In this document: one piece after another, positions 1-19,601 of the stretch
Numbering within the stretch: the first letter of the stretch is position 1
Layout of the letters: the number at the start of each line of letters is the position of its first letter
IMG/VR virus record: IMGVR_UViG_2529293139_000005
From: a virus
Lineage: Duplodnaviria > Heunggongvirae > Uroviricota > Caudoviricetes
Length of the DNA: 19,601 nt
Reading direction: 5' to 3' (one strand)
The notes under the pieces: generated by a model
What the model saw: the letters and a program-made list of their open reading frames with translations, nothing else
What the model was told of the DNA's origin: nothing
Databases searched by the model: none
Translations under genes and position numbers: made by a program

Positions 1-729
1 TTATTTGCTCTCTTCTGGATTCACCCAGGCAACTCGTCGCTGCATGTCGATTTGTTGCCATTCCAGATTTATGATGTTCGACTTTCTCAGACCAGTTGCC
101 AGCGCAAACTTGACGACAGATTTCAGTGGTTCGGGGCACTCATCAATAAGGCGTTTTGCTTCCTCCTTTTCCAGCCATCTGACTCGCTTGTTTCTGACCG
201 CTGGTATCTTGATGACAGGCGCTTTTTCCAGCCACTTCCAGTCGCGTTCTGCAGCACGGAGAATGGCCTTTATCATGGCAAGATGCTTTGCCTTTGTCTG
301 AGTTGATACTGGCTTTGGTTCATAAACAGGCAGTTCTTTACCTTTCCTGATGGCGGCCTGAACTTTCTGTTTCCATATTTCTTTCGTCTTTCTGTTATGC
401 ATTCTGCTTACAGCAGAGTAAATCTTTGCCTCCGAGATATCTTTAAGCCTTATATCCTCAAAATGTTCAAGCCAGAACTCAATCCGGCTTTTATCTGAAT
501 CGAGAGATTTTTTATCAGCTTTTTCCTCAAGCCATCTTAGGCAGGCCTCTTCAAAAGTGACATCAGGTAAATCCCCTAGCTTTTCTACTCGCCAGAGTTC
601 TGCTTTTCGCTTGTCGTGCAACTCCTGAGCTTGCCGCTTGTCCTTTGTGCCAAGAGATTCCTTAATTCGTTTCCCGCCCGGGAGCGAATACGAGGCATAC
701 CATATTTCATTTCTGCGGAAGAGTGACAT
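1..729 (-). CDS. int: Tyrosine integrase, N-terminal portion only (242 aa); frame closed by TAA at bases 3..1, catalytic domain not encoded; probable truncated or pseudogene int
   Basis: ORF 1..729(-) starts [33 protein letters not shown], the N-terminus typical of lambdoid IntD-type integrases (full length about 390 aa from memory). 729 bp = 242 codons plus stop, so the stop lies at the window edge. Confidence 0.7.
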
Positions 730-956
730 TTTCTTTCCTCTGTTATGCCATCACCCGCGCTCACCTGGACAGTATGCAGCGGAGACTGAAGCGCCGCAAT
801 GCAGGCTTGCCGTGTTGTGAGGTAAGGAGATTTTGGCTTGGTTGGATCTTTACGTGTTGCCTGTAGGCGGCCTGTTCGTATCCAGTTGGTGGCGGTTGGT
901 CTGGATATCTTAAGAAACTGACAGGCCTCATCGAGTGTGAGGCTGTATGATTCCAT
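585..956 (-). CDS. xis: Excisionase-like HTH protein (AlpA/Xis family); start taken at internal Met [31 protein letters not shown]; overlaps int start
   Basis: ORF 585..986(-); HTH segment [21 protein letters not shown] resembles phage excisionase/AlpA DNA-binding domains; position directly upstream of int as in lambdoid phages. Start and extent uncertain. Confidence 0.55.
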
Positions 957-1206
957 GGTTACCTCTGCTTTTTGAACGCATGTCACGTAACTTCTTAATG
1001 TGTTCTGCCGTTTCGATCTCTTCTGCTATCCGATCTGCATCAGCTTTATTCACAGGTTCAAAGTCATGATTAAAGCGGAACATGCTGGCGATACATGTTC
1101 TGCCTTTTCGGATGTAGTGAACTTTGTTGTGGGTAGAACGCAGGATTTTGCAGGGAGTGCCGTGGTGGTCGACGTACCAGGTGTTAGGAAAAATGATTCT
1201 GAACAT
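928..1206 (-). CDS. Hypothetical early-left protein (92 aa)
   Basis: ORF 928..1206(-), same strand and operon orientation as flanking phage genes; no family recognised. Confidence 0.35.
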   Translation of the reverse strand: MFRIIFPNTWYVDHHGTPCKILRSTHNKVHYIRKGRTCIASMFRFNHDFEPVNKADADRIAEEIETAEHIKKLRDMRSKSRGNHGIIQPHTR

Positions 1207-1253
1207 TTTTACACCTCAGTTGGACGATGTTGAAATTTGCTGCTTTGAGGCCA

Positions 1254-1472
1254 TCACAGTCCCCATTGTTTGTTCTTAAGTTCGATCTCCTCCTGGCAAC
1301 TCGCACAAGTCCGACAACCCTGAACAGCCAGGCGTCTTCGCTCATCTATCGGATCGCCACACTCACAACAATGAGTTGCGGATACAGTCTGGTAGTTCAG
1401 ACGACGCATTTTTATTGCTGTATTGCGCTGTAATTCTTCGATTTCTGATGCTGAATCAATGATGTCTGCCAT
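1254..1472 (-). CDS. TraR/DksA-family C4 zinc-finger protein (72 aa)
   Basis: MADIIDSASEIEELQRNTAIKMRRLNYQ...CCECGDPIDERRRLAVQGCRTCASC: CxxC...CxxC zinc ribbon preceded by a coiled region, as in phage TraR-like proteins. Confidence 0.7.
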   Translation of the reverse strand: MADIIDSASEIEELQRNTAIKMRRLNYQTVSATHCCECGDPIDERRRLAVQGCRTCASCQEEIELKNKQWGL

Positions 1473-1570
1473 CTTTCATTAATCCCTGAATTGTTGGTTA
1501 ATACGCTTGAGGGTAAATGCGAATAATAAAAAAGGAGCCTGTAGCTCCCTGATGATTTTGCTTTTCATGT

Positions 1571-1852
1571 TCACCGTTCCTTAAAGACGCCGTTCAACAT
1601 GCCGATCGCCAGGCTTAAATGAGTCGGTGTGAATCCCATCAGCGTTACCGTTTCGCGGTGCTTCTTTAGTACGCTACGGCAAATGTCATCGACGTTTTTA
1701 TCCGGAAACTGCTGTCTGGCTTTTTTGATTTCAGAATTAGCCTGACGGGCAATGCTGCGAAGGGCGTTTTCTTGCTGAGGTGTCATTGAACAAGCCCCAT
1801 GTCGGCAAGCATAAGCACACAGAATATGAAGCCCGCTGCCAGAAAAATGCAT
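1571..1852 (-). CDS. Hypothetical early-left protein; start uncertain (ATG 1852 giving 93 aa, or ATG 1786 giving 71 aa beginning MTPQQENALRSIARQ)
   Basis: ORF 1571..1852(-); both candidate ATGs sit in ATGA start/stop overlaps with upstream reading frames. Confidence 0.45.
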   Translation of the reverse strand: MHFSGSGLHILCAYACRHGACSMTPQQENALRSIARQANSEIKKARQQFPDKNVDDICRSVLKKHRETVTLMGFTPTHLSLAIGMLNGVFKER

Positions 1853-1862
1853 TCAGTGGTTG

Positions 1863-2054
1863 TCATACCTGGTCTCTCTCATCTGCTTCTGCTTTCGCCA
1901 CCATCATTTCCAGCTTTTGTGAAAGGGATGCGGCTAACGTGTGAAATTCTTCGTCTGTTTCTACTGGTATTGGCACAAACCTGACTCCAATTTGAGCGAG
2001 GCTATGTGCCATCTCGATACTCGTTCTTAACTCAACGGGAGATGCTTTGTGCAT
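1863..2054 (-). CDS. Hypothetical small early-left protein (63 aa)
   Basis: ORF 1863..2054(-) with GAGGGG about 5 nt upstream of the ATG; lies in the small-ORF cluster left of exo as in lambda. Confidence 0.45.
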   Translation of the reverse strand: MHKASPVELRTSIEMAHSLAQIGVRFVPIPVETDEEFHTLAASLSQKLEMMVAKAEADERDQV

Positions 2055-2215
2055 ACAGCCCCTCGTTTATTATTTATCTCCTCAGCCAGCCGCTGGGCTT
2101 TCAGTGGATTTTGGATAACAGAAAGGCCGGGAAATACCCAGCCTCGCTTTGTAACGGAGTAGACGAAAGTGATCGCGCCTACCCGGATATTATCGTGAGG
2201 ATGCGTCATCGCCAT
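2027..2215 (-). CDS. Hypothetical small protein (62 aa) immediately upstream of exo; overlaps neighbours
   Basis: ORF 2027..2215(-); overlaps exo start by 10 nt and the 1863..2054 ORF by 28 nt, so at most weakly supported. Confidence 0.3.
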
Positions 2216-2886
2216 TGCTCCCCAAATACAAAACCAATTTCAGCCAGTGCCTCGTCCATTTTTTCGATGAACTCCGGCACCATCTCGTCAAAACTCGCCA
2301 TGTACTTTTCATTCCGCTCAATCACGACATAATGCAGGCCTTCACGCTTCATGCGCGGGTCATAGTTGGCAAAGTACCAGGCATCTTTTCGCGTCACCCA
2401 CATGCTGTACTGCACCTGGGCCATGTAAGCCGATTTTATTGCCTCGAAACCACCGAGCCGGAATTTCATGAAATCCCGGGAGGTAAACGGGCATTTCAGT
2501 TCAAGGCCGTTGCCGTCACTGCATAAACCATCGGGAGAGCAGGCGGTGCGCATATTTTCGTCGCGATAGATGATCGGGGATTCAGTAATATTCACGCTGG
2601 AAGTGAATTCAAACAGGGTTCTGGCGTCGTTCTCGTACTGTTTTCCCCAGGCCAGCGCCTTAGCATTAACTTCCGGAGCCACACCGGTGCAAACCTCAGC
2701 CAGCAGGGTGTGGAAGTAGGACATTTTCATGTCAGGCCACTTCTTTCCTGAGCGGGGCTTTGCTATCACGTTGTGAACTTCTGAAGCGGTGATGACGCCG
2801 AGCCGTAATTTGTGCCATGCATCATCCCCCTGTTCGACAGCTCTCACGTCGATCCCGGTACGCTGCAGGATAATGTCCGGTGTCAT
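2206..2886 (-). CDS. exo: Lambda-type exonuclease (Red alpha, 226 aa)
   Basis: [40 protein letters not shown]... matches lambda Exo essentially along its whole length (from memory); ATGA overlap with bet stop. Confidence 0.95.
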
Positions 2887-3668
2887 GCAGCCACCTTCTG
2901 CTCAGAGGCTTTCTGTTTCAGGAATCCAAGAGCTTTCACTGCTTCGGCCTGTGTCAGTTCTGACGATGCGCGAATGTCGCGGCGAAATATCTGGGAACAG
3001 AGCGGCAATAAGTCGTCATCCCATGTTTTATCCAGGGCAATCAGCAGAGTGTTAATCTCCTGCATGGTTTCATCGTTAACCGGAGTGATGTCGCGTTCCG
3101 GCTGACGTTCTGCAGTGTATGCGGTATTTTCGACAATGCGCTCGGCTTCATCCTTGTCATAGATACCAGCAAATCCGAAGGCCAGACGGGCACACTGAAT
3201 CATGGCTTTATGACGTAACATCCGTTTGGGATGCGACTGCCACGGTCCCGTGATTTCTCTGCCTTCGCGGGTTTTGAATGGTTCGCGGCGACATTCATCC
3301 ATCCACTCGGTAACGCAGATCGGATGATTGCGGTCCTTGCGGTAAATCCGGCATGTACAGGATTCATTGTCCTGCTCAAAGTCCATGCCATCAAACTGCT
3401 GGTTTTCATTGATGATGCGGGACCAGCCATCAACGCCCACCACCGGAACGATGCCGTTCTGCTTATCAGGAAAGGCGTAAATTTCTTTCGTCCACGGATT
3501 AAGGCCGTACTGGTTGGCGACGATCAGCAATGCGATGAACTGCGCATCGCTGGCATCGCCTTTAAATGCCGTCTGGCGAAGAGTGGTGATCAGTTCCTGT
3601 GGGTCGACAGAATCCATGCCGACACGTTCAGCCAGCTTCCCTGCCAGCGTTGCGAGTGCTGTACTCAT
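2883..3668 (-). CDS. bet: Lambda-type single-strand annealing protein Bet (Red beta, 261 aa)
   Basis: [66 protein letters not shown]... matches lambda Bet from memory. Confidence 0.95.
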
Positions 3669-3673
3669 TCGTT

Positions 3674-3970
3674 TTATACCTCTGAATCAATATCAACCTG
3701 GTGGTGAGCAATGGTTTCAACCATGTACCGGATGTGTTCTGCCATGCGCTCCTGAAACTCAACATCGTCATCAAACGCACGGGTAATGGCTTTTTTGCTG
3801 GCCCCGTGGCGTTGCAAATGATCGATGCATAGCGATTCAAACAGGTGCTGGGGCAGGCCTTTTTCCATGTCGTCTGCCAGTTCTGCCTCTTTCTCTTCAC
3901 GGGCGATCTGCTGGTAGTGACGCGCCCAGCTCTGAGCCTCAAGACGATCCTGAATGTAATAAGCGTTCAT
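3674..3970 (-). CDS. gam: Gam, RecBCD inhibitor (98 aa, GamS-length form)
   Basis: [60 protein letters not shown]... matches lambda Gam from memory; 5-nt gap to bet start. Confidence 0.9.
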
Positions 3971-4046
3971 GGCTGAACTCCTGAAAATGGCTGTGAAAAT
4001 AGCGCCCGCGAAATGCCAGGCTGATTAGGAAAACAGGAAAGGGGGG

Positions 4047-4424
4047 TTAGTGATTCAGGCCGTTACCGCGTCCGTCGAGAAAAACTTCCACGAGCAAATC
4101 ACGGGTATAAGTGCGCTCGATGCCGCGATGCAGATAAAGCCGTCCGCGTAAATTAGCTGATGCAGTCCAGGTACCATCTTTGTGTTTGACCAGCATTCCT
4201 GGCATGACCGCACCTCGATTAACGGTCTGCGTTCCGTAATGTTGATGAACCATAAAAACTCCTGCCCGTAAGCTGGGCTGCTGAACATATAGAGACTTCT
4301 GCGCGTATTCAGGCGGTGGATGGCCGCCGGTTGTCATAACTAAGCCGCCTCGTTGAAGCGACTGAGGTATGAGGTGTTGAGTTGATTTCAGCTGGTCACA
4401 CCGACGTTCACGCGTCCGTTTCAC
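4047..4424 (-). CDS. Hypothetical early-left protein with Arg-rich N-terminus (possible N-like antiterminator, or a kil-position gene); start uncertain (TTG 4457, GTG 4424 or ATG 4337)
   Basis: ORF 4047..4457(-) begins at TTG. GTG at 4424 is preceded by GGGGAG at 8-nt spacing and would give MKRTRERRCDQLK, reminiscent of N-protein Arg-rich motifs; ATG 4337 has GAGG upstream. First gene downstream of the putative PL. Confidence 0.4.
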   Translation of the reverse strand: MKRTRERRCDQLKSTQHLIPQSLQRGGLVMTTGGHPPPEYAQKSLYVQQPSLRAGVFMVHQHYGTQTVNRGAVMPGMLVKHKDGTWTASANLRGRLYLHRGIERTYTRDLLVEVFLDGRGNGLNH

Positions 4425-4523
4425 CCCTCGCACTCCCCGGAGCCTGCCGAAATTCAAGCTGCGGATCTAAGCGGTCATCGCAACGGTGAATCAGGCGGTT
4501 GCCGTATCGTTGTGTTGTTGCGA

Positions 4524-4580
4524 CATGGTAATAATAGCTATTGCTATTGGTGGTATCAATACTTATTGCTATTGATTGAT
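4524..4580 (-). promoter_or_regulatory. Candidate PL promoter with operators (OL): minus-strand -35 TTGATA (plus 4554..4559), 17-bp spacer, -10 TATTAT (plus 4531..4536); TTGCTATT repeats
   Basis: Sigma70-like hexamers with 17-bp spacer read off the minus strand; 13-mer TTGCTATTGATTG at 4566..4578 is identical to 7216..7228 in the cI-cro intergenic region; palindrome AATAGCTATT at 4533..4542. Confidence 0.45.
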
Positions 4581-4699
4581 GTGTTTTGATATTAACTGTT
4601 TGATAGCAAAAAGAATTAATTTTGTGACTTGCATCGCATAGCGATAACTGAAGGGAGGTTGTGGTGGTTTTTCGAACGGTTTGTGTGATGAGGGGAGGG

Positions 4700-4730
4700 G
4701 ACAAAAGAAAACCCGGCACGGTGGCCGGGC
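4700..4730 (-). terminator. Rho-independent terminator ending the cI-kinase cassette transcript
   Basis: Minus strand reads CCCGGC-caccgt-GCCGGG followed by TTTTCTTTTGT; GC stem 4712..4717 / 4724..4729. Confidence 0.6.
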
Positions 4731-4894
4731 TAGATCTTAAAGTATTTATCTTTTAGAGATGTAGATGCAAAATTTTTTGCCTTTGAAAATTTTTTGTCAT
4801 CAGAAGAGCTTATGAACTCATCTTTTTTGTAGGGAACCGCTAATGCTGCATCACGTCTGCGAGGCAGCTTACTTACTTCCTCGCACTTTTTCAT
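4730..4894 (-). CDS. Small basic protein (54 aa, MKKCEEVSKLPRRRDAALAVPYKKDEFISSSDDKKFSKAKNFASTSLKDKYFKI); third gene of the kinase cassette; absent from the supplied ORF track
   Basis: Hand translation of the minus strand; ATG 4894..4892 lies 2 nt after the kinase TGA (4899..4897) with AAGGA 8 nt upstream; TAG stop overlaps the terminator stem. Confidence 0.4.
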   Translation of the reverse strand: MKKCEEVSKLPRRRDAALAVPYKKDEFISSSDDKKFSKAKNFASTSLKDKYFKI

Positions 4895-4896
4895 GA

Positions 4897-5943
4897 TCAG
4901 TTATCCTTTAATAACCTATACAGTTTTGTAGGGGTACATCCTGAGGATATTGTTAAGTTCGTAGCACGCCTTTTCCGCCCACCATCGTATAAACGAAAAC
5001 CAGTAGTAGACGAATTTTCTGCGTCAAAAACTATAGACAGTATAACGTCCCCAGACTTTTTTTGCCATTCATATGTGCCGTTAGTTGGTTTTGTCATCTG
5101 TAGACGCCAGTCAAGAACGCCATCACTTATAGCTGAGAGATCGTTTAGTACGTCTAGTACGGATTGATATCTTTCATTTGGATCTACATGAATGCATTTG
5201 TTTACTATTGTTATCAATTTTTTATGTATGTGGGAAGGATACTCTTTTAATGGATAGGAGCCATTAATTATCGACTCTCTGAGTTGTTCAATCGTTCTAA
5301 ATGCAGATCTTTCTCTTTCAAAATTATCATATCCAACACACATTCTATATATGGTTAATCCTGCCTGATATATGTCATATGTGAAATTATAATCATTTGT
5401 TGATAAAGAAAAATATTCCGGTGGCACATGAAAATGATATCCAAACTCAGGCGCAGCTCTCGATTCCTCATTGACTAACTGAGACAATCCAAAGTCAGAT
5501 AGCATGGCCTCATTTCTGTTTGATATCATGATGTTATTAGGTTTTATATCAAAATGCATAAGACCTTTTGAGTGTATATGATAAAGCCCACTTAAAAATT
5601 GAATAGAATACCGTATTATCTCCCTGCTCGTAAGATTAATCTTTTTTATTAATTGGTTTAGCGAACCATTATGATAAAATGGCATGGCTATATAGATATT
5701 GCTCTCACATTGAGCAGCATACTGAACTTGCACAATATTTGGATGTGCATGTTTATAGAGAAGCCTTGCTTCATTAAAGTAGTCGTCGTGGTTAGTGTTT
5801 TCTTTTTTTTCTATTTCTTTAATCACCAAGTCATGAGCTAGGTGTCTGTCATGAGCCAGATATACTTTTGAAAAACAACCCTGTTCTTCTAGATCACGAA
5901 TCCATTCGAATGCTACATCAGCTCTTTTGTATGGAGTCAGCAT
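4897..5943 (-). CDS. Hanks-type (eukaryotic-like) Ser/Thr protein kinase, 348 aa, with C-terminal extension of unknown function
   Basis: Kinase motifs in order: LVIKE (beta3 Lys), HFDIKPNN (catalytic loop, non-RD), SDFGLS (DFG), PPEY (APE-like); strong GGAGG RBS; AT-rich relative to neighbours. Confidence 0.85.
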   Translation of the reverse strand: MLTPYKRADVAFEWIRDLEEQGCFSKVYLAHDRHLAHDLVIKEIEKKENTNHDDYFNEARLLYKHAHPNIVQVQYAAQCESNIYIAMPFYHNGSLNQLIKKINLTSREIIRYSIQFLSGLYHIHSKGLMHFDIKPNNIMISNRNEAMLSDFGLSQLVNEESRAAPEFGYHFHVPPEYFSLSTNDYNFTYDIYQAGLTIYRMCVGYDNFERERSAFRTIEQLRESIINGSYPLKEYPSHIHKKLITIVNKCIHVDPNERYQSVLDVLNDLSAISDGVLDWRLQMTKPTNGTYEWQKKSGDVILSIVFDAENSSTTGFRLYDGGRKRRATNLTISSGCTPTKLYRLLKDN

Positions 5944-6398
5944 CCCCTTACCTCCGCAGATAGTGCAGCCAAAACAGCTTCATTTGTTTCAGTTGTAAAA
6001 CCAGAATTATCGATTCCATTTATATTACGGTGTGACTTCAATATTTCTTTATACTCGATCTCTGTTAGGTTCAATGATGACTTCATACCAGATTTTCTAA
6101 TGGTGTAATATCTTCTTACATCACTGCTTGAAAATGCTTCTTGAATAACAGCTTCTATATAAAGGCGGTCAATGCTAAGATTATCAGAGTTTGATTCAGT
6201 AACGCGTATAGCAGCTAATTCAACATTATATAAATTAAGAATGTCGAGGATGTTATTTCGCACATACTTTAATTTTTCTGGTGTGTCTAAGGTCGAAGGT
6301 ATTTTAATAACATCAACACATTTGAGTGCAGACTCATCAGTGCAATATACAACAAAAGATGTAACTTTGGGCGCCGCCCTAACACCTAGTATTCTCAT
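5937..6398 (-). CDS. Hypothetical protein (153 aa), first gene of the kinase cassette, translationally coupled to the kinase
   Basis: ORF 5937..6398(-); its TGA (5939..5937) lies 2 nt inside the kinase ATG (5943..5941); no recognisable domain; AT-rich. Confidence 0.65.
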   Translation of the reverse strand: MRILGVRAAPKVTSFVVYCTDESALKCVDVIKIPSTLDTPEKLKYVRNNILDILNLYNVELAAIRVTESNSDNLSIDRLYIEAVIQEAFSSSDVRRYYTIRKSGMKSSLNLTEIEYKEILKSHRNINGIDNSGFTTETNEAVLAALSAEVRGC

Positions 6399-6478
6399 TT
6401 TTTATATCCCATTTTAGAATCAGGCTGCGTTTCTGCAGCCTCTCTCATCACCCAAATGTCTAATCAGGCTATTATTGA

Positions 6479-7171
6479 TTATCCATGTTTCCTGTATGTT
6501 TGCGGCATGCTCCCAATAACTTTCCCGAAGATAAACACCCGGTTCATCTCGTCTTTCTCGATTGGGTCCCACGGTGAGTAGCTCTTGTTATCAGAGATAA
6601 CCAGCAGTTTATCCTTCATCATTTGCAGGCGCTTAACATGGGCTGTGTCGTCATACAGAAACGCATAGATACCATCACCGTCGAAAGATTTAACAGTGAT
6701 ATCAACGAACAGAAGATCACCTGGTTCGATCGTTCCTGACATGCTGTCACCGCGTACGTTAATGATGCGGATATTTTCTGCCTTCCTGCCATCGAACATG
6801 TGACGAGCATCGTCAAACGAGTACTCAACCGAGCGTAGAACTTCTACAAACTCACGGTTGATGACTCCCGGCCCGGCACTCACTTCTATATCAAGAACGT
6901 CAATCTTGAAGTATTTGGGATGGTTGGCAGCAGGCTTCCCTGATTGTTGACCGTCATTTCTCATCGGGCCTATGCCTGATGAGAGCCACTCTGTTCGAAC
7001 ACCCAATGCATTAGCTATTTCAACAATTTTTGTTGAGCCGCGTGCGTTGCCGCTTGTCAGTCTCCAGATTGTGGGTTGAGCTACGCCAGACGCCTTTGCA
7101 AGAGCGCCTTGAGACATTCCAGATTGTTCCATCGCTAGGTTTAAGCGATCAGCAAGAGTTTCTTTTTTCAT
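6479..7171 (-). CDS. cI: CI-type prophage repressor: N-terminal XRE-family HTH plus C-terminal LexA-like S24 autopeptidase domain (about 230 aa from Met at 7171)
   Basis: HTH MSQGALAKASGVAQPTIWRL; S24-like segment with RGDSMSG (Ser) and downstream VKRL (Lys); no SD before ATG 7171 (possibly leaderless like lambda cI); the ORF-track start at 7207 would fall inside the promoter. Confidence 0.85.
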   Translation of the reverse strand: MKKETLADRLNLAMEQSGMSQGALAKASGVAQPTIWRLTSGNARGSTKIVEIANALGVRTEWLSSGIGPMRNDGQQSGKPAANHPKYFKIDVLDIEVSAGPGVINREFVEVLRSVEYSFDDARHMFDGRKAENIRIINVRGDSMSGTIEPGDLLFVDITVKSFDGDGIYAFLYDDTAHVKRLQMMKDKLLVISDNKSYSPWDPIEKDEMNRVFIFGKVIGSMPQTYRKHG

Positions 7172-7180
7172 AAGTTTTAA

Positions 7181-7250
7181 TTTATACGCTTGCGTATTGA
7201 TGGTCAAAACACGTTTTGCTATTGATTGGGTTAATACGCATTGCTATTAT
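7181..7250. promoter_or_regulatory. Divergent PRM/PR promoter and operator (OR) region between cI and cro
   Basis: Plus-strand PR candidate: -35 TTGATT 7222..7227, 17-bp spacer, -10 TATTAT 7245..7250; minus-strand PRM candidate -10 TATAAA (plus 7181..7186); near-palindrome ATACGCTTGCGTAT; TTGCTATT at 7216 and 7241. Confidence 0.5.
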
Positions 7251-7281
7251 CCATTCATTGTAATACCAATAGGAATTGATA

Positions 7282-7509
7282 ATGACAAATCAAACCATTC
7301 AACTCGCAATCAGTATTACAGGTAGTCAAAAACGACTGGCAGATCTATGCGGTGTAGCCCAGCCCACTGTTTGGCGTTGGCTACACGGTGGCGGAATTGA
7401 TGCCCGCTATGTAATGAAAATTGTCTCAGCCACTGGTGGAAAGATTAAACCAGCAGATATTCGTCCCGACCTTGCACCATTGTTTAACGCGAGTAATTCT
7501 GCCGCCTAA
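7282..7509 (+). CDS. cro: Cro-like HTH regulator (75 aa from ATG 7282)
   Basis: MTNQTIQLAISITGSQKRLADLCGVAQPTVWRWLHGG with HTH; AGGAA RBS 7271..7275; divergent from cI. Confidence 0.8.
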   Translation: MTNQTIQLAISITGSQKRLADLCGVAQPTVWRWLHGGGIDARYVMKIVSATGGKIKPADIRPDLAPLFNASNSAA

Positions 7510-7539
7510 ACTGCGGCGTTAACTGATAAGGCAATGATT

Positions 7540-8079
7540 ATGCAACCACTTACATACCAACAGACTAGCGGATTTAGCCCGACTGCGGTGATAAATCGTT
7601 CTCAAATAAAACAGGTGCCAGGCCACGAAAAAATCCGTGATGCCGTTCGCGCCTGGTCGGCTGCAGATAATCAGGATGTTGTTGCCGCACTCATTGTGAA
7701 TGAGTATCGGGAGCAGGGCGGCGGCACCATCGATTTCCCTGATGATGTCAGCCGTGCACGCCAGAAGCTGTTCCGCTTCCTCGATAACAAATTCGATTCT
7801 GAAAAATACCGAAATAACGTGCGTGAACTGACCCCGGCAATTCTGGCGGTACTACCGCTGGAATATCGCGGCCACCTGGTTGAGCAGGATAGCTTCATGG
7901 CTCGGCTGGCTGAAATGGAAAAGGAACTCTGTGAGGCAAAGCAGGCGGTCATTCTCAACGCACCACGCCACCAGAAACTGAAGGAGATGAGTGAAGGCAT
8001 TGTGTCGATGTTTCGAGTGGACCCGGATCTGGCTGGTCCATTGATGGCGATGGTCACCACCATGCTGGGGGCAATATGA
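7540..8079 (+). CDS. YdaT-like protein in the cII position (about 180 aa)
   Basis: Sits immediately after cro where lambda has cII; segments EYREQGGG and LTPAILAVLPLEYRGHL resemble the YdaT family as I recall it; start 7534 or 7540. Confidence 0.55.
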   Translation: MQPLTYQQTSGFSPTAVINRSQIKQVPGHEKIRDAVRAWSAADNQDVVAALIVNEYREQGGGTIDFPDDVSRARQKLFRFLDNKFDSEKYRNNVRELTPAILAVLPLEYRGHLVEQDSFMARLAEMEKELCEAKQAVILNAPRHQKLKEMSEGIVSMFRVDPDLAGPLMAMVTTMLGAI

Positions 8080-8085
8080 CAGGTT

Positions 8086-8178
8086 CAAAAATGGCGAAAG
8101 TCGGTCTGCGGGAACAGAACCGACTTTCAGGTGCAAATCGTAACACACTCATTGCGGGAGGAATTATGGCAAACACTG
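8086..8178 (-). ncRNA. Candidate OOP-like antisense RNA, defined by a minus-strand intrinsic terminator; promoter and 5' end not established
   Basis: Perfect 10-bp inverted repeat GAAAGTCGGT (8096..8105) / ACCGACTTTC (8119..8128) with 13-nt loop; on the minus strand it is followed by GCCATTTTTG; no minus-strand gene upstream to terminate. Confidence 0.35.
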
Positions 8179-9095
8179 CTGAGATATTCAATTTTCCAGT
8201 GCCGGATGCGGCACAAAAGGAGCCGCGCGTGGCAGATCTCGATGATGGTTATACGCGCATTGCAAATGAGTTGCTGGAAGCTGTGATGCTGGCCGGATTA
8301 ACACAGCACCAGCTTCTGGTCTTCCTGGCTGTCATGCGCAAAACATATGGCTTTAATAAAAAACTGGATTGGGTGAGCAACGAGCAACTGTCCGGATTGA
8401 CCGGGATATTACCGCACAAGTGTTCTGCTGCAAAAAGTGTTCTGGTAAAGCGTGGGATTTTGATTCAGAGCGGGCGGAATATCGGTATTAATAATGTGGT
8501 CAGTGAATGGTCAACATTACCCGAATCAGGTAAGAAAAATAAAGTTTACCTGAAAGAGGTAAATTTACCTGAATCAGGTAAGAAAAGTTTACCCAAATCA
8601 GGTAAAGGCGTTTACCCGAATCAGGTAAACACAAAAGACAAACTAACAAAAGACAATATAAAACCTTTTTCGTCCGAGAATTCTGGCGAATCCTCTGACC
8701 AACCAGAAAACGATCTTCCTGTGGTGAAACCAGATGCTGCAATTCAGAGCGGCAGCAAGTGGGGGACAGCAGAAGACCTGACCGCCGCAGAGTGGATGTT
8801 TGACATGGTGAAGACCATCGCACCATCAGCCAGAAAACCGAATTTTGCAGGGTGGGCTAACGATATCCGCCTGATGCGTGAACGTGACGGACGTAACCAC
8901 CGCGACATGTGCGTGCTTTTCCGCTGGGCATGCCAGGACAACTTCTGGTCCGGTAACGTGCTAAGTCCGGCCAAACTCCGCGACAAGTGGACCCAACTCG
9001 AAATCAACCGTAACAAGCAACAGGCAGGCATGATAGCCAGCAAACCAAAACTCGACCTGACAAACACTGACTGGATTTACGGGGTGGATTTATGA
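8166..9095 (+). CDS. O: Replication initiator O (309 aa from ATG 8166); non-lambda N-terminal domain, lambda-type C-terminal domain
   Basis: GGGAGG RBS 8156..8161; N-terminus MANTAEIFNFPVPD parallels lambda O MTNTAKILNF; C-terminal WANDIRLMRERDGRNHRDMCVLFRWACQDNFWSGNVLSPAKLRDKWTQLEINRNKQQAG matches lambda O from memory. Confidence 0.9.
   Translation: MANTAEIFNFPVPDAAQKEPRVADLDDGYTRIANELLEAVMLAGLTQHQLLVFLAVMRKTYGFNKKLDWVSNEQLSGLTGILPHKCSAAKSVLVKRGILIQSGRNIGINNVVSEWSTLPESGKKNKVYLKEVNLPESGKKSLPKSGKGVYPNQVNTKDKLTKDNIKPFSSENSGESSDQPENDLPVVKPDAAIQSGSKWGTAEDLTAAEWMFDMVKTIAPSARKPNFAGWANDIRLMRERDGRNHRDMCVLFRWACQDNFWSGNVLSPAKLRDKWTQLEINRNKQQAGMIASKPKLDLTNTDWIYGVDL
8517..8629. repeat. Replication origin iterons inside O: four 18-bp palindromic TTACC-N8-GGTAA repeats plus one degenerate copy, followed by an A+T-rich stretch
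   Basis: ttacccgaatcaggtaag 8517..8534; ttacctgaatcaggtaag 8565..8582; ttacccaaatcaggtaaa 8589..8606; ttacccgaatcaggtaaa 8612..8629; degenerate copy 8546..8563; A/T-rich 8630..8675. Confidence 0.85.
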
Positions 9096-9793
9096 AAAAC
9101 ATCGCCGCACAGATGGTTAACTTTGACCGTGAGCAGATGCGTCGGATCGCCAACAACATGCCGGAACAGTACGACGAAAAGCCGCAGGTACAGCAGGTAG
9201 CGCAGATCATCAACGGTGTGTTCAGCCAGTTACTGGCAACTTTCCCGGCGAGCCTGGCTAACCGTGACCAGAATGAACTGAACGAAATCCGCCGCCAGTG
9301 GGTGCTGGCTTTCCGGGAAAACGGGATCACCACAATGGAACAGGTTAACGCTGGAATGCGCGTAGCCCGTCGGCAGAATCGACCATTCCTGCCATCACCC
9401 GGGCAGTTTGTCGCCTGGTGCCGGGAAGAAGCATCCGTTACCGCCGGGCTGCCAAACGCCAGCGAGCTGGTTGATATGGTTTACGAGTATTGCCGGAAGC
9501 GCGGGCTGTATCCGGATGCAGAGTCTTATCCGTGGAAATCAAACGCGCACTACTGGCTGGTTACCAACCTGTATCAGAACATGCGGGCCAATGCGTTGAC
9601 TGACGCGGAATTACGGCGCAAGGCTGCCGATGAACTGTCCTGTATGACCGCACGAATTAACCGTGGTGAGGCTATACCTGAACCAGTAAAACAACTTCCT
9701 GTCATGGGCGGTAGACCTCTAAATCGTGCACAGGCTCTGGCGAAGATCGCAGAAATCAAAGCTAAGTTTGGGCTGAAAGGAGCAAGGGTATGA
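9092..9793 (+). CDS. P: Replication protein P (helicase loader), lambda-type, 233 aa
   Basis: MKNIAAQMVNFDREQMRRIANNMPEQYDEKPQVQQVAQIINGVFSQLLATF... matches lambda P from memory; ATGA overlap with O. Confidence 0.95.
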   Translation: MKNIAAQMVNFDREQMRRIANNMPEQYDEKPQVQQVAQIINGVFSQLLATFPASLANRDQNELNEIRRQWVLAFRENGITTMEQVNAGMRVARRQNRPFLPSPGQFVAWCREEASVTAGLPNASELVDMVYEYCRKRGLYPDAESYPWKSNAHYWLVTNLYQNMRANALTDAELRRKAADELSCMTARINRGEAIPEPVKQLPVMGGRPLNRAQALAKIAEIKAKFGLKGARV

Positions 9794-10092
9794 CGGGCAA
9801 AGAGGCAATTATTCATTACCTGGGGACTCATAAGAAATTCTGTGCGCAGGACGTTGCCGCGGTAACAGGCGCAACGGTAACCAGCATAAATCAGGCTGCG
9901 GCTAAAATGGCACGGGCAGGTCTTCTGGTTATCGAAGGTAAGGTCTGGCGAACGGTGTATTACCGGTTTGCTACCAGAGAAGAACGGGAAGGAAAGGTGA
10001 GCACGAATCTGATTTTTAAGGAGTGTCGCCAGAGTGCCGCGATGAAACGGGTATTGAGGGTATATAAAAGAACATCAATGGGTACACAATGA
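9790..10092 (+). CDS. ren: Ren (100 aa)
   Basis: MTGKEAIIHYLGTHKKFCAQDVAAVTGATVTSINQAAAKMARAGLLVIEGKVWRTVYYRFATREEREGK matches lambda Ren from memory; ATGA overlap with P. Confidence 0.9.
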   Translation: MTGKEAIIHYLGTHKKFCAQDVAAVTGATVTSINQAAAKMARAGLLVIEGKVWRTVYYRFATREEREGKVSTNLIFKECRQSAAMKRVLRVYKRTSMGTQ

Positions 10093-10159
10093 TGAAACAG
10101 GTGAGTTGAGTTCAAACTGTAGTACAATTCTCTCCAGTTTGAACAGGAAAGAATATTCT

Positions 10160-10492
10160 ATGAACCCTTATATTTATCTTGGTGGTGCAATACTTGCAGA
10201 GGTCATTGGTACAACCTTAATGAAGTTTTCAGAAGGTTTTACACGGTTATGGCCATCTGTTGGTACAATTATTTGTTATTGTGCATCATTCTGGTTATTA
10301 GCTCAGACGCTGGCTTATATTCCTACAGGGATTGCTTATGCTATCTGGTCAGGAGTCGGTATTGTCCTGATTAGCTTACTGTCATGGGGACTTTTCGGCC
10401 AACGGCTGGACCTGCCAGCCATTATAGGCATGATGTTGATTTGTGCCGGTGTGTTGGTTATTAATTTATTGTCACGAAGCACACCACATTAA
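10160..10492 (+). CDS. emrE: Small multidrug resistance efflux transporter EmrE (110 aa)
   Basis: MNPYIYLGGAILAEVIGTTLMKFSEGFTRLWPSVGTIICYCASFWLLAQTLAYIPTGIAYAIWSGVGIVLISLLSWG... matches E. coli EmrE from memory; AGGAAAG RBS. Confidence 0.95.
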   Translation: MNPYIYLGGAILAEVIGTTLMKFSEGFTRLWPSVGTIICYCASFWLLAQTLAYIPTGIAYAIWSGVGIVLISLLSWGLFGQRLDLPAIIGMMLICAGVLVINLLSRSTPH

Positions 10493-10523
10493 AAATAATT
10501 TGTTTCTAAACGACTAAAATATG

Positions 10524-10565
10524 GAGGCTCTTATATTTATATGAGCCTCGTTTTATGCTTTTTGT
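10524..10565 (+). terminator. Rho-independent terminator after emrE
   Basis: GAGGCTC (10524..10530), 12-nt loop, GAGCCTC (10543..10549), then GTTTTATGCTTTTT. Confidence 0.6.
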
Positions 10566-10748
10566 TAATGTCTTTATTTTTTTATGTATTCTTTTGTGCT
10601 TTCAAGATTATGGCGTAAGAAAATTGCAATACGATTATTGTTGTATATTCAAGATAATGTGACCTTAATTGTCTTTTTAAATAAAAATTAAACAAAAATT
10701 ATATCCCACCACTAAGGTTTATAAAAGCATACGTTAGCAGGTGTCACC

Positions 10749-12275
10749 ATGAAAAAAGCCATAGCATATATGCGATTTTCATCACCAGGTCAGATGTCTG
10801 GCGACTCATTAAACCGACAGAGAAGACTTATTGCTGAATGGTTAAAGGTAAATAGTGATTATTATCTTGATACCATAACATATGAAGATTTAGGATTAAG
10901 TGCATTCAAAGGAAAGCATGCACAATCAGGAGCTTTTTCGGAATTTTTAGATGCTATAGAGCATGGTTATATATTGCCAGGAACTACATTGTTAGTTGAA
11001 AGTCTGGACAGACTTTCAAGAGAAAAAGTCGGTGAAGCGATTGAACGTCTGAAATTGATTTTGAATCACGGTATTGATGTTATAACTCTTTGCGACAATA
11101 CAGTCTATAATATTGACTCTTTGAATGAGCCATATTCATTAATAAAAGCCATACTTATAGCACAAAGGGCAAATGAAGAAAGCGAGATAAAGTCAAGTCG
11201 GGTTAAATTATCATGGAAGAAAAAACGGCAGGATGCACTGGAATCAGGTACGATTATGACGGCGTCTTGTCCGAGATGGCTCTCCTTAGATGACAAAAGA
11301 ACGGCTTTTGTTCCAGACCCCGACAGGGTGAAAACTATTGAGCTAATTTTTAAACTCAGGATGGAAAGGCGCTCATTGAATGCAATAGCCAAGTATTTAA
11401 ATGATCATGCTGTAAAGAATTTCTCAGGAAAAGAAAGTGCATGGGGACCTTCTGTAATTGAAAAATTATTAGCGAATAAAGCTCTGATAGGTATATGCGT
11501 ACCTTCATATCGTGCAAGAGGTAAAGGAATAAGTGAAATCGCTGGCTATTATCCCAGAGTCATATCAGATGATTTGTTTTACGCTGTACAGGAAATTCGG
11601 TTGGCACCTTTTGGTATTAGCAATAGTAGCAAAAATCCTATGTTGATAAATCTACTTCGAACAGTTATGAAGTGCGAGGCTTGTGGTAATACCATGATTG
11701 TTCATGCGGTATCTGGAAGTTTGCATGGCTATTATGTTTGTCCGATGAGAAGACTGCATCGATGTGACAGGCCATCAATAAAGAGAGATTTGGTTGATTA
11801 TAATATCATTAATGAGTTGCTTTTTAATTGTAGTAAAATCCAACCAGTTGAAAACAAGAAAGATGCTAATGAAACTTTAGAGTTGAAAATTATTGAGCTC
11901 CAGATGAAAATTAATAATTTAATTGCTGCATTATCTGTTGCGCCTGAAGTTACCGCTATAGCAGAAAAAATCAGAGTATTAGATAAGGAATTACGAAGGG
12001 CTTCTGTATCATTAAAAACTTTGAAGAGTAAAGCGGTGAGTTCACTTGGTGATTTTCATGCTATTGACTTAACCAGTAAAAATGGGCGAGAGCTATGTCG
12101 TACACTTGCCTATAAAACATTCGAAAAAATCATAATCAATACAGATAATAAAACCTGTGATATCTATTTTATGAATGGCATTGTTTTTAAACACTATCCT
12201 TTAATGAAAACAATATCCGCCCAGCAGGCGATAAGTACTCTCAAATATATGGTTGATGGTGAGGTTTATTTTTGA
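10749..12275 (+). CDS. ybcK: Large serine recombinase (508 aa), YbcK-like
   Basis: N-terminal resolvase-type catalytic region AIAYMRFSSPGQ (Ser), large central domain, Cys cluster CEACGN...CPMRRLHRC (zinc ribbon), coiled-coil C-terminus; AT-rich gene downstream of emrE as in DLP12. Confidence 0.85.
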   Translation: MKKAIAYMRFSSPGQMSGDSLNRQRRLIAEWLKVNSDYYLDTITYEDLGLSAFKGKHAQSGAFSEFLDAIEHGYILPGTTLLVESLDRLSREKVGEAIERLKLILNHGIDVITLCDNTVYNIDSLNEPYSLIKAILIAQRANEESEIKSSRVKLSWKKKRQDALESGTIMTASCPRWLSLDDKRTAFVPDPDRVKTIELIFKLRMERRSLNAIAKYLNDHAVKNFSGKESAWGPSVIEKLLANKALIGICVPSYRARGKGISEIAGYYPRVISDDLFYAVQEIRLAPFGISNSSKNPMLINLLRTVMKCEACGNTMIVHAVSGSLHGYYVCPMRRLHRCDRPSIKRDLVDYNIINELLFNCSKIQPVENKKDANETLELKIIELQMKINNLIAALSVAPEVTAIAEKIRVLDKELRRASVSLKTLKSKAVSSLGDFHAIDLTSKNGRELCRTLAYKTFEKIIINTDNKTCDIYFMNGIVFKHYPLMKTISAQQAISTLKYMVDGEVYF

Positions 12276-12386
12276 GTAATAATCACTTTTTCAACCGTGC
12301 TATAGTAAGAAAGTTAGGTAAGTACAATAAAATTATCTATCCTGAACGAAGCGTCCTGAGCTATGGTTTTACTATAGAGACTGCCA

Positions 12387-12710
12387 ATGGATGCTGGCGT
12401 TCTCGTTCTAGCAGTTCAACAATACCCAATCACAAAACAATTCACTGATAACGAACTTTGCACACTCGCCTGGTTATGGCGAGCAGGGAATGTGATGTTA
12501 ATTACCTACCAGAACGTTACTCCTCTTCTTCAGGTTGCGGAGCATCGTGAAGCTGGTCGCTTCACTTCTATCGAGCAAGAATACCCCCAGATACTCAATA
12601 AGGCACAGGCAATCCTTGCCAGAGAAACGGCACATGTAAAATTCCGGCCGTGGCAGGATGATAAGTGGAGTCGAGTTTTGCCGCATTTACGTTCGGATCG
12701 ATTACAGTAG
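12387..12710 (+). CDS. Hypothetical protein (107 aa)
   Basis: ORF 12387..12710(+); weak RBS; no family recognised. Confidence 0.3.
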   Translation: MDAGVLVLAVQQYPITKQFTDNELCTLAWLWRAGNVMLITYQNVTPLLQVAEHREAGRFTSIEQEYPQILNKAQAILARETAHVKFRPWQDDKWSRVLPHLRSDRLQ

Positions 12711-13171
12711 ATTCCAATTAACAATGAGAAACACATAGCCACCCCGTGGTATTGAAACCATATAATGTTGGATTTGAAAACAGATCTTTTTCCATGTATT
12801 AATAACTACATCCCCGCGAGTGATTCAAAAAGGAGGGCCCAATTTTGTCCGAGTTTTTGTATTCCCCCGCATGCCGCTGCGGAGCACTACATCTGAGTGT
12901 CTGACTAGGGGATAAAATTAGACTGGATAGTGAGAAGAAAGTGGCGTGCTAGGCTGTGCCGAGTGCTACCAGTACACCTTGGGGGTGTGCAGCTTTCGCC
13001 GAGACTGTAGTGGGTATCGGTTAATGCACGAAAAACCGAGAGGTCAGACAACCAATTTGCCGTAGGATTGTTTCCGGTGCGATACCGGTGTACTAACTGA
13101 AAGCAATGCGAAAAAGCATAAACTCGGTCCTTCAGTCGCCCTACACACTATTTACTAAGAAGGGCTAAAGC

Positions 13172-13528
13172 ATGGATACAATTATCACATGGATGGGAGA
13201 TCGTCTGTTGGGGTGGATAACAAACAAATCCGATCTGCGGCAGAGGGCAATCACTGGATTAACTCCTGCGATTTATTCAACAATTTTATATACTGAAAAA
13301 TTAAAACGTGGTGAGCCTAATAACCCAAACGAAGAAGAAAAACTTTATAGGCTTTGGTATGAAGCGTCTTCCCAAGTCGTAGACTTTGATCGAGAGCTGG
13401 CTAAAAGATGTTTAGATAAATCAGAATATTGGCTTCATTCTGAATTATATAGCCCTGAGAAAGTTGGAGAGCTAAACATTTCTTTGGTTGGTATGAAGGC
13501 AACGCTTGAAGGAATAAAGCACAATTAA
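13172..13528 (+). CDS. Hypothetical protein (118 aa)
   Basis: ORF 13172..13528(+) with GAAGGG upstream of ATG; no family recognised. Confidence 0.45.
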   Translation: MDTIITWMGDRLLGWITNKSDLRQRAITGLTPAIYSTILYTEKLKRGEPNNPNEEEKLYRLWYEASSQVVDFDRELAKRCLDKSEYWLHSELYSPEKVGELNISLVGMKATLEGIKHN

Positions 13529-13715
13529 AACCTTTGATTTGCGATAATCAACTCGCCATAATCATGTCATCGGAGCCTGAACAACTCCGGTGACTTCTGC
13601 GCTAAACGGGGACGTTTATGCGCACACACAATCCAAACTCTCTTCTCCCTCCACAGATGCAGAAATGCACCTGCGATATATTGTATCCAGCGTTTGACCT
13701 CTGCGGAGGTGAAGC

Positions 13716-14171
13716 GTGAATCTCCCACAAGATGGCATCAAATTACATCGCGGTAACTTCACCGCTATCGGTCGGCAGATCCAGCCTTATCTGGAGGAGG
13801 GCAAATGCTTTCGCATGGTGCTTAAACCGTGGCGTGAGAAACGCAGTCTTTCCCAGAATGCACTCAGCCACATGTGGTACAGCGAAATCAGTGAATACCT
13901 CATCAGCAGGGGTAAAACGTTCGCTACTCCAGCTTGGGTAAAAGATGCTCTCAAACACACATATCTCGGTTATGAAACCAAAGACCTGGTTGATGTCGTA
14001 ACCGGTGATATCACCACTATCCAGTCGTTACGCCATACCTCCGATCTTGATACCGGAGAGATGTATGTCTTCCTGTGTAAGGTTGAAGCCTGGGCGGTGA
14101 ATATTGGCTGCCACCTGACTATTCCGCAGAGCTGCGAGTTCCAGCAGCTCCGTGACAAGCAGGAGGCGTAA
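13716..14171 (+). CDS. ybcN: YbcN-like nin-region protein (151 aa), GTG start
   Basis: GGAGG RBS 13705..13709 before GTG 13716; [57 protein letters not shown]... matches my recollection of DLP12 YbcN. Confidence 0.75.
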
Positions 14172-14341
14172 TGGCTACACCGCTTATTCGTGTCATGAAC
14201 GGACACATCTACAGAGTACCAAATCGTCGTAAGCGTAAACCGGAGCTGAAACCTTCCGAAATACCAACACTGCTCGGATATACCGCCAGCCTGGTTGATA
14301 AAAAATGGTTGCGACTGGCAGCAAGGAGGAATCATGGCTGA
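14171..14341 (+). CDS. ninE: NinE-like small protein (56 aa); absent from the supplied ORF track
   Basis: Hand translation [56 protein letters not shown]; AGGAGG RBS 14161..14166; TAATG overlap with ybcN; overlaps ybcO start. Confidence 0.7.
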   Translation: MATPLIRVMNGHIYRVPNRRKRKPELKPSEIPTLLGYTASLVDKKWLRLAARRNHG

Positions 14342-14624
14342 TTTGAGAAAAGCAGCGCGTAGTCGGGAATGCCAGGTAAGAATCCCTGGCGTATGTAATG
14401 GTAACCCTGAAACGTCTGTACTGGCACATATCCGGCTGACTGGATTGTGCGGCACCGGTACCAAACCGCCAGACCTGATTGCCACCATTGCATGTTCTGC
14501 CTGCCACGACGAAATCGACCGCCGCACACATTTTGTCGATGCTGCATATGCAAAAGAATGCGCGCTGGAAGGTATGGCGAGAACACAGGTTATCTGGCTG
14601 AAAGAGGGGGTTATTAAGGCGTGA
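14334..14624 (+). CDS. ybcO: YbcO-like nin-region protein (96 aa), Cys/His-rich
   Basis: [67 protein letters not shown]; AAGGAGG RBS 14323..14329. Confidence 0.85.
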
Positions 14625-14983
14625 ATACCTACAGCATCACATTACCCTGGCCTCCGAGCAATAATCGCTATTACCGCCATAATCGCGGGCGCACGCACGT
14701 CAGCGCAGAGGGGCAGGCATACCGCGATAACGTCGCCCGAATCATTAAAAACGCAATGCTGGATATCGGCTTGGCTATGCCTGTGAAAATCCGCATTGAG
14801 TGCCACATGCCGGATCGCCGTCGCCGTGACCTGGATAATCTGCAAAAAGCCGCTTTTGACGCACTCACTAAAGCAGGTTTCTGGCTGGATGATGCTCAGG
14901 TCGTTGATTACCGCGTTGTGAAGATGCCTGTTACCAAAGGTGGGAGGCTGGAACTGACCATCACCGAAATGGGGAATGAATGA
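14621..14983 (+). CDS. rusA: Holliday-junction resolvase RusA (120 aa)
   Basis: [100 protein letters not shown] matches E. coli RusA from memory. Confidence 0.95.
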
Positions 14984-15120
14984 TGTTTGAGTTTTATATG
15001 GCAGAACGTCTTCGCCACCGCTGGGGGCGTCTGCGCTTATATCGTTTCCCCGGTTCTGTTTTGACCGATTACCGAATACTGAAGAATTACGCCAAAACCC
15101 TGACAGGAGCAGGAGTATGA
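14980..15120 (+). CDS. ylcG: YlcG-like small protein (46 aa); absent from the supplied ORF track
   Basis: Hand translation [46 protein letters not shown]; ATG overlaps the rusA TGA. Confidence 0.6.
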
Positions 15121-15205
15121 AGTCAGAGATAACAATCAACTAATACTGTTTCGTTGATTTTTGCTTGTAATTGGCGTTCTGGTCTGATTTTTGTGGAGTA
15201 AGTTG

Positions 15206-15505
15206 ATGCGTGATATTCAGATGGTTCTTGAGCGTTGGGGAGCGTGGGCGGCTAATAATCATGAAGATGTGACCTGGTCGTCCATTGCCGCCGGTTTTAA
15301 GGGATTAATTACTTCAAAAGTAAAATCTCGCCCGCAATGTTGTGACGATGACGCGATGATCATTTGCGGGTGCATGGCCCGTCTGAAAAAGAACAACAGC
15401 GATTTGCACGATTTATTAGTAGATTATTATGTAGTCGGTATGACATTCATGTCACTGGCAGGTAAGCATTGCTGCTCTGATGGTTATATCGGGAAAAGGT
15501 TATAG
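15206..15505 (+). CDS. quuD: Late antiterminator Q (QuuD/phage-82 type), closed after 99 codons by in-frame TAG; frame stays open to TAA 15587..15589
   Basis: GGAG RBS 15195..15198; [99 protein letters not shown] then TAG 15503..15505, followed in frame by KAEGIIEGMLMALDIRLEMDIVVNNSN. Confidence 0.8.
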
Positions 15506-15589
15506 AAGGCTGAGGGCATAATTGAAGGGATGTTAATGGCATTAGATATCCGGTTAGAGATGGATATCGTTGTTAATAACTCTAATTAA

Positions 15590-15760
15590 TATGCCAATTG
15601 TTTATTAAAAATGGGGCGTTGAGACGCCCCCAAAAATAAAGGGTAATATATAACAGAAGGTTTATATAGTTAGAAGCAAGGTTGTGCTTCTAAAGGAAGT
15701 GGCTTGAGGGAGCCACTTATATGTTGGGGAGGCAACGCCTCCCGCAACATATCTTTTTCG
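15590..15760 (+). promoter_or_regulatory. Putative late promoter / Q-utilisation region with hairpins and a terminator-like element (hairpin 15721..15750 followed by T-run)
   Basis: Directly after Q as in lambdoid phages; hairpins GGGGCG-ttgaga-CGCCCC and ATGTTGGGGAGGC-aac-GCCTCCCGCAACAT followed by ATCTTTTT; promoter hexamers not assigned. Confidence 0.4.
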
Positions 15761-15768
15761 TAATCAGA

Positions 15769-16866
15769 TTAGAACTGGTAAACCAGACCTACAGCAACGA
15801 TGTCATCAGTGCTTACACTGAGTGCTTTAGTGAAGTCATTTTTGTCAAGCAGGTTGATTTTGTAATCAACGAAAGTAGACATATTTTTGTTGAAGTAATA
15901 GGTTGCACCTACATCAACATATTTGACTAAGTCCTGATCGCCCCATACTCCAAGATCCTTACCTTTAGATTGCAGGTAAGCAACGGACGGACGCAGACCG
16001 AAATCGAACTGATATTGTGCAACAGCTTCGAAGTTTTGGGCTTTATTAGCAACGAAGTGATCAGCAAATACAGTCATATTCTGGGTTTCAGAATAGGTAG
16101 TGGCCAGGTAAATGTTGTTAGCGTCATATTTCAGACCTGCGGCCCAAACTTCTGCATTTTTACCGGAAGCAAATACTTCAGGAAGAACTTTCCCTGCATT
16201 AACTTGAGTGTCGGTACGATCAGATTTCGCATAAGTTGCACCGATACCGAATCCTTCGTATTCATAGGTAGCAGAGAAACCGAAGCCATCACCGTTACCT
16301 TCAGTGTAGTTATCGAAATCGCTACGATCGTTTTTGCCTTGGTACTGAGCAGCAAAATTCAGACCATCAACCAGACCAAAGAAGTCGTTGTTACGATAGG
16401 TTGCAACACCTGTGGTGCGACCAGTCATGAATACATCTGTTTGGGTCCAGGTATCGCCACCGAATTCTGGCAGAACGTCGGTCCATGCACCAATATCGTA
16501 TGCTACACCGTAGTTACGGCCATAATCGATGGAGCCGTAGTCACCGAATTTCAGGCCAGCGAAGGCAAGACGGGTTTTATCTTTGGAGGAACCTTGAGAT
16601 TCAGCGCGGTTGCCTTTGAATTCATATTCCCACTGACCGAAACCAGTCAGTTGATCGTTGATTTGGGTTTCACCTTTGAAGCCAAGACGGGCATAAGTAG
16701 TATCACCATCATCTGCATCATTAGAGGAGAAGTAGTGCTTAGCATTAACTTTCCCGTACAGATCCAGCTTGTTACTGTCTTTATTATAAATTTCAGCTGC
16801 CTGAGCAGACATCGCCATCAGTACTGATGCAGCTACAGCAGAAATTGCCACTGTTAATTTTTTCAT
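15769..16866 (-). CDS. nmpC: Outer-membrane general porin NmpC/OmpC family (365 aa precursor from [23 protein letters not shown])
   Basis: Signal peptide then [24 protein letters not shown]..., C-terminal VGLVYQF typical of enterobacterial porins; the ORF-track start at 16926 is upstream of the signal-peptide Met. Confidence 0.9.
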
Positions 16867-17292
16867 CGTGAGCCCTTTTTTTGAACTATTATTAAAAAAT
16901 GATGTCACTGCGCGATAAATATTCATCTAATCAATGTGATTATTTCAAGATGTAAGTTTTGGTTTCTCATTTGATTTGTGAAGTAGATCTCTATTTTTAT
17001 CTGAACTTTTTCTATCGAATCCTATTTATGGCTCTTATTTGAACAAAAATAAACCTATTAGCTAATTTATATTAATGGCTGTTATTTATGGGGGTTCTAT
17101 AATTCGGCAGTTTAATTTAAATCAACTAAAAATAACGTCTGAAATTATTTATTGGTTATTTGTTGAGGTTTTCTTATGTATTTGTGGTGGTGTTTTGAAC
17201 ACTCGGTAGCATTCTCATAAATATCATTCAGTGGTTTACGTACGTAAAAAATTGGTTATGCTGTTAAGAGTGGTTACTTCGTCACACAGCTT

Positions 17293-17325
17293 AAACCCGC
17301 CGTCGAGCGGGTTTTTCCATTTTTT
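17293..17325 (+). terminator. Rho-independent terminator upstream of the lysis cassette
   Basis: AAACCCGC-cgtcga-GCGGGTTT followed by TTCCATTTTTT on the plus strand. Confidence 0.5.
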
Positions 17326-17437
17326 GAGTCTCGATATTAGCTGATAACCCAATACCTGAGTTATTCACTGACTCCGAGTCTGTTACGTTTCGTAGTATTC
17401 CCTCAATTTACACCCGCTTTGTCTGCGAGGTGGGGTT

Positions 17438-17653
17438 ATGAAATCCATGGATAAGTTAACAACGGGTGTCGCCTATGGCACCTCAGCAGGTAGTGCCGGG
17501 TACTGGTTTTTACAGCTGCTAGATAAAGTCACGCCCTCACAGTGGGCGGCAATTGGAGTGCTGGGTAGCCTGGTATTTGGCCTGCTGACGTACCTGACAA
17601 ACCTTTATTTCAAGATTAAAGAAGATAAGCGCAAGGCTGCGAGAGGTGAATAA
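17438..17653 (+). CDS. essD: Class II holin (pinholin, phage-21 S type), 71 aa with dual-start motif MKSM
   Basis: [71 protein letters not shown]; two hydrophobic segments and charged C-terminus. Confidence 0.9.
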
Positions 17654-18150
17654 TGCCTCCATCATTACGAAAAGCCGTTGCTGCTGCTATTGGTGGCGGA
17701 GCAATTGCTATAGCATCAGTGTTAATCACTGGCCCAAGTGGTAACGATGGTCTGGAAGGTGTCAGCTACATACCATACAAAGATATTGTTGGTGTATGGA
17801 CTGTATGTCACGGGCATACAGGAAAAGACATCATGCTCGGTAAAACGTATACCAAAGCAGAATGCAAAGCCCTCCTGAATAAAGACCTTGCCACGGTCGC
17901 CAGACAAATTAACCCGTACATAAAAGTTGATATACCGGAAACAACGCGCGGCGCTCTTTACTTGTTCGTTTACAACGTGGGCGCTGGCAATTTCAGAACA
18001 TCGACGCTTCTTCGCAAAATAAACCAGGGCGATATCAAAGGCGCATGTGATCAGCTACGTCGCTGGACATATGCTGGCGGTAAGCAATGGAAAGGTCTCA
18101 TGACTCGTCGTGAGATTGAGCGTGAAATCTGTTTGTGGGGTCAGCAATGA
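17653..18150 (+). CDS. rrrD: Phage lysozyme (endolysin) with N-terminal signal-anchor-release type segment, 165 aa
   Basis: N-terminal Gly/Ala-rich weakly hydrophobic segment [20 protein letters not shown] followed by a lysozyme-like domain; start overlaps holin stop. Confidence 0.9.
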
Positions 18151-18608
18151 ACAGATTAACCTCGATTATCTCCGCTCTGTTCATCTGCATCATCGTCTGC
18201 CTGTCATGGGCTGTTAATCATTACCGTGATAACGCCATTACCTACAAAGCCCAGCGCGACAAAAATGCCAGAGAACTGAAGCTGGCGAACGTGGCAATTA
18301 CTGACATGCAGATGCGTCAGCGTGATGTTGCTGCGCTCGATGCAAAATACACGAAGGAGTTAGCTGATGCGAAAGCTGAAAATGATGCTCTGCGTGATGA
18401 TGTTGCCGCTGGTCGTCGTCGGTTGCACATCAAAGCAGTCTGTCAGTCAGTGCGTGAAGCCACCACCGCCTCCGGCGTGGATAATGCAGCCTCCCCCCGA
18501 CTGGCAGACACCGCTGAACGGGATTATTTCACCCTCAGAGAGAGGCTGATCACTATGCAAAAACAACTGGAAGGAACCCAGAAGTATATTAATGAGCAGT
18601 GCAGATAG
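18147..18608 (+). CDS. rzpD: Spanin inner-membrane subunit Rz (153 aa from [14 protein letters not shown])
   Basis: N-terminal TM segment then coiled-coil-rich periplasmic domain; ATGA overlap with endolysin stop. Confidence 0.85.
18367..18549 (+). CDS. rzoD: Spanin outer-membrane lipoprotein Rz1 (60 aa) embedded in Rz in the +1 frame
   Basis: [60 protein letters not shown]: lipobox VVVGC and proline-rich body; matches lambda Rz1 from memory. Confidence 0.8.
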
Positions 18609-18639
18609 AGCTGCCCATATCGATGGGCAACTCATGCAA

Positions 18640-18933
18640 TTATTGTGAGCAATACACACGCGCTTCCAGCGGAGTATAAATGCCTAAAGTAATAAAACCG
18701 AGCAATCCATTTACGAATGTTTGCTGGGTTTCTGTTTTAACAACATTTTCTGCGCCGCCACAAATTTTGGCTGCATCAACAGTTTTCTCCTGTCCAATTC
18801 CCGAAACGAAGAAGTGATGGGTGATGGTTTCCTTTGGTGTTACTGCTGTCGGTTTGTTTCCAACAGTAAACGTCTGTTGAGCACATCCTGTAATAAGCAT
18901 TGCCAGAGCGGCAGAAAACAACATTTTTTTCAT
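18640..18933 (-). CDS. borD: Bor lipoprotein (serum-resistance protein), 97 aa from MKKMLFSAALAMLITGC
   Basis: Lipobox LITGC and AQQTFTVGNKPTAVTPKETITHHFFVSGIGQEKTVDAAKICGGAENVVKTETQQTFVNGLLGFITLGIYTPLEARVYCSQ matches lambda Bor from memory. Confidence 0.9.
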   Translation of the reverse strand: MKKMLFSAALAMLITGCAQQTFTVGNKPTAVTPKETITHHFFVSGIGQEKTVDAAKICGGAENVVKTETQQTFVNGLLGFITLGIYTPLEARVYCSQ

Positions 18934-19175
18934 CTTATTATCCTGCATTGTTAAAAACGGCAGAATCCTATGTGACAACAATTAAACGATAGTTAAATGG
19001 ATTGATGAAAATTAAAACTATATAGGTGTACGCTCAGACTATTGGAGGAAGTTGGGGACACTCAGAATCCTGTGGAATGAAATAAACCGGTCTATCCGTC
19101 TATTACCCTTTTAGCTGCGCTGTATCGTCGCCGTATTCCCGCATTAACCATGACCGTAGCCCGACGGGGAATTCC

Positions 19176-19601
19176 GGTAATGACTCCAACTTATTGATAG
19201 TGTTTTATGTTCAGATAATGCCCGATGACTTTGTCATGCAGCTCCACCGATTTTGAGAACGACAGCGACTTCCGTCCCAGCCGTGCCAGGTGCTGCCTCA
19301 GATTCAGGTTATGCCGCTCAATTCGCTGCGTATATCGCTTGCTGATTACGTGCAGCTTTCCCTTCAGGCGGGATTCATACAGCGGCCAGCCATCCGTCAT
19401 CCATATCACCACGTCAAAGGGTGACAGCAGGCTCATAAGACGCCCCAGCGTCGCCATAGTGCGTTCACCGAATACGTGCGCAACAACCGTCTTCCGGAGC
19501 CTGTCATACGCGTAAAACAGCCAGCGCTGGCGCGATTTAGCCCCGACGTATCCCCACTGTTCGTCCATTTCCGCGCAGACGATGACGTCACTGCCCGGCT
19601 G
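19176..19601 (-). mobile_element. IS1 insertion sequence, partial (one terminal inverted repeat plus insB; element runs off the window end)
   Basis: GGTAATGACTCCAACTTATTGATAGTGTTTTATGTTCAGATAATGCCCGATGAC at 19176 onward is the reverse complement of an IS1 end; the downstream sequence encodes InsB on the minus strand. Confidence 0.9.
19191..19601 (-). CDS. insB: IS1 transposase InsB reading frame (5' part lies beyond the window)
   Basis: ORF 19191..19568(-): [125 protein letters not shown] matches IS1 InsB. Confidence 0.9.

Follow-up and report, generated by a model that had tools for sequence, protein, structure and literature searches.

A premature stop codon in the intD-type integrase gene of a cryptic DLP12-family prophage of Escherichia coli E1520

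The integrase gene at the left end of the window (the whole 19,601-nucleotide stretch of DNA that was analyzed) is a full-length gene carrying one nonsense substitution, not a physical remnant. Very probably, it is an intD-type gene, related to the int gene of P22, that lies in a DLP12-family cryptic prophage at argU and was nulled by S243*. The first-pass annotation described an integrase reduced to its N-terminal part. This description holds for the predicted 242-aa product only; the remaining 144 codons lie in frame outside the window. As the window starts on the stop codon, a one-base nonsense allele resembles a truncated gene, an appearance that is here cleanly traced to the window edge. 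The loss of an integrase in a cryptic lambdoid prophage is an already known, textbook kind of event, and the gene described here represents the well-known DLP12 integrase in a null form, with little significance beyond the annotation of the strain. The prophage appears to have been caught very early in integrase loss, with no decay after the stop and with the attachment sites and the excisionase gene intact. The features are listed in Table 1.

Table 1. Features of the int region and of the prophage, in window coordinates
Feature	Position	Strand	Remarks
Premature ochre stop, int codon 243	1..3	-	TAA from TCA (Ser243); seen in the alignments with 14EC033 intD, in the four-way alignment and in the K-12 nucleotide alignment
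int (intD type), codons 1-242	4..729	-	N-terminal arm-binding and core-binding parts and the first third of the catalytic domain; Arg215 inside, Lys242 last
P22-type excisionase (xis), 123 aa	585..956	-	Shares 145 bases with the start of int, in a different frame; appears intact
Left and central parts of the DLP12-family lambdoid prophage at argU	1..19175		int, xis, exo-bet-gam-kil, Ser/Thr kinase, cI/cro, O/P, emrE, ybcK, nin region, rusA, Q, porin, lysis genes, bor
Antiterminator Q (quuD), cut at codon 100 of 127	15206..15505	+	Amber, CAG to TAG at 15503-15505
IS1, right-end 426 bases	19176..19601	-	Terminal repeat and insB fragment; Pfam DDE_Tnp_IS1 / InsA match

The integrase gene across the window edge

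The int frame is listed among the open reading frames at window 1..729 on the minus strand, with an ATG start and 242 aa. Translation confirms that it ends with TAA at the window edge after 242 codons, as previously noted: the first three letters of the window are TTA, which reads TAA on the other strand, and the stop codon occupies bases 3-1 of the minus strand. The frame makes up the 5' two-thirds of the integrase gene. All 242 residues of the product align at 99% identity with the 387-aa intD annotated in thousands of E. coli chromosomes, which rules out a chance open reading frame at 1-729. The full-length relatives of the E1520 integrase are 387 aa long, in good agreement with the length of about 390 aa first given for related integrases.

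When the E1520 scaffold is aligned with the full-length intD locus of strain 14EC033, the two are collinear to the end of the gene and TCA versus TAA is the sole difference at the break. Codon 243 was changed from TCA to TAA by a single C-to-A transversion, which on the plus strand puts T in place of G at window base 2. Past the stop, 144 sense codons and the natural TAA follow directly outside window base 1 in the same, unbroken frame, and the tRNA-Arg gene argU (anticodon tct) begins 15 bp beyond the natural int stop. This uninterrupted arrangement rules out an insertion sequence or deletion in int hidden by the window edge. The upstream DNA had been singled out as a place to look for the remaining codons or for an insertion element; it holds the former, in frame and followed by argU, and no IS.

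The closest point of reference is the 387-aa IntD of K-12 DLP12, which occupies the same site, 15 bp from argU and beside fimZ, and has an equal coding length. Alignment with IntD, another check proposed at the outset, identifies the stop as S243* and gives three nucleotide differences in all between E1520 int and the intD of K-12 MG1655. One is synonymous and the other two change a codon each (Gly92 to Asp and Ser243 to stop). The stretch after the stop is base-for-base equal to K-12 intD, with no changes. As no decay has accumulated after the stop, the nonsense event is likely to be recent. An 81-base probe centered on the stop found its counterpart in 2,745 complete E. coli genomes, none of which matched it exactly, and the allele is thus private to E1520 within the complete-genome collection. 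Together, these observations point to a recent, strain-private mutation.

Several lines of evidence bear on whether the stop is real. All 6,729 bases of window 1-6729 that were compared are identical to E. coli E1520 scaffold GL871772.1 (GCA_000190815.1). In an exact-sequence look-up, the 242-aa protein was found on this scaffold and on two contigs, from runs SRR024130 and SRR033634, which overlap the window by 3,795 and 921 bases, respectively, without a mismatch. The cluster listing gives the protein as EGB34738.1, 'intD protein [Escherichia coli E1520]'. The stop is therefore the same in the NCBI scaffold and in the Logan assemblies of the two runs, each of the three built separately. Both runs probably represent the same strain. 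Their agreement thus excludes errors of assembly, but would also be seen if the sequenced stock had acquired the mutation.

We consider it very unlikely that an error in sequencing or in the consensus produced the stop and that E1520 truly has an intact 387-aa IntD. The substitution does lengthen a run of A (TCAAA to TAAAA), the codons downstream of it are perfectly preserved, and no other genome among those probed has the allele, all of which would fit an error. The E1520 draft presumably dates from the early pyrosequencing era, to judge from its 2011-type accessions. However, the three assemblies agree base for base at the stop, and the change is a substitution, not an indel of the type typical of homopolymer errors; a pyrosequencing miscall at codon 243 would need two compensating errors, which is unlikely. 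The 30-odd other genes of the window are without frameshifts, indicating that the consensus is of good quality, and the stop in Q is likewise a clean substitution, in that case C to T. The first-pass annotation had regarded an int that continues in frame upstream as a sign of a sequencing or assembly artefact. The frame does continue, but an artefact is unlikely given that the stop is also present in the two read-set assemblies. We therefore retain the reading of a genuine nonsense allele.

Predicted product, excisionase and attachment sites

The catalytic domain profile PF00589 (172 positions) is covered from position 1 to 171 by intact IntD (E = 5e-47). The match of the 242-aa product is significant (E = 6e-12) but covers profile positions 1-61 only, and the untranslated remainder covers positions 64-171 (E = 9e-28). 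We further aligned IntD with lambda Int, the prototype of the tyrosine recombinases, whose catalytic residue numbering (R212, K235, H308, R311, H333, and Y342) we take as established. The two proteins are only 27% identical, yet they share the same domain order and all six catalytic positions align, opposite R215, K242, H314, R317, W340, and Y349 of IntD, with a Trp in IntD at the position of lambda His333. Arg215 and Lys242 are encoded before the stop, whereas His314, Arg317, Trp340, and the nucleophile Tyr349 are encoded after it.

The E1520 product thus ends right after the hairpin Lys242, before the His-x-x-Arg motif, the Trp/His position and the nucleophilic tyrosine, and the complete R-K-H-R-H/W-Y set is not present in one polypeptide. 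The earlier suggestion that the catalytic residues, in the C-terminal half of related integrases, are lost is correct for most of them, although Arg215 and Lys242 are kept. We consider E1520 int to be a tyrosine recombinase by descent whose predicted product is not a competent recombinase. Lacking His314, Arg317, Trp340, and Tyr349, the product should be unable to cleave or rejoin DNA, given the chemistry of tyrosine recombinases. In the mechanism that we propose, one C-to-A transversion turns Ser243 into an ochre codon and translation would end after Lys242, leaving a product predicted to retain the DNA-binding domains and Arg215, without catalysis.

An active integrase could still be made if the UAA were read through or suppressed, or if the 242-aa fragment were complemented by a re-initiated C-terminal fragment. 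The C-terminal coding sequence is intact, and on one contig the gene caller predicted a 139-aa open reading frame with the PF00589 domain that starts from a GTG at Val249, directly after the stop. Nevertheless, the UAA is followed by A with no evident recoding signal, no Shine-Dalgarno-like sequence was seen by eye before the GTG, and the split falls in the beta-hairpin that bears the catalytic lysine. We regard residual activity by these routes as highly improbable, the least credible of the alternatives considered, and treat the allele as a null.

The other parts of the excision module appear to be in order. A 47-bp exact repeat of the 3' end of argU, which corresponds to attR, is located between ompT and envY, and both att cores are present. 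Integration at argU is evident from the position of int beside the tRNA gene and from the recurrence of the 3' end of this gene, as a direct repeat, at the opposite boundary. By sequence, an intact xis frame lies upstream of int and overlaps it. The xis protein is 100% identical over 123 aa to those of the isolated phages ev243, 2G7b, PhiR30_1, PhiR26_1, and Turner. RefSeq annotates only a 66-base fragment at this position ('HTH domain, incomplete'). A pseudogene, as implied by the RefSeq and K-12 annotations, is ruled out for E1520 by the full 123-aa frame equal to that of the isolated phages, and the xis of DLP12-type prophages looks under-annotated rather than dead.

The relationship with isolated phages extends to the integrase. 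The conceptual full-length E1520 integrase is 99% identical (383 of 387 residues) to the integrase of ev243. In ev243, 2G7b, and the PhiR-series phages (Nesevirus and relatives), the integrases are uninterrupted and reside in complete genomes of 45-50 kb, unlike the E1520 gene, which has a stop and resides in a remnant of ~24 kb. To judge from these comparisons, and apart from a single base, the int-xis-att segment of E1520 is the module that works in live phages.

In K-12, where IntD is intact, the excision of DLP12 was found in fewer than 1 per 100,000 cells (PMC3105296), and excision is inducible (PMC12607911). From the predicted loss of catalysis, the E1520 allele should abolish the residual self-excision seen in K-12 DLP12. 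Because both att cores and xis are intact, the inability to excise that was suggested at the outset may not be permanent: excision could probably be rescued by a compatible integrase in trans, and reversion of the int stop could also restore it. The net effect of the mutation would be a loss of residual self-excision that is reversible by Int in trans. If E1520 indeed behaves as excision-negative, it would offer a naturally int-null partner of K-12 DLP12 with which to study the contribution of residual excision.

Separately, appY and ompT are inside the prophage boundaries (locus L006, 15764-18185), where attR separates ompT from envY. The ompT gene of the isolated phage ev243 adjoins int across the attachment site (locus L012, 4374-5327), and the same arrangement is shared with 2G7b and the PhiR-series phages. 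The presence of ompT within the prophage bounds and beside int in ev243 suggests that it is phage-borne cargo in the DLP12 family.

Loss of phage functions and retention of cargo

The element is a defective (cryptic) DLP12-family prophage without late or structural genes. Window 3-19175 is 98.4% identical to the argU prophage of strain KSC207. In a gene-by-gene comparison by tblastn, all genes from DUF4222 to bor are full length except int and Q; the Ser/Thr kinase stands outside this comparison, being frameshifted in KSC207, and is an intact 348-aa gene in E1520. Synteny comparison shows a gene order common to K-12 DLP12. The genes common to the two prophages are emrE, ybcK, ybcN, ninE, ybcO, rusA, ylcG, quuD, the porin, essD, rrrD, rzpD, bor, appY, and ompT. 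Unlike K-12 DLP12, the E1520 prophage retains the early region (xis, exo, bet, gam, kil, cI, cro, O, and P), lacks the nohD-tfaX remnant that K-12 retains, has a porin gene that is not interrupted by IS5, and carries an amber codon in Q. The cargo genes emrE, porin, bor, Ser/Thr kinase, appY, and ompT are intact. The initial description of a defective prophage that keeps its cargo is therefore borne out, as are the stop in Q (an in-frame TAG) and the IS1 at the right end.

Like the int stop, the amber codon in Q is rare. The stretch around the amber codon is present in 2,400 complete genomes, none of which matches the 81-mer of E1520 exactly, and the allele is private to E1520 within this set. 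A 99-aa Q seemed widespread in an exact-protein look-up, but every match outside E1520 runs off a contig end without a stop codon. These matches are contig-end breaks and thus do not represent the TAG allele.

The similarity to KSC207 ends exactly where the IS1 terminal repeat starts. The window itself ends at a contig break inside IS1 and is followed by a gap of N in the scaffold. Sequences on either side of the gap overlap (IS1 at locus L006, 13971-15213), and the gap is probably artificial. Beyond it lie the other end of IS1 and then appY, ompT, envY, ybcH, and nfrA. The right flank of IS1 shares 99.9% identity with K-12, and its beginning corresponds to the tip of the tfaX remnant. The nine bases that flank IS1 differ between the two sides (GGGAATTCC versus CATAATAAA), with no target-site duplication. 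These unequal flanks argue for an IS-associated deletion and against a simple insertion. No terminase, head, or tail genes were found between bor and appY, and an IS1-associated deletion evidently took everything between these two genes, and with it every gene for packaging, head, and tail. The gap in the scaffold falls within a multicopy IS at this join, and the order bor-IS1-appY rests on the scaffolding and on the far side, which matches the right end of K-12 DLP12 perfectly. In the proposed sequence of events, the int stop would have arisen in an element already incapable of making phage owing to the Q amber and the bor-appY deletion.

These losses raise the possibility that the int and Q nulls are adaptive. 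They could lock in the cargo and block the expression of the lysis genes, or the 242-aa fragment could bind att sites as an inhibitor of related integrases and mediate superinfection or integration exclusion at argU. Two strain-private nonsense mutations have hit two key control genes of one 19-kb element, every one of the cargo genes listed above is intact, and intD has been disrupted independently in other strains. In MIN6 it is split by ISEc22, an element of the IS66 family (locus L013, 1064-4690), and by annotation the same holds for SFE8, ES7, ES8, and QA-1986 83. On the other hand, an inhibitory fragment would have to be stable and expressed, whereas this one is cut inside the catalytic domain, and such a cut usually destabilizes a protein. 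Since the late genes had been lost already, there is no obvious ground for strong selection against the activity of Q or int. In a comparison with eight related loci, aimed at an excess of nonsense changes among the substitutions private to E1520, the window has 55 positions that differ from all eight, many of them clustered and probably shared with unsampled genomes. The data fit neutral decay as well as the domestication suggested in the first-pass annotation. We see only a slim chance of an adaptive origin, and selection for locking in the cargo is a minor possibility. The loss of integrase function by S243* in an already defective prophage remains the preferred explanation.

A null integrase in a lambdoid remnant is also represented by intQ of the Qin prophage and by the split intD of MIN6. 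Qin, in which intQ is inactive, shows no detectable excision (PMC3105296). E1520 differs from both in mechanism, which is a single nonsense substitution and not an IS insertion or larger decay. In the DLP12 family, intD has been knocked out at least twice independently, by a nonsense mutation in E1520 and by ISEc22 in another lineage. This recurrence fits the established view of prophage decay. A literature search on strain E1520 together with the prophage found nothing relevant.

Variable genes within the prophage

Three other regions of the window deserve mention. The slot between kil and the cI-type repressor (window 4897-5943, minus strand) varies among related prophages. In E1520 it is occupied by the intact Ser/Thr kinase and a 153-aa open reading frame, in strain H10 by a SIR2-family protein, and in strain Z1322HEC0002 by a HipA-family kinase and a DUF3037 protein. 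From this gene content, the slot looks like a hot spot for defense or exclusion cargo.

The ybcK gene (window 10749-12275, plus strand) adjoins emrE and encodes an intact 508-aa large serine recombinase with Resolvase, Recombinase, and Zn-ribbon domains. The protein adds a second recombinase to the prophage and is unrelated to the argU att sites.

The nmpC/ompC-type porin gene (window 15769-16926, minus strand) is uninterrupted in E1520, and in K-12 the corresponding copy is followed by IS5. The E1520 gene is only 90% identical to the KSC207 copy and is the most divergent gene of the window, which suggests allelic replacement by recombination.

Follow-up and report, generated by a model that had tools for sequence, protein, structure and literature searches.

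The window analysed here, a stretch of 19,601 nucleotides from the IMG/VR virus record IMGVR_UViG_2529293139_000005, classifies by its sequence as a DLP12-type lambdoid prophage. Three of its segments (9879-12314, 13533-15835 and 15827-18987) share 95.5-97.5% identity with the renD-emrE-ybcK, ybcN-quuD and nmpC-borD regions of K-12 DLP12, respectively, and its left end corresponds to intD/xisD of the same prophage. The nearest isolated phages belong to the Bievrevirus group, namely 4A7, 4C10, Perceval and the PhiR series. Positions 1277-4053 represent the lambda red region between orf61 and gam, with 97% identity to lambda 30418-33193 (blastn), and the terminator-like hairpin that follows exo presumably corresponds in location to lambda tL3. 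The immunity region belongs to the Rac/YdaS-YdaT kind (Table 1). A Ser/Thr kinase operon lies between cI and PL; this cI-distal operon comprises cI, a 153-aa ORF, the Ser/Thr kinase and a 54-aa ORF, and the intrinsic terminator that closes it (4731-4710) shields PL and kil from PRM read-through.

Table 1. Coordinates of the early-left and immunity-region features of the window
Feature	Position	Strand	Basis or remark
Strong intrinsic early-left terminator preceding the dksA-like gene, xis and int	1532..1550	-	terminator scans
Terminator-like hairpin right after exo, inside the lambda-identical block	2123..2145	-	terminator scan
gam, first gene of the lambda-type red module	3674..3970	-	Pfam Gam, E = 3.4e-65
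kil, 68-aa FtsZ-inhibitor family protein (KilR / phi80 Kil type)	4047..4253	-	profiles, BLASTP, PGAP, orthologues
kil Shine-Dalgarno GGAG	4262-4259	-	
Untranslated kil leader, ~271 nt	4254..4524	-	+1 at ~4524 inferred from the -10 position
Conserved 24-mer ATGACAACCGGCGGCCATCCACCG	4314..4337	-	begins with ATG 4337
Hairpin H	4340..4366 (core stem 4363-4343)	-	28 variants, pair counts
Element X, conserved 99-nt structured leader RNA	4381..4479	-	alignment A3, pair counts, covariance model R2
X 5' motif GACCGCUUAGA	4476-4466	-	
X hairpin 1	4464-4437 (arms 4464-4455, 4446-4437)	-	
X central motif GAGUGCGAG	4435-4427	-	
X hairpin 2	4419-4400	-	
X 3' motif GUGACCAGCUG	4399-4389	-	
Operator-like 16-mer AATAGCTATTGCTATT	4533-4548		
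Operator-like 16-mer AATACTTATTGCTATT	4558-4573		
Intrinsic terminator, end of the cI-distal operon	4710..4731	-	8-bp stem, 6 GC pairs, T-run (terminator scan)
cI	6479-7207	-	immunity region
cro/YdaS	7276-7509		immunity region
YdaT-type cII-like gene	7534-8079		immunity region

The segment 4525..4611 on the minus strand looks like a real PL promoter with its OL operators. The initial annotation had placed a left operator/promoter here, composed of TTGATA (4559-4554), a spacer of 17 bp and TATTAT (4536-4531) on the minus strand, and the promoter scan indeed ranks it as the top sigma-70-like site of the region (10/12). The proposed kinship with the cI-cro region was likewise confirmed. The operator motif TTGCTATT has two sites at OL (4541 and 4566) and two at OR (7216 and 7241), 25 bp apart in each pair, the 13-mer TTGCTATTGATTG is identical at 4566-4578 (OL) and 7216-7228 (OR), and the block 4525-4573 shares 73% identity with 7200-7248 (repeat family D1).

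The sole ORF between PL and gam (3674-3970) was correctly recognized as the one at 4047-4457, which encodes 136 aa from its TTG start. Its 125-136-aa product had been considered as a divergent N-like factor, a proposal that gave way to the homology with Kil from M69 onwards and to the disruption of the frame in relatives. We identify the ORF as kil with an open frame that reaches upstream of the start codon ATG 4253 by chance. PHROG 294 (Kil) matches residues 60-136 of the 136-aa ORF (E = 2.6e-38), and positions 1-70 of the NCBIfam profile NF008465 (KilR) fall on residues 69-136, the start of the profile coinciding with M69, i.e. with ATG 4253. This whole-length profile match from the start codon places the predicted protein in the Kil/KilR family, and since its NF008465 score of 60.6 bits lies under the curated cut-off of 92 bits, it represents a sister subfamily rather than KilR proper. 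BLASTP aligns the 68-aa form with KilR of Rac residue 1 on residue 1 (36% identity, E = 9e-13). In a genome with a 100% identical region, PGAP/RefSeq predicts a CDS of 207 nt (68 aa, WP_000233576.1) and no CDS in the leader upstream of kil. Orthologues of Kil with 79-87% identity are present in Citrobacter, Silvania, Enterobacter, Kluyvera and Pseudocitrobacter; all of them start with MVHQHYGT (or MIHQHYGT) behind a GGAG-type Shine-Dalgarno sequence of their own, and their upstream DNA is unrelated to the window.

The integrity of the long frame was assessed in 47 leader copies from the window, GenBank phages and IMG/VR contigs. TAG replaces CAG at 4364-4362 in 18 of them, and between the Arg-rich codons and kil there is a 5-nt insertion in three copies and a 1-nt insertion in one. 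In L113-type copies of the leader element X (see below), the long frame reads GTG TAA. Judged by profile starts, PGAP, orthologues, TAG codons and insertions, the long protein is thus not a conserved entity. Some GenBank records nevertheless annotate the long form, among them Perceval (420 nt, 'Kil' of 139 aa). The frame from TTG 4457 or GTG 4433/4424 does include the previously noted KRTRERRCDQLK, which is present as letters and not as a conserved peptide. TTG 4457 is located inside hairpin 1 of X, GTG 4433 inside its central motif and GTG 4424 also within X, and the Arg-rich codons (4421-4386) coincide with hairpin 2 and the 3' motif. The Arg-rich N-terminus amounts to a conceptual translation of these two RNA features.

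Searches for known antitermination devices were negative. The profile search envisaged for the ORF product yielded no match to N families in Pfam, PHROGs or NCBIfam, neither for the 136-aa ORF nor for its first 68 aa, and the latter match no family at all in these collections. A tblastn comparison of lambda N and phi80 N with the window detected no relative (best E-value 0.24). Sequences with at most one mismatch to boxA occur 14 times in the window, 16.2 being expected by chance, and none of them is located in the PL or PR leader, in agreement with the earlier statement that convincing boxA/boxB elements are missing. No element common to the PL leader and the rightward transcript was found (local alignment score 23; shuffles 22.9 +/- 2.5). 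An HK022-type put RNA in the window was ruled out with covariance model R1, which was built from eight put RNAs (HK022 putL and putR, HK639, phiEt88, UPF_BP1, CobraSix, S9-5 and PdC23): its best match in the window reaches 9 bits (E = 0.42) and lies outside the leader, and the positive controls, including putR copies absent from model building, score 53-101 bits. Rfam gave no match at the gathering score in the whole window and only chance-level matches for 3950-4760 at E up to 10, which tells little because put itself is not in Rfam. The HK639 'M3-like RNA' and the Rac KilS show no similarity to the window. On these grounds the window lacks an N gene, a boxA/boxB nut site and an HK022-type put RNA, and neither homology nor a conserved Arg-rich peptide nor cognate nut sites assign the ORF product to the N proteins.

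The leader of kil is conserved from about +1 on behind at least three PL/operator types, as documented by an alignment of 27 unique IMG/VR variants that represent three immunity types. Most of the 2231 E. coli genomes with a match show a mosaic joint at window 4523 (query position 78). The structured segment that we termed element X begins about 45 nt downstream of the inferred +1. Its alignment comprises 13 distinct sequences in 99 gap-free columns; 96.9% of the cells are paired, compared with 17-45% when the partners are slid, and four pairs have changed on both sides. The double substitutions convert A-U to C-G and G-C to A-U in hairpin 1 and A-U to G-C at two positions in hairpin 2. The resulting stem variants are AGCUUG/CAGGCU versus CACUUG/CAGGUG, and ACGGACG/CGUCGGU versus ACGGGC/GCCCGU and GCGGACG/CGUUGGC. 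This covariation provides moderate support for the structure, because the independent lineages are few (about three, with four pairs). The motifs GACCGCUUAGA, GAGUGCGAG and GUGACCAGCUG are invariant across the X copies and apparently single-stranded; as read from the folds, GACCGCUUAGA and GAGUGCGAG can also pair with each other (CGCUU with GAGYG), and a U-to-C change in L181/L183 turns a G-U of this pairing into G-C. Covariance model R2 detects one full-length copy of X in the window (123.4 bits, the next best match scoring 11.6 bits), and neither R2 over the window nor local alignment revealed a second copy in the right operon. The folding energy of X and of the whole leader is no better than that of shuffles (z = +0.1 to -0.7), and the window-type leaders alone vary too little for an analysis of covariation, showing only transitions compatible with G-U pairs. 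Positions 4406-4366 are C-rich and G-poor, with a C/G ratio of up to 3.75, and hence rut-like.

Between X and kil lies a second structured element, hairpin H, with the apical sequence UUC-AAC-GAG and the CAG codon 4364-4362 (TAG in many relatives) at its base. Across 28 distinct variants 96.8% of the cells are paired versus 23-54% with slid partners, and compensatory changes are seen in 7 of the 11 pairs. The hairpin H module (4372-4293) is homologous to segments of phi80, HK639 and HK225. The phi80 segment immediately follows N and tL1A, where the tL1 region as defined by experiment begins, the HK639 segment adjoins annotated terminators, and the HK225 segment lies upstream of kil. Among the matches listed, 71 of 119 other loci exhibit the T-run of an intrinsic terminator directly before the module, which is absent in the window lineage. 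That a tL1-type terminator is missing before hairpin H here is also compatible with an operon that simply does not depend on N.

The conserved 24-mer, searched as the exact pattern ATGACAAYCGGCGGCCATCCACCG, is present in at least 120 IMG/VR loci. In many phages it opens a uORF of 16-24 aa (MTTGGHPPP...EVLY, followed by a stop) and elsewhere it is read in other frames; in the window its ORF runs in frame into kil, and the downstream peptides and frames vary among loci. ATG 4337 was rejected as the start of kil. Only in this lineage is the MTTGGHPPP uORF fused in frame to kil, and a 2-nt deletion in L062 breaks the fusion; in other phages the uORF ends after its 16-24 codons or is read in other frames. 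The initial annotation had named a start at ATG 4337, which would exclude the Arg-rich segment, as an argument against an N-like factor: the start itself was not borne out, ATG 4253 being favoured, and the Arg-rich segment falls outside Kil with either start.

Of 5426 complete E. coli genomes, 2231 (about 40%) carry the leader, and nearly all matches span X; the leader is absent from K-12 because DLP12 of this strain has lost the region. GenBank phages with X are confined to the 16 window-type genomes, in which the element either has no annotation or lies within an excessively long CDS called 'Kil' or 'hypothetical'. A pattern scan that excluded the window type retrieved X behind a phi80/HK639-type PL in 17 IMG/VR loci of several immunity types, including that of phi80 itself. 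X is about 80% identical in a different phage backbone, with sharp cassette boundaries, and is found intact behind at least five upstream contexts and with three downstream contexts. A divergent copy in the GC-rich phage L151 retains both motifs and both hairpins; apart from it, a scan of IMG/VR with the central motif gave chance matches only, and a metagenome pattern scan recovered no further divergent copies. R2 has no matches in put phages, phi80, HK225, lambda, Rac or the kil loci of other genera.

The boundaries of the cassette are most evident in comparison with HK639. HK639 and L183 agree on both sides of the slot, with ...GCGGCGAAGTGGAG as 5' flank and TTTACCAGCAGCTCTTTGCGAGGGGCTGACGG... 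as 3' flank, where the agreement extends through the first gene; between these flanks HK639 carries the putL core and L183 carries X. An nhmmer search with the first ~150 nt of the leader as query found one partial homologue, the IMG/VR contig L113, which combines a phi80/HK639-type PL and leader start (...CCATCGAAACGAAACATCGACAGCTGAGCGAAGTTAGCCAGCGGCGAAGTGGAG) with an HK639-type continuation (TTACCAGCAGCTCTTTGCGAGGGGCTGACGG...). Between these flanks lies the putL core in HK639 and a ~100-nt relative of window 4479-4381 in L113, which remained the sole new X type in an nhmmer search over all fetched loci. Among 127 loci with a phi80-type leader start, the slot is occupied by X in 13, by put in 32 and by a boxA-type nut in 37 according to pattern matches; most of the listed examples from the other 45 loci show, by eye, a boxA-like TGCTCATTAA or TGCTTATTTAACAA followed by a hairpin. 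All identifiable alternative occupants of the slot in this survey are therefore antitermination signals. In phi80, the nutL of the slot is accompanied by N. The X-bearing loci contain no put according to R1 and neither N nor Nun according to tblastn with lambda N, phi80 N and HK022 Nun, the last of which has no match in the window either. The genes that follow X vary by locus and encode an HNH endonuclease, a TerB-like protein or a product of unknown function. In the X loci outside the window lineage, one to four strong intrinsic terminators come next, and then hairpin H, kil, gam and recT/bet. The layout of HK639 is the same, and its slot occupant is annotated in GenBank as a putL-like antiterminator RNA. 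X is thus a structured, portable cassette that alternates with putL and nutL-N.

Because X is located in the slot that holds nutL-N or put RNA in related phages, it may be a new RNA antiterminator. The case is a positional argument, from which we infer, with about even confidence, that the most likely role of X is that of a cis-acting antiterminator RNA which resembles put in function, belongs to a new sequence class and operates without phage N. The X RNA would form the initial portion of the PL transcript and act in cis and, like put RNA, it would make RNA polymerase resist downstream terminators with no phage N protein involved. In the phi80/HK639-type relatives it would act on the one to four intrinsic terminators located between X and the genes kil, gam and recT. 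In the window the targets would be situated further down the operon, because hairpin H and kil adjoin X directly and no terminator intervenes; they would comprise the terminator of lambda type that follows exo (2145-2123), the strong one before xis/int (1550-1532) and any Rho-dependent sites. Upstream of ybcK, DLP12 reportedly has a Rho/NusG-dependent terminator (PMC4150792), and the emrE-ybcK untranslated region of the window shares 97% identity with its DLP12 counterpart. There is no obvious need for X in the expression of kil-gam-bet-exo, since the window lineage has no intrinsic terminator between X and these genes, and the lack of a right-operon copy, unlike in HK022, implies that transcription from PR would be left unprotected. 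For the broader claim that X represents a previously unrecognised class of processive antiterminators, unrelated to put, swapped as a cassette with putL and nutL-N and carried with its leader by about 40% of complete E. coli genomes, our judgement is tentative and leans slightly towards doubt.

The initial annotation had also contemplated that the early-left operon is independent of N. It was right about the missing N protein and nut site, and what it overlooked is the structured RNA cassette in the nutL-N/putL slot, on account of which the operon may still be antiterminated by RNA. Plain N-independence is the main rival to an antiterminator function of X and, for this lineage, a reasonable account of kil-gam-bet-exo, although we consider it less likely. 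In this scenario PL transcribes kil-gam-bet-exo without antitermination of any sort, and X, hairpin H and the uORF would be conventional 5'-UTR regulators of the toxic kil and its neighbours, which would act via mRNA stability, translation control or Rho-dependent attenuation or serve as the source of a leader-derived small RNA. The leader without an intrinsic terminator, in which the tL1-type terminator of most other phages is missing, the rut-like stretch 4406-4366 and the right operon without a second X copy are consistent with this scenario. The same applies to other genera, where N is missing and kil follows a PL-like promoter directly, its leader being short and unrelated, and to Rac, where the long 5'-UTR of kilR yields the Hfq-associated sRNA KilS and Rho/NusG keep kil silent. 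However, N-independence leaves two observations unexplained, namely the presence of X between identical flanks in the exact putL/nutL slot and the one to four terminators after X in phi80/HK639-type phages that have neither N nor put. Moreover, unrelated genes follow X in different loci, which indicates that it is not tied to kil.

A nut-like function of X, which would then recruit a trans-acting antiterminator protein other than N, of phage or host origin and encoded elsewhere, appears improbable to us. The slot is shared with boxA/boxB nut sites, and GACCGCUUAGA, GAGUGCGAG and GUGACCAGCUG could be protein-binding sites, but X has no boxA, no gene is conserved beside it across loci, and the window, 4A7 and Perceval show no candidate besides Q. 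Very little speaks for the leader upstream of hairpin H being a functionless spacer or relic that is conserved only through recent prophage divergence. Its folding energy is not exceptional, and the conservation of the window-type copies alone says little because they are 96-98% identical; against this stand the compensatory changes and sharp cassette boundaries of X at about 80% identity in another backbone and its recurrence in a GC-rich phage. The weakest reading, an N-like antiterminator with an Arg-rich RNA-binding N-terminus translated from TTG 4457 or a GTG, can draw on the frame that is open in the window and holds KRTRERRCDQLK and on a GGAG 7 nt upstream of GTG 4424, but with no family match for its N-terminal 68 aa, no boxA/boxB, a frame that TAG codons or indels break in many relatives and that reads GTG TAA in the L113 type, Kil orthologues devoid of the extension and the same nucleotides forming a covarying hairpin, we regard its probability as negligible.

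To our knowledge, protein-free processive antitermination by RNA in phages is essentially known from one family, the put RNAs of HK022/HK639. If X is indeed an antiterminator, a second, unrelated RNA would document that this solution evolved more than once, and it would open a new way to study the reprogramming of RNA polymerase by nascent RNA. The expression of recombination and excision genes from behind terminators in the very common N-less E. coli prophages of the DLP12/Bievrevirus type would be explained as well. Even if X is no antiterminator, the recurrent mis-annotation of an over-long 'Kil' is corrected, and X and hairpin H are defined as covarying RNA elements that had escaped annotation.

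Kil of the window resembles KilR of Rac and Kil of phi80 in being an early-left gene just upstream of gam/rec genes, whereas the lambda Kil (47 aa) is unrelated and its locus is replaced by the kil of the window. KilS is an sRNA derived from the 5'-UTR upstream of kilR in Rac (PMC8175672). Like X, this functional RNA stems from a kil leader, but the two have no sequence similarity, and KilS ends in an intrinsic terminator, which the leader of the window does not have. The N-nutL systems of lambda and phi80 occupy the same slot between PL and the early-left genes, and phi80 additionally has a homologue of kil and the hairpin H module further downstream in common with the window; in contrast to both phages, the window is devoid of an N gene, an Arg-rich-motif protein, boxA and boxB.

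The closest counterparts of X are the put RNAs, which mediate terminator read-through in cis and are blocked by mutations in the zinc-binding domain of rpoC such as Y75N; the antiterminator of HK639 was reportedly described by King et al. in 2011. X differs from put in having no sequence or covariance-model similarity, the put model reaching at most 9 bits in the window and nothing in the X loci. It is moreover about 25 nt longer, contains a 17-nt G-rich linker with invariant motifs and, unlike the put system of HK022 with its putR, has no copy in the right operon. What X and the put RNAs of HK022/HK639 have in common is their location early in the PL transcript, within its first ~150 nt, of an N-less lambdoid phage, and an architecture of two stem-loops in 75-100 nt. 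In addition, the putL core of HK639 and X are interchangeable between identical flanks, and both are followed by terminators to be passed.

The red module of the prophage, extending from orf61 to gam, shares 97% identity with its lambda counterpart, and the homology to lambda ends four bases past the stop codon (4047-4049) of the KilR-type kil gene, which indicates that the lambda segment kil-cIII-ea10-ral-sieB-N-nutL-PL has been replaced as one block. The replacement consists of the KilR-type kil, the covarying hairpin H, the 99-nt leader RNA X and the early leftward promoter PL. Positions are compiled in the table.

Hairpin H, which exhibits strong covariation, and an adjacent 24-mer make up a widely conserved module that heads the early-left genes in many lambdoid phages. 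Its usual location is directly 3' of a tL1-type terminator, and in two comparison loci (L030, L033) it directly follows the antiterminator RNA putL. Candidate functions of this module are a processing or stability element, a part of a Rho-dependent tL1, and control of the upstream ORF (uORF). The 24-mer provides the first codons of a short ORF with a polyproline stall-type motif, whose end (...EVLY*) is reached after 16-24 codons in about 45 loci among the matches listed, despite length changes in the middle of the ORF. In other lineages the conserved bases downstream are read in different frames. The uORF of the window is joined in frame to kil, resulting in 96 aa, and in one relative (L093) the ATG of kil is replaced by ATT.

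Comparison of the kil upstream regions from further loci showed that L008 and L011 share the operator motif ATTGCTATT and an identical promoter (TTGATA-17-TATTAT) with the window. These two loci as well as L013 and L014 all harbor a kil leader of about 190 nt that differs from that of the window, comprising a CGCCAGCCUGGCG hairpin and the long-range stem GUGAGCUUCGCGGUGGUG...CACCACCAGCGAAGUUCAC. It is another unannotated kil leader.

Features of the prophage and of the comparison loci
Feature	Window	Other loci and remarks
Integrase, intD homologue	1-729; stop 1-3	99.8% DNA identity
Red module, orf61 to gam	1277-4053	lambda 30418-33193
Hairpin H + 24-mer ATGACAACCGGCGGCCATCCACCG	4314-4366	L003 3001-3052; L004 3001-3058; L005 3001-3061
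Short ORF MTTGGHPPP...	4337 onward	IMG/VR loci L021-L140
kil upstream regions		L008, L011, L013, L014; Citrobacter, Kluyvera, MAG labelled Atopobium
Terminator	4731-4710	
Rex-like position between cI and PL	4730-6398	three ORFs
emrE-ybcK intergenic region	10493-10748	
Q antiterminator gene, quuD homologue	15206-15589; stop 15503-15505	
nmpC porin gene	15769-16926	
M3-like RNA		L189 1911-1970 = HK639 37910-37969

The emrE-ybcK intergenic region belongs to the early-right operon of a phage that lacks N, put and a second copy of X. It is located inside a block with 97% identity to DLP12, for which the Rho/NusG-dependent terminator tybcK has been reported in this region (PMC4150792). HK639 (L189) has no putR after cII; its GenBank record annotates an "M3-like RNA" at this place. 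This RNA is not related to X, and nothing in the window corresponds to it.

Three ORFs occupy the rex-like position: one of 153 aa that matches PHROG 3875 (with the label RuvC-like), one for a Ser/Thr kinase of the eukaryotic type (Pkinase, E = 1e-46) and a Lys/Arg-rich one of 54 aa (PHROG 4063). The terminator at 4731-4710 comes after them. This set looks like an exclusion or defence cassette that is expressed in the lysogen.

The Q protein is 94.5% identical to that of Perceval, and a premature TAG replaces codon 100 of 127, which is CAG in DLP12 and Perceval. Given this truncation, late gene expression is probably defective. The integrase is cut to 242 of 387 aa by a TAA in place of the Ser243 codon (TCA in DLP12), a difference to be read with caution at the extreme edge of the window. 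The porin gene nmpC is intact (385 aa; Porin_1, E = 5e-156), in contrast to the DLP12 copy of K-12, which is broken by IS5.

Follow-up and report, generated by a model that had tools for sequence, protein, structure and literature searches.

The AT-rich three-gene cassette found directly downstream of the cI-type repressor gene in a 19,601-nt stretch of caudoviral DNA (IMG/VR record IMGVR_UViG_2529293139_000005; hereafter the window) is the L0083-stk-L0081 module of the Stx phage 933W, carried on a DLP12-like lambdoid prophage with a different repressor and placed in the rexAB position. The cassette is already known. A preliminary description of this DNA had proposed a candidate prophage defence system and had named a match to a described system among the outcomes that would speak against the proposal; such a match was found, so that the interpretation itself is right while the novelty of the cassette is low. 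New is that both small partner genes, encoding a RuvC-like protein and a peptide of roughly 55 residues, are found together with the kinase gene across bacterial phyla. We consider it probable that the cassette is a three-gene abortive-infection module: the kinase would act as its effector, a sensing or regulatory role without catalysis may fall to the RuvC-like protein, and the small peptide may be a modulator.

Organization of the cassette

The cI-type repressor gene (6479..7171, minus strand) encodes 230 aa from the ATG at 7171 and matches the Pfam families HTH_3 (1.5e-06) and Peptidase_S24 (1.5e-18). The mechanical ORF call for this gene reaches a TTG at 7207 and the ATG at 7171 was read from the sequence; in the near-identical KSC207 prophage, PGAP annotates a 693-nt XRE-family regulator. 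Three genes follow on the same strand. Gene 1 (5937..6398, minus strand) encodes a 153-aa RuvC-fold protein that is a homologue of 933W L0083 and phi24B 'res', gene 2 (4897..5943, minus strand) a 348-aa Hanks-type protein kinase homologous to 933W Stk, and gene 3 (4730..4894, minus strand) a 54-aa basic micro-protein homologous to 933W L0081. All features listed in the preliminary description were recovered at the positions given there. The tight coupling was confirmed at each junction: the first ATG of gene 1 stands 80 nt from the cI stop, the kinase ATG overlaps gene 1 by 7 nt, and the ATG of gene 3 lies 2 nt past the kinase stop with an AAGGA Shine-Dalgarno sequence ahead of it. The AT-richness was likewise evident, with a GC content of 0.32-0.37 across 5000..6400 compared with about 0.5 in both flanks. 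Chance occurrence of such a cassette is far excluded because of the high-scoring kinase domain and the near-identical whole-cassette copies present elsewhere, namely in 53 phage records and in 225 of 5426 complete E. coli genomes (approximately 4%). An Rfam scan of the whole window returned no match.

The sole terminator-like site within 4300..7400 is an intrinsic terminator at 4700..4731 on the minus strand (stem site at 4731..4710); its stem spans 8 bp, of which 6 are GC pairs, and runs into TTCTTTTG. It would end the cI-cassette transcript, and its counterpart in the 933W record is labelled 'tM; putative terminator for pM transcript'. Two 24-nt direct repeats at 4526..4574 (minus strand), assigned as OL operators, overlap a PL-like promoter (-35 at 4559, -10 ending at 4531; 10/12 matches) that is the best promoter-like site on that strand. 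The TTGCTATTG motif of these repeats is found again between cI and cro at 7214..7277, where an OR-like operator cluster covering the PRM/PR region contains TTGCTATTG-type motifs at 7214, at 7239 and, inverted, at 7261-7277, as well as promoter-like sites on both strands. Because of the promoter-like site, the repeats and the motif common to OR, OL/PL is placed where the preliminary description had put it, and the strong terminator lies just before it as had been claimed. As no terminator was found between cI and gene 1, the cassette is probably co-transcribed with cI up to the tM terminator.

A stem-loop is also present in the 80-nt spacer between cI and gene 1, at 6422..6441 on the minus strand (RNAfold, 7-bp stem, without a U-tract). 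Two of its stem positions differ from 933W with the pairing maintained, and the stem-loop belongs to the mobile cassette. It was rejected as a conserved regulatory element, being kept in the 933W-type lineage only and absent from more distant cassettes.

Identity with the 933W Stk cassette

Window positions 4704-6461 share 96.9% nucleotide identity with positions 9911-11666 of 933W, which comprise L0081, stk, L0083 and tM; the statement in the preliminary description that 933W carries the Stk kinase in the rexAB slot was thus correct. Both cassettes have the same genes, order, spacing and terminator, and both lie downstream of cI and upstream of OL/PL. The proteins of genes 1, 2 and 3 are 98.7%, 96.8% and 92.6% identical to their 933W counterparts, with 2/153, 11/348 and 4/54 amino-acid differences, respectively (17 in total). 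The two phages differ in their repressors and in their backbones, that of the window being a DLP12-like prophage and not an Stx phage, and 933W has an ORF, L0084, between cI and L0083 where the window has none between cI and gene 1. Homology with 933W breaks off immediately past the terminator T-run and approximately 63 nt upstream of gene 1. Because this homology stops at the cassette edges and the adjoining repressor differs, the earlier suggestion of a horizontally acquired moron is supported.

The literature on 933W (PMC3681748, PMC6356687, PMC8008677) portrays Stk as a eukaryote-like kinase that shows little activity as long as cells are not infected, is activated by HK97 infection and takes part in exclusion; it is described there as expressed in lysogeny and as mediating abortive infection or exclusion of HK97. 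An earlier review places stk under pRM control, with expression in stable lysogeny only (PMC3430580). For phi24B, one study states that stk expression, like that of cI, was not altered by induction, and refers to earlier evidence for expression in lysogens of 'res', which the phi24B record identifies as the L0083 counterpart (PMC4651098). The proposal of a prophage defence system gains support from HK97 exclusion as these papers report it, and both this exclusion and the infection-triggered activation are reported for the 933W copy only. The primary studies of 933W Stk in HK97 exclusion are said to be those of Tyler & Friedman 2004 and Friedman et al. 2011.

The kinase

Gene 2 matches Pfam Pkinase with an E value of 1.2e-46, in addition to PK_Tyr_Ser-Thr and, weakly, ABC1 and Kinase-like, and its fold is that of a canonical eukaryotic-like (Hanks) kinase, in agreement with the earlier assignment. 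The kinase domain covers about residues 1-270 and a small conserved C-terminal beta+helix domain occupies residues 279-348. All catalytic residues are intact (K42, D132, K134, N137 and D150-F151-G152), with the VAIK lysine, HxD and DFG motifs present; K42, D132, K134, N137, D150 and F151 are invariant in the family and G152 is conserved at 90% or more. The protein is orthologous to 933W Stk (337 of 348 residues identical), and none of the 11 substitutions between the two falls at a family-invariant residue. Some E. coli genomes carry a kinase gene that is frameshifted or interrupted by IS3, and selection for the kinase is therefore not universal.

The RuvC-like protein

The 153-aa protein had been described as having no recognisable domain. 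This holds at the sequence level, where its score against Pfam RuvC (PF02075) is 13.6 bits and under the gathering cut-off of 22.2, but not at the level of the fold, which is clearly RuvC / RNase H-like; only the fold comparison revealed the relationship. A profile search of the family against PDB sequences returned no solved RuvC (best E 0.36, to ALIX), and hhalign against E. coli RuvC gave a low probability of 1.5% in a register that agrees with the partial Pfam match. Two other matches of this protein, to PADLOC tm_HEPN (E 0.015) and to an NCBIfam EMYY lipoprotein family (E 0.0045; 16 bits where the cut-off is 100), were set aside as noise.

The catalytic tetrad of RuvC (D7, E66, D138 and D141 in E. 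coli) was not found in this protein, in which Arg7 and Arg65 stand in for the catalytic Asp and Glu: R7 coincides with the catalytic Asp whether the Pfam or the hhalign register is used, and R65 aligns with E66 by ungapped extension. Among 121 representatives of the family, 120 have Arg at the catalytic-Asp position, and every one has Arg or Lys in place of the Glu. The near-invariant residues are R7, R47, R/K65, E68, R78, E82, E87 and E140; of the acidic residues in the last helix, only E140 is kept. Judged from these replacements and the fold, nuclease activity is predicted to have been lost. Four invariant Glu residues of the family could in principle build a different active site. The RuvC resolvase and the non-catalytic RuvC-fold proteins TEFM, Cas12k and the YqgF domain of Tex/Spt6 are only 13-15% identical to the 153-aa protein, which differs from all of them in its conserved Arg and Arg/Lys at the catalytic Asp and Glu positions and in always being paired with a kinase.

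The micro-protein

The 54-aa product of gene 3, which does begin 2 nt after the kinase stop as the preliminary description stated, matches phrog_4063 (3.4e-38). An ORF of 50-71 aa directly follows the kinase in 34 of the 39 genome loci surveyed, to which locus L011 and a tblastn match in locus L002 can be added, and in 71 of 79 viral loci. These peptides share a basic N-terminus with MKK, one near-invariant Arg and an aromatic motif at the C-terminus. The small ORF is a real, conserved third gene and seems under-described. A Ser/Thr precedes the conserved Arg in most lineages; the enterobacterial peptides, that of the window included, have Arg in its place, and a simple substrate role therefore does not generalise.

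A conserved gene partnership

The RuvC-like gene lies directly upstream of the kinase gene in all 39 genome loci, which come from Proteobacteria, Bacteroidota, Firmicutes and Acidobacteria, and the two genes usually overlap by 4 or 8 nt. A survey that started from the kinase found the same arrangement in 77 of 78 viral loci. Pairwise identities of the RuvC-like proteins and of the kinases are correlated (r=0.89), a value that none of 2000 Mantel permutations reached. An S24 repressor is the upstream neighbour in just 4 of 35 loci, the others including type I R-M genes, an integrase and housekeeping genes; because the flanking genes vary in this way, the three genes move as a self-contained unit. 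At 50% identity the family comprises at least 442 representatives, and it extends over several phyla. No natural fusion of the RuvC-like protein and the kinase, of the kind that would demonstrate an interaction, turned up in the list of 120 kinase relatives, which measure 215-353 aa, or in the longer RuvC-like matches.

The kinase/RuvC-like partnership is thus near-obligate and seems under-described. Literature searches for a described system of this composition returned reviews and unrelated papers only, an absence that constitutes weak evidence. Whether the partner proteins match a described system, a question raised in the preliminary description, has a partial answer: they correspond to L0083 and L0081, hypothetical proteins of 933W, and no significant match to a PADLOC 2.0.0 model was obtained for either, the sole match being that at E=0.015 for the 153-aa protein. 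The homology searches suggested in that description lead to a described 933W module, and both partner proteins go with the kinase in a conserved manner in the genome and viral loci above.

Comparison with known defence systems

Lambda RexAB, a two-protein system of a sensor and a membrane ion channel, lies between cI and OL/PL and is co-transcribed with the repressor in the lysogen. Rex is an abortive-infection system (PMC6356687). It resembles the 933W-type cassette in genomic slot, lysogen co-transcription and abortive-infection/exclusion phenotype, but RexAB has no homology to the cassette and is not a kinase, position alone being common. Membership in RexAB is not supported, with no Rex family among the Pfam or PHROG matches of the three proteins. 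Staphylococcal Stk2 (Depardieu et al. 2016), compared here by description, is a eukaryotic-like kinase; a phage protein activates it, and its phosphorylation of many cellular proteins results in abortive infection, as is proposed here. Unlike the cassette, it is a single gene of a different lineage, works through Stk1 and has no reported partner of the RuvC-like or micro-protein type.

PD-T4-6 (Vassallo et al. 2022) is an E. coli Ser/Thr-kinase defence system consisting of one CDS (62620-63930, 1311 nt, 436 aa) that was cloned alone. The PADLOC PD-T4-6 profiles do match the window kinase (best 1.5e-36), with the match confined to the generic kinase domain (residues 20-273), and the mad6 profile scores higher (8.3e-49). 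The window kinase has 348 aa and its own C-terminal domain and is part of a conserved three-gene operon, and assignment to the single-gene, 436-aa PD-T4-6 was rejected. Assignment to the MADS MAD6 kinase was rejected as well (NCBIfam NF047741, 113.7 bits against a cut-off of 460), and no HipA family match that would indicate a HipA-type toxin-antitoxin system was found by Pfam.

Proposed mechanism and alternative explanations

In the proposed mechanism, abortive infection (superinfection exclusion) is brought about by the kinase as effector, which would be nearly silent in uninfected lysogens. A superinfecting phage would turn it on, cellular proteins would be phosphorylated and the infected cell would be left without progeny. 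The RuvC-fold protein, with conserved Arg and Arg/Lys replacing the metal-binding Asp/Glu, would have a sensing or regulatory function without catalysis. Its ligand may be DNA, either branched or in recombination, or else a recombination protein of the phage, and it may control kinase activation. The basic peptide of approximately 55 residues may modulate the kinase, e.g. as an inhibitor, docking partner or substrate-like partner. For the partner proteins these are roles that we infer, and the same applies to the nature of the trigger.

HK97 gp41 is reportedly needed for Stk activation. The HK97 gene between Gp40 and Gp43 encodes an Erf-like single-strand annealing protein, and interpolation from the gene order would make gp41 this Erf; an Erf-like gene at the gp41 place fits this requirement. 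A broader and more tentative proposal, possible in our opinion though we would not expect it to hold, is that Stk is the effector of a widespread, unnamed three-gene immune module in which the nuclease-dead RuvC-fold protein senses intermediates of phage recombination or replication, or an annealing protein of the Erf type (HK97 gp41, for example), and licenses the kinase, with the micro-protein restraining it. If true, this would constitute a DNA-structure-sensing route into kinase-based abortive infection.

The kinase might instead be the defence system on its own, with the 153-aa and 54-aa genes as passengers or unrelated phage functions. Stk is treated as a single-protein kinase throughout the literature consulted (PMC3681748, PMC6356687, PMC8008677), both Stk2 and PD-T4-6 are single-gene kinase systems, and the partner proteins have no significant PADLOC match. 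We nevertheless regard this as unlikely given the adjacency in 39/39 and 77/78 loci, the translational coupling across phyla and in non-prophage contexts, the co-varying divergence of the RuvC-like protein and the kinase, and the retention of the position and motifs of the small ORF in most loci. Exclusion of HK97 by stk alone, without L0083 and L0081, would mean that the partners are dispensable for that phenotype. Quite unlikely, in our assessment, is a cassette that acts mainly as a kinase toxin-antitoxin (addiction) module stabilising the prophage or island, in which the kinase is the toxin and the peptide and/or the RuvC-like protein the antidote, as in the tripartite HipBST. Such a role would suit a compact, translationally coupled, mobile and AT-rich cassette that occurs in varied contexts and includes a small basic partner gene, and also a kinase that is reported to be silent until triggered (PMC3681748); on the other hand, the kinase has a canonical Hanks fold with no HipA-type domain among its Pfam matches, and the phenotype described for the 933W copy in PMC3681748 and PMC8008677 is phage exclusion. 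A toxin-antitoxin module may at the same time serve in abortive infection, as the one role does not exclude the other.

An active RuvC-type resolvase or nuclease, employed in phage recombination or as a killing effector switched by the kinase, is what the PHROG and GenBank labels 'RuvC-like Holliday junction resolvase' or 'res' would imply for the 153-aa protein, and its full RuvC fold and conserved E68 and E140 point in the same direction. We consider this very improbable: the first catalytic Asp and the Glu are replaced almost without exception in the 121 representatives, the Pfam RuvC score is under its cut-off with no sequence match to any solved RuvC, the prophage encodes RusA as its own resolvase, and the gene is expressed in the lysogen and not with the recombination genes, going by what PMC4651098 says of phi24B 'res'. 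It is equally hard to credit that the kinase is a lysogenic-conversion factor tuning host physiology or virulence rather than a defence protein. The cassette is carried by Stx phages of EHEC, and an earlier review (PMC3430580) called the impact of stk on the lysogen unidentified; yet the family occurs in environmental bacteria of several phyla, with one locus adjoining type I R-M genes, and HK97 exclusion has been reported (PMC3681748 and PMC8008677).

Conclusions

For the window itself the outcome is mainly one of annotation, in that the AT-rich island next to cI has been identified as the Stk exclusion cassette of 933W, borne by a DLP12-like prophage that is not an Stx phage. The analysis also calls for a correction, since many phage records give the label 'RuvC-like Holliday junction resolvase' or 'res' to proteins that lack the catalytic Asp and Glu of RuvC, and junction resolution should not be assumed for them. 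Beyond this, the RuvC-like gene and the micro-protein gene, which go with the kinase in nearly all loci surveyed in the various phyla, provide a lead: kinase-based defences against phages are few, and this one, studied as a single gene, may work through three proteins.

Organization of the cassette

The cI-type repressor gene, which encodes HTH_3 and Peptidase_S24 domains, lies on the minus strand at 6479..7171 (counted from its ATG) and is separated by an 80-nt spacer from three further minus-strand ORFs: gene 1, encoding 153 aa (5937..6398); gene 2, encoding a 348-aa kinase (4897..5943) whose ATG lies 7 nt inside gene 1; and gene 3, encoding 54 aa (4730..4894), which starts 2 nt past the kinase stop and is preceded by an AAGGA Shine-Dalgarno sequence. 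A hairpin followed by a T-run at 4731..4700 on the same strand is the sole terminator-like site in 4300..7400, and just past it is a minus-strand PL-like promoter (4559..4531) overlapping two 24-nt repeats (4526..4574). The TTGCTATTG motif of these repeats is found again at 7214..7277, between cI and cro, and OL/PL is therefore placed as in the preliminary description. The GC content of the cassette is 0.32-0.37, against ~0.5 on both flanks. ORF analysis, domain matches and scans for terminators and repeats bore out the gene order, the spacing, the terminator ahead of OL/PL and the AT-richness described from the sequence.

The spacer between cI and gene 1 holds a 7-bp stem-loop lacking a U-tract (6422-6441, minus strand), which may serve the PRM transcript in RNA processing or stability. 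Two positions of its stem differ from the Stx phage 933W with pairing preserved, and the stem-loop is missing in more distant cassettes.

Identity with the 933W Stk cassette

Positions 4704..6461 are 96.9% identical to 9911..11666 of 933W, annotated as L0081, stk, L0083 and 'tM; putative terminator for pM transcript', and the likeness to 933W Stk named in the preliminary description is thereby confirmed. Residue differences number 2/153, 11/348 and 4/54 for the products of genes 1 to 3, and none of those in the kinase hits a family-invariant position. All sequence-level features of the 933W Stk cassette are present and membership can be assigned at that level; the three genes are the described system L0083-stk-L0081 and not unrelated fragments, their co-occurrence being kept across genomes and viral loci. 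The cassette is real and was interpreted rightly, and the system is already known.

The homology ends right after the terminator T-run and, at the other end, ~63 nt upstream of gene 1; beyond these limits the two sequences are unrelated. The cI of 933W differs from that found here, with an extra ORF, L0084, between cI and L0083, and in IMG/VR the same cassette also stands beside a cI of only 81% identity. These sharp limits, the differing cI genes and the AT-richness mark what is, by sequence, a discrete mobile module in the rexAB slot. Among 5426 complete E. coli genomes, 225 carry it (30 records at >=99% identity to the present allele, 195 at 95-99%). Decay was seen in some E. coli genomes: the kinase is frameshifted in KSC207 (5394-6439 of the examined locus), and an IS3-family element splits the cassette in SFE8, 2000-3039 and 2011C-4251.

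Other known systems were also considered. PD-T4-6 was rejected: it is a single 436-aa CDS, and profile similarity to it is confined to the kinase domain. MAD6 was rejected because the score, 113.7 bits, falls below its cut-off of 460. RexAB has only position and logic in common with the cassette. Stk2 works alike but differs in architecture.

The prophage background

The surrounding prophage (1-19601) is lambdoid and DLP12-like, lies beside a gene for tRNA-Arg and does not belong to the Stx phages; we take it to be a relative of the defective K-12 DLP12 that is much more complete. Its gene order is exo-bet-gam-kil, cI-cro, O-P, emrE-ybcK, followed by ybcN-ninE-ybcO-rusA-quuD, an ompC/nmpC-like porin, essD-rrrD-rzpD and iss. 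The closest annotated genome is E. coli KSC207 (98.4% identity), where the prophage adjoins tRNA-Arg and intD. In the KSC207 annotation, about 280 nt (~4250-4530) separating the PL-like promoter from the kil-like gene hold no annotated gene, an N-like antiterminator included; 933W has N and nutL at the matching spot. An Rfam scan of the window at gathering thresholds found no RNA family. Directly after cro, a plus-strand gene (7534-8079) encodes a 181-aa YdaT toxin-domain protein in the position held by cII in lambda and 933W. Two more AT-rich islands (GC 0.30-0.40) look like additional morons: ~10000-12400, which carries emrE (SMR efflux), ylcJ and the ybcK recombinase, and ~16800-17400, just past the start of the minus-strand porin gene.

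The kinase

The 348-aa protein matches Pfam Pkinase (1.2e-46) and has a Ser/Thr-type catalytic loop, HFDIKPNN. Across 32 aligned relatives with identity down to 39%, the invariant residues are K42 (the VAIK Lys), E58, H130-x-D132-x-K134-x-x-N137, D150-F151 of DFG, the activation-loop Tyr Y169, P175-E176, R258 and, in the C-terminal extension, W279 and W293; G152 of DFG is conserved at >=90%. The kinase is intact, and its invariant activation-loop Tyr would be compatible with the reported tyrosine autophosphorylation. In an AF2 model (pLDDT 85.6), residues 279-348 form a compact domain of four strands plus a helix behind the kinase domain. Nearly all relatives among those listed are 337-353 aa, the few shorter entries being mostly partial sequences or from short contigs.

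The RuvC-like protein and the micro-protein

The 153-aa protein had been described as having no recognisable domain, which holds for sequence methods, with no above-threshold match (Pfam RuvC 13.6 against a cut-off of 22.2) and none in a profile search of PDB sequences with its family; a RuvC fold is nevertheless present. In PHROGs the family carries the label 'RuvC-like Holliday junction resolvase'. In both the partial Pfam and the hhalign alignments ILGVR7 aligns on ILGID of E. coli RuvC, putting Arg7 in place of the first catalytic Asp, and by ungapped continuation Arg65 falls on the catalytic Glu. Across 121 representatives of the family (<=50% identity), Arg occupies position 7 in 120, and position 65 always holds Arg or Lys; R47, E68, R78, E82, E87 and E140 are near-invariant as well. 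The protein combines the fold of RuvC with substitutions at catalytic positions. A full-library HMM search retrieved 442 representatives at E≤1e-3 (253 at E≤1e-10), and most of the best 150 of the 442 are stand-alone proteins of about 150-165 aa.

Membership of the RuvC resolvase family was rejected, the catalytic residues being absent and the Pfam threshold missed. The prophage encodes its own resolvase, RusA. Many GenBank/RefSeq phage records call the L0083 homologue 'RuvC-like Holliday junction resolvase' or 'res: resolvase', and that of phi24B names it 'res'; the name is probably misleading because the family lacks the first two catalytic carboxylates of RuvC.

The 54-aa ORF is a real gene, and its product falls in phrog_4063. 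Of the 39 listed genome loci, 34 have an ORF of 50-71 aa beginning within a few nt of the kinase stop (besides these, one locus, L011, has a small ORF and another, L002, a tblastn match), as do 71/79 viral loci. The micro-proteins are highly divergent; common to them are a basic N-terminus of the MKK type, an Arg that is near-invariant within a hydrophobic-x-[S/T]-R-x-x-hydrophobic motif and, at the C-terminus, a [G/S]-[Y/F]-[I/V/F] motif. Enterobacterial ones, including that of the window (KLPRRRDAAL ... DKYFKI), have a basic residue instead of Ser/Thr before the Arg.

Conservation of the partnership

A pattern scan with the 153-aa family, restricted to one genome per species, returned 39 loci from Gamma-, Beta- and Alphaproteobacteria, Bacteroidota, Firmicutes and Acidobacteria. 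A kinase homologue lies directly downstream of the RuvC-like gene in all 39, usually with an overlap of 4 or 8 nt. The reverse search from the kinase gave 80 viral loci, 78 with sufficient upstream sequence; the RuvC-like gene directly precedes the kinase in 77, the exception being a truncated kinase. Pairwise identities of the two proteins correlate over 34 loci (r=0.89, reached by 0/2000 permutations in a Mantel test). Upstream neighbours are varied, with an S24/HTH repressor in only 4/35 and type I R-M genes, an integrase and housekeeping genes among the others; the unit is therefore autonomous and independent of lambdoid immunity regions.

Proposed mechanism and alternatives

Activation of Stk reportedly requires HK97 gp41. 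In HK97 the gene order is Gp40, erf, recombinase, kil = Gp43; the Erf-like single-strand annealing protein is encoded at 24175-24780 and, by interpolation from this order, its gene, which falls between Gp40 and Gp43, would be gene 41. Given the gp41 requirement, coupling a junction-binding fold to a kinase that responds to a phage recombinase would be a sensible arrangement. The transcript would run from PRM through the U-tract-less spacer hairpin to tM, the RuvC-like protein acting as sensor or regulator and the micro-protein as modulator.

The literature describes 933W Stk as a lysogen-expressed, latent kinase that is activated by HK97 and leads to abortive infection. Stk is stated to be an abortive-infection system blocking the HK97 replication cycle (PMC6356687), stk is controlled by pRM (PMC3430580) and, in phi24B, its expression, like that of cI, is not altered by induction, expression of 'res' in lysogens having been shown earlier (PMC4651098).

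Several less likely rivals to a sensor-kinase-modulator arrangement have to be weighed. The cassette may be a toxin-antitoxin-type addiction module, or the kinase a lysogenic-conversion factor. The 153-aa protein may be an active nuclease effector, a reading to be set against the substituted catalytic positions of its RuvC fold. The most serious rival is that the kinase works alone. The remaining interest of the cassette lies in its pseudo-RuvC and micro-protein partners, and the strict conservation of both suggests that something is missing from the single-gene account of Stk in the literature.

What the first reader, a model, noticed from the sequence alone, without database searches (positions are those of the whole stretch)
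4730..4894. Unannotated 54-aa Lys-rich ORF between the kinase and the terminator
A minus-strand ORF below the ORF-track size cutoff (MKKCEEVSKLPRRRDAALAVPYKKDEFISSSDDKKFSKAKNFASTSLKDKYFKI) starts 2 nt after the kinase stop with an AAGGA ribosome-binding site, and its TAG stop is embedded in the terminator stem. The tight packing suggests a genuine third cassette component, possibly a small regulator or kinase substrate/effector.
Basis: seen in the sequence. Interest (0 to 1): 0.45.

Follow-up and report, generated by a model that had tools for sequence, protein, structure and literature searches.

The report
Conserved small partner gene of Stk kinase
The 54-codon reading frame after the prophage kinase is a real, selected protein-coding gene (the 933W gene L0081), the last of three genes that travel together as a phage-exclusion cassette in many bacteria; what the protein does is still unknown.

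Summary
The ORF is at 4730..4894 (-) as described: AAGGA 9 nt before the ATG, a 2-nt gap after the kinase stop, and a TAG stop inside the terminator stem. It is not new as a sequence. It is 933W gene L0081 (annotated 1999) and PHROG family phrog_4063 (function unknown), though RefSeq does not annotate this window's allele.

It is a real coding gene. dN/dS is about 0.28 in its own frame and about 1.1-1.2 in four of the five other frames (0.46, with stops, in the antisense frame). It has no stops in ten homologues, a third-position excess of substitutions, and one in-frame 12-nt deletion.

It belongs to the cassette. The order RuvC-fold ORF (153 aa), Stk kinase, small ORF, terminator is kept with the same spacing across Enterobacterales, in unrelated genomic neighbourhoods. 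In E. coli complete genomes 224 carry the kinase (223 near full length) and 223 the ORF.

Kinase relatives of 37-52% identity from other phyla also carry a 49-65 aa basic ORF starting -8 to +10 nt from the kinase stop (13 of 14 lineages; about 8% expected). Sequence homology to those is shown only in part.

Rare kinase-less copies exist in Salmonella. Function is untested. My best guess is a stoichiometric regulatory partner or (pseudo)substrate of Stk.

The parts
4730..4894 (-). Small ORF, 54 aa, basic (pI 9.8). Orthologue of 933W L0081 and member of phrog_4063. Third and last cistron of the cassette.
   Evidence: ORF and translation. PHROG hit E 3.4e-38. dN/dS 0.16-0.38 in 28 pairs. Substitutions at codon positions 1/2/3 = 27/26/49. 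Only frame +1 has low dN/dS and no stops. Invariant residues M1 K2 K3, P11 R12 R13 R14 D15 A16 A17, A19, P21 Y22, L47 K50 F52.
4904..4908 (-). AAGGA Shine-Dalgarno-like sequence inside the last codons of stk, 9 nt before the ATG.
   Evidence: Sequence. AAGGA is kept in all kinase-linked Enterobacterales loci, including Pragia, where the encoded kinase residues differ.
4897..5943 (-). Stk, a eukaryotic-like Ser/Thr(/Tyr) protein kinase of 348 aa and orthologue of 933W Stk. Its TGA stop is 2 nt before the small ORF's ATG.
   Evidence: Pfam Pkinase E 1.2e-46. 96.9% DNA identity to the 933W stk region. PADLOC PD-T4-6/mad6 profile hits. 933W annotation.
5937..6398 (-). First cistron, 153 aa (933W L0083), with a RuvC fold. 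It overlaps the stk start by 7 nt. An invariant Arg7 sits where RuvC has its catalytic Asp7.
   Evidence: phrog_3875. AF2 pLDDT 91.6, pTM 0.86. Foldseek top hits are RuvC resolvases, TM about 0.8. Invariant columns. A homologue lies directly upstream of the kinase in 14 of 15 distant loci.
4700..4731 (-). Intrinsic terminator (933W tM equivalent): stem-loop 4731..4710 plus a T-run. It marks the 3' end of the mobile module.
   Evidence: Scan. Fold. 933W tM annotation. A hairpin plus T-run follows the small ORF in nearly all of the 20 loci compared (decayed in L006, no T-run in the Pantoea locus L023). Homology between loci ends at the T-run.
6479..7171 (-). CI-type repressor (HTH plus S24 peptidase), upstream of the cassette on the same strand. 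By analogy with 933W and lambda, the cassette is read from its maintenance promoter in the lysogen.
   Evidence: Pfam. RefSeq annotation as XRE family regulator. Co-transcription of the 933W kinase with cI is stated in PMC3564112. It was not tested for this prophage.

Best explanation
The ORF is a genuine protein-coding gene. It is the last cistron of a three-gene operon: a 153-aa RuvC-fold protein, the Stk kinase and a small basic protein, ended by an intrinsic terminator. The operon moves between prophages and islands as one module. In this DLP12-like lambdoid prophage it sits downstream of the cI repressor gene, the position that rexAB holds in lambda. There it is expected to be expressed in the lysogen as part of the Stk abortive-infection (phage-exclusion) system known from 933W. 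Shown here: the ORF is coding and under purifying selection, it is translationally coupled in layout, it is co-inherited and co-occurs with the kinase and the RuvC-fold gene, and a small basic ORF at this position is conserved far beyond Enterobacterales. Inferred only: the roughly 6-kDa product is made in step with Stk and binds it as a regulatory subunit. It would be either a pseudosubstrate-like brake or the first substrate (phospho-switch). The invariant basic motif PRRRDAA-x-A-x-PY and the C-terminal aromatic motif KYFK(I/L) would be its docking elements.
For: Coding: dN/dS 0.16-0.38 in 28 pairs. Median 0.28 in frame +1 against 1.15-1.21 in four other frames and 0.46, with stops, in the antisense-phase frame. 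No stops in frame +1. Third-position excess 27/26/49 and an in-frame 12-nt deletion in one homologue. Synonymous changes occur inside the invariant LPRRRDAALAVPY block. No RNA covariation in the ORF body.

Cassette membership: identical gene lengths and spacing in Klebsiella, Enterobacter, Serratia, Xenorhabdus, Pantoea and Pragia. The neighbourhoods differ: after cI, beside tail genes, beside integrases or P4-like AlpA, and beside thrS. Homology between loci starts 7-110 nt before the first gene and stops at the terminator. In E. coli complete genomes the kinase is in 224 (223 near full length) and the ORF plus terminator in 223. All 48 IMG/VR loci with kinase identity of 56% or more have it intact. 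Pairwise distances of the three genes correlate at r = 0.93-0.97.

Deep conservation of the architecture: in kinase relatives of 37-52% identity (Acinetobacter, Rhizobiales, Rhodobacterales, Haemophilus, Flavobacteria, Bacteroides, cyanobacteria), 13 of 14 lineage representatives have a 49-65 aa ORF with net positive charge starting -8 to +10 nt from the kinase stop. Shuffles expect 0.7-24% per locus, P <= 1e-7. In these ORFs pN is below pS. The one locus without it also lacks the RuvC-fold gene.

Stk function: exclusion of HK97 by 933W Stk is cited in PMC3681748 and PMC3564112.
Against: No experiment or structure here shows that the small protein touches the kinase. No complex prediction could be run.

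Kinase-less copies exist in Salmonella prophages, after cI alone or after an unrelated 112-aa ORF, one of them with its own GGAGG. The gene can therefore persist without a neighbouring kinase, which argues for some independent value or recent loss.

Profile searches link the window's family only to relatives whose kinase is at least 51% identical. hhalign against the more distant small ORFs is negative, so those are positional analogues and homology to them is not proven.

The pseudosubstrate resemblance (R-R-D-A-A) is a by-eye pattern. The model of the protein alone is only moderately confident (pLDDT 72, pTM 0.27). Whether 933W exclusion needs L0081 could not be checked, because the primary Stk papers are not in the held library.
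Confidence: 0.6

Rival explanations
1. The small basic protein works with the RuvC-fold first gene rather than with the kinase. It could be a nucleic-acid-binding cofactor, or an adaptor that bridges the RuvC-fold protein and Stk.
For: It is strongly basic (pI 9.6-11 in 16 of 17 lineages, net charge +5 to +10). The first gene has a confident RuvC fold. All three genes co-occur, and the only distant locus lacking the small ORF also lacks the RuvC-fold gene. Its distances correlate as well with the first gene (r = 0.93) as with the kinase (r = 0.94).
Against: The translational coupling is to the kinase stop, not to the first gene. No nucleic-acid-binding domain was detected. The RuvC-fold protein has an invariant Arg at the first catalytic Asp position, so it may not be a nuclease at all.
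Confidence: 0.17
2. The small protein is the sensor or bait of the system. It would be the fast-evolving surface that an infecting phage's trigger protein engages, releasing or activating Stk.
For: It evolves faster than its two neighbours. Mean p-distance is 0.33 against 0.27 and 0.21, and dN/dS about 0.28 against 0.04-0.15 and 0.03-0.11. Its middle segment is variable between two invariant motifs. Stk is reported to be silent until HK97 infects (PMC3681748).
Against: No positive selection was detected, since all pairs have dN/dS below 0.4. There are no data on which component meets the phage trigger. Fast evolution is also the norm for short, partly disordered proteins.
Confidence: 0.1
3. 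It is an independent small gene (a moron) that merely shares the 3' end of the operon. Its function would be unrelated to the kinase, for example a lysogeny or exclusion factor of its own.
For: Salmonella prophages carry the ORF plus terminator without the kinase. In those loci homology begins at the ATG or 5 nt before it, and one type has its own GGAGG. pN/pS between a solo copy and its closest kinase-linked relative is 0.33.
Against: Solo copies are rare, 2 of 23 protein clusters. They derive from a kinase-linked lineage: the junction in L020 still carries the kinase stop and spacer TGAT, and the closest type is kinase-linked in 6 of 6 places. Two solo copies differ from each other at pN/pS 0.9 and by a 12-nt deletion, which hints at relaxed constraint. 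Co-occurrence in E. coli is one-to-one, and the position is conserved across phyla.
Confidence: 0.1
4. It is not a functional protein. Either it is a chance ORF in the 3' UTR, or it is translated only so that a ribosome reaching the stop modulates the overlapping terminator, with the peptide sequence irrelevant.
For: The stop codon lies in the terminator stem in this window and its close relatives. PGAP does not call the gene for this allele. dS is lower than in the neighbouring genes (0.5-0.9 against 1.4-2.3), so some nucleotide-level constraint is possible.
Against: Frame-specific purifying selection and invariant amino-acid motifs with synonymous variation. In Xenorhabdus and Pragia the terminator is a different hairpin 9-20 nt beyond the stop, so the overlap is not conserved. 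There is no covariation-supported RNA structure and no Rfam hit.
Confidence: 0.03

Closest known systems
Phage 933W L0081 (AAD25426.1), the ORF after stk in the 933W immunity region; PHROG family phrog_4063
   Same: Orthologue, 92.6% amino-acid identity. Same length, same 2-nt junction after stk, and the same terminator (annotated tM in 933W).
   Different: The cI gene and the leftward flank of this prophage differ from 933W, and homology stops at the terminator. No function has been assigned to L0081 in any source I could search.
933W Stk abortive-infection / HK97 exclusion (Friedman et al. 2011, as cited in PMC3681748 and PMC3564112)
   Same: The kinase here is the same protein family, with 96.9% DNA identity over the region. 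It sits in the same place, downstream of cI.
   Different: The citing papers I could read describe that system as the kinase alone. Here the kinase is always flanked by a RuvC-fold gene and the small ORF. Whether exclusion needs them is unknown to me.
Lambda rexA-rexB in the cI operon
   Same: These are accessory exclusion genes transcribed with the repressor in the lysogen and ended by a terminator just before oL/pL (general knowledge and PMC3564112). oL/pL-like repeats lie at 4526-4574, right after the terminator here.
   Different: No sequence or fold relationship. Rex is a two-protein sensor and membrane-channel system, not a kinase.
PD-T4-6 and other single-gene Ser/Thr-kinase defence entries (PADLOC), and Staphylococcus Stk2
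   Same: The kinase domain hits PD-T4-6 and mad6 profiles (E 1e-36 to 1e-49). They share the idea of kinase-mediated abortive infection.
   Different: Those entries are defined as single genes. PADLOC has no model for the small ORF or for the first gene. The profile matches are generic kinase-domain matches.
Pseudosubstrate kinase inhibitors such as PKI (R-R-N-A-I); recalled from general knowledge, a lead only
   Same: The invariant R13-R14-D15-A16-A17 has the form basic-basic-x-Ala-small/hydrophobic. One relative (L090) has Ser at the first Ala position and others (P0028-P0031) at the second, and several distant ORFs have R-x(1-3)-S/T in the same N-terminal zone.
   Different: No homology. 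The pattern was spotted by eye. R-x(1-3)-S/T enrichment is weak (11 of 14 observed, 5.5 expected, post hoc). The substrate preference of Stk is unknown to me.
Kinase-type toxin-antitoxin pairs (HipBA)
   Same: A potentially toxic kinase has a small co-translated partner.
   Different: HipB is upstream and has an HTH domain. This protein is downstream, has no detectable DNA-binding domain, and is part of a three-gene unit.

Membership tests
phrog_4063 / 933W L0081 small-protein family | Significant full-length match to the family profile | tested here: met
   E 3.4e-38, residues 1-54 on profile positions 1-54. 92.6% identity to 933W L0081 by tblastn.
phrog_4063 / 933W L0081 small-protein family | Located directly after an stk orthologue and before an intrinsic terminator | tested here: met
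   2-nt gap after the stk stop, terminator at 4731..4700. Same layout in 933W.
933W-type Stk exclusion cassette | Eukaryotic-like kinase orthologous to 933W Stk with intact catalytic motifs | tested here: met
   Pkinase E 1.2e-46. 96.9% DNA identity to 933W. Lys42, HFDIKPNN and DFG are invariant in alignment A3.
933W-type Stk exclusion cassette | Co-transcription with cI from the maintenance promoter in the lysogen | not testable with these tools
   Same strand and order as in 933W. Only the published statement for 933W is available (PMC3564112).
933W-type Stk exclusion cassette | Excludes a superinfecting phage (HK97) by abortive infection | not testable with these tools
   Needs plaque and survival assays.
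Three-gene RuvC-fold / kinase / small-ORF operon (defined here) | RuvC-fold gene immediately upstream of, and overlapping, the kinase gene | tested here: met
   5937..6398 overlaps stk by 7 nt. RuvC fold. Homologue present in 14 of 15 distant loci.
Three-gene RuvC-fold / kinase / small-ORF operon (defined here) | ORF of about 50-65 codons, usually basic, starting within about 10 nt of the kinase stop | tested here: met
   Window: +2 nt. Distant lineages: 13 of 14, against a mean of 8% expected, P <= 1e-7. pI 9.6-11 in 16 of 17.
Three-gene RuvC-fold / kinase / small-ORF operon (defined here) | All small ORFs are homologous (one protein family) | tested here: inconclusive
   HMM iteration reaches relatives with kinase identity of at least 51%, and the next best hit (E 0.43) is again a kinase-downstream ORF. 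hhalign against the distant sets is negative. A shared C-terminal aromatic motif is seen in 10 of 14 against 0.7 expected, but the pattern is post hoc.
PD-T4-6 (PADLOC single-gene kinase defence) | Kinase matches the PD-T4-6 profiles | tested here: met
   Best PD-T4-6 model E 1.5e-36. mad6 scores higher at 8.3e-49.
PD-T4-6 (PADLOC single-gene kinase defence) | Stand-alone single-gene system | tested here: not met
   The kinase is embedded in a conserved three-gene unit.
Type II toxin-antitoxin (kinase toxin plus small antitoxin) | Small partner with a DNA-binding fold (HTH/RHH), usually upstream, that autoregulates the operon | tested here: not met
   No Pfam, NCBIfam or PDB match. It lies downstream. 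The model shows three short helices and no recognisable fold.
Type II toxin-antitoxin (kinase toxin plus small antitoxin) | Partner neutralises the toxicity of the kinase | not testable with these tools
   Needs co-expression and toxicity assays.
Terminator-controlling (attenuator-like) trailer peptide | Stop codon/terminator overlap conserved, peptide sequence free to vary | tested here: not met
   The overlap is absent in Xenorhabdus and Pragia. The peptide is under purifying selection.
Structured non-coding RNA / 3'UTR sRNA | Match to a known RNA family, or a covariation-supported structure | tested here: not met
   No Rfam hit in the window. 0 compensatory pairs, covariation term +0.33.
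RuvC Holliday-junction resolvase (for the first gene of the cassette) | RuvC fold | tested here: met
   Foldseek E about 1e-9, TM 0.79-0.80 to T. thermophilus RuvC.
RuvC Holliday-junction resolvase (for the first gene of the cassette) | Complete acidic catalytic set, including the first Asp (E. coli RuvC D7; from general knowledge) | tested here: not met
   The motif is ILG(V/I)R, with Arg7 invariant in 18 and in 30 sequences. Equivalence to D7 is inferred from the position in strand 1, not from a structural superposition that I inspected.

The most novel reading that the evidence does not exclude
The Stk exclusion system may be a three-component machine rather than a lone kinase: a RuvC-fold (possibly non-catalytic) protein, a non-RD eukaryotic-like kinase, and a fast-evolving basic peptide of about 55 aa. 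The machine would be conserved from Enterobacterales to Bacteroidota and cyanobacteria. In it the peptide is the regulatory (pseudo)substrate or sensor subunit that keeps the kinase silent until a phage arrives.
Probability: 0.35. Interest if true: 0.7.

Novelty: new member of a known kind. Interest (0 to 1): 0.5.

Why it matters
Stk of 933W is one of the oldest examples of a prophage kinase that kills an infected cell to stop a rival phage. Current defence catalogues treat such kinases as single-gene systems. This analysis shows that the kinase is almost never alone. A small basic protein and a RuvC-fold protein are inherited with it as a unit, in many hosts and genomic sites. Gene callers often drop the small gene, including RefSeq for this very allele.

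If the peptide controls or reports on the kinase, three things follow. Published single-gene reconstructions may be incomplete. Defence-finder models should include it. How the kinase is kept off in a healthy lysogen becomes directly testable with a 165-nt deletion. If it has no role, it is simply one more conserved hypothetical phage gene.

Tried and rejected
- Pfam, NCBIfam and PADLOC on the 54-aa protein gave no hits.
- A PDB sequence search with the family profile gave none.
- Rfam over the whole window gave none.
- The exhaustive HMMER search of 1.84 billion representatives found only 13 clusters, all 50-80 aa, with no fusion to a larger protein that could hint at function.
- A genome-contig scan with the small-protein alignment confirmed no loci, because the query is too short for the tblastn confirmation step.
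- hhalign between the Enterobacterales family and the distant kinase-downstream ORFs was negative twice, so I do not claim that all of them are homologous.
- RNA-structure reading: RNAalifold gave no compensatory pairs, so it was rejected.
- Terminator-attenuation reading: rejected because the overlap is not conserved.
- Remnant-of-kinase reading for the Salmonella solo copies: there is no kinase or first-gene remnant by tblastn or blastn, though the L020 junction retains TGAT.
- Literature: searches for L0081 and for the guessed EDL933 locus tags Z1443-Z1445 returned nothing relevant. The primary Stk papers (Tyler and Friedman 2004; Tyler et al. 2004; Friedman et al. 2011) are not in the held library. 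No paper describing a three-gene Stk system was found.
- No complex prediction of kinase plus peptide was possible with the tools.
Full report
OBSERVATION. The minus strand of the window carries an ATG ORF at 4730..4894 that encodes MKKCEEVSKLPRRRDAALAVPYKKDEFISSSDDKKFSKAKNFASTSLKDKYFKI. The upstream ORF, 4897..5943, is a protein kinase (Pfam Pkinase E 1.2e-46). It ends in TGA at 4899..4897, followed by the spacer TC and then the ATG. AAGGA lies at 4908..4904, 9 nt before the ATG. The TAG stop is at 4732..4730, and its last two bases open a terminator stem (4731..4710; 8 pairs, 6 G-C) that is followed by a T-run. The hairpin folds at -16.8 kcal/mol, z = -3.0.

WHERE THIS IS. The window is a lambdoid prophage of E. 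coli and is 100% identical to 30 complete genomes over the 2.2 kb tested. RefSeq annotation of one of them shows a DLP12-type prophage: int, xis, exo, bet, gam, kil on one side and O, P, emrE, ybcK/L/M, quuD, essD/rrrD/rzpD on the other.

- The order on the minus strand is CI-type repressor (6479..7171), a 153-aa ORF (5937..6398), the kinase, the small ORF, and the terminator.
- Operator-like repeats overlapping a promoter-like site follow at 4526-4574.
- This is the layout of the 933W immunity region, where the same genes are L0083, stk and L0081 and the terminator is annotated tM.
- The match to 933W is 96.9% identical and ends at the terminator.

The ORF is therefore not new as a sequence. 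It is the orthologue of 933W L0081 (92.6% amino-acid identity) and belongs to PHROG family phrog_4063, of unknown function (E 3.4e-38). 'Unannotated' holds only for this allele. RefSeq lists no feature under it in the genomes that carry it, whereas the 933W-type allele is called 'hypothetical protein'. In NZ_CP027462.1 the locus tags jump from RS14160 to RS14170 at exactly this place.

IS IT A GENE? I collected homologous DNA from 20-odd loci.

- Nei-Gojobori dN/dS of the small ORF is 0.16-0.38 in all 28 pairs of eight distinct cassettes. In the same loci the kinase gives 0.04-0.15 and the 153-aa gene 0.03-0.11.
- Minimum substitutions at codon positions 1, 2 and 3 are 27, 26 and 49. Inside the invariant N-terminal block they are 4, 8 and 16, so the conserved peptide LPRRRDAALAVPY is written with varying codons.
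- The frame control is clean. Frame +1 has median dN/dS 0.28 and no stop in any sequence. Four other frames give 1.15-1.21 with 28-59 stops. The antisense frame in the same codon phase gives 0.46 with 12 stops.
- One Salmonella homologue has a 12-nt in-frame deletion.
- RNAalifold finds no compensatory pair in the ORF body, and Rfam has no hit in the window.

I conclude that the ORF encodes a protein whose sequence matters. The probability that it is non-coding is a few percent.

IS IT PART OF THE CASSETTE? The arrangement of a 152/153-aa gene, a 346-349-aa kinase, a 2-nt gap and a 53-55-aa ORF recurs in Klebsiella, Enterobacter lignolyticus, Serratia fonticola, Xenorhabdus bovienii, Pantoea agglomerans, Pragia fontium and unnamed metagenomic contigs.

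- The neighbourhoods are unrelated: after cI in lambdoid prophages, next to Mu-like or P2-like tail genes, next to integrases, in P4-like AlpA/integrase elements, and beside thrS.
- DNA homology to the window begins 7-110 nt upstream of the first gene and stops at the terminator T-run. The small ORF and terminator therefore lie inside one mobile module.
- AAGGA in the kinase's last codons is kept even where those codons encode other residues.
- In 5,426 complete E. coli genomes the kinase is present in 224 (223 near full length), and the ORF plus terminator is present at 80% coverage or more in 223.
- All 48 IMG/VR loci whose kinase is at least 56% identical have the ORF intact.
- Pairwise protein distances of the three genes correlate at r = 0.93-0.97, and the small protein is the fastest evolving (mean p-distance 0.33 against 0.27 and 0.21).

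DEEPER CONSERVATION. Scans with a kinase alignment returned relatives of 37-52% identity from Acinetobacter, Rhizobiales, Rhodobacterales, Haemophilus, Flavobacteriia, Bacteroides, a cyanobacterium and others.

- In 14 of 15 genome loci a homologue of the 153-aa gene sits directly upstream (E 1e-22 to 1e-37).
- In 13 of 14 lineage representatives an ORF of 49-65 codons starts between -8 and +10 nt of the kinase stop, often as ATGA or TGATG overlaps.
- Shuffling the downstream sequence gives such an ORF in 0.7-24% of trials per locus (mean 8%), so P <= 1e-7.
- These ORFs all carry a net positive charge, with pI 9.6-11 in all but the cyanobacterial one (pI 8.0). Where pairs can be compared, pN is below pS, with dN/dS about 0.2-0.4 where dS is not saturated.
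- The single locus without the small ORF also lacks the upstream gene and looks like a lone kinase.

Sequence homology to the window's protein can be shown only part of the way. Iterated HMM searches against 6,512 six-frame segments of all loci take in every relative whose kinase is at least 51% identical. The best remaining hit (E 0.43) is again a kinase-downstream ORF. hhalign against the more distant sets is negative. A C-terminal aromatic motif of the form Y-[FL]-x-[LF] (KYFKI in the window) occurs in 10 of 14 distant ORFs against 0.7 expected. I chose that pattern after seeing the data. I therefore describe the distant ORFs as positional equivalents that are probably, but not demonstrably, homologous.

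EXCEPTIONS. Salmonella prophages carry the ORF plus terminator without any kinase. One type lies directly after cI (L020). The other lies after an unrelated 112-aa ORF and a weak hairpin, with its own GGAGG (L006-L008).

- There is no kinase or first-gene remnant in these loci. Homology to the cassette starts at the ATG, or 5 nt before it, and ends after the terminator.
- The closest kinase-linked type (P0005) is kinase-linked in 6 of 6 places. The L020 junction still reads TGAT, which is the kinase stop and spacer.
- pN/pS between that pair is 0.33. The two solo types differ from each other at 0.9, on very few sites.

The solo copies are thus rare derivatives of the cassette. They show that the ORF can outlive the kinase. 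I cannot tell whether they are functional.

WHAT THE PROTEIN LOOKS LIKE. It has 54 aa, pI 9.8, 22% Lys and no hydrophobic segment. Invariant across 18 family members are M1 K2 K3, P11 R12 R13 R14 D15 A16 A17, A19, P21 Y22, L47, K50 and F52. F42 and Y51 are nearly invariant. AlphaFold2 with that alignment gives a moderately confident model without a globular fold: pLDDT 72, pTM 0.27, helices at 13-18, 30-44 and 47-51. Only 13 clusters at 50% identity exist among 1.84 billion representative proteins. All are 50-80 aa and none is fused to another domain.

THE OTHER TWO GENES. The kinase has the catalytic Lys, HFDIKPNN (a non-RD loop) and DFG, all invariant. It hits PADLOC's PD-T4-6 and mad6 kinase profiles. 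The 153-aa protein is predicted with high confidence (pLDDT 91.6, pTM 0.86), and its best structural matches are RuvC resolvases (TM about 0.8). The family motif in the first strand is ILG(V/I)R with an invariant Arg, where RuvC has its first catalytic Asp. It may therefore be a non-catalytic or altered RuvC-fold protein.

MECHANISM. According to papers I could read, the 933W kinase is co-transcribed with cI, is silent in uninfected cells, and is activated by HK97 infection to abort it (PMC3564112; PMC3681748). Shown here: the small gene is made from the same transcription unit, is positioned for translational coupling to the kinase, and has been kept with it over large evolutionary distances.

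From that I infer that the peptide is a stoichiometric partner in the system. The reading I favour is a kinase-bound regulatory subunit. The invariant basic stretch R-R-D-A-A resembles a basophilic-kinase pseudosubstrate. One relative (L090) has Ser at the first Ala position and others (P0028-P0031) at the second, and distant ORFs tend to carry R-x(1-3)-S/T in the same zone (11 of 14 against 5.5 expected). The invariant Tyr22 is a candidate acceptor for a kinase that has been described as tyrosine-phosphorylating. These are leads and not tests.

Rivals are a cofactor or adaptor for the RuvC-fold protein, a fast-evolving bait for the phage trigger, or an independent moron. A purely RNA or terminator-control role is unlikely, because the stop/terminator overlap is lost in Xenorhabdus and Pragia and selection acts on the amino-acid sequence.

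VERDICT. The gene itself is already on record as an uncharacterised hypothetical protein. I did not find the following described anywhere in the searchable literature: the 933W-type Stk is embedded in a conserved three-gene unit of RuvC-fold protein, kinase and small basic protein that extends well beyond Enterobacterales. The function of the small protein remains open and is cheaply testable.

Noticed in passing
window 5937..6398 (-): The first gene of the cassette (933W L0083) has a confident RuvC fold, but an invariant Arg (ILGVR) sits where RuvC has its first catalytic Asp. It may be a non-catalytic RuvC-like protein. It accompanies the kinase in 14 of 15 distant loci.
   Followed up: partly
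window 4289..4709 (-): About 420 nt between the terminator and the kil-like gene have no annotated gene and no N-type antiterminator, unlike 933W. They contain two 24-nt operator-like direct repeats (4526-4549 and 4551-4574) that overlap a promoter-like site, TTGATA-17-TATTAT at 4559..4531. This is probably oL/pL followed by a long leader. There is no Rfam hit. The 103-aa GTG ORF at 4408..4719 overlaps the terminator and is probably spurious.
   Followed up: partly
NZ_CP027462.1 (= window), L105 14706..15348: RefSeq locus tags run RS14160 (kinase) and then RS14170 (kil), skipping RS14165 exactly where the small ORF lies. This suggests a gene call that was later withdrawn. PGAP annotates the 933W-type allele (94.8% identical) but not this one.
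   Followed up: no
L006-L008 6001..6153; L020 1277..1441: Salmonella prophages carry the small ORF plus terminator without the kinase or the RuvC-fold gene. In L006-L008 it follows an unrelated 112-aa ORF (phrog_12509, unknown function) and a hairpin, and has its own GGAGG. In L020 the junction retains TGAT from the kinase stop.
   Followed up: partly
window 4857..4884 (-), codons 4-13 of the small ORF: An inverted repeat UGCGAGG-N14-CCUCGCA could form a 7-bp hairpin 9 nt after the start codon. It is invariant in the kinase-linked close relatives and broken in the Salmonella solo copy L007. There is no covariation to judge it, and it may simply reflect the conserved amino acids.
   Followed up: no
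P0007, P0012, P0015 (Logan assemblies): Three variants of the small protein have altered C-termini caused by frameshifts near the A-runs (GACAAAAAATTTT, GGCAAAAAATTTT). Each comes from a single short contig, so they are as likely assembly errors as real slippage variants.
   Followed up: no
window 4730..4894 compared with 4897..6398: Synonymous divergence of the small ORF (dS 0.5-0.9) is about half that of the two upstream genes (1.4-2.3) in the same locus pairs. This is unexplained. It could reflect extra nucleotide-level constraint, A-rich codon use, or more recent exchange of the 3' end of the module.
   Followed up: no
window 1..19601: The prophage is DLP12-like (emrE, ybcK/L/M, quuD, essD/rrrD/rzpD, a porin gene and iss), but it has an intact-looking int-xis-exo-bet-gam-kil arm and the Stk cassette in its immunity region.
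   Followed up: no

What the first reader, a model, noticed from the sequence alone, without database searches (positions are those of the whole stretch)
4897..5943. Kinase has the core catalytic motifs but a degenerate Gly-rich loop, a non-RD catalytic loop and a roughly 80-residue C-terminal tail
Read from the translation: the beta3 Lys (LVIKE), catalytic loop HFDIKPNN (Phe in place of the Arg of HRD, so a non-RD kinase), SDFGLS and PPEY are present, so catalysis is plausible. The GxGxxG loop is replaced by EEQGCFSKV, and about 80 residues follow the kinase core (VLDWRLQMTKPTNGTYEWQKK...LYRLLKDN) with no recognisable fold. Non-RD kinases are typically not regulated by activation-loop phosphorylation, so regulation may be by the partner proteins or a phage trigger.
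Basis: seen in the sequence. Interest (0 to 1): 0.55.

Follow-up and report, generated by a model that had tools for sequence, protein, structure and literature searches.

The report
Known prophage defence kinase Stk
This gene is a near-identical copy of Stk, the already characterised kinase that Shiga-toxin phage 933W uses to abort infection by a rival phage, so its odd motifs are normal features of its family; what may be new is that it always sits between the same two small partner genes, in bacteria of several phyla.

Summary
The ORF is real. It lies on the minus strand (4897-5943), encodes 348 aa, and matches Pfam Pkinase at E 1e-46. It is 96.8% identical over its full length to Stk of phage 933W, a published eukaryotic-like tyrosine kinase that is co-transcribed with cI and aborts HK97 superinfection.

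All catalytic residues are present and are invariant in 193 family members. HFD (non-RD) is a family-wide trait. The Gly-rich loop keeps the key second Gly and has Ser at the third position, as CaMKI does; only the first Gly is lost.

The roughly 75-residue tail is a conserved, confidently predicted small beta/alpha domain with invariant W279 and W293. It has no counterpart in Pfam, PDB or BFVD.

Beyond the finding:
- The kinase belongs to a 1758-bp low-GC cassette shared with 933W.
- In 88 of 88 related loci from four phyla, and in a Bacillus SPbeta-like phage, it is directly preceded by a translationally coupled ~152-aa protein. That protein is weakly RuvC-like, with near-invariant Arg at two positions weakly aligned to RuvC's first two catalytic acids.
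- It is usually followed by a coupled ~55-aa ORF.

Verdict: a known protein and an ordinary allele. The conserved three-gene module is a testable lead.

The parts
4897..5943 (-). stk: 348-aa Hanks-type protein kinase, an allele of 933W Stk (11 aa differences)
   Evidence: ORF. Pfam Pkinase 1.2e-46. 96.8% identity over 100% of 933W stk. phrog_2361 at 9e-139.
5134..5910 (-). Kinase catalytic domain (about residues 12-270). Carries G22/S25 (degenerate Gly loop), K42, E58, H130-F131-D132, N137, D150-F-G, Y169 and P175-E176.
   Evidence: HMMER alignment to CaMKI. Invariance across 193 family members. AF2 secondary structure. Foldseek hits to PDK1, CaMKII and AMPK kinase domains at E about 1e-16.
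4900..5118 (-). C-terminal domain (residues about 276-348): LDW motif, four or five beta-strands and a terminal helix; invariant W279 and W293
5937..6398 (-). 153-aa partner gene (933W L0083/'res'). Its stop overlaps the stk start by 7 nt (GGATGCTGA). It is distantly RuvC-like, with Arg at positions weakly aligned to RuvC's first two catalytic acids.
   Evidence: phrog_3875 at 1.9e-90. Pfam RuvC 0.062 here, weak hits in 16/31 homologues, best 1.8e-4. Present directly upstream in 88/88 loci. R7, R65, E68, R78, E82, E87 and E140 are near-invariant. Junction sequence.
4730..4894 (-). 54-aa ORF starting 2 nt after the stk stop (phrog_4063); positional equivalent of a small ORF found after most family kinases
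   Evidence: Proteus homologues at E 5e-7. A small same-strand ORF starts within 12 nt of the kinase stop in 62/88 loci, against 7/88 and 11/88 in controls. Homology beyond Morganellaceae is not significant.
4710..4731 (-). Intrinsic terminator at the end of the operon (annotated tM / tRM in 933W and phi24B)
   Evidence: 8-bp GC-rich stem followed by a T-run. The corresponding feature is annotated in 933W and phi24B.
4704..6461 (.). 1758-bp low-GC (about 0.35) cassette shared with 933W at 96.9% identity: partner gene + stk + 54-aa ORF + terminator
   Evidence: blastn against the 933W locus. GC profile. Present in 225 of 5426 complete E. coli genomes.
6479..7171 (-). cI-type repressor (HTH + S24 peptidase) heading the same leftward operon. 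It has a different immunity type from 933W, and no DUF3024 gene lies between it and the cassette.
   Evidence: Pfam Peptidase_S24 1.5e-18 and HTH_3. Annotation in strain KSC207. 933W layout. The 933W homology starts only at 6461.

Best explanation
The ORF encodes Stk, the prophage-borne Hanks-type kinase first described in Shiga-toxin phage 933W. Here it sits in the immunity region of a DLP12-like lambdoid prophage at the argU site.

Proposed working:
1. In the lysogen it is transcribed with the repressor from the maintenance promoter and ends at the tM terminator. This is shown for 933W and phi24B in the literature and inferred here from the identical layout.
2. The kinase is catalytically competent but stays essentially silent until a superinfecting phage supplies a trigger. 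It then phosphorylates cellular proteins, on tyrosine according to the published work, and the infected cell aborts the infection.
3. The non-RD HFD loop, the E-x-G-x-F-S Gly loop, the invariant Tyr169 at the position of the 'GT' threonine in the P+1 loop, and the private C-terminal domain are all family-wide traits, not decay.
4. Inferred, not shown: because a non-RD kinase does not need activation-loop phosphorylation, control is exerted through protein-protein contacts. These would involve the C-terminal domain and the two translationally coupled neighbours, the ~152-aa RuvC-like protein upstream and the ~55-aa protein downstream. Together they would form a three-gene sensor/regulator-effector module.
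For: Identity:
- 96.8% identical over its full length to 933W Stk, with no change in any motif.
- Same cassette and same terminator as 933W.

Known function of Stk:
- PMC3681748: activated on HK97 infection, involved in exclusion, little or no activity in uninfected cells.
- PMC3564112: co-transcribed with cI; aborts HK97 infection.
- PMC3430580: pRM-controlled, expressed in stable lysogeny.

Competence: K42, E58, D132, K134, N137, D150 and E176 are invariant in 193/193 members; F131 is kept in 187/193. Pkinase E 1e-46.

Folded, docked tail: pLDDT about 95 and pTM 0.90. W279 and W293 are kept in 190/193.

Module:
- The partner lies directly upstream on the same strand in 88/88 loci from Alpha-, Beta- and Gammaproteobacteria, Bacteroidota, Ignavibacteria and a cyanobacterium, mostly with a 1-8 nt stop/start overlap. 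It is also present in Bacillus phage SPbetaL7.
- A small ORF is coupled to the kinase stop in 62-82 of 88 loci, against 7-11 in controls.
- No other neighbouring gene is conserved; the most widespread occurs in 9 of 88 loci.
- Contexts outside lambdoid prophages include Abi_2 plus an integrase, type I R-M, and a tail-gene moron.

Selection: 12 synonymous against 11 non-synonymous codon differences from 933W, which indicates purifying selection.
Against: - No experiment addresses this allele.
- In the closest genome (KSC207) the gene is frameshifted, and in others it is interrupted by an IS3 element, so it is dispensable and sometimes decaying.
- I could not read the primary Stk papers. I therefore cannot say whether stk alone sufficed for exclusion in those experiments. 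If it did, the partners are modulators at most.
- The partner's RuvC relationship is weak: below Pfam's cut-off, hhalign probability 1.4%, and no PDB hit with a family profile.
- Homology of the 54-aa ORF to the small ORFs of other phyla is not statistically established.
- The DIKPNN catalytic loop is of the Ser/Thr type, which sits awkwardly with the published tyrosine specificity.
Confidence: 0.85

Rival explanations
1. Stk works alone. The phage trigger binds the kinase (perhaps its C-terminal domain) directly, and the flanking 153-aa and 54-aa genes have separate jobs, for example a recombination or resolvase function as their database names suggest.
For: Published accounts speak only of Stk and an HK97 factor. 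PHROGs and PGAP label the upstream gene 'RuvC-like Holliday junction resolvase' or 'RuvC family protein'. Other kinase defences such as Stk2 are described as single kinases triggered by a phage protein.
Against: The partner co-occurs with the kinase in 88/88 loci, with overlapping stop/start codons, across four phyla and in unrelated genomic contexts. No other neighbour is conserved. The positions weakly aligned to RuvC's first two catalytic acids are near-invariant Arg (81/84 and 80/84), which argues against a working resolvase. The partner is not found apart from kinase-bearing contigs among the hits, whose contig lengths pair one-to-one with those of the kinase hits.
Confidence: 0.2
2. The module is a kinase toxin-antitoxin-like addiction or lysogeny-control device. 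One small partner neutralises the kinase, and the main role is prophage maintenance or induction control rather than defence, as proposed for the KKP kinase-kinase-phosphatase module of Pf prophages.
For: It lies in the repressor operon and is expressed only in the lysogen. It consists of small, translationally coupled genes around a potentially toxic enzyme. There is precedent for a prophage kinase module controlling both lysogeny and defence (PMC11341870).
Against: No phosphatase is present. The module also occurs outside prophage immunity regions, next to R-M and Abi genes. Published work ties Stk to exclusion of HK97. Natural frameshift and IS-disrupted alleles persist without loss of the prophage.
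Confidence: 0.15
3. The gene is a decaying moron or pseudokinase in a defective prophage and has no present function.
For: The host prophage is DLP12-like and lacks an N gene between the terminator and kil. The allele in the closest genome is frameshifted. The Gly-rich loop has lost its first glycine.
Against: The reading frame is intact here. All catalytic residues are retained. Only 11 amino-acid changes separate it from the functional 933W protein, against 12 synonymous ones. The Gly-loop and HFD features are conserved across the whole family rather than being lineage-specific damage.
Confidence: 0.05

Closest known systems
Stk of Shiga-toxin phage 933W (and of phi24B, Stx2 phage 86, Min27); Tyler & Friedman 2004 J Bacteriol 186:3472; Friedman et al. 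2011 Mol Microbiol 82:567
   Same: 96.8% identical over all 348 residues. Same flanking 153-aa and 54-aa genes and the same terminator (1758-bp cassette at 96.9% DNA identity). Same position downstream of cI in the leftward immunity operon.
   Different: 11 amino-acid substitutions, three of them in the C-terminal domain and none in a motif. A different prophage backbone (DLP12-like at argU, with no Stx genes in the window). A different cI. No DUF3024 gene between cI and the cassette. No N/nutL region downstream.
Stk2 of Staphylococcus epidermidis (Depardieu et al. 2016)
   Same: A eukaryotic-like kinase that is switched on by a phage protein and kills or arrests the infected cell by phosphorylating many host proteins. 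It works in the same way.
   Different: There is only generic kinase-domain similarity. No dedicated Stk2 model ranked above mad6 or PD-T4-6 in PADLOC. Stk2 is a Ser/Thr kinase that signals through Stk1. It is not described with the RuvC-like or small partner genes, and it lacks the LDW tail.
PD-T4-6 (Vassallo et al. 2022) and Mad6 of the MADS system
   Same: These are the best PADLOC matches (mad6 8e-49, PD-T4-6 1.5e-36), covering the kinase domain. Both are defence-associated Hanks-type kinases.
   Different: The scores are no better than for generic Pkinase (159.7 bits). NCBIfam MAD6 scores 113.7 bits against a cut-off of 460. The matches stop at about residues 273-293, so the tail is not shared. 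The partner proteins have no PADLOC match.
RexAB of phage lambda
   Same: Same genomic logic: exclusion genes placed downstream of cI and expressed from pRM in the lysogen, which abort infection by another phage.
   Different: The proteins and the mechanism are unrelated: RexAB is an ion-channel-type system, not a kinase.
Eukaryotic non-RD kinases and Wee1 (from my own knowledge, not tested here)
   Same: An HxD catalytic loop without Arg, as in the non-RD kinases linked to innate immune receptors. Wee1 (HMDIKPSN) is a tyrosine kinase with a Ser/Thr-type loop very like HFDIKPNN.
   Different: No specific relationship was detected. The best PDB sequence hits are CaMKI, PKR and Nek7, at only about 1e-22.

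Membership tests
Hanks-type / eukaryotic-like protein kinase (Pfam PF00069) | Profile match above the curated cut-off | tested here: met
   159.7 bits against a cut-off of 31.7, E 1.2e-46, residues 21-260.
Hanks-type / eukaryotic-like protein kinase (Pfam PF00069) | Catalytic residues: beta3 Lys, alphaC Glu, HxD Asp, catalytic-loop Asn, DFG Asp, APE Glu | tested here: met
   K42, E58, D132, N137, D150 and E176, placed by alignment to CaMKI and invariant in 193/193 relatives. It is not a pseudokinase.
Hanks-type / eukaryotic-like protein kinase (Pfam PF00069) | Canonical GxGxxG loop | tested here: not met
   The loop reads E20-x-G22-x-F-S25. Only the second Gly is retained. Ser at the third position also occurs in CaMKI. 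This is a variation within the family, not an exclusion from it.
RD kinases | Arg immediately before the catalytic Asp | tested here: not met
   H130-F131-D132; Phe in 187/193 relatives and never Arg. It is a non-RD kinase.
933W Stk family (phrog_2361) | Full-length similarity, including the C-terminal domain | tested here: met
   96.8% identity over 348/348 residues. phrog_2361 at 9e-139, residues 10-347.
933W Stk family (phrog_2361) | Synteny: cI operon, upstream 153-aa gene, downstream 54-aa gene, tM terminator | tested here: met
   The DUF3024 gene of 933W is absent here.
933W Stk family (phrog_2361) | Tyrosine phosphorylation and HK97 exclusion triggered by an HK97 gene | not testable with these tools
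   Known only from the literature on the 933W protein. The primary papers are not in the library.
MADS Mad6 kinase (NCBIfam NF047741) | Score at or above the curated cut-off | tested here: not met
   113.7 bits against a cut-off of 460, although it is the top PADLOC hit.
PknB/Stk1 PASTA kinases (NCBIfam NF033483) | Score at or above the cut-off, and PASTA repeats | tested here: not met
   117.8 bits against a cut-off of 450. The match covers the kinase domain only, and there is no PASTA hit.
PD-T4-6 | Specific match to the PD-T4-6 models beyond generic kinase similarity | tested here: inconclusive
   Best E 1.5e-36 (124.6 bits), over residues 20-273 only. This is weaker than generic Pkinase. 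PADLOC models carry no curated cut-off.
RuvC resolvase (for the 153-aa partner) | Profile match above the cut-off, and the acidic catalytic tetrad | tested here: not met
   13.6 bits against a cut-off of 22.2. Weak hits in 16/31 homologues, best 1.8e-4. No PDB hit with a family profile. The positions weakly aligned to RuvC Asp7 and Glu66 are near-invariant Arg. At most it has a RuvC-like fold and is unlikely to be an active resolvase.

The most novel reading that the evidence does not exclude
Stk is not a stand-alone kinase. It would be the effector of a widespread three-gene anti-phage module that I could not find described, made of:
- a ~152-aa RuvC-like protein with Arg at two positions weakly aligned to RuvC's first two catalytic acids;
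- a non-RD kinase with a private C-terminal docking domain;
- a fast-evolving ~55-aa protein.

The partners would hold the kinase off and/or sense the invader, possibly a phage recombination protein or the DNA structures it makes. The module spans Proteobacteria, Bacteroidota, Cyanobacteria and Bacillus phages, and it has no entry for its partner proteins in PADLOC 2.0.
Probability: 0.4. Interest if true: 0.6.

Novelty: already known. Interest (0 to 1): 0.33.

Why it matters
As stated, the finding re-describes a protein characterised in 2004 and 2011, so it adds an allele and a new prophage context rather than a discovery.

Two things are worth keeping:
- The 'odd' features are strictly conserved over 193 relatives. 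These are the non-RD loop, the reduced Gly loop, a Tyr in place of the P+1 Thr, and the C-terminal domain. They therefore define a distinct kinase family rather than decay, and they give concrete residues to mutate when asking how a Ser/Thr-looking kinase phosphorylates tyrosine and how it is kept silent.
- The invariable association with a RuvC-like partner and a small downstream ORF suggests that the classic Stk exclusion system has been studied as one gene when it may be three. This can be tested directly with existing 933W and HK97 genetics.

Tried and rejected
- **Tail searched alone.** A search of the 1.84-billion-protein library with the tail found only close Stk relatives, plus a WD40 protein and an fn3 repeat protein. 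Pfam showed those two hits to be repeat artefacts.
- **Other tail searches.** A tail profile against PDB sequences gave nothing below E 0.34. BFVD gave E >= 0.02 and TM < 0.55. Pfam scans of 48 tails gave only singleton noise. The afdb50 library was unavailable.
- **Partner.** A family profile against the PDB returned only a spurious ALIX hit. I use that alignment only as a lead.
- **54-aa ORF.** phmmer, a cross-phylum HMM and an iterated search failed to link it significantly to the small ORFs outside Morganellaceae.
- **A further conserved gene.** None was found in the flanks of the 88 loci.
- **Rfam.** No RNA family anywhere in the window.
- **Primary literature.** The Tyler & Friedman 2004, Tyler et al. 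2004 and Friedman et al. 2011 papers are not held. Searches for a description of a kinase-plus-RuvC-like defence system found none.
- **Pseudokinase and MAD6/PknB membership.** Both were rejected on residues and on curated cut-offs.

Full report
**What is in the sequence**

The window is a lambdoid prophage of E. coli. It aligns over 98% of its length at 98.4% identity to the chromosome of strain KSC207. There it lies beside tRNA-Arg and intD and carries the DLP12-type genes emrE, ybcK, rusA, quuD, an ompC-like porin and essD/rrrD.

The finding's coordinates, 4897-5943, hold a 348-codon ORF on the minus strand. The plus-strand translation is full of stops. The protein matches Pfam Pkinase at E 1.2e-46, with 159.7 bits against a cut-off of 31.7, over residues 21-260.

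**Motif check**

I checked the motifs two ways: against HMMER's alignment to CaMKI (PDB 1a06), and against family alignments of 31, 118 and finally 193 distinct sequences.
- K42 (LVIKE), E58, H130, D132, K134, P135, N137, D150, F151, P175, E176 and R258 are present and invariant in 193 of 193 sequences.
- F131, the residue that makes this a non-RD kinase, is Phe in 187 of 193 and is never Arg.
- The Gly-rich loop aligns E20-Q-G22-C-F24-S25-K-V27 to CaMKI's G-T-G-A-F-S-E-V. Only the first Gly is lost. G22 and S25 are invariant. Most relatives carry an extra Gly one position earlier (G19 in 156 of 193), and the E. coli lineage has replaced it with Glu or Asp.

**The tail**

Residues about 276-348 are conserved in length and pattern across the family. 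L277 and D278 are conserved, and W279 and W293 are kept in 190 of 193 sequences.

AlphaFold2 with a 118-sequence alignment gives mean pLDDT 89 and pTM 0.90. The last seven 10-residue blocks, apart from a dip at 281-290, score about 94-98. The predicted topology is a short strand, three long strands, a short strand and a terminal helix. Predicted alone, with 48 tail sequences, the domain folds the same way at pLDDT 85.

It has no detectable relatives:
- a profile search of PDB sequences gave nothing below E 0.34;
- BFVD gave nothing below E 0.02;
- Pfam scans of 48 tails gave no recurrent family.

It is therefore a family-private folded domain, not a disordered tail. The high pTM suggests that it packs against the kinase. 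I could not inspect the model's coordinates.

**Identity**

The protein is 96.8% identical over all 348 residues to Stk of phage 933W and of many other Stx phages. The 11 differences are A11E, R16S, I99M, I102N, Y205H, R216S, S229C, S237P, Y291C, V300A and G321D. None touches a motif. There are also 12 synonymous codon differences.

The similarity extends over a 1758-bp cassette, window 4704-6461, at 96.9% identity. The cassette has about 35% GC against about 50% in its surroundings. It comprises the 153-aa gene, stk, the 54-aa gene and the terminator annotated tM. It occurs in 225 of 5426 complete E. coli genomes.

Here the cassette follows a cI of a different immunity type, and the DUF3024 gene that 933W has between cI and the cassette is missing.

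**What is known about Stk**

I could not obtain the primary papers, so these points come from papers that cite them.
[quoted passage not shown] - stk expression is under pRM and occurs in stable lysogeny (PMC3430580).

**Beyond the finding: the neighbours**

The 153-aa gene overlaps the stk start by 7 nt (GGATGCTGA). The 54-aa ORF starts 2 nt after the stk stop and runs into the terminator.

I fetched 8 loci by exact-protein look-up, from Proteus, Pseudomonas, Acinetobacter and Vibrio. A scan of one genome per species gave 80 more, from Alpha-, Beta- and Gammaproteobacteria, Bacteroidota, Ignavibacteria and a cyanobacterium.
- In all 88 loci the kinase carries the tail domain.
- In all 88 it is directly preceded, on the same strand, by a homologue of the 153-aa protein (E 1e-13 to 1e-74; 1e-35 or better except at two loci truncated by contig ends). 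Stop/start overlaps of 1-8 nt are typical.
- The same pair occurs in Bacillus phage SPbetaL7.
- No other flanking gene is conserved. The most widespread occurs in 9 of 88 loci.
- The contexts vary: lambdoid immunity regions, a slot among tail genes, next to Abi_2 and an integrase, and next to a type I R-M system.

**The 153-aa partner**

PHROGs labels it RuvC-like, but the support is weak.
- Pfam RuvC scores 13.6 bits against a cut-off of 22.2.
- 16 of 31 homologues give weak RuvC hits, the best at 1.8e-4.
- A family profile finds no PDB entry.

Both are near-invariant basic residues: 81 Arg plus 1 Lys, and 80 Arg plus 3 Lys, among 84 sequences. D52, R47, E68, R78, E82, E87 and E140 are also near-invariant. 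An RNase H-like fold that has given up metal-dependent cleavage is plausible but unproven.

**The small downstream ORF**

- A same-strand ORF of 35-110 aa starts within 12 nt of the kinase stop in 62 of 88 loci. The commonest gap is -4, an ATGA overlap.
- Two control positions give 7 and 11 of 88. With a looser window the count is 82 of 88.
- These ORFs share an Arg-centred N-terminal motif and a C-terminal aromatic motif.
- The window's 54-aa protein is significantly similar only to the Proteus ones (E 5e-7).
- Tatumella and Xenorhabdus positional ORFs rank just below at E about 1. A cross-phylum HMM does not reach significance.

Position and size are therefore conserved. Homology across phyla is only suggested.

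**Mechanism**

Shown, by the literature on a 97%-identical protein: a lysogen-expressed kinase that stays silent until HK97 infects and then aborts the infection.

Shown here: catalytic competence by sequence, family-wide conservation of the non-RD loop, a folded C-terminal domain, and an obligatory gene trio or at least pair.

Inferred: control is exerted through protein contacts rather than activation-loop phosphorylation, which is the general behaviour of non-RD kinases by established knowledge. The tail and the two coupled partners would be the regulators or sensors.

A lead I could not verify: I recall the HK97 trigger being named gp41/orf41. By gene order in NC_002167 (Gp40, erf..., kil = Gp43), that number would fall on the Erf-like single-strand annealing protein. 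If so, a RuvC-like partner sensing recombination proteins or recombination intermediates would make sense. This rests on memory plus gene counting, not on a source.

**Comparison and verdict**

The kinase is a member of the 933W Stk family, by sequence, synteny and terminator.
- It is not a MAD6 (113.7 bits against a cut-off of 460) and not a PknB-type kinase (117.8 against 450).
- Its PADLOC hits to mad6 and PD-T4-6 reflect the generic kinase domain.
- The partner proteins have no PADLOC hit.
- It works like Stk2 of staphylococci, and it occupies the same genomic niche as lambda RexAB.

The finding as written is a known protein, so its interest is low to moderate. The three-gene conservation is the part worth following. 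I found no description of it in the searchable literature, although that library lacks most subscription journals.

Noticed in passing
window 4254-4703: There is no N gene or nutL between the tM terminator and the kil-like gene. 933W has nutL, N and two more genes at this position, and only window 3985-4053 matches that 933W region. The closest genome annotates nothing here, and Rfam finds nothing.
   Followed up: partly
window 6423-6440 (minus strand): A perfect 6-bp GC-rich hairpin (GGCTGC-AGAAAC-GCAGCC) lies between the cI stop and the start of the 153-aa gene, inside the cassette shared with 933W. It could be an attenuator or an RNA processing site within the pRM transcript.
   Followed up: no
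L001 7894-8939; hits H51 and H72: In the closest genome (KSC207) stk is annotated as a frameshifted pseudogene. In strains SFE8 and FWSEC0003 the cassette is split by an IS3-family element. The module is evidently lost repeatedly.
   Followed up: partly
window 10000-12500: A second low-GC island (about 0.35-0.37) in the prophage carries emrE and the ybcK recombinase-family gene. Like the stk cassette, it looks like an inserted moron.
   Followed up: no
L002 2637-2978; L004 4100-4441: A 113-aa DUF3024 gene sits between cI and the 153-aa gene in 933W, phi24B and Proteus prophages, but it is absent from this window. It is an optional fourth gene of the lambdoid versions of the cassette.
   Followed up: partly
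L092 2004-3762 (Bacillus phage SPbetaL7): An SPbeta-like Bacillus phage carries the same trio: a 167-aa partner (E 3.5e-31 to the partner HMM), a 350-aa kinase with an 'IDWEY' tail, and a 60-aa downstream ORF that visibly resembles the Bacteroidota small ORFs (PL..ERL ... NG[FY]). The module therefore crosses the Gram divide.
   Followed up: partly
L093 2176-2781 (phage HK97): By gene numbering in the HK97 record (Gp40, erf..., kil = Gp43), the gene that would be 'gp41' is the Erf-like single-strand annealing protein. If my recollection that gp41 is the Stk trigger is right, Stk would join the defences triggered by phage recombinases. This is unverified.
   Followed up: partly
Stk residue Y169 (window 5437-5439, minus strand): An invariant Tyr (193/193) replaces the Thr of the 'GT' motif in the P+1 loop. 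It is a candidate determinant of the reported tyrosine specificity, or an autophosphorylation site.
   Followed up: partly

Follow-up and report, generated by a model that had tools for sequence, protein, structure and literature searches.

The short spacer between the YdaT-family gene and the replication gene O of this phage DNA holds a hairpin that probably forms the 3′ end of a small OOP-type RNA gene read leftward. The gene would lie in the oop locus of a lambdoid prophage that carries a YdaT-type regulator in the cII position. An OOP-like antisense RNA had been suggested here by a sequence-only reading. The suggestion gains support from the geometry of a putative promoter, from the strand-specific covariation of the hairpin and from the homology of a covariance model to the oop locus of phage P22.

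Gene context and the start of O

The window (the whole 19,601-nt stretch of DNA that was analysed) contains the early region of a lambdoid prophage. The main features around the spacer are collected in Table 1; P (PF06992) and a ren-like gene come after O. The gene upstream of the spacer had been called a cII analogue. It does occupy the cII position, but it belongs to the YdaT family and has no detectable sequence similarity to lambda CII. YdaT has been described as a functional equivalent of CII (PMC9986795, PMC8630535). An identical stretch is found in an Escherichia coli chromosome adjoining icd, together with a DLP12-like late region. The ydaT–O junction is present at at least 95% identity in 2411 of 5426 complete E. 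coli genomes and also in phages, for example 4A7, Perceval and the PhiR series. All public annotations examined leave the ydaT–O spacer empty or cover it with an over-long O reading frame. Farther left, a 348-aa ORF (4897–5943, minus strand) sits in the interval from the kil/gam region to the CI-like repressor gene. The identical E. coli record names its product a serine/threonine protein kinase, and a 153-aa hypothetical gene (5937–6398) follows it.

Table 1. Positions of the genes, RNA parts and promoter elements at the ydaT–O junction, in window coordinates
Feature	Position	Strand	Remarks
CI-like repressor gene	6479–7207	minus	faces YdaS/Cro-like gene
YdaS/Cro-like gene	about 7282–7509	plus	opposite CI-like repressor
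YdaT-family gene in cII position, 181 aa	7534–8079	plus	PF06254, 1e-29; ends before predicted RNA
Predicted OOP-type RNA, ~69–70 nt	8086–8155	minus	fold z = −4.42; covariance model R1
RNA tail, presumed 3′ end region	8087–8095	minus	spacer GCCA (8095–8092), then U5 (8091–8087)
3′ stem-loop	8096–8128	minus	14 pairs; 99.2% paired on minus strand vs 86.6% on plus strand in relatives
RNA 5′ part GCAAUGAGUGUGUUACGAUUUGCACCU	8129–8155	minus	weak, unproven stem only
Predicted transcription start G	8155	minus	7 nt past −10 hexamer; homology-inferred
Shine–Dalgarno GGGAGG of O	8156–8161	plus	4 nt before ATG 8166; adjoins predicted RNA 5′ end
Extended −10 TGC CATAAT	8163–8171	minus	CAT (8168–8166) is the complement of the O start codon
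Replication initiator O	8166–9095	plus	PF04492 match; BLASTP vs lambda O
−35 hexamer TTGAAT of pO-like promoter	8186–8191	minus	promoter scan; within O codons 7–9

The long O reading frame opens at ATG 8076, in an ATGA overlap with the ydaT stop codon (8077–8079), and encodes 339 aa. RefSeq PGAP, phage 4A7 and others annotate O in this way, and the frame is indeed open from that ATG, so the stretch under study could be taken as the first 30 codons of O. However, BLASTP aligns M1 of lambda O with residue 31 of the long ORF, which is ATG 8166, and this ATG has its own Shine–Dalgarno sequence. In relatives with the same hairpin, the distance between hairpin and ATG varies from 34 to 37 nt, and thus the reading frame of the extension is not kept. 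The SEN34-type relatives have an in-frame stop codon 27 nt upstream of the O ATG, the in-frame upstream peptide of mEp237 and PHB10 is unrelated, and the polymorphisms are mostly non-synonymous. Based on the lambda O alignment, the Shine–Dalgarno sequence and the lack of conservation of the extension, we assign 8080–8165 as non-coding spacer. The O start is placed at 8166 (309 aa), the public start at 8076 makes the gene over-long, and a coding role for the stretch is almost inconceivable. A second coding candidate, a small ORF (MAK...RLSG) running across the hairpin, was also rejected; its ATG is missing in KO-TP1, PHB10 and SEN34 and its frame is lost. Inside O there are five ori-type iterons TTACCYRAAWSAGGTAA (8517–8633), each an inverted repeat, spaced 19–29 bp apart; lambda has four.

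Conservation and strand of the hairpin

The perfect 10-bp inverted repeat pointed out in the sequence-only reading is present: GAAAGTCGGT (8096–8105) is the exact reverse complement of ACCGACTTTC (8119–8128). Read on the minus strand, the stem-loop consists of 10 bp (8128–8119 with 8105–8096), a bulged U at 8118, a further 4 bp (8117–8114 with 8109–8106) and a 4-nt loop (8113–8110). This G+C-rich stem with its short loop has a folding energy of −18.6 kcal/mol when the minus-strand hairpin is taken alone. A 91-nt minus-strand stretch folds at −24.6 kcal/mol (z = −3.45). The predicted 70-nt RNA reaches the same −24.6 kcal/mol at the z-score listed in Table 1, and none of 200 shuffles folds as well. 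The plus-strand fold is weaker and unremarkable (z = −1.76). Perfect inverted repeats of at least 10 bp with a loop of 3–20 nt occur three times in the window, compared with 0.32 expected per shuffled window. The other two are GTTCAAACTG (loop 15, 10110–10144), just past the ren-like gene, and TTGAAAGTCT (loop 4, 10996–11019), within a recombinase-family gene (10749–12275). Taken by itself, the inverted repeat at the ydaT–O junction is not significant, and from the window alone it could have arisen by chance. The comparative data rule this out, because the hairpin is conserved with compensatory changes in relatives.

The comparison set holds 17 distinct versions of the hairpin from phages and prophages of E. 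coli, Klebsiella, Enterobacter, Salmonella and Scandinavium. RNAalifold independently gives the same 14 pairs, six of them compensatory (5–6 across analyses). In a 13-pair version, 99.1% of the cells are paired and the observed covariation is not matched in any of 500 shuffles, while a control with slid partners is only 38–45% paired. The two strands are clearly different in these 17 relatives. The minus strand is 99.2% paired and the plus strand 86.6%, and there are 31 G·U pairs on the minus strand but one on the plus strand; the minus-strand G·U pairs read as C·A or A·C mismatches on the other strand. The minus-strand hairpin keeps a stability of −18 to −20 kcal/mol in all variants, whereas the plus-strand values spread from −12 to −19 kcal/mol. 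For the commonest E. coli allele, GAAAGCCGGT...ACCGACTTTC, the values are −18.0 kcal/mol (minus) and −12.2 kcal/mol (plus). Since pairing, G·U bias and stability all favor the minus strand, the selected structure is a minus-strand RNA.

These strand differences bear directly on a role of the hairpin in the plus-strand pR mRNA, where it could be an RNase III site, protect the ydaT message from the 3′ side or regulate how O is translated. The hairpin does lie within the ydaT–O spacer of the pR transcript, and the window allele is a perfect palindrome that folds at −17.3 kcal/mol on the plus strand. However, the loss of pairing in relatives, the G·U distribution and the weak plus-strand fold of the commonest allele all oppose such a role. 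The plus-strand z-score is not unusual either and there is no plus-strand U-run. Action in the pR mRNA is very unlikely.

An element acting at the DNA level, be it a palindrome bound by a protein or a conserved linker for recombination between immunity and replication modules, is slightly more improbable still. It draws on the fact that the same hairpin segment joins varied neighbors, on the left YdaT or two other CII-like genes and on the right O or an orf48-like gene. On the other hand, the arms covary and their sequence is not fixed, and a G·U bias has no meaning in duplex DNA. The YdaT operator TTGATTN6AATCAA (PMC9986795) is unrelated to the hairpin; allowing up to 3 mismatches, the window has 21 operator matches against 18 expected and none of them overlaps the hairpin. 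The segment could be a linker and an RNA gene at once.

Two operator-like sequences lie elsewhere in the window. TTGATAATGACAAATCAA (7276–7293) has one mismatch to the CP-933P YdaT operator and covers the ATG region where the YdaS/Cro-like gene starts, including its start codon. TTGATTTGCGATAATCAA (13534–13551), far to the right, is a perfect match to the YdaT operator, and a promoter-like TTGATT-17-CATAAT starts there (13534–13562). The oop-like segment (8080–8170, compared with related loci) is a mosaic joint, with YdaT or two unrelated CII-like genes preceding the same hairpin. The gene that the promoter abuts in related loci is O, a small one like orf48 (MAKNPRYYHTAVHKN...) or a ParB-like one (MSTLSQLYKQKDKNG...). 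Homology ends immediately past ATGGCAAA in CobraSix and Scandinavium.

Predicted promoter, tail and RNA

The sequence-only reading could not assign a convincing promoter. The −35 hexamer falls just outside the coordinates it considered, and a predicted sigma-70 promoter with its −10 hexamer over the O start codon can be assigned on the minus strand. The promoter scan of this strand gives TTGAAT (8191–8186), a 17-nt spacer and TGcCATAAT (hexamer 8168–8163). All 12 distinct relatives with O downstream keep TTGAnn, the 17-nt spacer, TGn and CATA(A/C)T, and CATAAT is invariant across an alignment of the window, P22, Pantoea, SEN34 and lambda. The G at the start position is an invariant column in the alignment of relatives, and its spacing equals that found in lambda, where oop has its 5′ end at 38675. 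The homology of O to lambda O begins with the very first residue (M1 at 8166), and therefore the promoter is positionally homologous to lambda pO. A −10 mutation of lambda pO is located 2 bp from the first O codon (PMC3985674). The call rests on this positional homology to a promoter that has been defined by experiment, because promoter-like matches in the window are no more common than in shuffles (29 vs 34.5). The conservation of the −10 and −35 elements could in part come from the start codon, from the AT-rich spacer before it and from the O coding sequence. LexA control of pO is reported for lambda; inspection by eye finds no convincing LexA-type CTG-N10-CAG box here.

From the predicted start, the RNA would run leftward through its 5′ part into the hairpin. 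The GCAA...UUGC of the 5′ part is kept in window-type relatives, without covariation. With about 69–70 nt and a 3′ stem-loop opposite pR, the predicted RNA fits a size range of 63–77 nt. The earlier reading had expected a short transcript from near the O start to the cII analogue's 3′ end. The predicted end instead stops short of ydaT, some 8 nt rightward of its stop codon. The RNA would be antisense only to the intercistronic spacer and, unlike in lambda and P22, would leave the activator gene's coding region uncovered (stop codon at 8077–8079, U-run at 8087–8091), and the SEN34 RNA locus likewise does not overlap its upstream coding region. As that reading also noted, the hairpin has no credible minus-strand gene upstream to terminate; the plus strand carries O, P and ren alike.

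The T5 run seen in the earlier reading is real on the minus strand and has no counterpart on the plus strand. After the stem the tail reads GCCAUUUUU (in its longer minus-strand form GCCAUUUUUG). The T5 run begins 4 nt past the stem base rather than within 0–2 nt of it, and for this reason a consensus terminator scan does not list the site. The term intrinsic terminator is thus right in that a minus-strand hairpin is followed by T5, but with the GCCA spacer and a polymorphic U-run the site is not canonical. Among about 81 near-identical relatives, about 30 have TTTTT (~38%), 31 have TTTCC and 20 have TTTCT. At least UUU is present in every close relative, and the stem is intact in the UUUCC and UUUCU alleles too. 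The GCC(A/C) between stem and U-run is conserved in the window-type subfamily. In this subfamily the base of the hairpin (8092–8103) has the almost invariant motif GGCGAAAG(C/T)C, which could form a plus-strand GGC-GAAA-GCC mini-hairpin. In a tail score of the d'Aubenton-Carafa/Kingsford type, the window tail has −1.9 (subfamily −1.8 to −2.2) compared with −5.5 for lambda tO, and it reaches −3.7 only when the lower A-U pairs are taken into the tail. In Pantoea, Mixta, Rahnella, Serratia, Pectobacterium and Kluyvera, the homologues show a U-run directly after the stem in the same place. These canonical U-runs in distant homologues point to a terminator role of the hairpin in the family. For the window tail itself the termination efficiency is uncertain, because the U-run is offset from the stem and is polymorphic. 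A plausible alternative is that the same RNA arises when transcripts read through, are released by Rho and are then trimmed back as far as the stable hairpin.

The tail data raise the most serious rival to the OOP-type RNA gene, which is in fact a variant of it. In this variant the pO-like promoter would work, yet the hairpin would terminate poorly, so that most transcripts read on antisense to ydaT, and the stem-loop is an exonuclease barrier, a processing site or a pairing element. The GCCA spacer, the weak tail score and the U-run, which is degenerate in most close relatives (~60%) with the stem intact, are all consistent with such leakiness, as is the minus strand from 7207 to 8090, where the scan finds no other terminator-like site. 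However, the homologous hairpins of P22 and of many relatives are canonical terminators and the sequenced P22 RNA ends in a U-run. The tail would also be stronger with the lower A-U pairs taken as U-tract, and a short RNA is expected either way. We consider predominant read-through unlikely.

Proposed function and relation to known OOP RNAs

A covariance model (R1) was built from the 17 relatives, with the window included. It matches the window at 8081–8165 on the minus strand with 92.6 bits, which is a self-match since the window is part of the model. All 20 of its matches lie on the strand opposite to that of the replication genes. The model also matches the P22 oop locus over its full length (26.2 bits, E = 4e-5). 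With lambda oop the match is not significant (E = 0.44) and covers the 5′ part only. The P22 RNA has been sequenced; it has 63 nt, GAUUGAUCCAG...GGCCUCAAAACUGUUCCCGCAGUCUUGAGGCUUUUCUUU, and ends in a U-run (PMC13397905). Record AF527608 (P22) annotates the oop promoter and terminator "by homology with lambda". The apical 12 nt CUGUUCCCGCAG of the P22 3′ hairpin are identical to those of the window, and in both loci a CATAAT −10 hexamer lies over the start codon of the first gene of the replication module. The two loci differ in several respects. The P22 stem base is GGCCUC/GAGGCU and is directly followed by UUUUCUUU, whereas the window has GAAAG/CUUUC, GCCA and U5. The 5′ part of the P22 RNA is lambda-like (GAUUGAUCCAG), while that of the window is unrelated. 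The P22 promoter lies on orf48 and not on an O homologue, and its RNA overlaps c1 by about 42 nt, whereas the predicted window RNA overlaps no coding sequence. The SEN34-type relatives have the window-type hairpin together with a lambda/P22-type 5′ part at the same position, and these intermediates provide a chain of homology from the window hairpin to lambda oop.

An Rfam scan of the whole window finds no family at its gathering score. In permissive scans the minus-strand matches are all sub-threshold (ctRNA_pGA1, sar, STnc450 and PtaRNA1). An Rfam scan of lambda's own oop region gives nothing, so OOP is absent from Rfam. STnc450 was dropped as an identity; it is mentioned in a single paper, which maps it to 5.33 Mb in EDL933 and gives no link to the ydaT–O locus. 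The sar RNA of P22 (RF00262) matches the minus strand at 8092–8170 with 17.3 bits, where its gathering score is 43. An apical CUGUUxCCGCAG is common to the 3′ hairpins of sar, of P22 oop and of the window element. However, sar has a different locus and a different target (ant), and we treat the likeness as a resemblance of terminator hairpins only.

By analogy with lambda, we infer the following mode of action for the OOP-type RNA. The pO-like sigma-70 promoter would fire leftward from within the first O codons and give an RNA of about 69 nt starting at G 8155. Transcription would stop at GCCAUUUUU, past the 14-bp stem-loop (8128–8096), or exonucleases would halt their trimming there. Over its full length the predicted RNA is complementary to the ydaT–O spacer in the pR message, and the complementarity reaches the base adjoining the O Shine–Dalgarno sequence. 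The duplex would be a substrate for RNase III, after which the upstream ydaT message would be degraded, expression of the CII analogue would be lowered and lytic growth would be favored. The convergent promoter would also damp pR transcription into O and ori. In lambda, both OOP-dependent RNase III cuts are outside cII, and secondary decay is needed to inactivate the message (PMC5869508); for this reason the missing coding overlap is compatible with the lambda mechanism. In lambda, pO dampens transcription from pR, and normal replication requires it (PMC3985674).

It is possible, though we are doubtful, that the main role is control of the replication module rather than antisense control of the activator. 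The RNA could pair with the 5′ leader of O beside its Shine–Dalgarno sequence, or convergent transcription could interfere with pR transcription into ori, and the degenerate U-tract could tune read-through. This is suggested because no part of the CII analogue's coding region is open to pairing with the RNA and because the promoter always abuts the first gene of the replication module (O, orf48-like or ParB-like). If so, replication control would be the conserved function of oop, and antisense control of cII would be a specialization of lambda and P22.

For the OOP-type RNA gene as such, the meaning is incremental and not surprising, in a module that is very common in E. coli. The element is an unannotated, ordinary member of the OOP family, with a YdaT-type and not a CII-type activator and without coding overlap. 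Its recognition corrects the start of O and adds a likely regulator of the decision on lysis–lysogeny and replication to YdaS/YdaT-type prophages. No OOP equivalent in such prophages is described in the searchable literature, in which our searches found only reference-list mentions. Given the lack of overlap with the activator coding region, the locus is a natural test case for whether OOP RNAs act via the intercistronic part of the duplex.

Other loci resemble this one in map position. OOP(BTP1) of the Salmonella prophage BTP1 and the OOP-like sequences of Stx phages are likewise antisense between cII-type and replication genes (PMC7067206, PMC5488031). Compared by their descriptions, they differ in that they overlap the 3′ end of cII. 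The lambda OOP RNA has 77 nt and overlaps cII by 52 nt (PMC5869508). Lambda has the leftward promoter TTGAGT-17-TGtCATAAT, with CAT over the O ATG and a G start 7 nt on, just as predicted for the window. In both cases a short RNA, here a predicted one, ends in a stem-loop about 75–85 nt to the left of the O ATG and is antisense to the pR message between the gene of the lysogeny activator and O. On the other hand, there is no significant sequence match to lambda OOP outside the promoter. In lambda tO, U6 follows the stem directly, whereas in the window GCCA comes first. The partner gene in lambda is cII, while in the window it is of the YdaT family.

Follow-up and report, generated by a model that had tools for sequence, protein, structure and literature searches.

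The emrE and ybcK genes lie between ren and ybcN in the DNA that we analysed, a stretch of 19,601 nucleotides referred to here as the window. They are an already annotated gene pair of DLP12-type lambdoid prophages. Indeed, this region of the window is 99.9–100% identical to the annotated emrE, ylcJ and ybcK of E. coli FDAARGOS_497, where the prophage is located at tRNA-Arg and adjoins intD. DLP12 of E. coli K-12 has the same ren-emrE-ylcJ-ybcK order, and its YbcK is listed as a predicted recombinase (P77698). Compared with DLP12, the prophage in the window is fuller, with O, P and an intact ren; its ylcJ is frameshifted and, downstream of ybcK, it has a truncated rha-like gene and a hypothetical gene where DLP12 has ybcL-ybcM. 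The features of the interval are as follows.

9790–10092, + strand: ren, 100 aa (PHROG 142, Ren-like); the last conserved phage gene ahead of the variable slot.
10083–10500, + strand: emrE module, a leader and the coding sequence (10160–10492); Pfam Multi_Drug_Res (PF00893, E=3e-35); aligns to L002 6001–6419; GC 0.40.
10488–10502, + strand: junction core CATTAAAAATAATTT over the emrE stop codon; left edge of the ybcK module.
10523–10565, + strand: intrinsic-terminator-like hairpin (10523–10549) and T-rich tract 3' of emrE, from sequence and fold.
10541–10691, + strand: ylcJ, a frameshifted small-protein gene, from alignment to BL21 ylcJ.
10566–10748, + strand: ybcK 5' untranslated region, from a K-12 assay (PMC4150792).
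10749–12275, + strand: ybcK, predicted 508-aa large serine recombinase, from domains, residues, model fold and dN/dS.
12276–12387, + strand: 3' tail accompanying ybcK, from allele sequences and right-junction classes.
12387–12710, + strand: truncated rha-like gene (107-aa ORF, Pfam P22_AR_C); right edge of the emrE-ybcK block.
13533–13720, + strand: start of the conserved ylcH-ybcN-ninE-ybcO-rusA block, from DNA matches to L002, L021 and L022.

An earlier note on this DNA described a switch to AT-rich sequence after ren. This was borne out, and the coordinates given for emrE and ybcK were correct. Thus, GC content is 0.508 across cII-O-P-ren, 0.359 in 10093–12399 and 0.492 from ylcH to Q. As the note had it, both genes are AT-rich and lie in the nin region, where they are accessory DNA. 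DNA homology to lambdoid phages without the block stops inside the 3' end of ren, at 10035 (L021), 10056 (L022 and L023) or 10065 (L003 and L024), and resumes at 12400. Between ren and ybcN, sister phages carry PD-lambda-1 and rha, an acyltransferase and a lipoprotein, or small ORFs and rha. The block resembles the accessory-gene (moron) and defence hot spots of lambdoid phages, such as that of PD-lambda-1 between ren and ybcN in phage PhiR26_1, in its slot, its flanking genes, its AT-rich foreign DNA and its mutually exclusive cargo. In the window, however, the cargo is an efflux pump and a recombinase, with no recognised defence gene.

The right-hand side of the block is less regular. The 107-aa rha-like ORF corresponds to residues 100–202 of a 202-aa IdasGreatGrand protein (85% amino-acid identity); the gene is cut at residue 100 and no matching 5' piece was found elsewhere. 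Pieces of 104–186 bp from the start of the ylcH-ybcN block are found elsewhere in the slot of other phages (13533–13718 in L002; 13559–13695 as L021 3023–3160; 13598–13701 as L022 3132–3235). Comparing junctions across prophages, as the earlier note had recommended, gave a constant left edge and several classes of right edge, staggered at 12284, 12341, ~12490–12590 and ~12690. The ybcK module does not have the two identical ends of a mobile element, because its right edges vary. The DNA 3' of ybcK also differs among carrier prophages, being ybcL-ybcM, an alpha/beta hydrolase gene or nothing. The tail itself is poorly conserved, with ~72% identity to the Perceval-type allele over 50 nt (hand count). 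The two genes thus share a variable ren-ybcN slot, but each is a module of its own, as their distributions and divergence (below) show.

EmrE is a 110-aa protein, annotated as such in RefSeq. The sequence MNPYIYLGGAILAEV has Glu at residue 14, the membrane-embedded Glu14 of SMR proteins. The segment 10083–10500 is exactly that common to the window and an emrE-ybcL-ybcM island beside fliE, which lacks ybcK (91.6% identity). The claim that emrE has its own terminator also held. The hairpin (GGAGGCUC...GAGCCUC, 10523–10549) has a 7-bp GC-rich stem and is followed by a U-rich tract, with a modest fold z-score of −2.46. A simple consensus scan missed this terminator because of the internal bulge and the loop. 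The ylcJ ATG sits within the descending arm of the hairpin. The ylcJ frameshift comes from an additional T within a run of T, and RefSeq also marks the ylcJ of a near-identical genome as frameshifted. The ybcK 5' untranslated region has been assayed in K-12, where it is a NusG-dependent, Rho-dependent terminator with a Rho-loading site that was assumed, without mapping (PMC4150792). No other stretch varies so much among alleles: compared with the O157-type allele, there are 28 differences per 100 bp. No promoter was established for emrE or ybcK in the window. In low GC content (0.36 against 0.51), location between conserved phage genes, absence from sister phages and possession of the emrE terminator, the block has the properties of a moron.

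The earlier note had called the ybcK product an intact 508-aa large serine recombinase. The catalytic Ser, the zinc ribbon (predicted from sequence) and the coiled coil (predicted from the model) are all present. Pfam assigns YbcK a Resolvase domain (residues 4–161, E=8e-19), a Recombinase domain (PF07508, residues 191–284, E=2e-14) and a Zn_ribbon_recom domain (PF13408, residues 302–357, E=8e-8). The AlphaFold model (pLDDT 81) has a long alpha-E helix (128–166), zinc-ribbon strands and a helical hairpin (368–430), whose helices 368–397 and 402–430 would correspond to the coiled coil of large serine recombinases. The conserved C-terminal beta domain is also present. In an alignment of 23 family members, with identity down to 28%, the invariant residues R9, S11, Q15, R23, D47, E84-S85-L86-D87-R88, S90 and R91 are all found in YbcK. 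The invariant zinc ligands C309, C312, C331 and C339 are likewise kept. Hence, by catalytic, recombinase, zinc-ribbon and coiled-coil criteria, YbcK is predicted to be a canonical full-length large serine recombinase.

The best Foldseek matches of YbcK were full-length serine integrase structures, including PhiC31, Bxb1 and the A118-type recombinase–DNA complex 4kis. The E values for these types were 1e-11 to 1e-19, with identity of only 14–20%. YbcK resembles these integrases in domain order, in the coiled coil within the zinc ribbon and in the catalytic Ser/Arg set. Conversely, Bxb1, PhiC31 and A118-type enzymes lie beside attP and are the sole integrase of their phage; ybcK is internal, with no evident att site, in phages that have their own tyrosine integrase. 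Small serine invertases of the Pin family, from cryptic prophages, are ~190 aa long, and the tail-fibre segment that they invert lies beside their gene, between inverted repeats. Like YbcK, they are prophage-borne and have a serine-recombinase catalytic domain. However, YbcK, at 508 aa, has additional recombinase, zinc-ribbon and coiled-coil domains, and no segment bounded by inverted repeats occurs in the window. The earlier note assigned YbcK no substrate, and our literature searches similarly yielded no published activity or functional study. A large survey of recombinases does not list the YbcK accessions in its supplements. None of YbcK, EmrE and the two ORFs downstream had a match in PADLOC.

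Of 5426 complete E. coli genomes, 1424 carry ybcK, and the gene is full length in 1398 of these (98%). Intact emrE-ybcK junctions occur in 1402 genomes, against the 1398 full-length copies. Copies at unrelated sites, as a mobile element would have, were not seen in E. coli, where ybcK is always adjacent to emrE inside lambdoid prophages. Because ybcK never occurs away from emrE in this species, there is no sign of independent mobility. Conversely, emrE without ybcK, joined directly to ybcL-ybcM beside fliE, is found in ~2240 genomes. For the same genome pairs, dS is 0–0.04 for emrE and 0.10–0.175 for ybcK. The ybcK alleles are mosaic, with a breakpoint near 11500. The window ybcK has 97.3% nucleotide identity to the K-12 type, represented by the BL21 allele, and differs at 10 of 508 residues. 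Overall dN/dS is 0.05–0.11, with up to 51 synonymous changes, and per-domain values are at most ~0.26 in comparisons with at least 10 substitutions. Every sequenced allele examined is intact. Thus, ybcK is not decaying and is under strong purifying selection.

The carriers of ybcK include viable lambdoid phages with their own tyrosine integrase. Prophages at argU, at icd and beside ybhC each have a terminal tyrosine integrase, and ybcK is internal in all those examined. An excisionase is annotated in carriers at the icd and ybhC sites (L004 and L029 among those annotated) and in Perceval. Since a terminal tyrosine integrase occurs in every carrier examined, YbcK is not the integrase of its own phage.

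The earlier note could assign no att-like sites by eye, and systematic repeat and dyad searches agreed, with none above chance. A repeat search of the whole window recovered only operators and origin iterons, and none at the block edges. Inverted repeats near both ends, which the note had proposed as a check, were no better than shuffled sequence: 22-nt windows at four candidate boundary pairs matched at 15/22, against a shuffle maximum of 15–17. Neither dyad symmetry at the candidate ybcK junctions nor terminal direct repeats of the block exceeded shuffled controls. A second copy of the core over the emrE stop codon was sought in the window and none was found. The ybcK tail has a 9-bp inverted repeat (CTATAGTAA/TTACTATAG), which was considered as a site and dropped, as neither the Perceval nor the K-12 allele retains it.

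One arrangement is different. The ybcK module of Perceval-type prophages lies between two copies of a 34-bp imperfect direct repeat, the left one being at the emrE stop codon. The two copies match at 29/34 positions and share an identical 15-bp core (read off the sequences by hand). The repeat is seen in one of at least four arrangements. Two genomes lack the ybcK module precisely at this repeat and have an identical junction; these losses are probably one event. Two comparisons give clean presence/absence pairs with the same left edge: the fliE island lacks 2083 bp relative to the K-12 type, and Rb-50 lacks ~2073 bp relative to the Perceval type. Both of these indels are also explicable by ordinary recombination, and the Perceval-type repeat may be secondary.

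We also considered recombinases of the YbcK family in 11 other contexts, viewed with flanks of up to 10 kb, which fall short of the far ends of those prophages. None adjoins an SMR gene. Relatives with 52–59% identity lie at prophage ends, by ssrA (Atlantibacter), by lepA (Erwinia) and after tail fibre genes (Yersinia and Pantoea). Three family members have duplicated ends of an adjacent gene on either side: a 229-bp duplicated 5' end of a DUF1367 gene (L017; 82.5% nucleotide and 97% amino-acid identity), a 27-bp repeat (L018) and a 324-bp pilV-like repeat (L020). Relatives occur as solitary genes, and homology between contexts ends at the stop codon and ~40–68 bp upstream of the gene; L010 and L017 share a 68-bp leader. 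When flanks shared with E. coli ybcK were sought, only the first 30 coding bases aligned. Comparing leader start and gene end of the relatives, as an inverted att pair, gave no convincing match. ORFs of 80 and 107 aa beside relatives were considered as directionality factors and set aside, the latter looking UmuD-like by eye from its N-terminal motif. The 107-aa ORF of the window, a rha fragment, is unrelated to that protein.

On balance, we lean towards emrE and ybcK being two side-by-side accessory modules, assembled as a mosaic, with YbcK not acting as the phage integrase and probably working in trans. The prophage would be of the DLP12/phage-82 lambdoid type, with the two genes in its nin slot. 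In this arrangement, emrE would be an accessory gene expressed in the lysogen (a moron) and closed by its own terminator. That terminator and the Rho-dependent one described in K-12 should insulate ybcK from emrE transcription. Because of this shielding, ybcK would be made mainly upon antiterminated early read-through, after infection or induction. The pair is probably not bounded by att sites and would have been built, and still be reshuffled, by homologous and illegitimate recombination among lambdoid phages. YbcK most likely retains site-specific recombinase activity, in trans and on a pair of sites away from its gene; we infer this by elimination, because no substrate was found. Some observations count against this explanation. 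First, ybcK is under strong purifying selection without a visible phage or host role. Second, linkage to emrE is near absolute, and the 3' end of emrE could be a recombinase target. Third, there is a repeat-bounded Perceval form with precise loss, and three relatives have duplicated gene ends.

The second and third of these are taken up by an alternative that we consider unlikely. Here, ybcK would be the recombinase of an integrative element of ~2.1 kb, inserted site-specifically in the 3' end of emrE, so that emrE is target rather than cargo. The element would have brought a copy of the emrE end, leaving emrE intact; its right end would later have eroded in most lineages, grounding the element. 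This would fit with ybcK being essentially never without emrE, with the left junction being identical everywhere and with the two clean presence/absence pairs (2083 and ~2073 bp). The right copy of the Perceval repeat resembles a decayed emrE 3' end, and similar duplicated ends surround L017, L018 and L020. The Ccr large serine recombinases of staphylococci may offer a precedent: their element, SCCmec, goes into the 3' end of orfX and has a direct repeat of ~15 bp on either side. SCCmec, an element at a gene 3' end with short direct repeats, recalls the Perceval repeat at the emrE stop codon; however, the E. coli repeat occurs in only one of the arrangements, with no documented excision or integration. 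Against such an element, the K-12-type and Perceval-type right ends are unrelated past ~80 nt, and the K-12 and window types have no right repeat. Furthermore, the right part of the Perceval type is a subset of the rha remnant of the window type. Hence, the repeat seems to be a later arrival with the hydrolase module, joined at a GTC microhomology. The precise loss is probably one event, in 2/5426 genomes, and a 15-bp repeat suffices for recombinase-independent deletion. The junctions are without dyad symmetry, and a grounded element leaves the continued purifying selection unaccounted for. In a broader form, which we hold to be doubtful, YbcK-family genes may be near-minimal self-inserting elements that go into gene ends within accessory regions of prophages and make the target whole again with the copy of its end that they carry, the E. 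coli target being the emrE 3' end. If true, self-insertion there would account for ybcK never occurring without emrE.

The earlier note had suggested a captured mobile cassette or a recombinase that could still rearrange DNA. The first is not supported for the pair as one unit, given the separate distributions, varied slot cargo and staggered right edge; one repeat-bounded form and its precise loss keep it partly alive. The second is plausible from the strong purifying selection on the ybcK sequence.

It is improbable that YbcK is a second integrase, giving lysogeny at another chromosomal site if that of the tyrosine integrase is missing or occupied. Such a role would suit an intact gene that is under selection and found in viable phages, with a place in the early rightward operon and terminators to shield it in the lysogen. 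The relatives at prophage ends occupy positions possible for an integrase, but these are also classic spots for accessory genes. Moreover, every E. coli carrier examined combines an internal ybcK with a terminal tyrosine integrase, and all right-junction classes, in 1737 genomes, run into phage DNA and none into chromosome. The DNA beside ybcK is poorly conserved, and no attP candidate emerges from it.

A role other than DNA movement, in anti-phage defence or regulation through DNA binding, is very improbable: the slot holds the defence gene PD-lambda-1 in sister phages and relatives are found as solitary genes, but PADLOC gave no match and the family-invariant catalytic residues appear to argue for maintained recombination chemistry. 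Equally hard to credit is that ybcK is a functionless, hitch-hiking relic of a former element; YbcK has no known substrate or phenotype, ybcK is silenced in K-12, and excision of another island was unchanged when a set of site-specific recombinases, YbcK among them, was tested by mutation (PMC5426353), but this reading is already disfavoured by the low dN/dS, the full-length gene in 98% of carriers and the retention of all catalytic residues.

The emrE-ybcK "cassette" is a mosaic block of accessory genes that were already annotated, and not a newly found mobile element. YbcK is among the few site-specific recombinases of E. coli K-12 that lack a known substrate; its gene is intact, under strong purifying selection and carried by a quarter of complete E. 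coli genomes. The repeat-bounded Perceval variant (strain LF82) offers a concrete and cheap handle on YbcK activity. With its further presence in viable lambdoid phages that already own an integrase, ybcK is not junk.

The prophage in the window is a lambdoid element of the DLP12/phage-82 type. Its best match is E. coli FDAARGOS_497, where the prophage is found at tRNA-Arg, adjoining intD. Past ren, the GC content drops from 0.508 to 0.359 (the latter measured over 10093-12399).

Features of the interval (window positions)
9790-10092, ren
10160-10492, emrE (Pfam SMR, E=3e-35)
10523-10549, hairpin, with a T-rich tract, 3' of emrE
10541-10691, ylcJ, small-protein gene with a frameshift (one T too many in a T run)
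10749-12275, ybcK
12387-12710, 107-aa ORF, rha-like fragment

The hairpin that terminates emrE contains the ylcJ start codon in its descending arm.

In its architecture, YbcK is a model example of a large serine recombinase (LSR). It has Resolvase, Recombinase and Zn_ribbon_recom domains, and in the predicted structure a long alpha-E helix is accompanied by the strands of the zinc ribbon and, at residues 368-430, by a helical hairpin. Full-length structures of serine integrases give the top fold matches, among them PhiC31, Bxb1 and an A118-type LSR-DNA complex. Across a family alignment extending down to 28% identity, R9, S11, the ESLDRLSR motif and the four zinc cysteines do not vary. Hence, the earlier note correctly described an AT-rich segment after ren that carries emrE with a terminator and an intact LSR.

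The emrE-ybcK pair is known and common. The gene ybcK is present in 1424 of 5426 complete E. coli genomes, at full length in 1398, and the emrE-ybcK junction is intact in 1402. Twelve deposited phage genomes encode a YbcK that is 98% identical at the protein level, among them Perceval, 4A7, Lambda_4C10, D2, 1W, 3W, Turner and four PhiR phages. Perceval, the one phage inspected, has the order ren-emrE-ybcK and also tyrosine Int and Xis. Since genes and arrangement were previously annotated, the finding counts as already known. Our literature search found no functional study of YbcK. A Rho/NusG-dependent terminator has been published for the YbcK leader (PMC4150792) and, in a panel of site-specific-recombinase mutants that included ybcK, excision of an unrelated island was unchanged (PMC5426353).

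The proposal that emrE and ybcK form one captured mobile cassette was not borne out; the genes are separable, the slot is variable and the boundaries look mosaic. In a prophage remnant beside fliE, exactly the emrE segment (10083-10500) is fused directly to ybcL-ybcM and ybcK is absent. Around 2240 genomes match emrE at 80-90% identity, the band in which all sampled emrE copies of this island type fall. No SMR gene adjoins YbcK relatives in 11 other genomic contexts examined. For the same genome pairs, dS is 0-0.04 for emrE versus 0.10-0.175 for ybcK. Mosaicism is also seen among the ybcK alleles, whose breakpoint lies at ~11500 when the window is compared with three other carrier prophages (L004, L005 and L006). 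Up to this point the window allele is identical to those of K-12 and O157; beyond it they are ~5% diverged. The coiled-coil and C-terminal region accounts for most of the amino-acid differences between alleles.

The interval between ren and ybcN is a hot spot, filled in sister phages by PD-lambda-1 with rha, by an acyltransferase with a lipoprotein, or by small ORFs with rha. The DNA 3' of ybcK is ybcL-ybcM, an alpha/beta hydrolase gene, a rha fragment or nothing. Homology between the window and phage IdasGreatGrand is lost at 10035 and picked up again at 12400, within a rha-like gene of 609 bp; the 107-aa ORF corresponds to residues 100-202 of its 202-aa product. No 5' rha piece is present on the opposite side of the emrE-ybcK block, so it is a replacement and not an insertion. 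The right junctions are staggered (12284, 12341, ~12490-12590 and ~12690), and the boundaries have the look of joints in a mosaic. Shuffled controls were not exceeded by a general repeat search or by a scan for the terminal inverted repeats that the earlier note had suggested seeking. The start of the ylcH-ybcN block (13533-13720) recurs elsewhere in the slot of other phages (104-186 bp, 75-88% identity), at 3023-3160 and 3132-3235 in lambdoid phages L021 and L022 and 7969-8154 in the fliE island L002. This could be a homologous recombination point for swapping of cargo modules.

Other accessory genes are present. Beside the repressor gene cI (6479-7207) is an AT-rich block of two genes (4897-6398, minus strand, GC 0.32-0.37). 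One specifies a Ser/Thr protein kinase of 348 aa, which matches Pfam Pkinase (E=1e-46) and the PADLOC models PD-T4-6 and mad6; the other is an ORF of 153 aa that matched no family. The kinase, carried by the prophage, probably serves in exclusion or defence. The FDAARGOS_497 prophage, 99.9% identical across ren-ybcK, has no annotated genes at this position, and the space is too small for the block. An intact nmpC/ompD-like porin gene (15769-16926, minus strand; Pfam Porin_1, E=5e-156), another classic phage accessory gene, sits between the Q antiterminator and lysis genes.

YbcK relatives (505-522 aa, 41-61% identical) are spread over Enterobacterales, in three groups of contexts. The first is nin-like regions of other lambdoid prophages, in Pantoea dispersa (with a tyrosine integrase) and two metagenomic or read-assembled (Logan) contigs, both ordered LSR-DinI-DUF1367-NinG-Q. 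The second is the extreme prophage end, past tail-fibre genes in Yersinia, Erwinia and Pantoea, and beside ssrA in Atlantibacter. The third comprises other elements: near umuDC and dinI, a mobilisable element and an IS-rich island. Both phage positions are classic accessory-gene sites. For four close copies (L010, L017, L025 and L026/27), the homologous part shared between contexts is the gene with 40-68 bp upstream of it, and it extends no further than the stop codon. Three genera have a conserved pair of small ORFs (80 aa and 107-115 aa) accompanying recombinase copies at the ends of prophages (L010 9092-9684, L014 12207-12772, L032 9325-9890); the longer ORF looks UmuD-like by an N-terminal MGFPSPA.DY motif, judged by eye. 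DinI or UmuDC genes adjoin the recombinase in four further contexts.

A possible but doubtful alternative is that ybcK is part of a mini-element, now grounded, whose target was the 3' end of emrE. In Perceval-type prophages (L006, L007), the ~2.07 kb ybcK module lies between copies of a 34-bp imperfect direct repeat, matching at 29/34 positions as counted on printed sequences with no shuffled control. The core, CATTAAAAATAATTT (window 10488-10502), spans the emrE stop codon; copies are at L006 4788-4802 and 6861-6875, L007 5740-5754 and 7813-7827, and 5138-5152 in comparison locus L030. In strain Rb-50, emrE is fused to the hydrolase gene exactly within CATTAAAAATAATTT. Such precise loss occurs in only two genomes (Rb-50 and OY754409) with identical junctions, and so is probably one event. 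Comparable duplications flank relatives. In L017, where a 61%-identical recombinase, KGG and DinI genes lie between two 5' ends of the nin gene DUF1367, 229 bp are duplicated (82.5% nucleotide and 97% amino-acid identity; left copy 9623-9851, truncated after 60 codons; right copy 12609-12831, intact). The pattern looks like an integration that restored the target gene, and the Perceval-type repeats and the other duplications (27 bp in L018, 324 bp in L020) resemble this too. Repeat-bounded modules have a parallel in SCCmec/Ccr. In L020 (8145-13573, Citrobacter koseri), a 49%-identical recombinase has an intact pilV-like gene, which matches Shufflon_N faintly, on one side and the decayed remains of a second such gene on the other; the repeat is 68% identical, and this may be recombinase-associated replacement of a pilus adhesin gene. 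Against a mini-element, the right-hand repeat is absent from the K-12, O157 and window types, and the right end of K-12 is unrelated to that of Perceval. Furthermore, the right part of the Perceval type contains only a portion of the rha remnant seen in the window type and joins at a GTC microhomology; the repeat is therefore likely to be a secondary arrival that came with the hydrolase module. Deletion without any recombinase also needs no more than a 15-bp repeat.

We give little credence to YbcK as an alternative phage integrase. Carrier prophages are located at argU, at icd and adjoining ybhC; in each, ybcK is internal and a tyrosine integrase is at the prophage end, with an excisionase also annotated at the icd and ybhC sites. 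A functionless relic is very improbable. Among four alleles, dN/dS is 0.05-0.11, with up to 51 synonymous changes, and per-domain ω is at most ~0.26 in comparisons with at least 10 substitutions (one pair, with only three changes, gave 0.48). Hence decay is unlikely and, on these substitution patterns, ybcK is maintained. A role other than recombination seems equally remote.

The emrE terminator and the published Rho-dependent site suggest that ybcK would be silent in lysogens and transcribed by read-through only under phage antitermination. On balance, we lean towards a lambdoid hot spot in which two accessory modules lie next to each other and have been shuffled by ordinary recombination; the intact YbcK would be an orphan recombinase that acts on non-adjacent sites.

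Follow-up and report, generated by a model that had tools for sequence, protein, structure and literature searches.

GOLLD, ROOL, OLE and HEARO belong to the large structured orphan RNAs known from bacteria and phages (Rfam; cryo-EM work, bioRxiv 10.1101/2024.12.08.627333). These RNAs are non-coding, measure several hundred nucleotides, combine covarying helices with invariant unpaired bases, are often borne by prophages, and have functions that are opaque from sequence. The prophage sRNAs of E. coli, i.e., DicF, IpeX of DLP12, AgvB/AsxR and the Pas sRNAs (PMC4104026; bioRxiv 10.64898/2026.05.13.724894), are 50-150-nt base-pairing RNAs with simple hairpins. They too are products of lambdoid accessory RNA genes, several of which lie near the rusA/nin region, and they have a promoter and a terminator of their own. 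Riboswitch and attenuator leaders place a folded domain in front of a gene. In type III toxin-antitoxin systems (ToxI-ToxN, CptIN and TenpIN), the antitoxin RNA consists of tandem 34-36-nt repeats that are cut by the toxin, and the genes are arranged in the order promoter, RNA gene, intrinsic terminator and a protein gene reached by read-through. The element analyzed here is a new structured RNA family that fits none of the described RNA families or classes tested; no new mechanism is implied.

The element lies in a 19,601-nucleotide stretch of DNA (hereafter, the window; IMG/VR record IMGVR_UViG_2529293139_000005) that represents a DLP12-like lambdoid prophage of E. coli. In the nin region, the block flanked by ybcK, the recombinase gene, and ybcN consists of four parts: a 107-aa ORF, the RNA element, a 118-aa ORF and a phage-82-type region upstream of ybcN. 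The spacer 3′ of the ybcK stop codon (12276..12386, + strand; 85.8% identity over query 1-212) opens a 212-nt stretch (12276-12487) that is also found 3′ of ybcK in phages 4A7, D2 and 1W, where the shared 212 nt are followed by other cargo (esterase). The block is indeed a slot in which related prophages carry different cargo, as had been predicted from the sequence of the window. At the right end of the block, the region upstream of ybcN (13534..13719, + strand) is 92% identical to X92588, in whose annotation a promoter-like sequence TTGATT-17-CATAAT (13534-13562), an inverted repeat CGGAG-N9-CTCCG, or operator (13567-13587), and a 33-aa orf33/ylcH-type ORF (13618-13719), all on the + strand, are putative features.

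The original prediction recognised no family for either of the two ORFs. For the 107-aa ORF (12387..12710, + strand), this was incorrect: it matches Pfam P22_AR_C (PF10548) with E = 1e-15, above the curated cutoff, its PHROG matches are anti-repressor Ant families, and the RefSeq name of the protein is "P22AR C-terminal domain-containing protein". Residues 152-249 of a protein of 249 aa in a relative (L009:2673-3422) match it at 93% identity; this protein is full-length and contains both Bro-N and P22_AR_C domains. The P22AR_C domain is shared with phage P22 Ant and Bro-N antirepressors, but these have an N-terminal Bro-N that the 107-aa ORF lacks. Since the N-terminal Bro-N/ANT DNA-binding domain is missing here and is present in the full-length relative, we conclude that only the C-terminal part of a Bro-N + P22AR_C antirepressor survives in this ORF, as a truncated remnant. 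A decayed gene, one of the readings initially offered for the ORF-free DNA next to it, is thus found in the 107-aa ORF but is not supported for the ORF-free DNA itself. There, stops occur in all six frames, the variable columns are free of a 3-base period (49/43/47), and indels of 1 and 2 nt distinguish the lineages; nine stop-free segments were scanned against PHROG, and no family was matched.

The interval 12711-13171 contains, as stated in the original prediction, no ORF of 60 aa or more, the biggest being 48, 43 and 39 aa. A 70-aa reverse-strand ORF (12530-12742) overlaps the left edge of this interval by 32 nt. Taken alone, 460 nt without ORFs and a 5-bp stem are unremarkable. What goes beyond chance is a sharply bounded 331-nt element (12810..13140, + strand) that is conserved amid unrelated flanks, together with the base-pair covariation within it.

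The 91 full-length copies of the element (91 loci) represent 33 distinct sequences, and in all 33 the length is 329-331 nt, while the lowest pairwise identity between versions is about 78%. Prophages that bear the element reside in E. coli, Klebsiella, Enterobacter and Obesumbacterium. The version in Klebsiella phage Kp4856-1 is 77.5% identical to that of the window, while both flanking genes differ, and invariant blocks of 18-30 nt are retained while both flanks are exchanged. In E. coli, the element is present as a single copy in 159 of 5426 genomes (about 3% of complete E. coli genomes), and among the phages that carry it at least Turner and IdasGreatGrand can be cultivated. Several phage records annotate short hypothetical ORFs across the element. 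Two pattern scans of GTDB species-representative genomes returned 0 matches and then 21 chance matches in GC-rich genomes, the element itself being absent; a looser two-block pattern added just four chance loci in IMG/VR, a plasmid search did not match the element, and a metagenome scan retrieved the same element family only.

RNAalifold analysis of the alignment (in which column n corresponds to window position 12809+n) revealed 13 pairs with compensatory changes. In a refined fold of 85 base pairs, 96.9% of cells are paired, compared with 33-47% when the partners are slid, and double changes occur in 18 pairs, compared with 1-6 in the slid controls; the 33 sequences form only about seven lineages, and independent compensatory events are fewer than these cell counts suggest. 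The covariation score is 0.227 vs 0.04-0.056 in the slid-partner controls, which keep sequence relatedness and in which covariation is 4-5 times lower. None of 500 shuffles attained the observed covariation. Several helices are invariant and hence uninformative for covariation, and the folding energy of a single sequence is not unusual (z = -1.1). The pairing is also strand-specific: there are 312 G·U cells vs 19 A·C cells, and 96.9% pairing on the + strand vs 86.5% on the - strand. G·U pairs fit the + strand only. The structured RNA that the original prediction had listed among its possibilities is therefore supported by the fold, its double changes and its strand asymmetry.

The 331-nt core folds on the + strand into two domains with 16 helices, one pseudoknot and many invariant unpaired bases, and this fold is maintained by compensatory mutation with the length held to 329-331 nt. 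The 5′ domain (helices 1-5; 12810..12913, + strand) is closed by the invariant AUCCCC/GGGGAU (12810-12815 with 12908-12913) and contains an invariant AAGGAGG followed by a 19-codon UUG-initiated pseudo-ORF; columns 73/84 show a compensatory change from G-C to A-U. The 3′ domain (12921..13137, + strand) is closed by the long-range helix 6 (12921-12926 with 13132-13137). Covarying helices of this domain are formed, on the + strand, by 12937-12942/12992-12997, 12947-12954/12958-12965, 12998-13006/13013-13021 and 13035-13040/13123-13128, and helices 6, 7, 9, 12 and 13 have 1-4 compensatory pairs each, with 94-100% pairing. The domain also includes an invariant hairpin GGU-CAGACA-ACC (13042-13053, + strand) and a hairpin AUGC-GAAAAA-GCAU (13106-13119, + strand). 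The stem CCGGU-gcgau-ACCGG, which had been singled out by eye, is present at 13074..13088 (+ strand) and is a covarying hairpin of the fold (helix 15): its pair 269/275 is U-A in 13 sequences, A-U in 13 and C-G in 7. Klebsiella-type copies have the hairpin AGCAUC/GAUGCU at this site instead. The pseudoknot (helix 10) is formed by AGUAC (12971..12975, + strand) and GUACU (13090..13094, + strand). Its pair 164/283 is U-A in 13 sequences, U-G in 11 and C-G in 9, and pair 165/282 is U-A in 19 and A-U in 13; the outermost pair, 166/281, is unsupported in the alignment.

No known RNA class could be matched to the element. Rfam 15 gave 0 matches at the gathering score in the whole window, the sole match at E up to 10 in 12600-13300 lay outside the element (CyVA-1, 13.5 bits vs 41.4), and nothing was retrieved on the element of four divergent relatives. 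ARAGORN found 0 tRNA/tmRNA genes in the window, and TRF found 0 tandem arrays at a score of at least 30. GOLLD, ROOL, OLE and HEARO showed no cmscan match to the element at E up to 10; compared to them, the element is smaller (331 nt), is unusually rigid in length, has no adjoining tRNA genes, and is confined to lambdoid prophages of Enterobacterales. Unlike the E. coli prophage sRNAs, it is a pseudoknotted, multi-domain RNA found across genera, with no seed region or target apparent. No description of the element turned up in the literature, which was searched by topic and with sequence words, and the RNAs of the Pas sRNA preprint are other, far smaller ones (bioRxiv 10.64898/2026.05.13.724894). 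A sponge of the CsrB/RsmZ type was rejected: just four GGA motifs are conserved, mostly in stems or junctions, and there is no CsrB, CsrC or Rsm match.

There are no direct repeats, tandem or dispersed, within 12810-13140, so that ToxI-like, CRISPR-like and iteron-like readings can be discarded. Most relatives of the element do share the order of parts with type III toxin-antitoxin loci, and some of the proteins linked to it (the two-TM ones) resemble potential toxins. However, the element is repeat-free, its downstream proteins vary, show no relationship to endoribonucleases of the ToxN/AbiQ kind and match neither ToxN nor Abi nor anything in PADLOC, and the copy in the window lacks a terminator and precedes the gene of a soluble four-helix protein.

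A promoter-like motif is located directly upstream of the element (12774..12803, + strand), with a -35 TTGAAA at 12774-12779, a 17-18-nt spacer and a -10 TATTAA/ATTAAT at 12797-12803. In the alignment of upstream sequences from 17 lineages, the motif is mostly GTTGAAW-N17-TTTAAT-N6-A, helix 1 having its first paired base at the final A, and the +1 of the RNA would accordingly be placed at ca. 12810. The geometry of the motif is correct, but the start site is uncertain: at position 2 of the proposed -10 (TTTAAT, or in the window TATTAA), the near-universal A is missing, and a sigma-70 consensus scan does not list the motif. Alternatively, the RNA could be processed out of a long pR transcript. 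At the downstream end, most relatives have an intrinsic terminator 5-15 nt 3′ of the core (in relative L048, it was confirmed at 9451-9468), and the terminator hairpins show a compensatory variant, CCGCC/GGCGG vs CCACC/GGUGG. No terminator was found after the core in three deep lineages, namely that of the window, L092 and L094; in the window, the linker between the core and the 118-aa ORF (13141..13171, + strand) has none at the site usual for the relatives. Since the window lineage lacks a terminator, its RNA would also be the 5′ part of the 118-aa transcript.

The genes next to the element vary freely. Downstream, at least six unrelated genes were found (118-aa, 178-aa 2TM, 183-aa, 177-aa, 95-aa and DUF1367), and the upstream gene, too, is of several kinds. 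The downstream gene is always in the same orientation, starts about 22-110 nt past the RNA and usually leaves no room for a promoter of its own. RNA copies of 97-98% identity sit with different cargo, and the element moves freely among unrelated accessory genes in this lambdoid defence/exclusion hot spot. For the conserved 118-aa protein of the window (13172..13528, + strand), the lack of a recognisable family was borne out to the extent that PHROG matches are to unknown-function families only (phrog_12412), and no Pfam or NCBIfam family was found with 351 remote representatives. Its homologues are 51-99% identical, with many residues invariant, and the AlphaFold2 model (pLDDT 80) has four helices, predicting a four-helix bundle for which the PDB offers generic helical-bundle matches only. 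The 178-aa two-TM protein has a 38%-identical distant homologue named SLATT 2TM effector in UniRef. We did not adopt this label, which comes from one UniRef name only and finds no confirmation in Pfam, NCBIfam or PADLOC. The RNA is absent from the loci of remote 118-aa homologues (51% identity) and of two-TM homologues (33-51%). Since homologues of the cargo also occur without the RNA, the linkage between the two is not obligatory.

The most likely reading of these data is an autonomous prophage RNA gene, and its main rival is a cis-acting riboswitch or attenuator leader, in which the fold would sense a ligand, a protein or an infection signal and gate the terminator or the translation of a potentially toxic accessory gene. 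The constant order of promoter-like motif, RNA, (terminator) and gene on one strand, with little promoter space before the gene, fits such a leader equally well. A conserved structured domain with covariation support, whose numerous invariant unpaired bases fit a binding pocket, also agrees with it. Some of the cargo resembles membrane effectors, as judged from the 178-aa two-TM protein and its SLATT-named distant homologue. In the relatives, moreover, the terminator directly follows the long-range helix that closes the 3′ domain; this helix ends with CAGUCG, then CC, and GUCGCC could pair with the terminator 3′ arm GGCGGU when the helix is open. Such a switch would follow the classic logic of P1 and terminator. 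However, this candidate pairing was seen by eye and has no covariation support, three deep lineages including the window have no terminator at all, and the SLATT name is unconfirmed. The downstream families, which include the ordinary nin gene DUF1367, share no function and belong to no single pathway, and the cargo has homologues that work in this genomic region in the absence of the RNA. With 331 nt and 16 helices, the element also exceeds nearly all known aptamers in size, and it matches no Rfam riboswitch. We thus regard a leader of this kind as possible but doubtful. It is unlikely that the element is a portable sensor module, i.e., a large riboswitch-like or protein-responsive RNA that stands before interchangeable effector genes (those of two-TM membrane proteins, of the four-helix 118-aa protein and others) and switches them on only upon a specific cue such as superinfection. 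Less likely still is a role as a novel ribozyme or as a self-assembling RNA similar to those of the GOLLD/ROOL type.

Explanations that dispense with a functional RNA fare worse. Copies in E. coli are mostly at least 95% identical, and the mosaic genomes of lambdoid phages have junction sequences that are conserved, so that one might think of a functionless hitch-hiking spacer or recombination "linker" that spread recently and is similar by recent common descent. This is very improbable, since lineages down to 78% identity vary by no more than 2 nt in length, substitutions occur as compensatory pairs in helices, the 18-30-nt invariant blocks survive replacement of both flanks, and covariation drops 4-5 times in slid controls that preserve relatedness. 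There is no better case for a small-protein or leader-peptide gene, in which AAGGAGG, 6-8 nt, UUG and a 19-codon frame (12845-12904) would be the functional part and the remainder a UTR. The strong Shine-Dalgarno-like motif is invariant and properly spaced, and every copy keeps the frame, the only mini-ORF preceded by such a motif, open over 12-19 codons; however, a U at column 72 makes a stop at codon 13 in relatives L007, L016 and L017, there are about two non-synonymous changes for each synonymous one, several changes in helix 5 compensate one another in pairs, as is explained by RNA structure and not by coding, and 270 nt of conserved structure are left over. We therefore rejected the mini-ORF as a coding sequence and consider a micro-protein highly improbable. 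A DNA-level site, whether the attachment site of the large serine recombinase YbcK, an origin or a protein-binding array, is the reading to which we give least credence. The element does lie 535 nt downstream of the serine recombinase gene in the window, and an attachment site was among the original suggestions, but many element-bearing prophages, in Klebsiella, Obesumbacterium, Enterobacter and other E. coli strains, have no recombinase gene nearby, and phage 4A7 has ybcK without the element. The size of 331 nt, the absence of internal repeats and a strand-specific conservation that tolerates G·U and not A·C, a pattern that DNA sites would lack, likewise speak against it.

On balance, the ORF-free DNA is probably the gene for an undescribed structured non-coding RNA that forms an exchangeable nin-region module ("moron") of Enterobacterales lambdoid prophages; as in other morons, the insertion lies between conserved phage genes and has variable neighbours. 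Transcription of this autonomous RNA gene would begin at the first paired base, from the conserved -35/-10-like motif. In most lineages it would stop at the intrinsic terminator, yielding a discrete RNA of ca. 350-365 nt from the repressed prophage, and in the window lineage the RNA would continue into the transcript of the 118-aa four-helix protein. The RNA would most likely act in its own right, e.g., through invariant loops that bind a protein or another partner. Its action is probably independent of any particular neighbour gene, since the same RNA sublineage precedes unrelated genes; it is this modularity that hints at a role in trans. A part in conflict between phage and host, or between phages, is suggested by the position of the RNA amid cargo of the exclusion and defence type.

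The rigid length, the pseudoknot and the long invariant unpaired stretches point to a demanding molecular function, not to that of a simple base-pairing sRNA. Large, intricately folded RNAs are rarely newly found, and one would hardly have been expected in a species mined as thoroughly as E. coli. Since Turner and IdasGreatGrand can be cultivated, the element is open to immediate genetic testing. The RNA reading would also correct the phage annotations of hypothetical ORFs across the element. If it turns out to be only a stable leader, the element would still be a useful new Rfam family. Should it sense or regulate the cargo of the prophage, or serve as a decoy in phage-host conflict, a field dominated by proteins would gain an RNA layer, and, as a portable sensor, the element would provide an RNA trigger for exclusion and abortive-infection cargo, a design that is so far undescribed.

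The 1440-nt block at 12276-13715 lies in a DLP12-like lambdoid prophage of Escherichia coli and is 99.9% identical to chromosomal prophages in many strains, whose gene order is exo-bet-gam, a cI-type repressor gene, cro, a ydaT/cII-like gene, O, P, ren, emrE, ylcJ and ybcK (serine recombinase) and, after the block, ybcN, ninE, ybcO, rusA, ylcG, Q, a porin gene and the lysis genes. The block is also carried by two isolated phages, Turner and IdasGreatGrand. The original prediction placed variable cargo here, and indeed an esterase occupies the ybcK-ybcN slot in phage 4A7, while phage PhiR26_1 has different cargo, including a PD-lambda-1 defence gene, in the same general region; the slot is a cargo-exchange point.

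Elsewhere in the prophage, 4897-6398 (minus strand) holds a gene for a 348-aa eukaryote-like Ser/Thr protein kinase (Pkinase, E = 1e-46), which resembles the Stk exclusion kinase of phage 933W, together with a 153-aa ORF. Both sit immediately downstream of the cI-type repressor gene (6479-7207), where lambda has rexAB, and both are absent from the prophage of strain E7476, which is near-identical in other respects. Just 5′ of ybcN, the region 13534-13719 contains a promoter-like sequence (TTGATT-17-CATAAT), an inverted repeat (CGGAG-N9-CTCCG) and a 33-aa ORF; it is 92% identical to phage 82, whose annotation calls the first a putative promoter, the second a "possible regulator-binding site" and the third orf33.

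The two plus-strand ORFs of the block (107 aa, 12387-12710, and 118 aa, 13172-13528) have the coordinates originally predicted. Both had been described as lacking a family, which holds for the 118-aa product (no Pfam, NCBIfam or PADLOC family); for the 107-aa ORF, Pfam gave P22_AR_C (E = 1e-15) and PHROG gave anti-repressor families. Since it aligns, at 93% identity, with residues 152-249 of a 249-aa Bro-N + P22AR_C antirepressor found at the same place in a relative, it is a 5′-truncated antirepressor remnant. The 212 nt located 3′ of the ybcK stop (12276-12487) reach into the 107-aa ORF, covering its first codons, and share 86% identity with the DNA after ybcK in phages 4A7, D2 and 1W, where the esterase gene comes next. 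This sharing despite different cargo points to a likely recombination joint within the former antirepressor gene.

The stretch between the two ORFs (12711-13171) was thought to hold no ORF of 60 aa or more. The longest ORFs inside it are 48, 43 and 39 aa, as expected from that claim, except that a 70-aa reverse ORF overlaps its left edge by 32 nt. The predicted stem CCGGT-gcgat-ACCGG is present at 13074-13088. The absence of ORFs and the 5-bp stem are each no more than chance would give, and folding the single sequence yields an unremarkable energy (z = -1.1); it is comparison with relatives, not single-sequence features, that gives the stretch its significance.

A conserved non-coding homologue of the kind the original prediction proposed to look for was found in Klebsiella phage Kp4856-1, in which similarity (77.5% identity) is confined to the ORF-free stretch and the genes on either side are unrelated. 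Scanning IMG/VR and metagenomes for sequence patterns and inspecting the surroundings of 118-aa protein homologues together retrieved 91 loci with full-length copies, representing 33 distinct sequences, with E. coli, Klebsiella, Enterobacter bugandensis and Obesumbacterium proteus as named hosts. The element is present in 159 of 5426 complete E. coli genomes, at one copy per genome, and was not found in GTDB species-representative genomes or plasmids. Its core (12810-13140, plus strand; alignment column 1 is position 12810) is 329-331 nt long in all copies despite lineage divergence of up to 22%, and conservation is block-wise, with invariant runs such as GAGAGGTCAGACAACCA and CATAAACTCGG between variable segments. 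Truncated copies were seen at IMG/VR loci L018 (which begins at column 96), L035/L067 and L068, the last having unrelated sequence in place of the element past column 307; thus, the element can decay or be interrupted.

RNAalifold applied to 24 sequences yielded 82 pairs, and compensatory changes were seen in 13 of these. Refinement by eye of one region, that of the predicted stem and of the long-range pairing described below, gave a model of 16 helices and 85 pairs, which was counted on 24 and 33 sequences; since these form about seven lineages, all fold counts overstate the number of independent events. Standard pairs made up 96.9-97.3% of cells in this model versus 33-47% when 3′ partners were slid by 1-3 columns, both-sided changes occurred in 18 pairs versus 1-6, and the covariation score was 0.215-0.227 versus 0.04-0.056. 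None of 500 shuffles reached the observed values. Support is best for helices 7 (A-U to G-C, three pairs), 9, 12 (four pairs), 13 and 15 and for a long-range pairing of columns 162-166 with 281-285 (AGUAC/GUACU in the window, GGCUC/GAGCC in locus L008, GGUUC/GAGCC in Klebsiella), which crosses helix 7 and is therefore a pseudoknot. Helices 1, 2, 8, 14 and 16 are uninformative because they are invariant or nearly so. The originally noticed stem pairs columns 265-269 with 275-279 and reads CCGGU/ACCGG in the window and CCGGA/UCCGG elsewhere. As G·U cells outnumber A·C cells (312 versus 19) and pairing would fall to 86.5% on the opposite strand, the fold belongs to the plus strand. The element is thus an RNA fold specific to one strand, constrained in length and marked by covariation, which travels as one unit, and the earlier guess of a structured RNA was right.

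Two other early guesses failed. The element is not tied to a recombinase, which speaks against a recombinase attachment site, and it is not coding, which speaks against a decayed gene: stops occur in all six frames, variable columns are spread over the three codon phases without bias (49/43/47), lineages differ by indels of 1 and 2 nt, and its stop-free segments matched no PHROG family. The sole ORF with the look of ribosome binding, an invariant AAGGAGG followed by UUG and 19 codons, was rejected: L007, L016 and L017 carry a stop at its codon 13, and compensatory pairing in helix 5 accounts for the codons that vary. The deposited record of phage Turner (PP925837.1, locus L002, 5226-5526) has two short hypothetical ORFs (43 and 39 aa) over the element, probably spurious gene calls. 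No tRNA, tmRNA or internal repeats were found in the element, and the proposed scan of Rfam (release 15) matched no family, even at E up to 10.

A motif common to the upstream regions of 17 lineages consists of GTTGAAW, 17 nt, TTTAAT or TTAAAT, 6 nt and an A, the base with which the pairing of helix 1 begins. In the window, the corresponding plus-strand sequences are TTGAAA (12774-12779) and TATTAA/ATTAAT (12797-12803), with +1 at about 12810. We propose that this is the element's own promoter; it stays a proposal because the -10 is without the consensus A at position 2 and a consensus scanner did not report the motif. Just 5′ of the proposed -35, a second conserved motif (12735-12772 and relatives, alignment A7; AACCATATGTTGTATAG, or CCATATAATG in the window) may serve as an alternative -10, an UP element or an operator. 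In most lineages, the core is followed after 5-15 nt by a GC-rich hairpin and U-run, confirmed by a terminator scanner in L048 and with a compensatory variant (CCACC/GGUGG in place of CCGCC/GGCGG). No terminator follows the core in three deep lineages (that of the window; L092 of Obesumbacterium; L094/L064/L065), which instead run into the 118-aa ORF 31-36 nt after the core.

Genes upstream of the RNA vary (full or truncated antirepressor, MazG-like pyrophosphohydrolase, others), as do those downstream: the 118-aa protein or truncated 60-66-aa versions, a 178-aa protein with two transmembrane segments (two-TM), 183-aa (Klebsiella), 177-aa and 95-aa proteins, and DUF1367. RNA sublineages cross-cut cargo types: the RNA of L094 (118-aa cargo) is 97% identical to that of L034 (terminator and two-TM cargo), and 98% identity is seen between L008 (two-TM) and L011 (DUF1367) and between L037 (two-TM) and L005 (95 aa). 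Conversely, lambdoid prophages without the RNA hold distant homologues of the 118-aa (51% identity) and two-TM (33-51%) proteins. Because cargo varies across near-identical RNAs and occurs without them, the RNA is an independent module; only the shared orientation and close spacing of the following gene recur around it.

The 118-aa product is a genuine conserved protein: 44 residues are the same in all homologues compared, even those with as little as 51% identity. It is a remote member of a large uncharacterised family (351 representatives) and is predicted to form an up-down four-helix bundle (pLDDT 80); structure searches returned generic helical bundles and nothing else. In one E. coli sublineage (L007, L013, L015 and related IMG/VR loci), its ORF is shortened to 60-66 aa (phrog_8527), and some such loci also have the mini-frame stop, yet the fold is intact; the RNA seems to outlive its neighbour gene. 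The 178-aa protein, with TM segments at its N- and C-terminus, recurs past the RNA terminator (L048, L069, L107, L124 and others; four RNA sublineages). One homologue (38% identity) is named SLATT 2TM effector in UniRef, a name that no Pfam, NCBIfam or PADLOC model confirmed.

With a promoter of its own and, ancestrally or commonly, a terminator too, the element would be expressed from the prophage as a discrete RNA; in the window, it would additionally form the 5′ part of the 118-aa mRNA. We favor, with some confidence, an RNA that acts in its own right and probably binds a partner via its many invariant unpaired stretches, mainly because identical RNAs precede unrelated genes. The main rival, a cis-acting sensor or leader controlling read-through into the next gene, fits the constant orientation and tight spacing of that gene and the terminator placed directly past the long-range closing helix; however, some lineages lack the terminator and the downstream cargo is unrelated, and we regard it as possible though distinctly less probable than an RNA acting on its own. 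A functionless conserved spacer, a micro-protein gene or a DNA site is in each case very improbable.

The orphan large RNAs GOLLD, ROOL and OLE are similar to the element in size and intricacy but unrelated to it. Type III toxin-antitoxin loci have a similar order of promoter, RNA, terminator and protein gene, but their defining repeats and toxin family are absent here. Some hallmarks of riboswitches are present without a common regulated function downstream, and known E. coli prophage sRNAs differ in size, fold and cross-genus conservation. Since no membership test that was run placed the element in a known system, we file it as a new RNA family, one that is real, apparently undescribed and amenable to experiment.

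Follow-up and report, generated by a model that had tools for sequence, protein, structure and literature searches.

The late antiterminator gene quuD of a DLP12-like defective prophage in Escherichia coli E1520 is interrupted at codon 100 by an amber triplet in place of a glutamine codon. We consider it very probable that this is a genuine, recent mutation private to one strain, and that Q function, and hence Q-dependent expression of the lysis genes, has been lost or reduced. The gene lies in a 19,601-nt stretch of DNA (hereafter the window) from the IMG/VR record IMGVR_UViG_2529293139_000005; its features are collected in Table 1. The lesion is an ordinary nonsense mutation, recent and isolated, that involves no new mechanism; both the gene and this kind of cryptic prophage are known, and public records already contain the mutation.

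Table 1. Features in and around quuD in the window, with the basis of each assignment.
Feature	Coordinates	Strand	Basis
quuD reading frame, 127 codons and stop, now a pseudogene; late antiterminator of the Q21 family in a DLP12-like prophage	15206..15589	+	translation, identity to WP_001204791.1, PF06530
Translatable ORF, 99 codons and TAG; database entry EGB34760.1, titled 'phage antitermination protein Q [E. coli E1520]'	15206..15505	+	ORF translation, protein record
Amber TAG at codon 100; T15503 in place of the C of CAG (Gln100)	15503..15505	+	comparison with intact alleles
27 orphaned codons, QuuD residues 101-127, undecayed	15506..15586	+	identity to wild type; conserved among homologues; model helix 92-123
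GC-rich hairpin just past the end of quuD; intrinsic terminator by score, with a ATTTTTAATA tail, possibly for the porin transcript	15613..15630	-	terminator scan
Three consecutive RNA hairpins (15670-15693, 15697-15718, 15719-15752), with CTTTTT after the third; candidate tR'-like terminator, the first of the late region	15670..15758	+	folding
Second terminator-like hairpin with a T-run, 5′ of essD	17293..17314	+	terminator scan
Lysis cassette essD (17438-17653), rrrD (17653-18150), rzpD (18147-18608); presumptive targets of Q, the only ones left	17438..18608	+	intact ORFs of 71, 165 and 153 aa

Translation of the window bore out the first-pass annotation, in which a Q-like reading frame stops at a TAG after 99 codons and the same frame then runs on to a TAA. 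Beyond the TAG, 27 in-frame sense codons (KAEGIIEGMLMALDIRLEMDIVVNNSN), rather than the 28 originally counted, lead to the TAA at 15587-15589, such that 99 codons, the TAG and 27 codons add up to 127. The start codon and ribosome-binding site are retained, with GGAG located 8 nt 5′ of the ATG at 15206. The first-pass annotation gave 127 codons as the length of DLP12 QuuD, and this agrees with RefSeq QuuD (WP_001204791.1; 127 aa, 384-nt CDS). Every residue except codon 100 is that of K-12 QuuD, and the 27 codons past the stop match its residues 101-127 at 100% identity. Over the 601 bases from 15100 to 15700, the sole mismatch to strains LH09-a and STK77-E is T15503 in place of C, which turns CAG (Gln100) into TAG. 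Because the downstream codons are fully identical to QuuD and this is the only mismatch in the region, the frame past the TAG is not a chance one; the stop arises from one base that differs from intact alleles, and the frame beyond it persists. A Dcm deamination hot spot (CCWGG) was considered as the cause of the change and rejected, as the wild-type context, TTACAGAAG, contains no Dcm site.

Homologous proteins do not naturally end at this position. The 120 best database homologues range from 115 to 217 aa, and none ends near residue 99. We aligned 16 diverse full-length homologues from Escherichia, Salmonella, Enterobacter, Citrobacter and Trabulsiella (75-89% identity, 123-137 aa), of which 15 have Gln at position 100 and one has Tyr. 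Since homologues run past position 100 and the downstream codons are those of QuuD 101-127, we read the TAG as a CAG-to-TAG nonsense mutation that truncates Q, as had been proposed. By this alignment conservation is strong in the segment that is lost (residues 100-127): A102, E103, G104, G108, M109, L110, M111, L113 and L117 are invariant in the 16 homologues, E118, M119 and D120 are nearly so, and variation is confined to the tail past residue 120.

Q82 and QuuD had been treated as one kind of protein, which did not hold, although the main point is unaffected. Among Pfam families, PF06530 (the Q21 family) alone was reported at E ≤ 0.01 for the truncated and the read-through protein, with no match to PF06323 (the Q82 family); an NCBIfam search likewise returned no match. 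PF06530 scored 150 bits with the 99-aa product and 179 bits with the 127-aa read-through (E = 3.5e-53 for the latter), compared to a gathering score of 26. The profile extends to position 118, of which the 99-aa product covers positions 1-99 only, and on this evidence we classify that product as a pseudogene of the PF06530 family and not as a working member. QuuD also matched Q21 itself, by phmmer (E = 7.6e-7) and by profile (E = 2.8e-9, QuuD 8-86 to Q21 20-99), and hhalign gave a probability of 96.9% for QuuD against the Q21-type protein of Stx2c phage 1717. The solved structures found by sequence were of Q21 only (PDB 6JNX, 6P18 and related entries). The PF06530 (Q21) and PF06323 (Q82) families have been described as without obvious sequence similarity (PMC9388147). 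Given the PF06530-only match, the matches to Q21 and the family assignment in PMC9388147, QuuD is by sequence a protein of the Q21/Q933W family and not of the Q82 family, and it should be annotated with the former. The gene order, rusA-ylcG-quuD-(porin)-essD-rrrD-rzpD, is that expected of the Q family in a lambdoid (pro)phage, between the nin/rusA region and the late promoter and lysis genes, and the full-length protein is found in plaque-forming phages (100% identical in PhiR34_1, 99% in Kati).

We used an AlphaFold (AF2) model of QuuD to consider what the truncation removes. The model is of mediocre quality, with a mean pLDDT of 58.7 and values of 72-84 over residues 61-110, and places a helix at residues 81-88, then a short turn and a long helix at 92-123. 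The best Foldseek matches were the -35-binding region 4 domains of ECF sigma factors (2H27, 3HUG, 2O8X), together with Q21, at weak E-values of 0.03-0.3 (0.03-0.2 for the sigma domains); the three sigma domains superpose at an rmsd of 1.3-1.8 Å over about 60 residues. Likeness to sigma region 4 is a relationship published for Q21, which reads the Q-binding element (QBE) in the major groove with helix two of a helix-turn[loop]-helix, shapes its N-terminal H1-H3 region into a torus within the RNA-exit channel, and touches RNA polymerase (RNAP) through its last six residues (bioRxiv 10.1101/651190). Loading of Q21 onto RNAP needs QBE binding through that second helix (bioRxiv 10.1101/651190). By analogy, helix 92-123 seems to be the one that reads DNA in a helix-turn-helix resembling that of sigma region 4. 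The phmmer, profile and hhalign alignments all end at about QuuD 86/Q21 99, so codon 100 is placed in the recognition helix through the model and the Foldseek matches. A BLASTP alignment that extends to residue 126 was not used, as it is ungapped and ignores the Q21 loop insertion.

On this placement, translation would end after residue 99, at a point where about 8 of the 32 residues of the DNA-reading helix have been made. The fragment would keep the N-terminal part, which is torus-forming in Q21, and the opening helix of the DNA-binding helix-turn-helix, and would lose about 24 residues of the final helix together with the C-terminal tail. Judged from the model and from Q21, the 99-residue product should not bind the Q DNA site.

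The retained part raises the alternative that the 99-residue protein is still active or has a new role, for instance as a fragment that still binds RNAP but not DNA and interferes with Q in superinfecting phages of the same type. The fragment does keep the part homologous to Q21 20-99, including the torus-forming and RNAP-dock-contacting helices, and it keeps its start codon and ribosome-binding site. We nevertheless regard this as very unlikely: no natural homologue is so short, the lost residues are among the most conserved, Q21 depends on QBE binding by the second helix to load onto RNAP, and the allele is confined to one strain. Loss of most of a core helix would also usually destabilize a small helical domain. 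A further reading, in which QuuD(1-99) is a domesticated decoy against incoming phages of the same Q type (superinfection defence) or the amber is a read-through-limited throttle on the lysis cassette, we hold to be highly improbable. If true, a decoy that keeps the part binding the RNAP exit channel and dock, and lacks DNA targeting, could block Q-dependent late transcription of incoming phages.

The amber allele is private to one strain. A 601-base query around the gene matched quuD in 3,692 of 5,426 complete E. coli genomes, none at 100% identity; the four best matches were 99.8% identical, and two of these (LH09-a and STK77-E) are the strains compared base by base above. The locus of a 59-mer centred on the TAG was found in 2,399 of the 5,426 genomes, all of which carry CAG, with no exact (TAG) copy. 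Exact-pattern scans of viral contigs, metagenome contigs and GTDB species genomes returned no match for the TAG version. The same patterns with CAG matched at least 120 viral contigs, 89 metagenome contigs and 3 GTDB genomes; the scans were therefore capable of finding the locus. The TAG was seen in only two places: scaffold GL871772.1 of E. coli E1520, to which the window is identical at 14,396/14,396 bases, and a Logan contig of run SRR024130, identical at 4,800/4,800 bases, the TAG being included in both. SRR024130 probably represents reads of the same strain. Among the complete wild-type copies recovered in the CAG control scans, 191/194 are intact 127-codon ORFs. Absence of the TAG from all scans and the intactness of these copies indicate that the mutation is strain-private and that quuD is normally kept intact. 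A literature search on strain E1520 found nothing relevant.

The remaining 3 of the 194 otherwise wild-type copies, from metagenome or viral contigs, are disrupted or divergent, a background disruption of about 1.5%: L061 and L109 have an N-terminal frameshift or mosaic junctions, and in L135 the C-terminus is altered after residue 118. A crude count of synonymous and nonsynonymous changes across quuD copies was set aside, contaminated as it was by three frameshifted alleles. An exact-protein look-up (44 blocks) could suggest that the 99-aa form is widespread, a reading we rejected: in 8 of the 10 places shown, the gene runs into a contig end after 297-299 nt, and among these cut genes (L007-L013, L015) three continue with C or CA, as in the wild type. 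We caution that looking up a protein by its exact length brings up genes cut at contig ends, which pass for truncation alleles and are a trap when counting 'truncated Q' records.

As the allele is found in the data of one strain only, and E1520 is an older draft assembly, we considered that the TAG is a sequencing or assembly error, or a mutation acquired by the sequenced stock during laboratory passage, with natural E1520 carrying CAG. The SRR024130 contig, identical over its whole 4.8 kb, may derive from the same read set. On the other hand, two different assemblers gave the same base, and one base is substituted where the sequence (TTATAGAAG) forms no homopolymer, whereas the errors typical of early pyrosequencing are indels; together these make an assembly error unlikely. 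Among spontaneous mutations of E. coli, GC-to-AT transitions are the most frequent, and the rest of the 14.4 kb, in which the neighbouring ORFs are all intact, carries no sign of poor quality. We thus hold an error or laboratory origin to be improbable.

Full-length Q could still be made if the stop were suppressed, either by a supE-like amber-suppressor tRNA-Gln restoring Gln100 or by efficient programmed read-through. Ambers of the CAG-to-TAG type are exactly those at which a suppressor inserting glutamine rebuilds the wild-type protein, E. coli reads through UAG at a low basal level by means of near-cognate tRNA-Gln, and the downstream codons are still perfect. Perfect downstream codons are, however, equally explained by a recent mutation, and suppressor alleles are uncommon in natural isolates. 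The stop is conserved in no relative (0/2,399 genomes, 0/89 metagenome contigs, 0 of at least 120 viral contigs). Within the window we found no tRNA genes, which argues against a cis-encoded suppressor, and an Rfam search of 15400-17500 returned no match and thus no recoding element around the stop. Programmed read-through is therefore not supported, and suppression in either form is highly improbable. A recent nonsense mutation of quuD remains the reading that we favor.

The consequences of losing Q depend on what is left of the prophage. Its early region looks intact (exo, bet, gam, kinase, S24-peptidase repressor, O and P), and ybcN, ninE, ybcO, rusA and ylcG precede quuD. The products of the lysis cassette carry holin, lysozyme and Phage_lysis Pfam domains, and all other annotated genes of the window are full-length ORFs. 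On the E1520 scaffold, rzpD and bor are followed by IS1, an appY-like gene, ompT, envY, ybcH and nfrA, with no terminase, head or tail genes in the prophage, which is defective. As structural genes are lacking, the lysis genes are the only Q targets left, and 'late gene expression', which the first-pass annotation expected to be impaired, here means the lysis cassette only. The DLP12 lysis operon has been reported to be under Q control (Rueggeberg 2013, as cited in PMC7918800). A Q-independent, RpoE-dependent route to expression of the cassette has also been reported, again as cited in PMC7918800, and the phenotype of Q loss may for this reason be mild.

Several features of the prophage stand apart from the quuD stop. 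IS1 sequences (a PF03400 transposase fragment and InsA) lie directly past bor, at 19191-19568 (minus strand) in the window and at 13986-15158 in L006, and stand in place of the whole packaging, head and tail part, with host-side genes next. The prophage Ser/Thr protein kinase gene (4897-5943, minus strand) is an intact 348-codon ORF and is annotated as frameshifted in KSC207, the closest relative with a complete genome. emrE, encoding an SMR efflux pump (10160-10492, plus strand), and ybcK, encoding a large serine recombinase (10749-12275, plus strand), are cargo unrelated to the stop; as in DLP12, the replication genes lie on one side of the pair and the nin region on the other. An intact porin gene of the nmpC/lc type (15769-16866, minus strand; 365 aa from the annotated start) is located antisense between Q and the lysis genes, and any Q-modified transcript must therefore cross it in antisense.

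The region past the quuD stop had been described as hairpin-rich, and folding agrees: the three hairpins at 15670-15752 have a predicted energy of -46.7 kcal/mol (z = -6.2 compared to shuffles), and the segment is nearly identical in the active phage PhiR34_1. We infer that these hairpins act as a tR'-like terminator. The GC-rich hairpin at 15613-15630 has a terminator score on the minus strand and not on the plus strand; its role may be to terminate porin transcription or to shield quuD from antisense transcription. A consensus scan of the plus strand from 15590 to 15770 found no late promoter, and the sequence TTGAGA-19 nt-TAATAT (15619-15649) can be put forward only as a guess. The more distant QuuD-type phages ev203, P13374 and PhiR12_3 are too divergent for alignment to define PR' or the QBE.

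We hypothesize that a Q unable to bind its DNA site could not be loaded onto the paused RNA polymerase of the late promoter. Transcription would in that case end at the putative terminator hairpins past quuD and 5′ of essD, and Q-dependent expression of essD-rrrD-rzpD would be lost or would fall to the level of rare UAG read-through. The repressor is apparently intact and SOS-cleavable, and the prophage may still be SOS-inducible. Because an inducible prophage of this kind cannot make virions, losing Q would remove a potentially lethal route from induction to lysis, and the mutation may be neutral or mildly beneficial to the host.

The finding matters mainly for annotation: the 99-aa protein EGB34760.1 is best read as the product of a truncated quuD pseudogene. 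E1520 is further predicted to lack Q-dependent expression of its DLP12-type lysis cassette, a cassette type linked to biofilm and outer-membrane-vesicle phenotypes (PMC7918800). It offers a small, clean example of how one point mutation can disarm a prophage that is defective but may still be inducible.

Compared to DLP12 of K-12, the E1520 prophage has the same genes on both sides of quuD, ybcN-ninE-ybcO-rusA-ylcG 5′ and the porin gene and essD-rrrD-rzpD 3′, and 126 of 127 codons specify the same residue as K-12 QuuD (b0551, WP_001204791.1). It differs in codon 100, which is CAG in K-12, in the porin gene, which is interrupted by IS5 in K-12 and intact here, and in keeping an early region and being cut by IS1 after bor. 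Q21 of phage 21 (PDB 6P18, 6P19, 6P1A, 6JNX) shares the Pfam family PF06530, and the QuuD model suggests that it may share the sigma-region-4-like fold; identity is only about 29%, QuuD is 35 residues shorter, and the long B1-B2 loop insertion of Q21 (residues 105-121) appears to be absent from QuuD. The Q proteins of Stx phages (933W/P13374 type) are closer, at about 78-81% identity over 126 residues, and occupy the same place before the late promoter. Those phages, however, are intact, can be induced and use Q to drive stx and the lysis genes, whereas the truncated Q of E1520 drives at most the lysis cassette. The family of lambda Q is PF03589, which we take to be unrelated to that of QuuD. 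Amber mutants of lambda gene Q (e.g., Qam73) abolish late transcription unless the host has an amber suppressor; they are laboratory-selected alleles in a viable phage, whereas the E1520 amber is a spontaneous lesion in a defective prophage.
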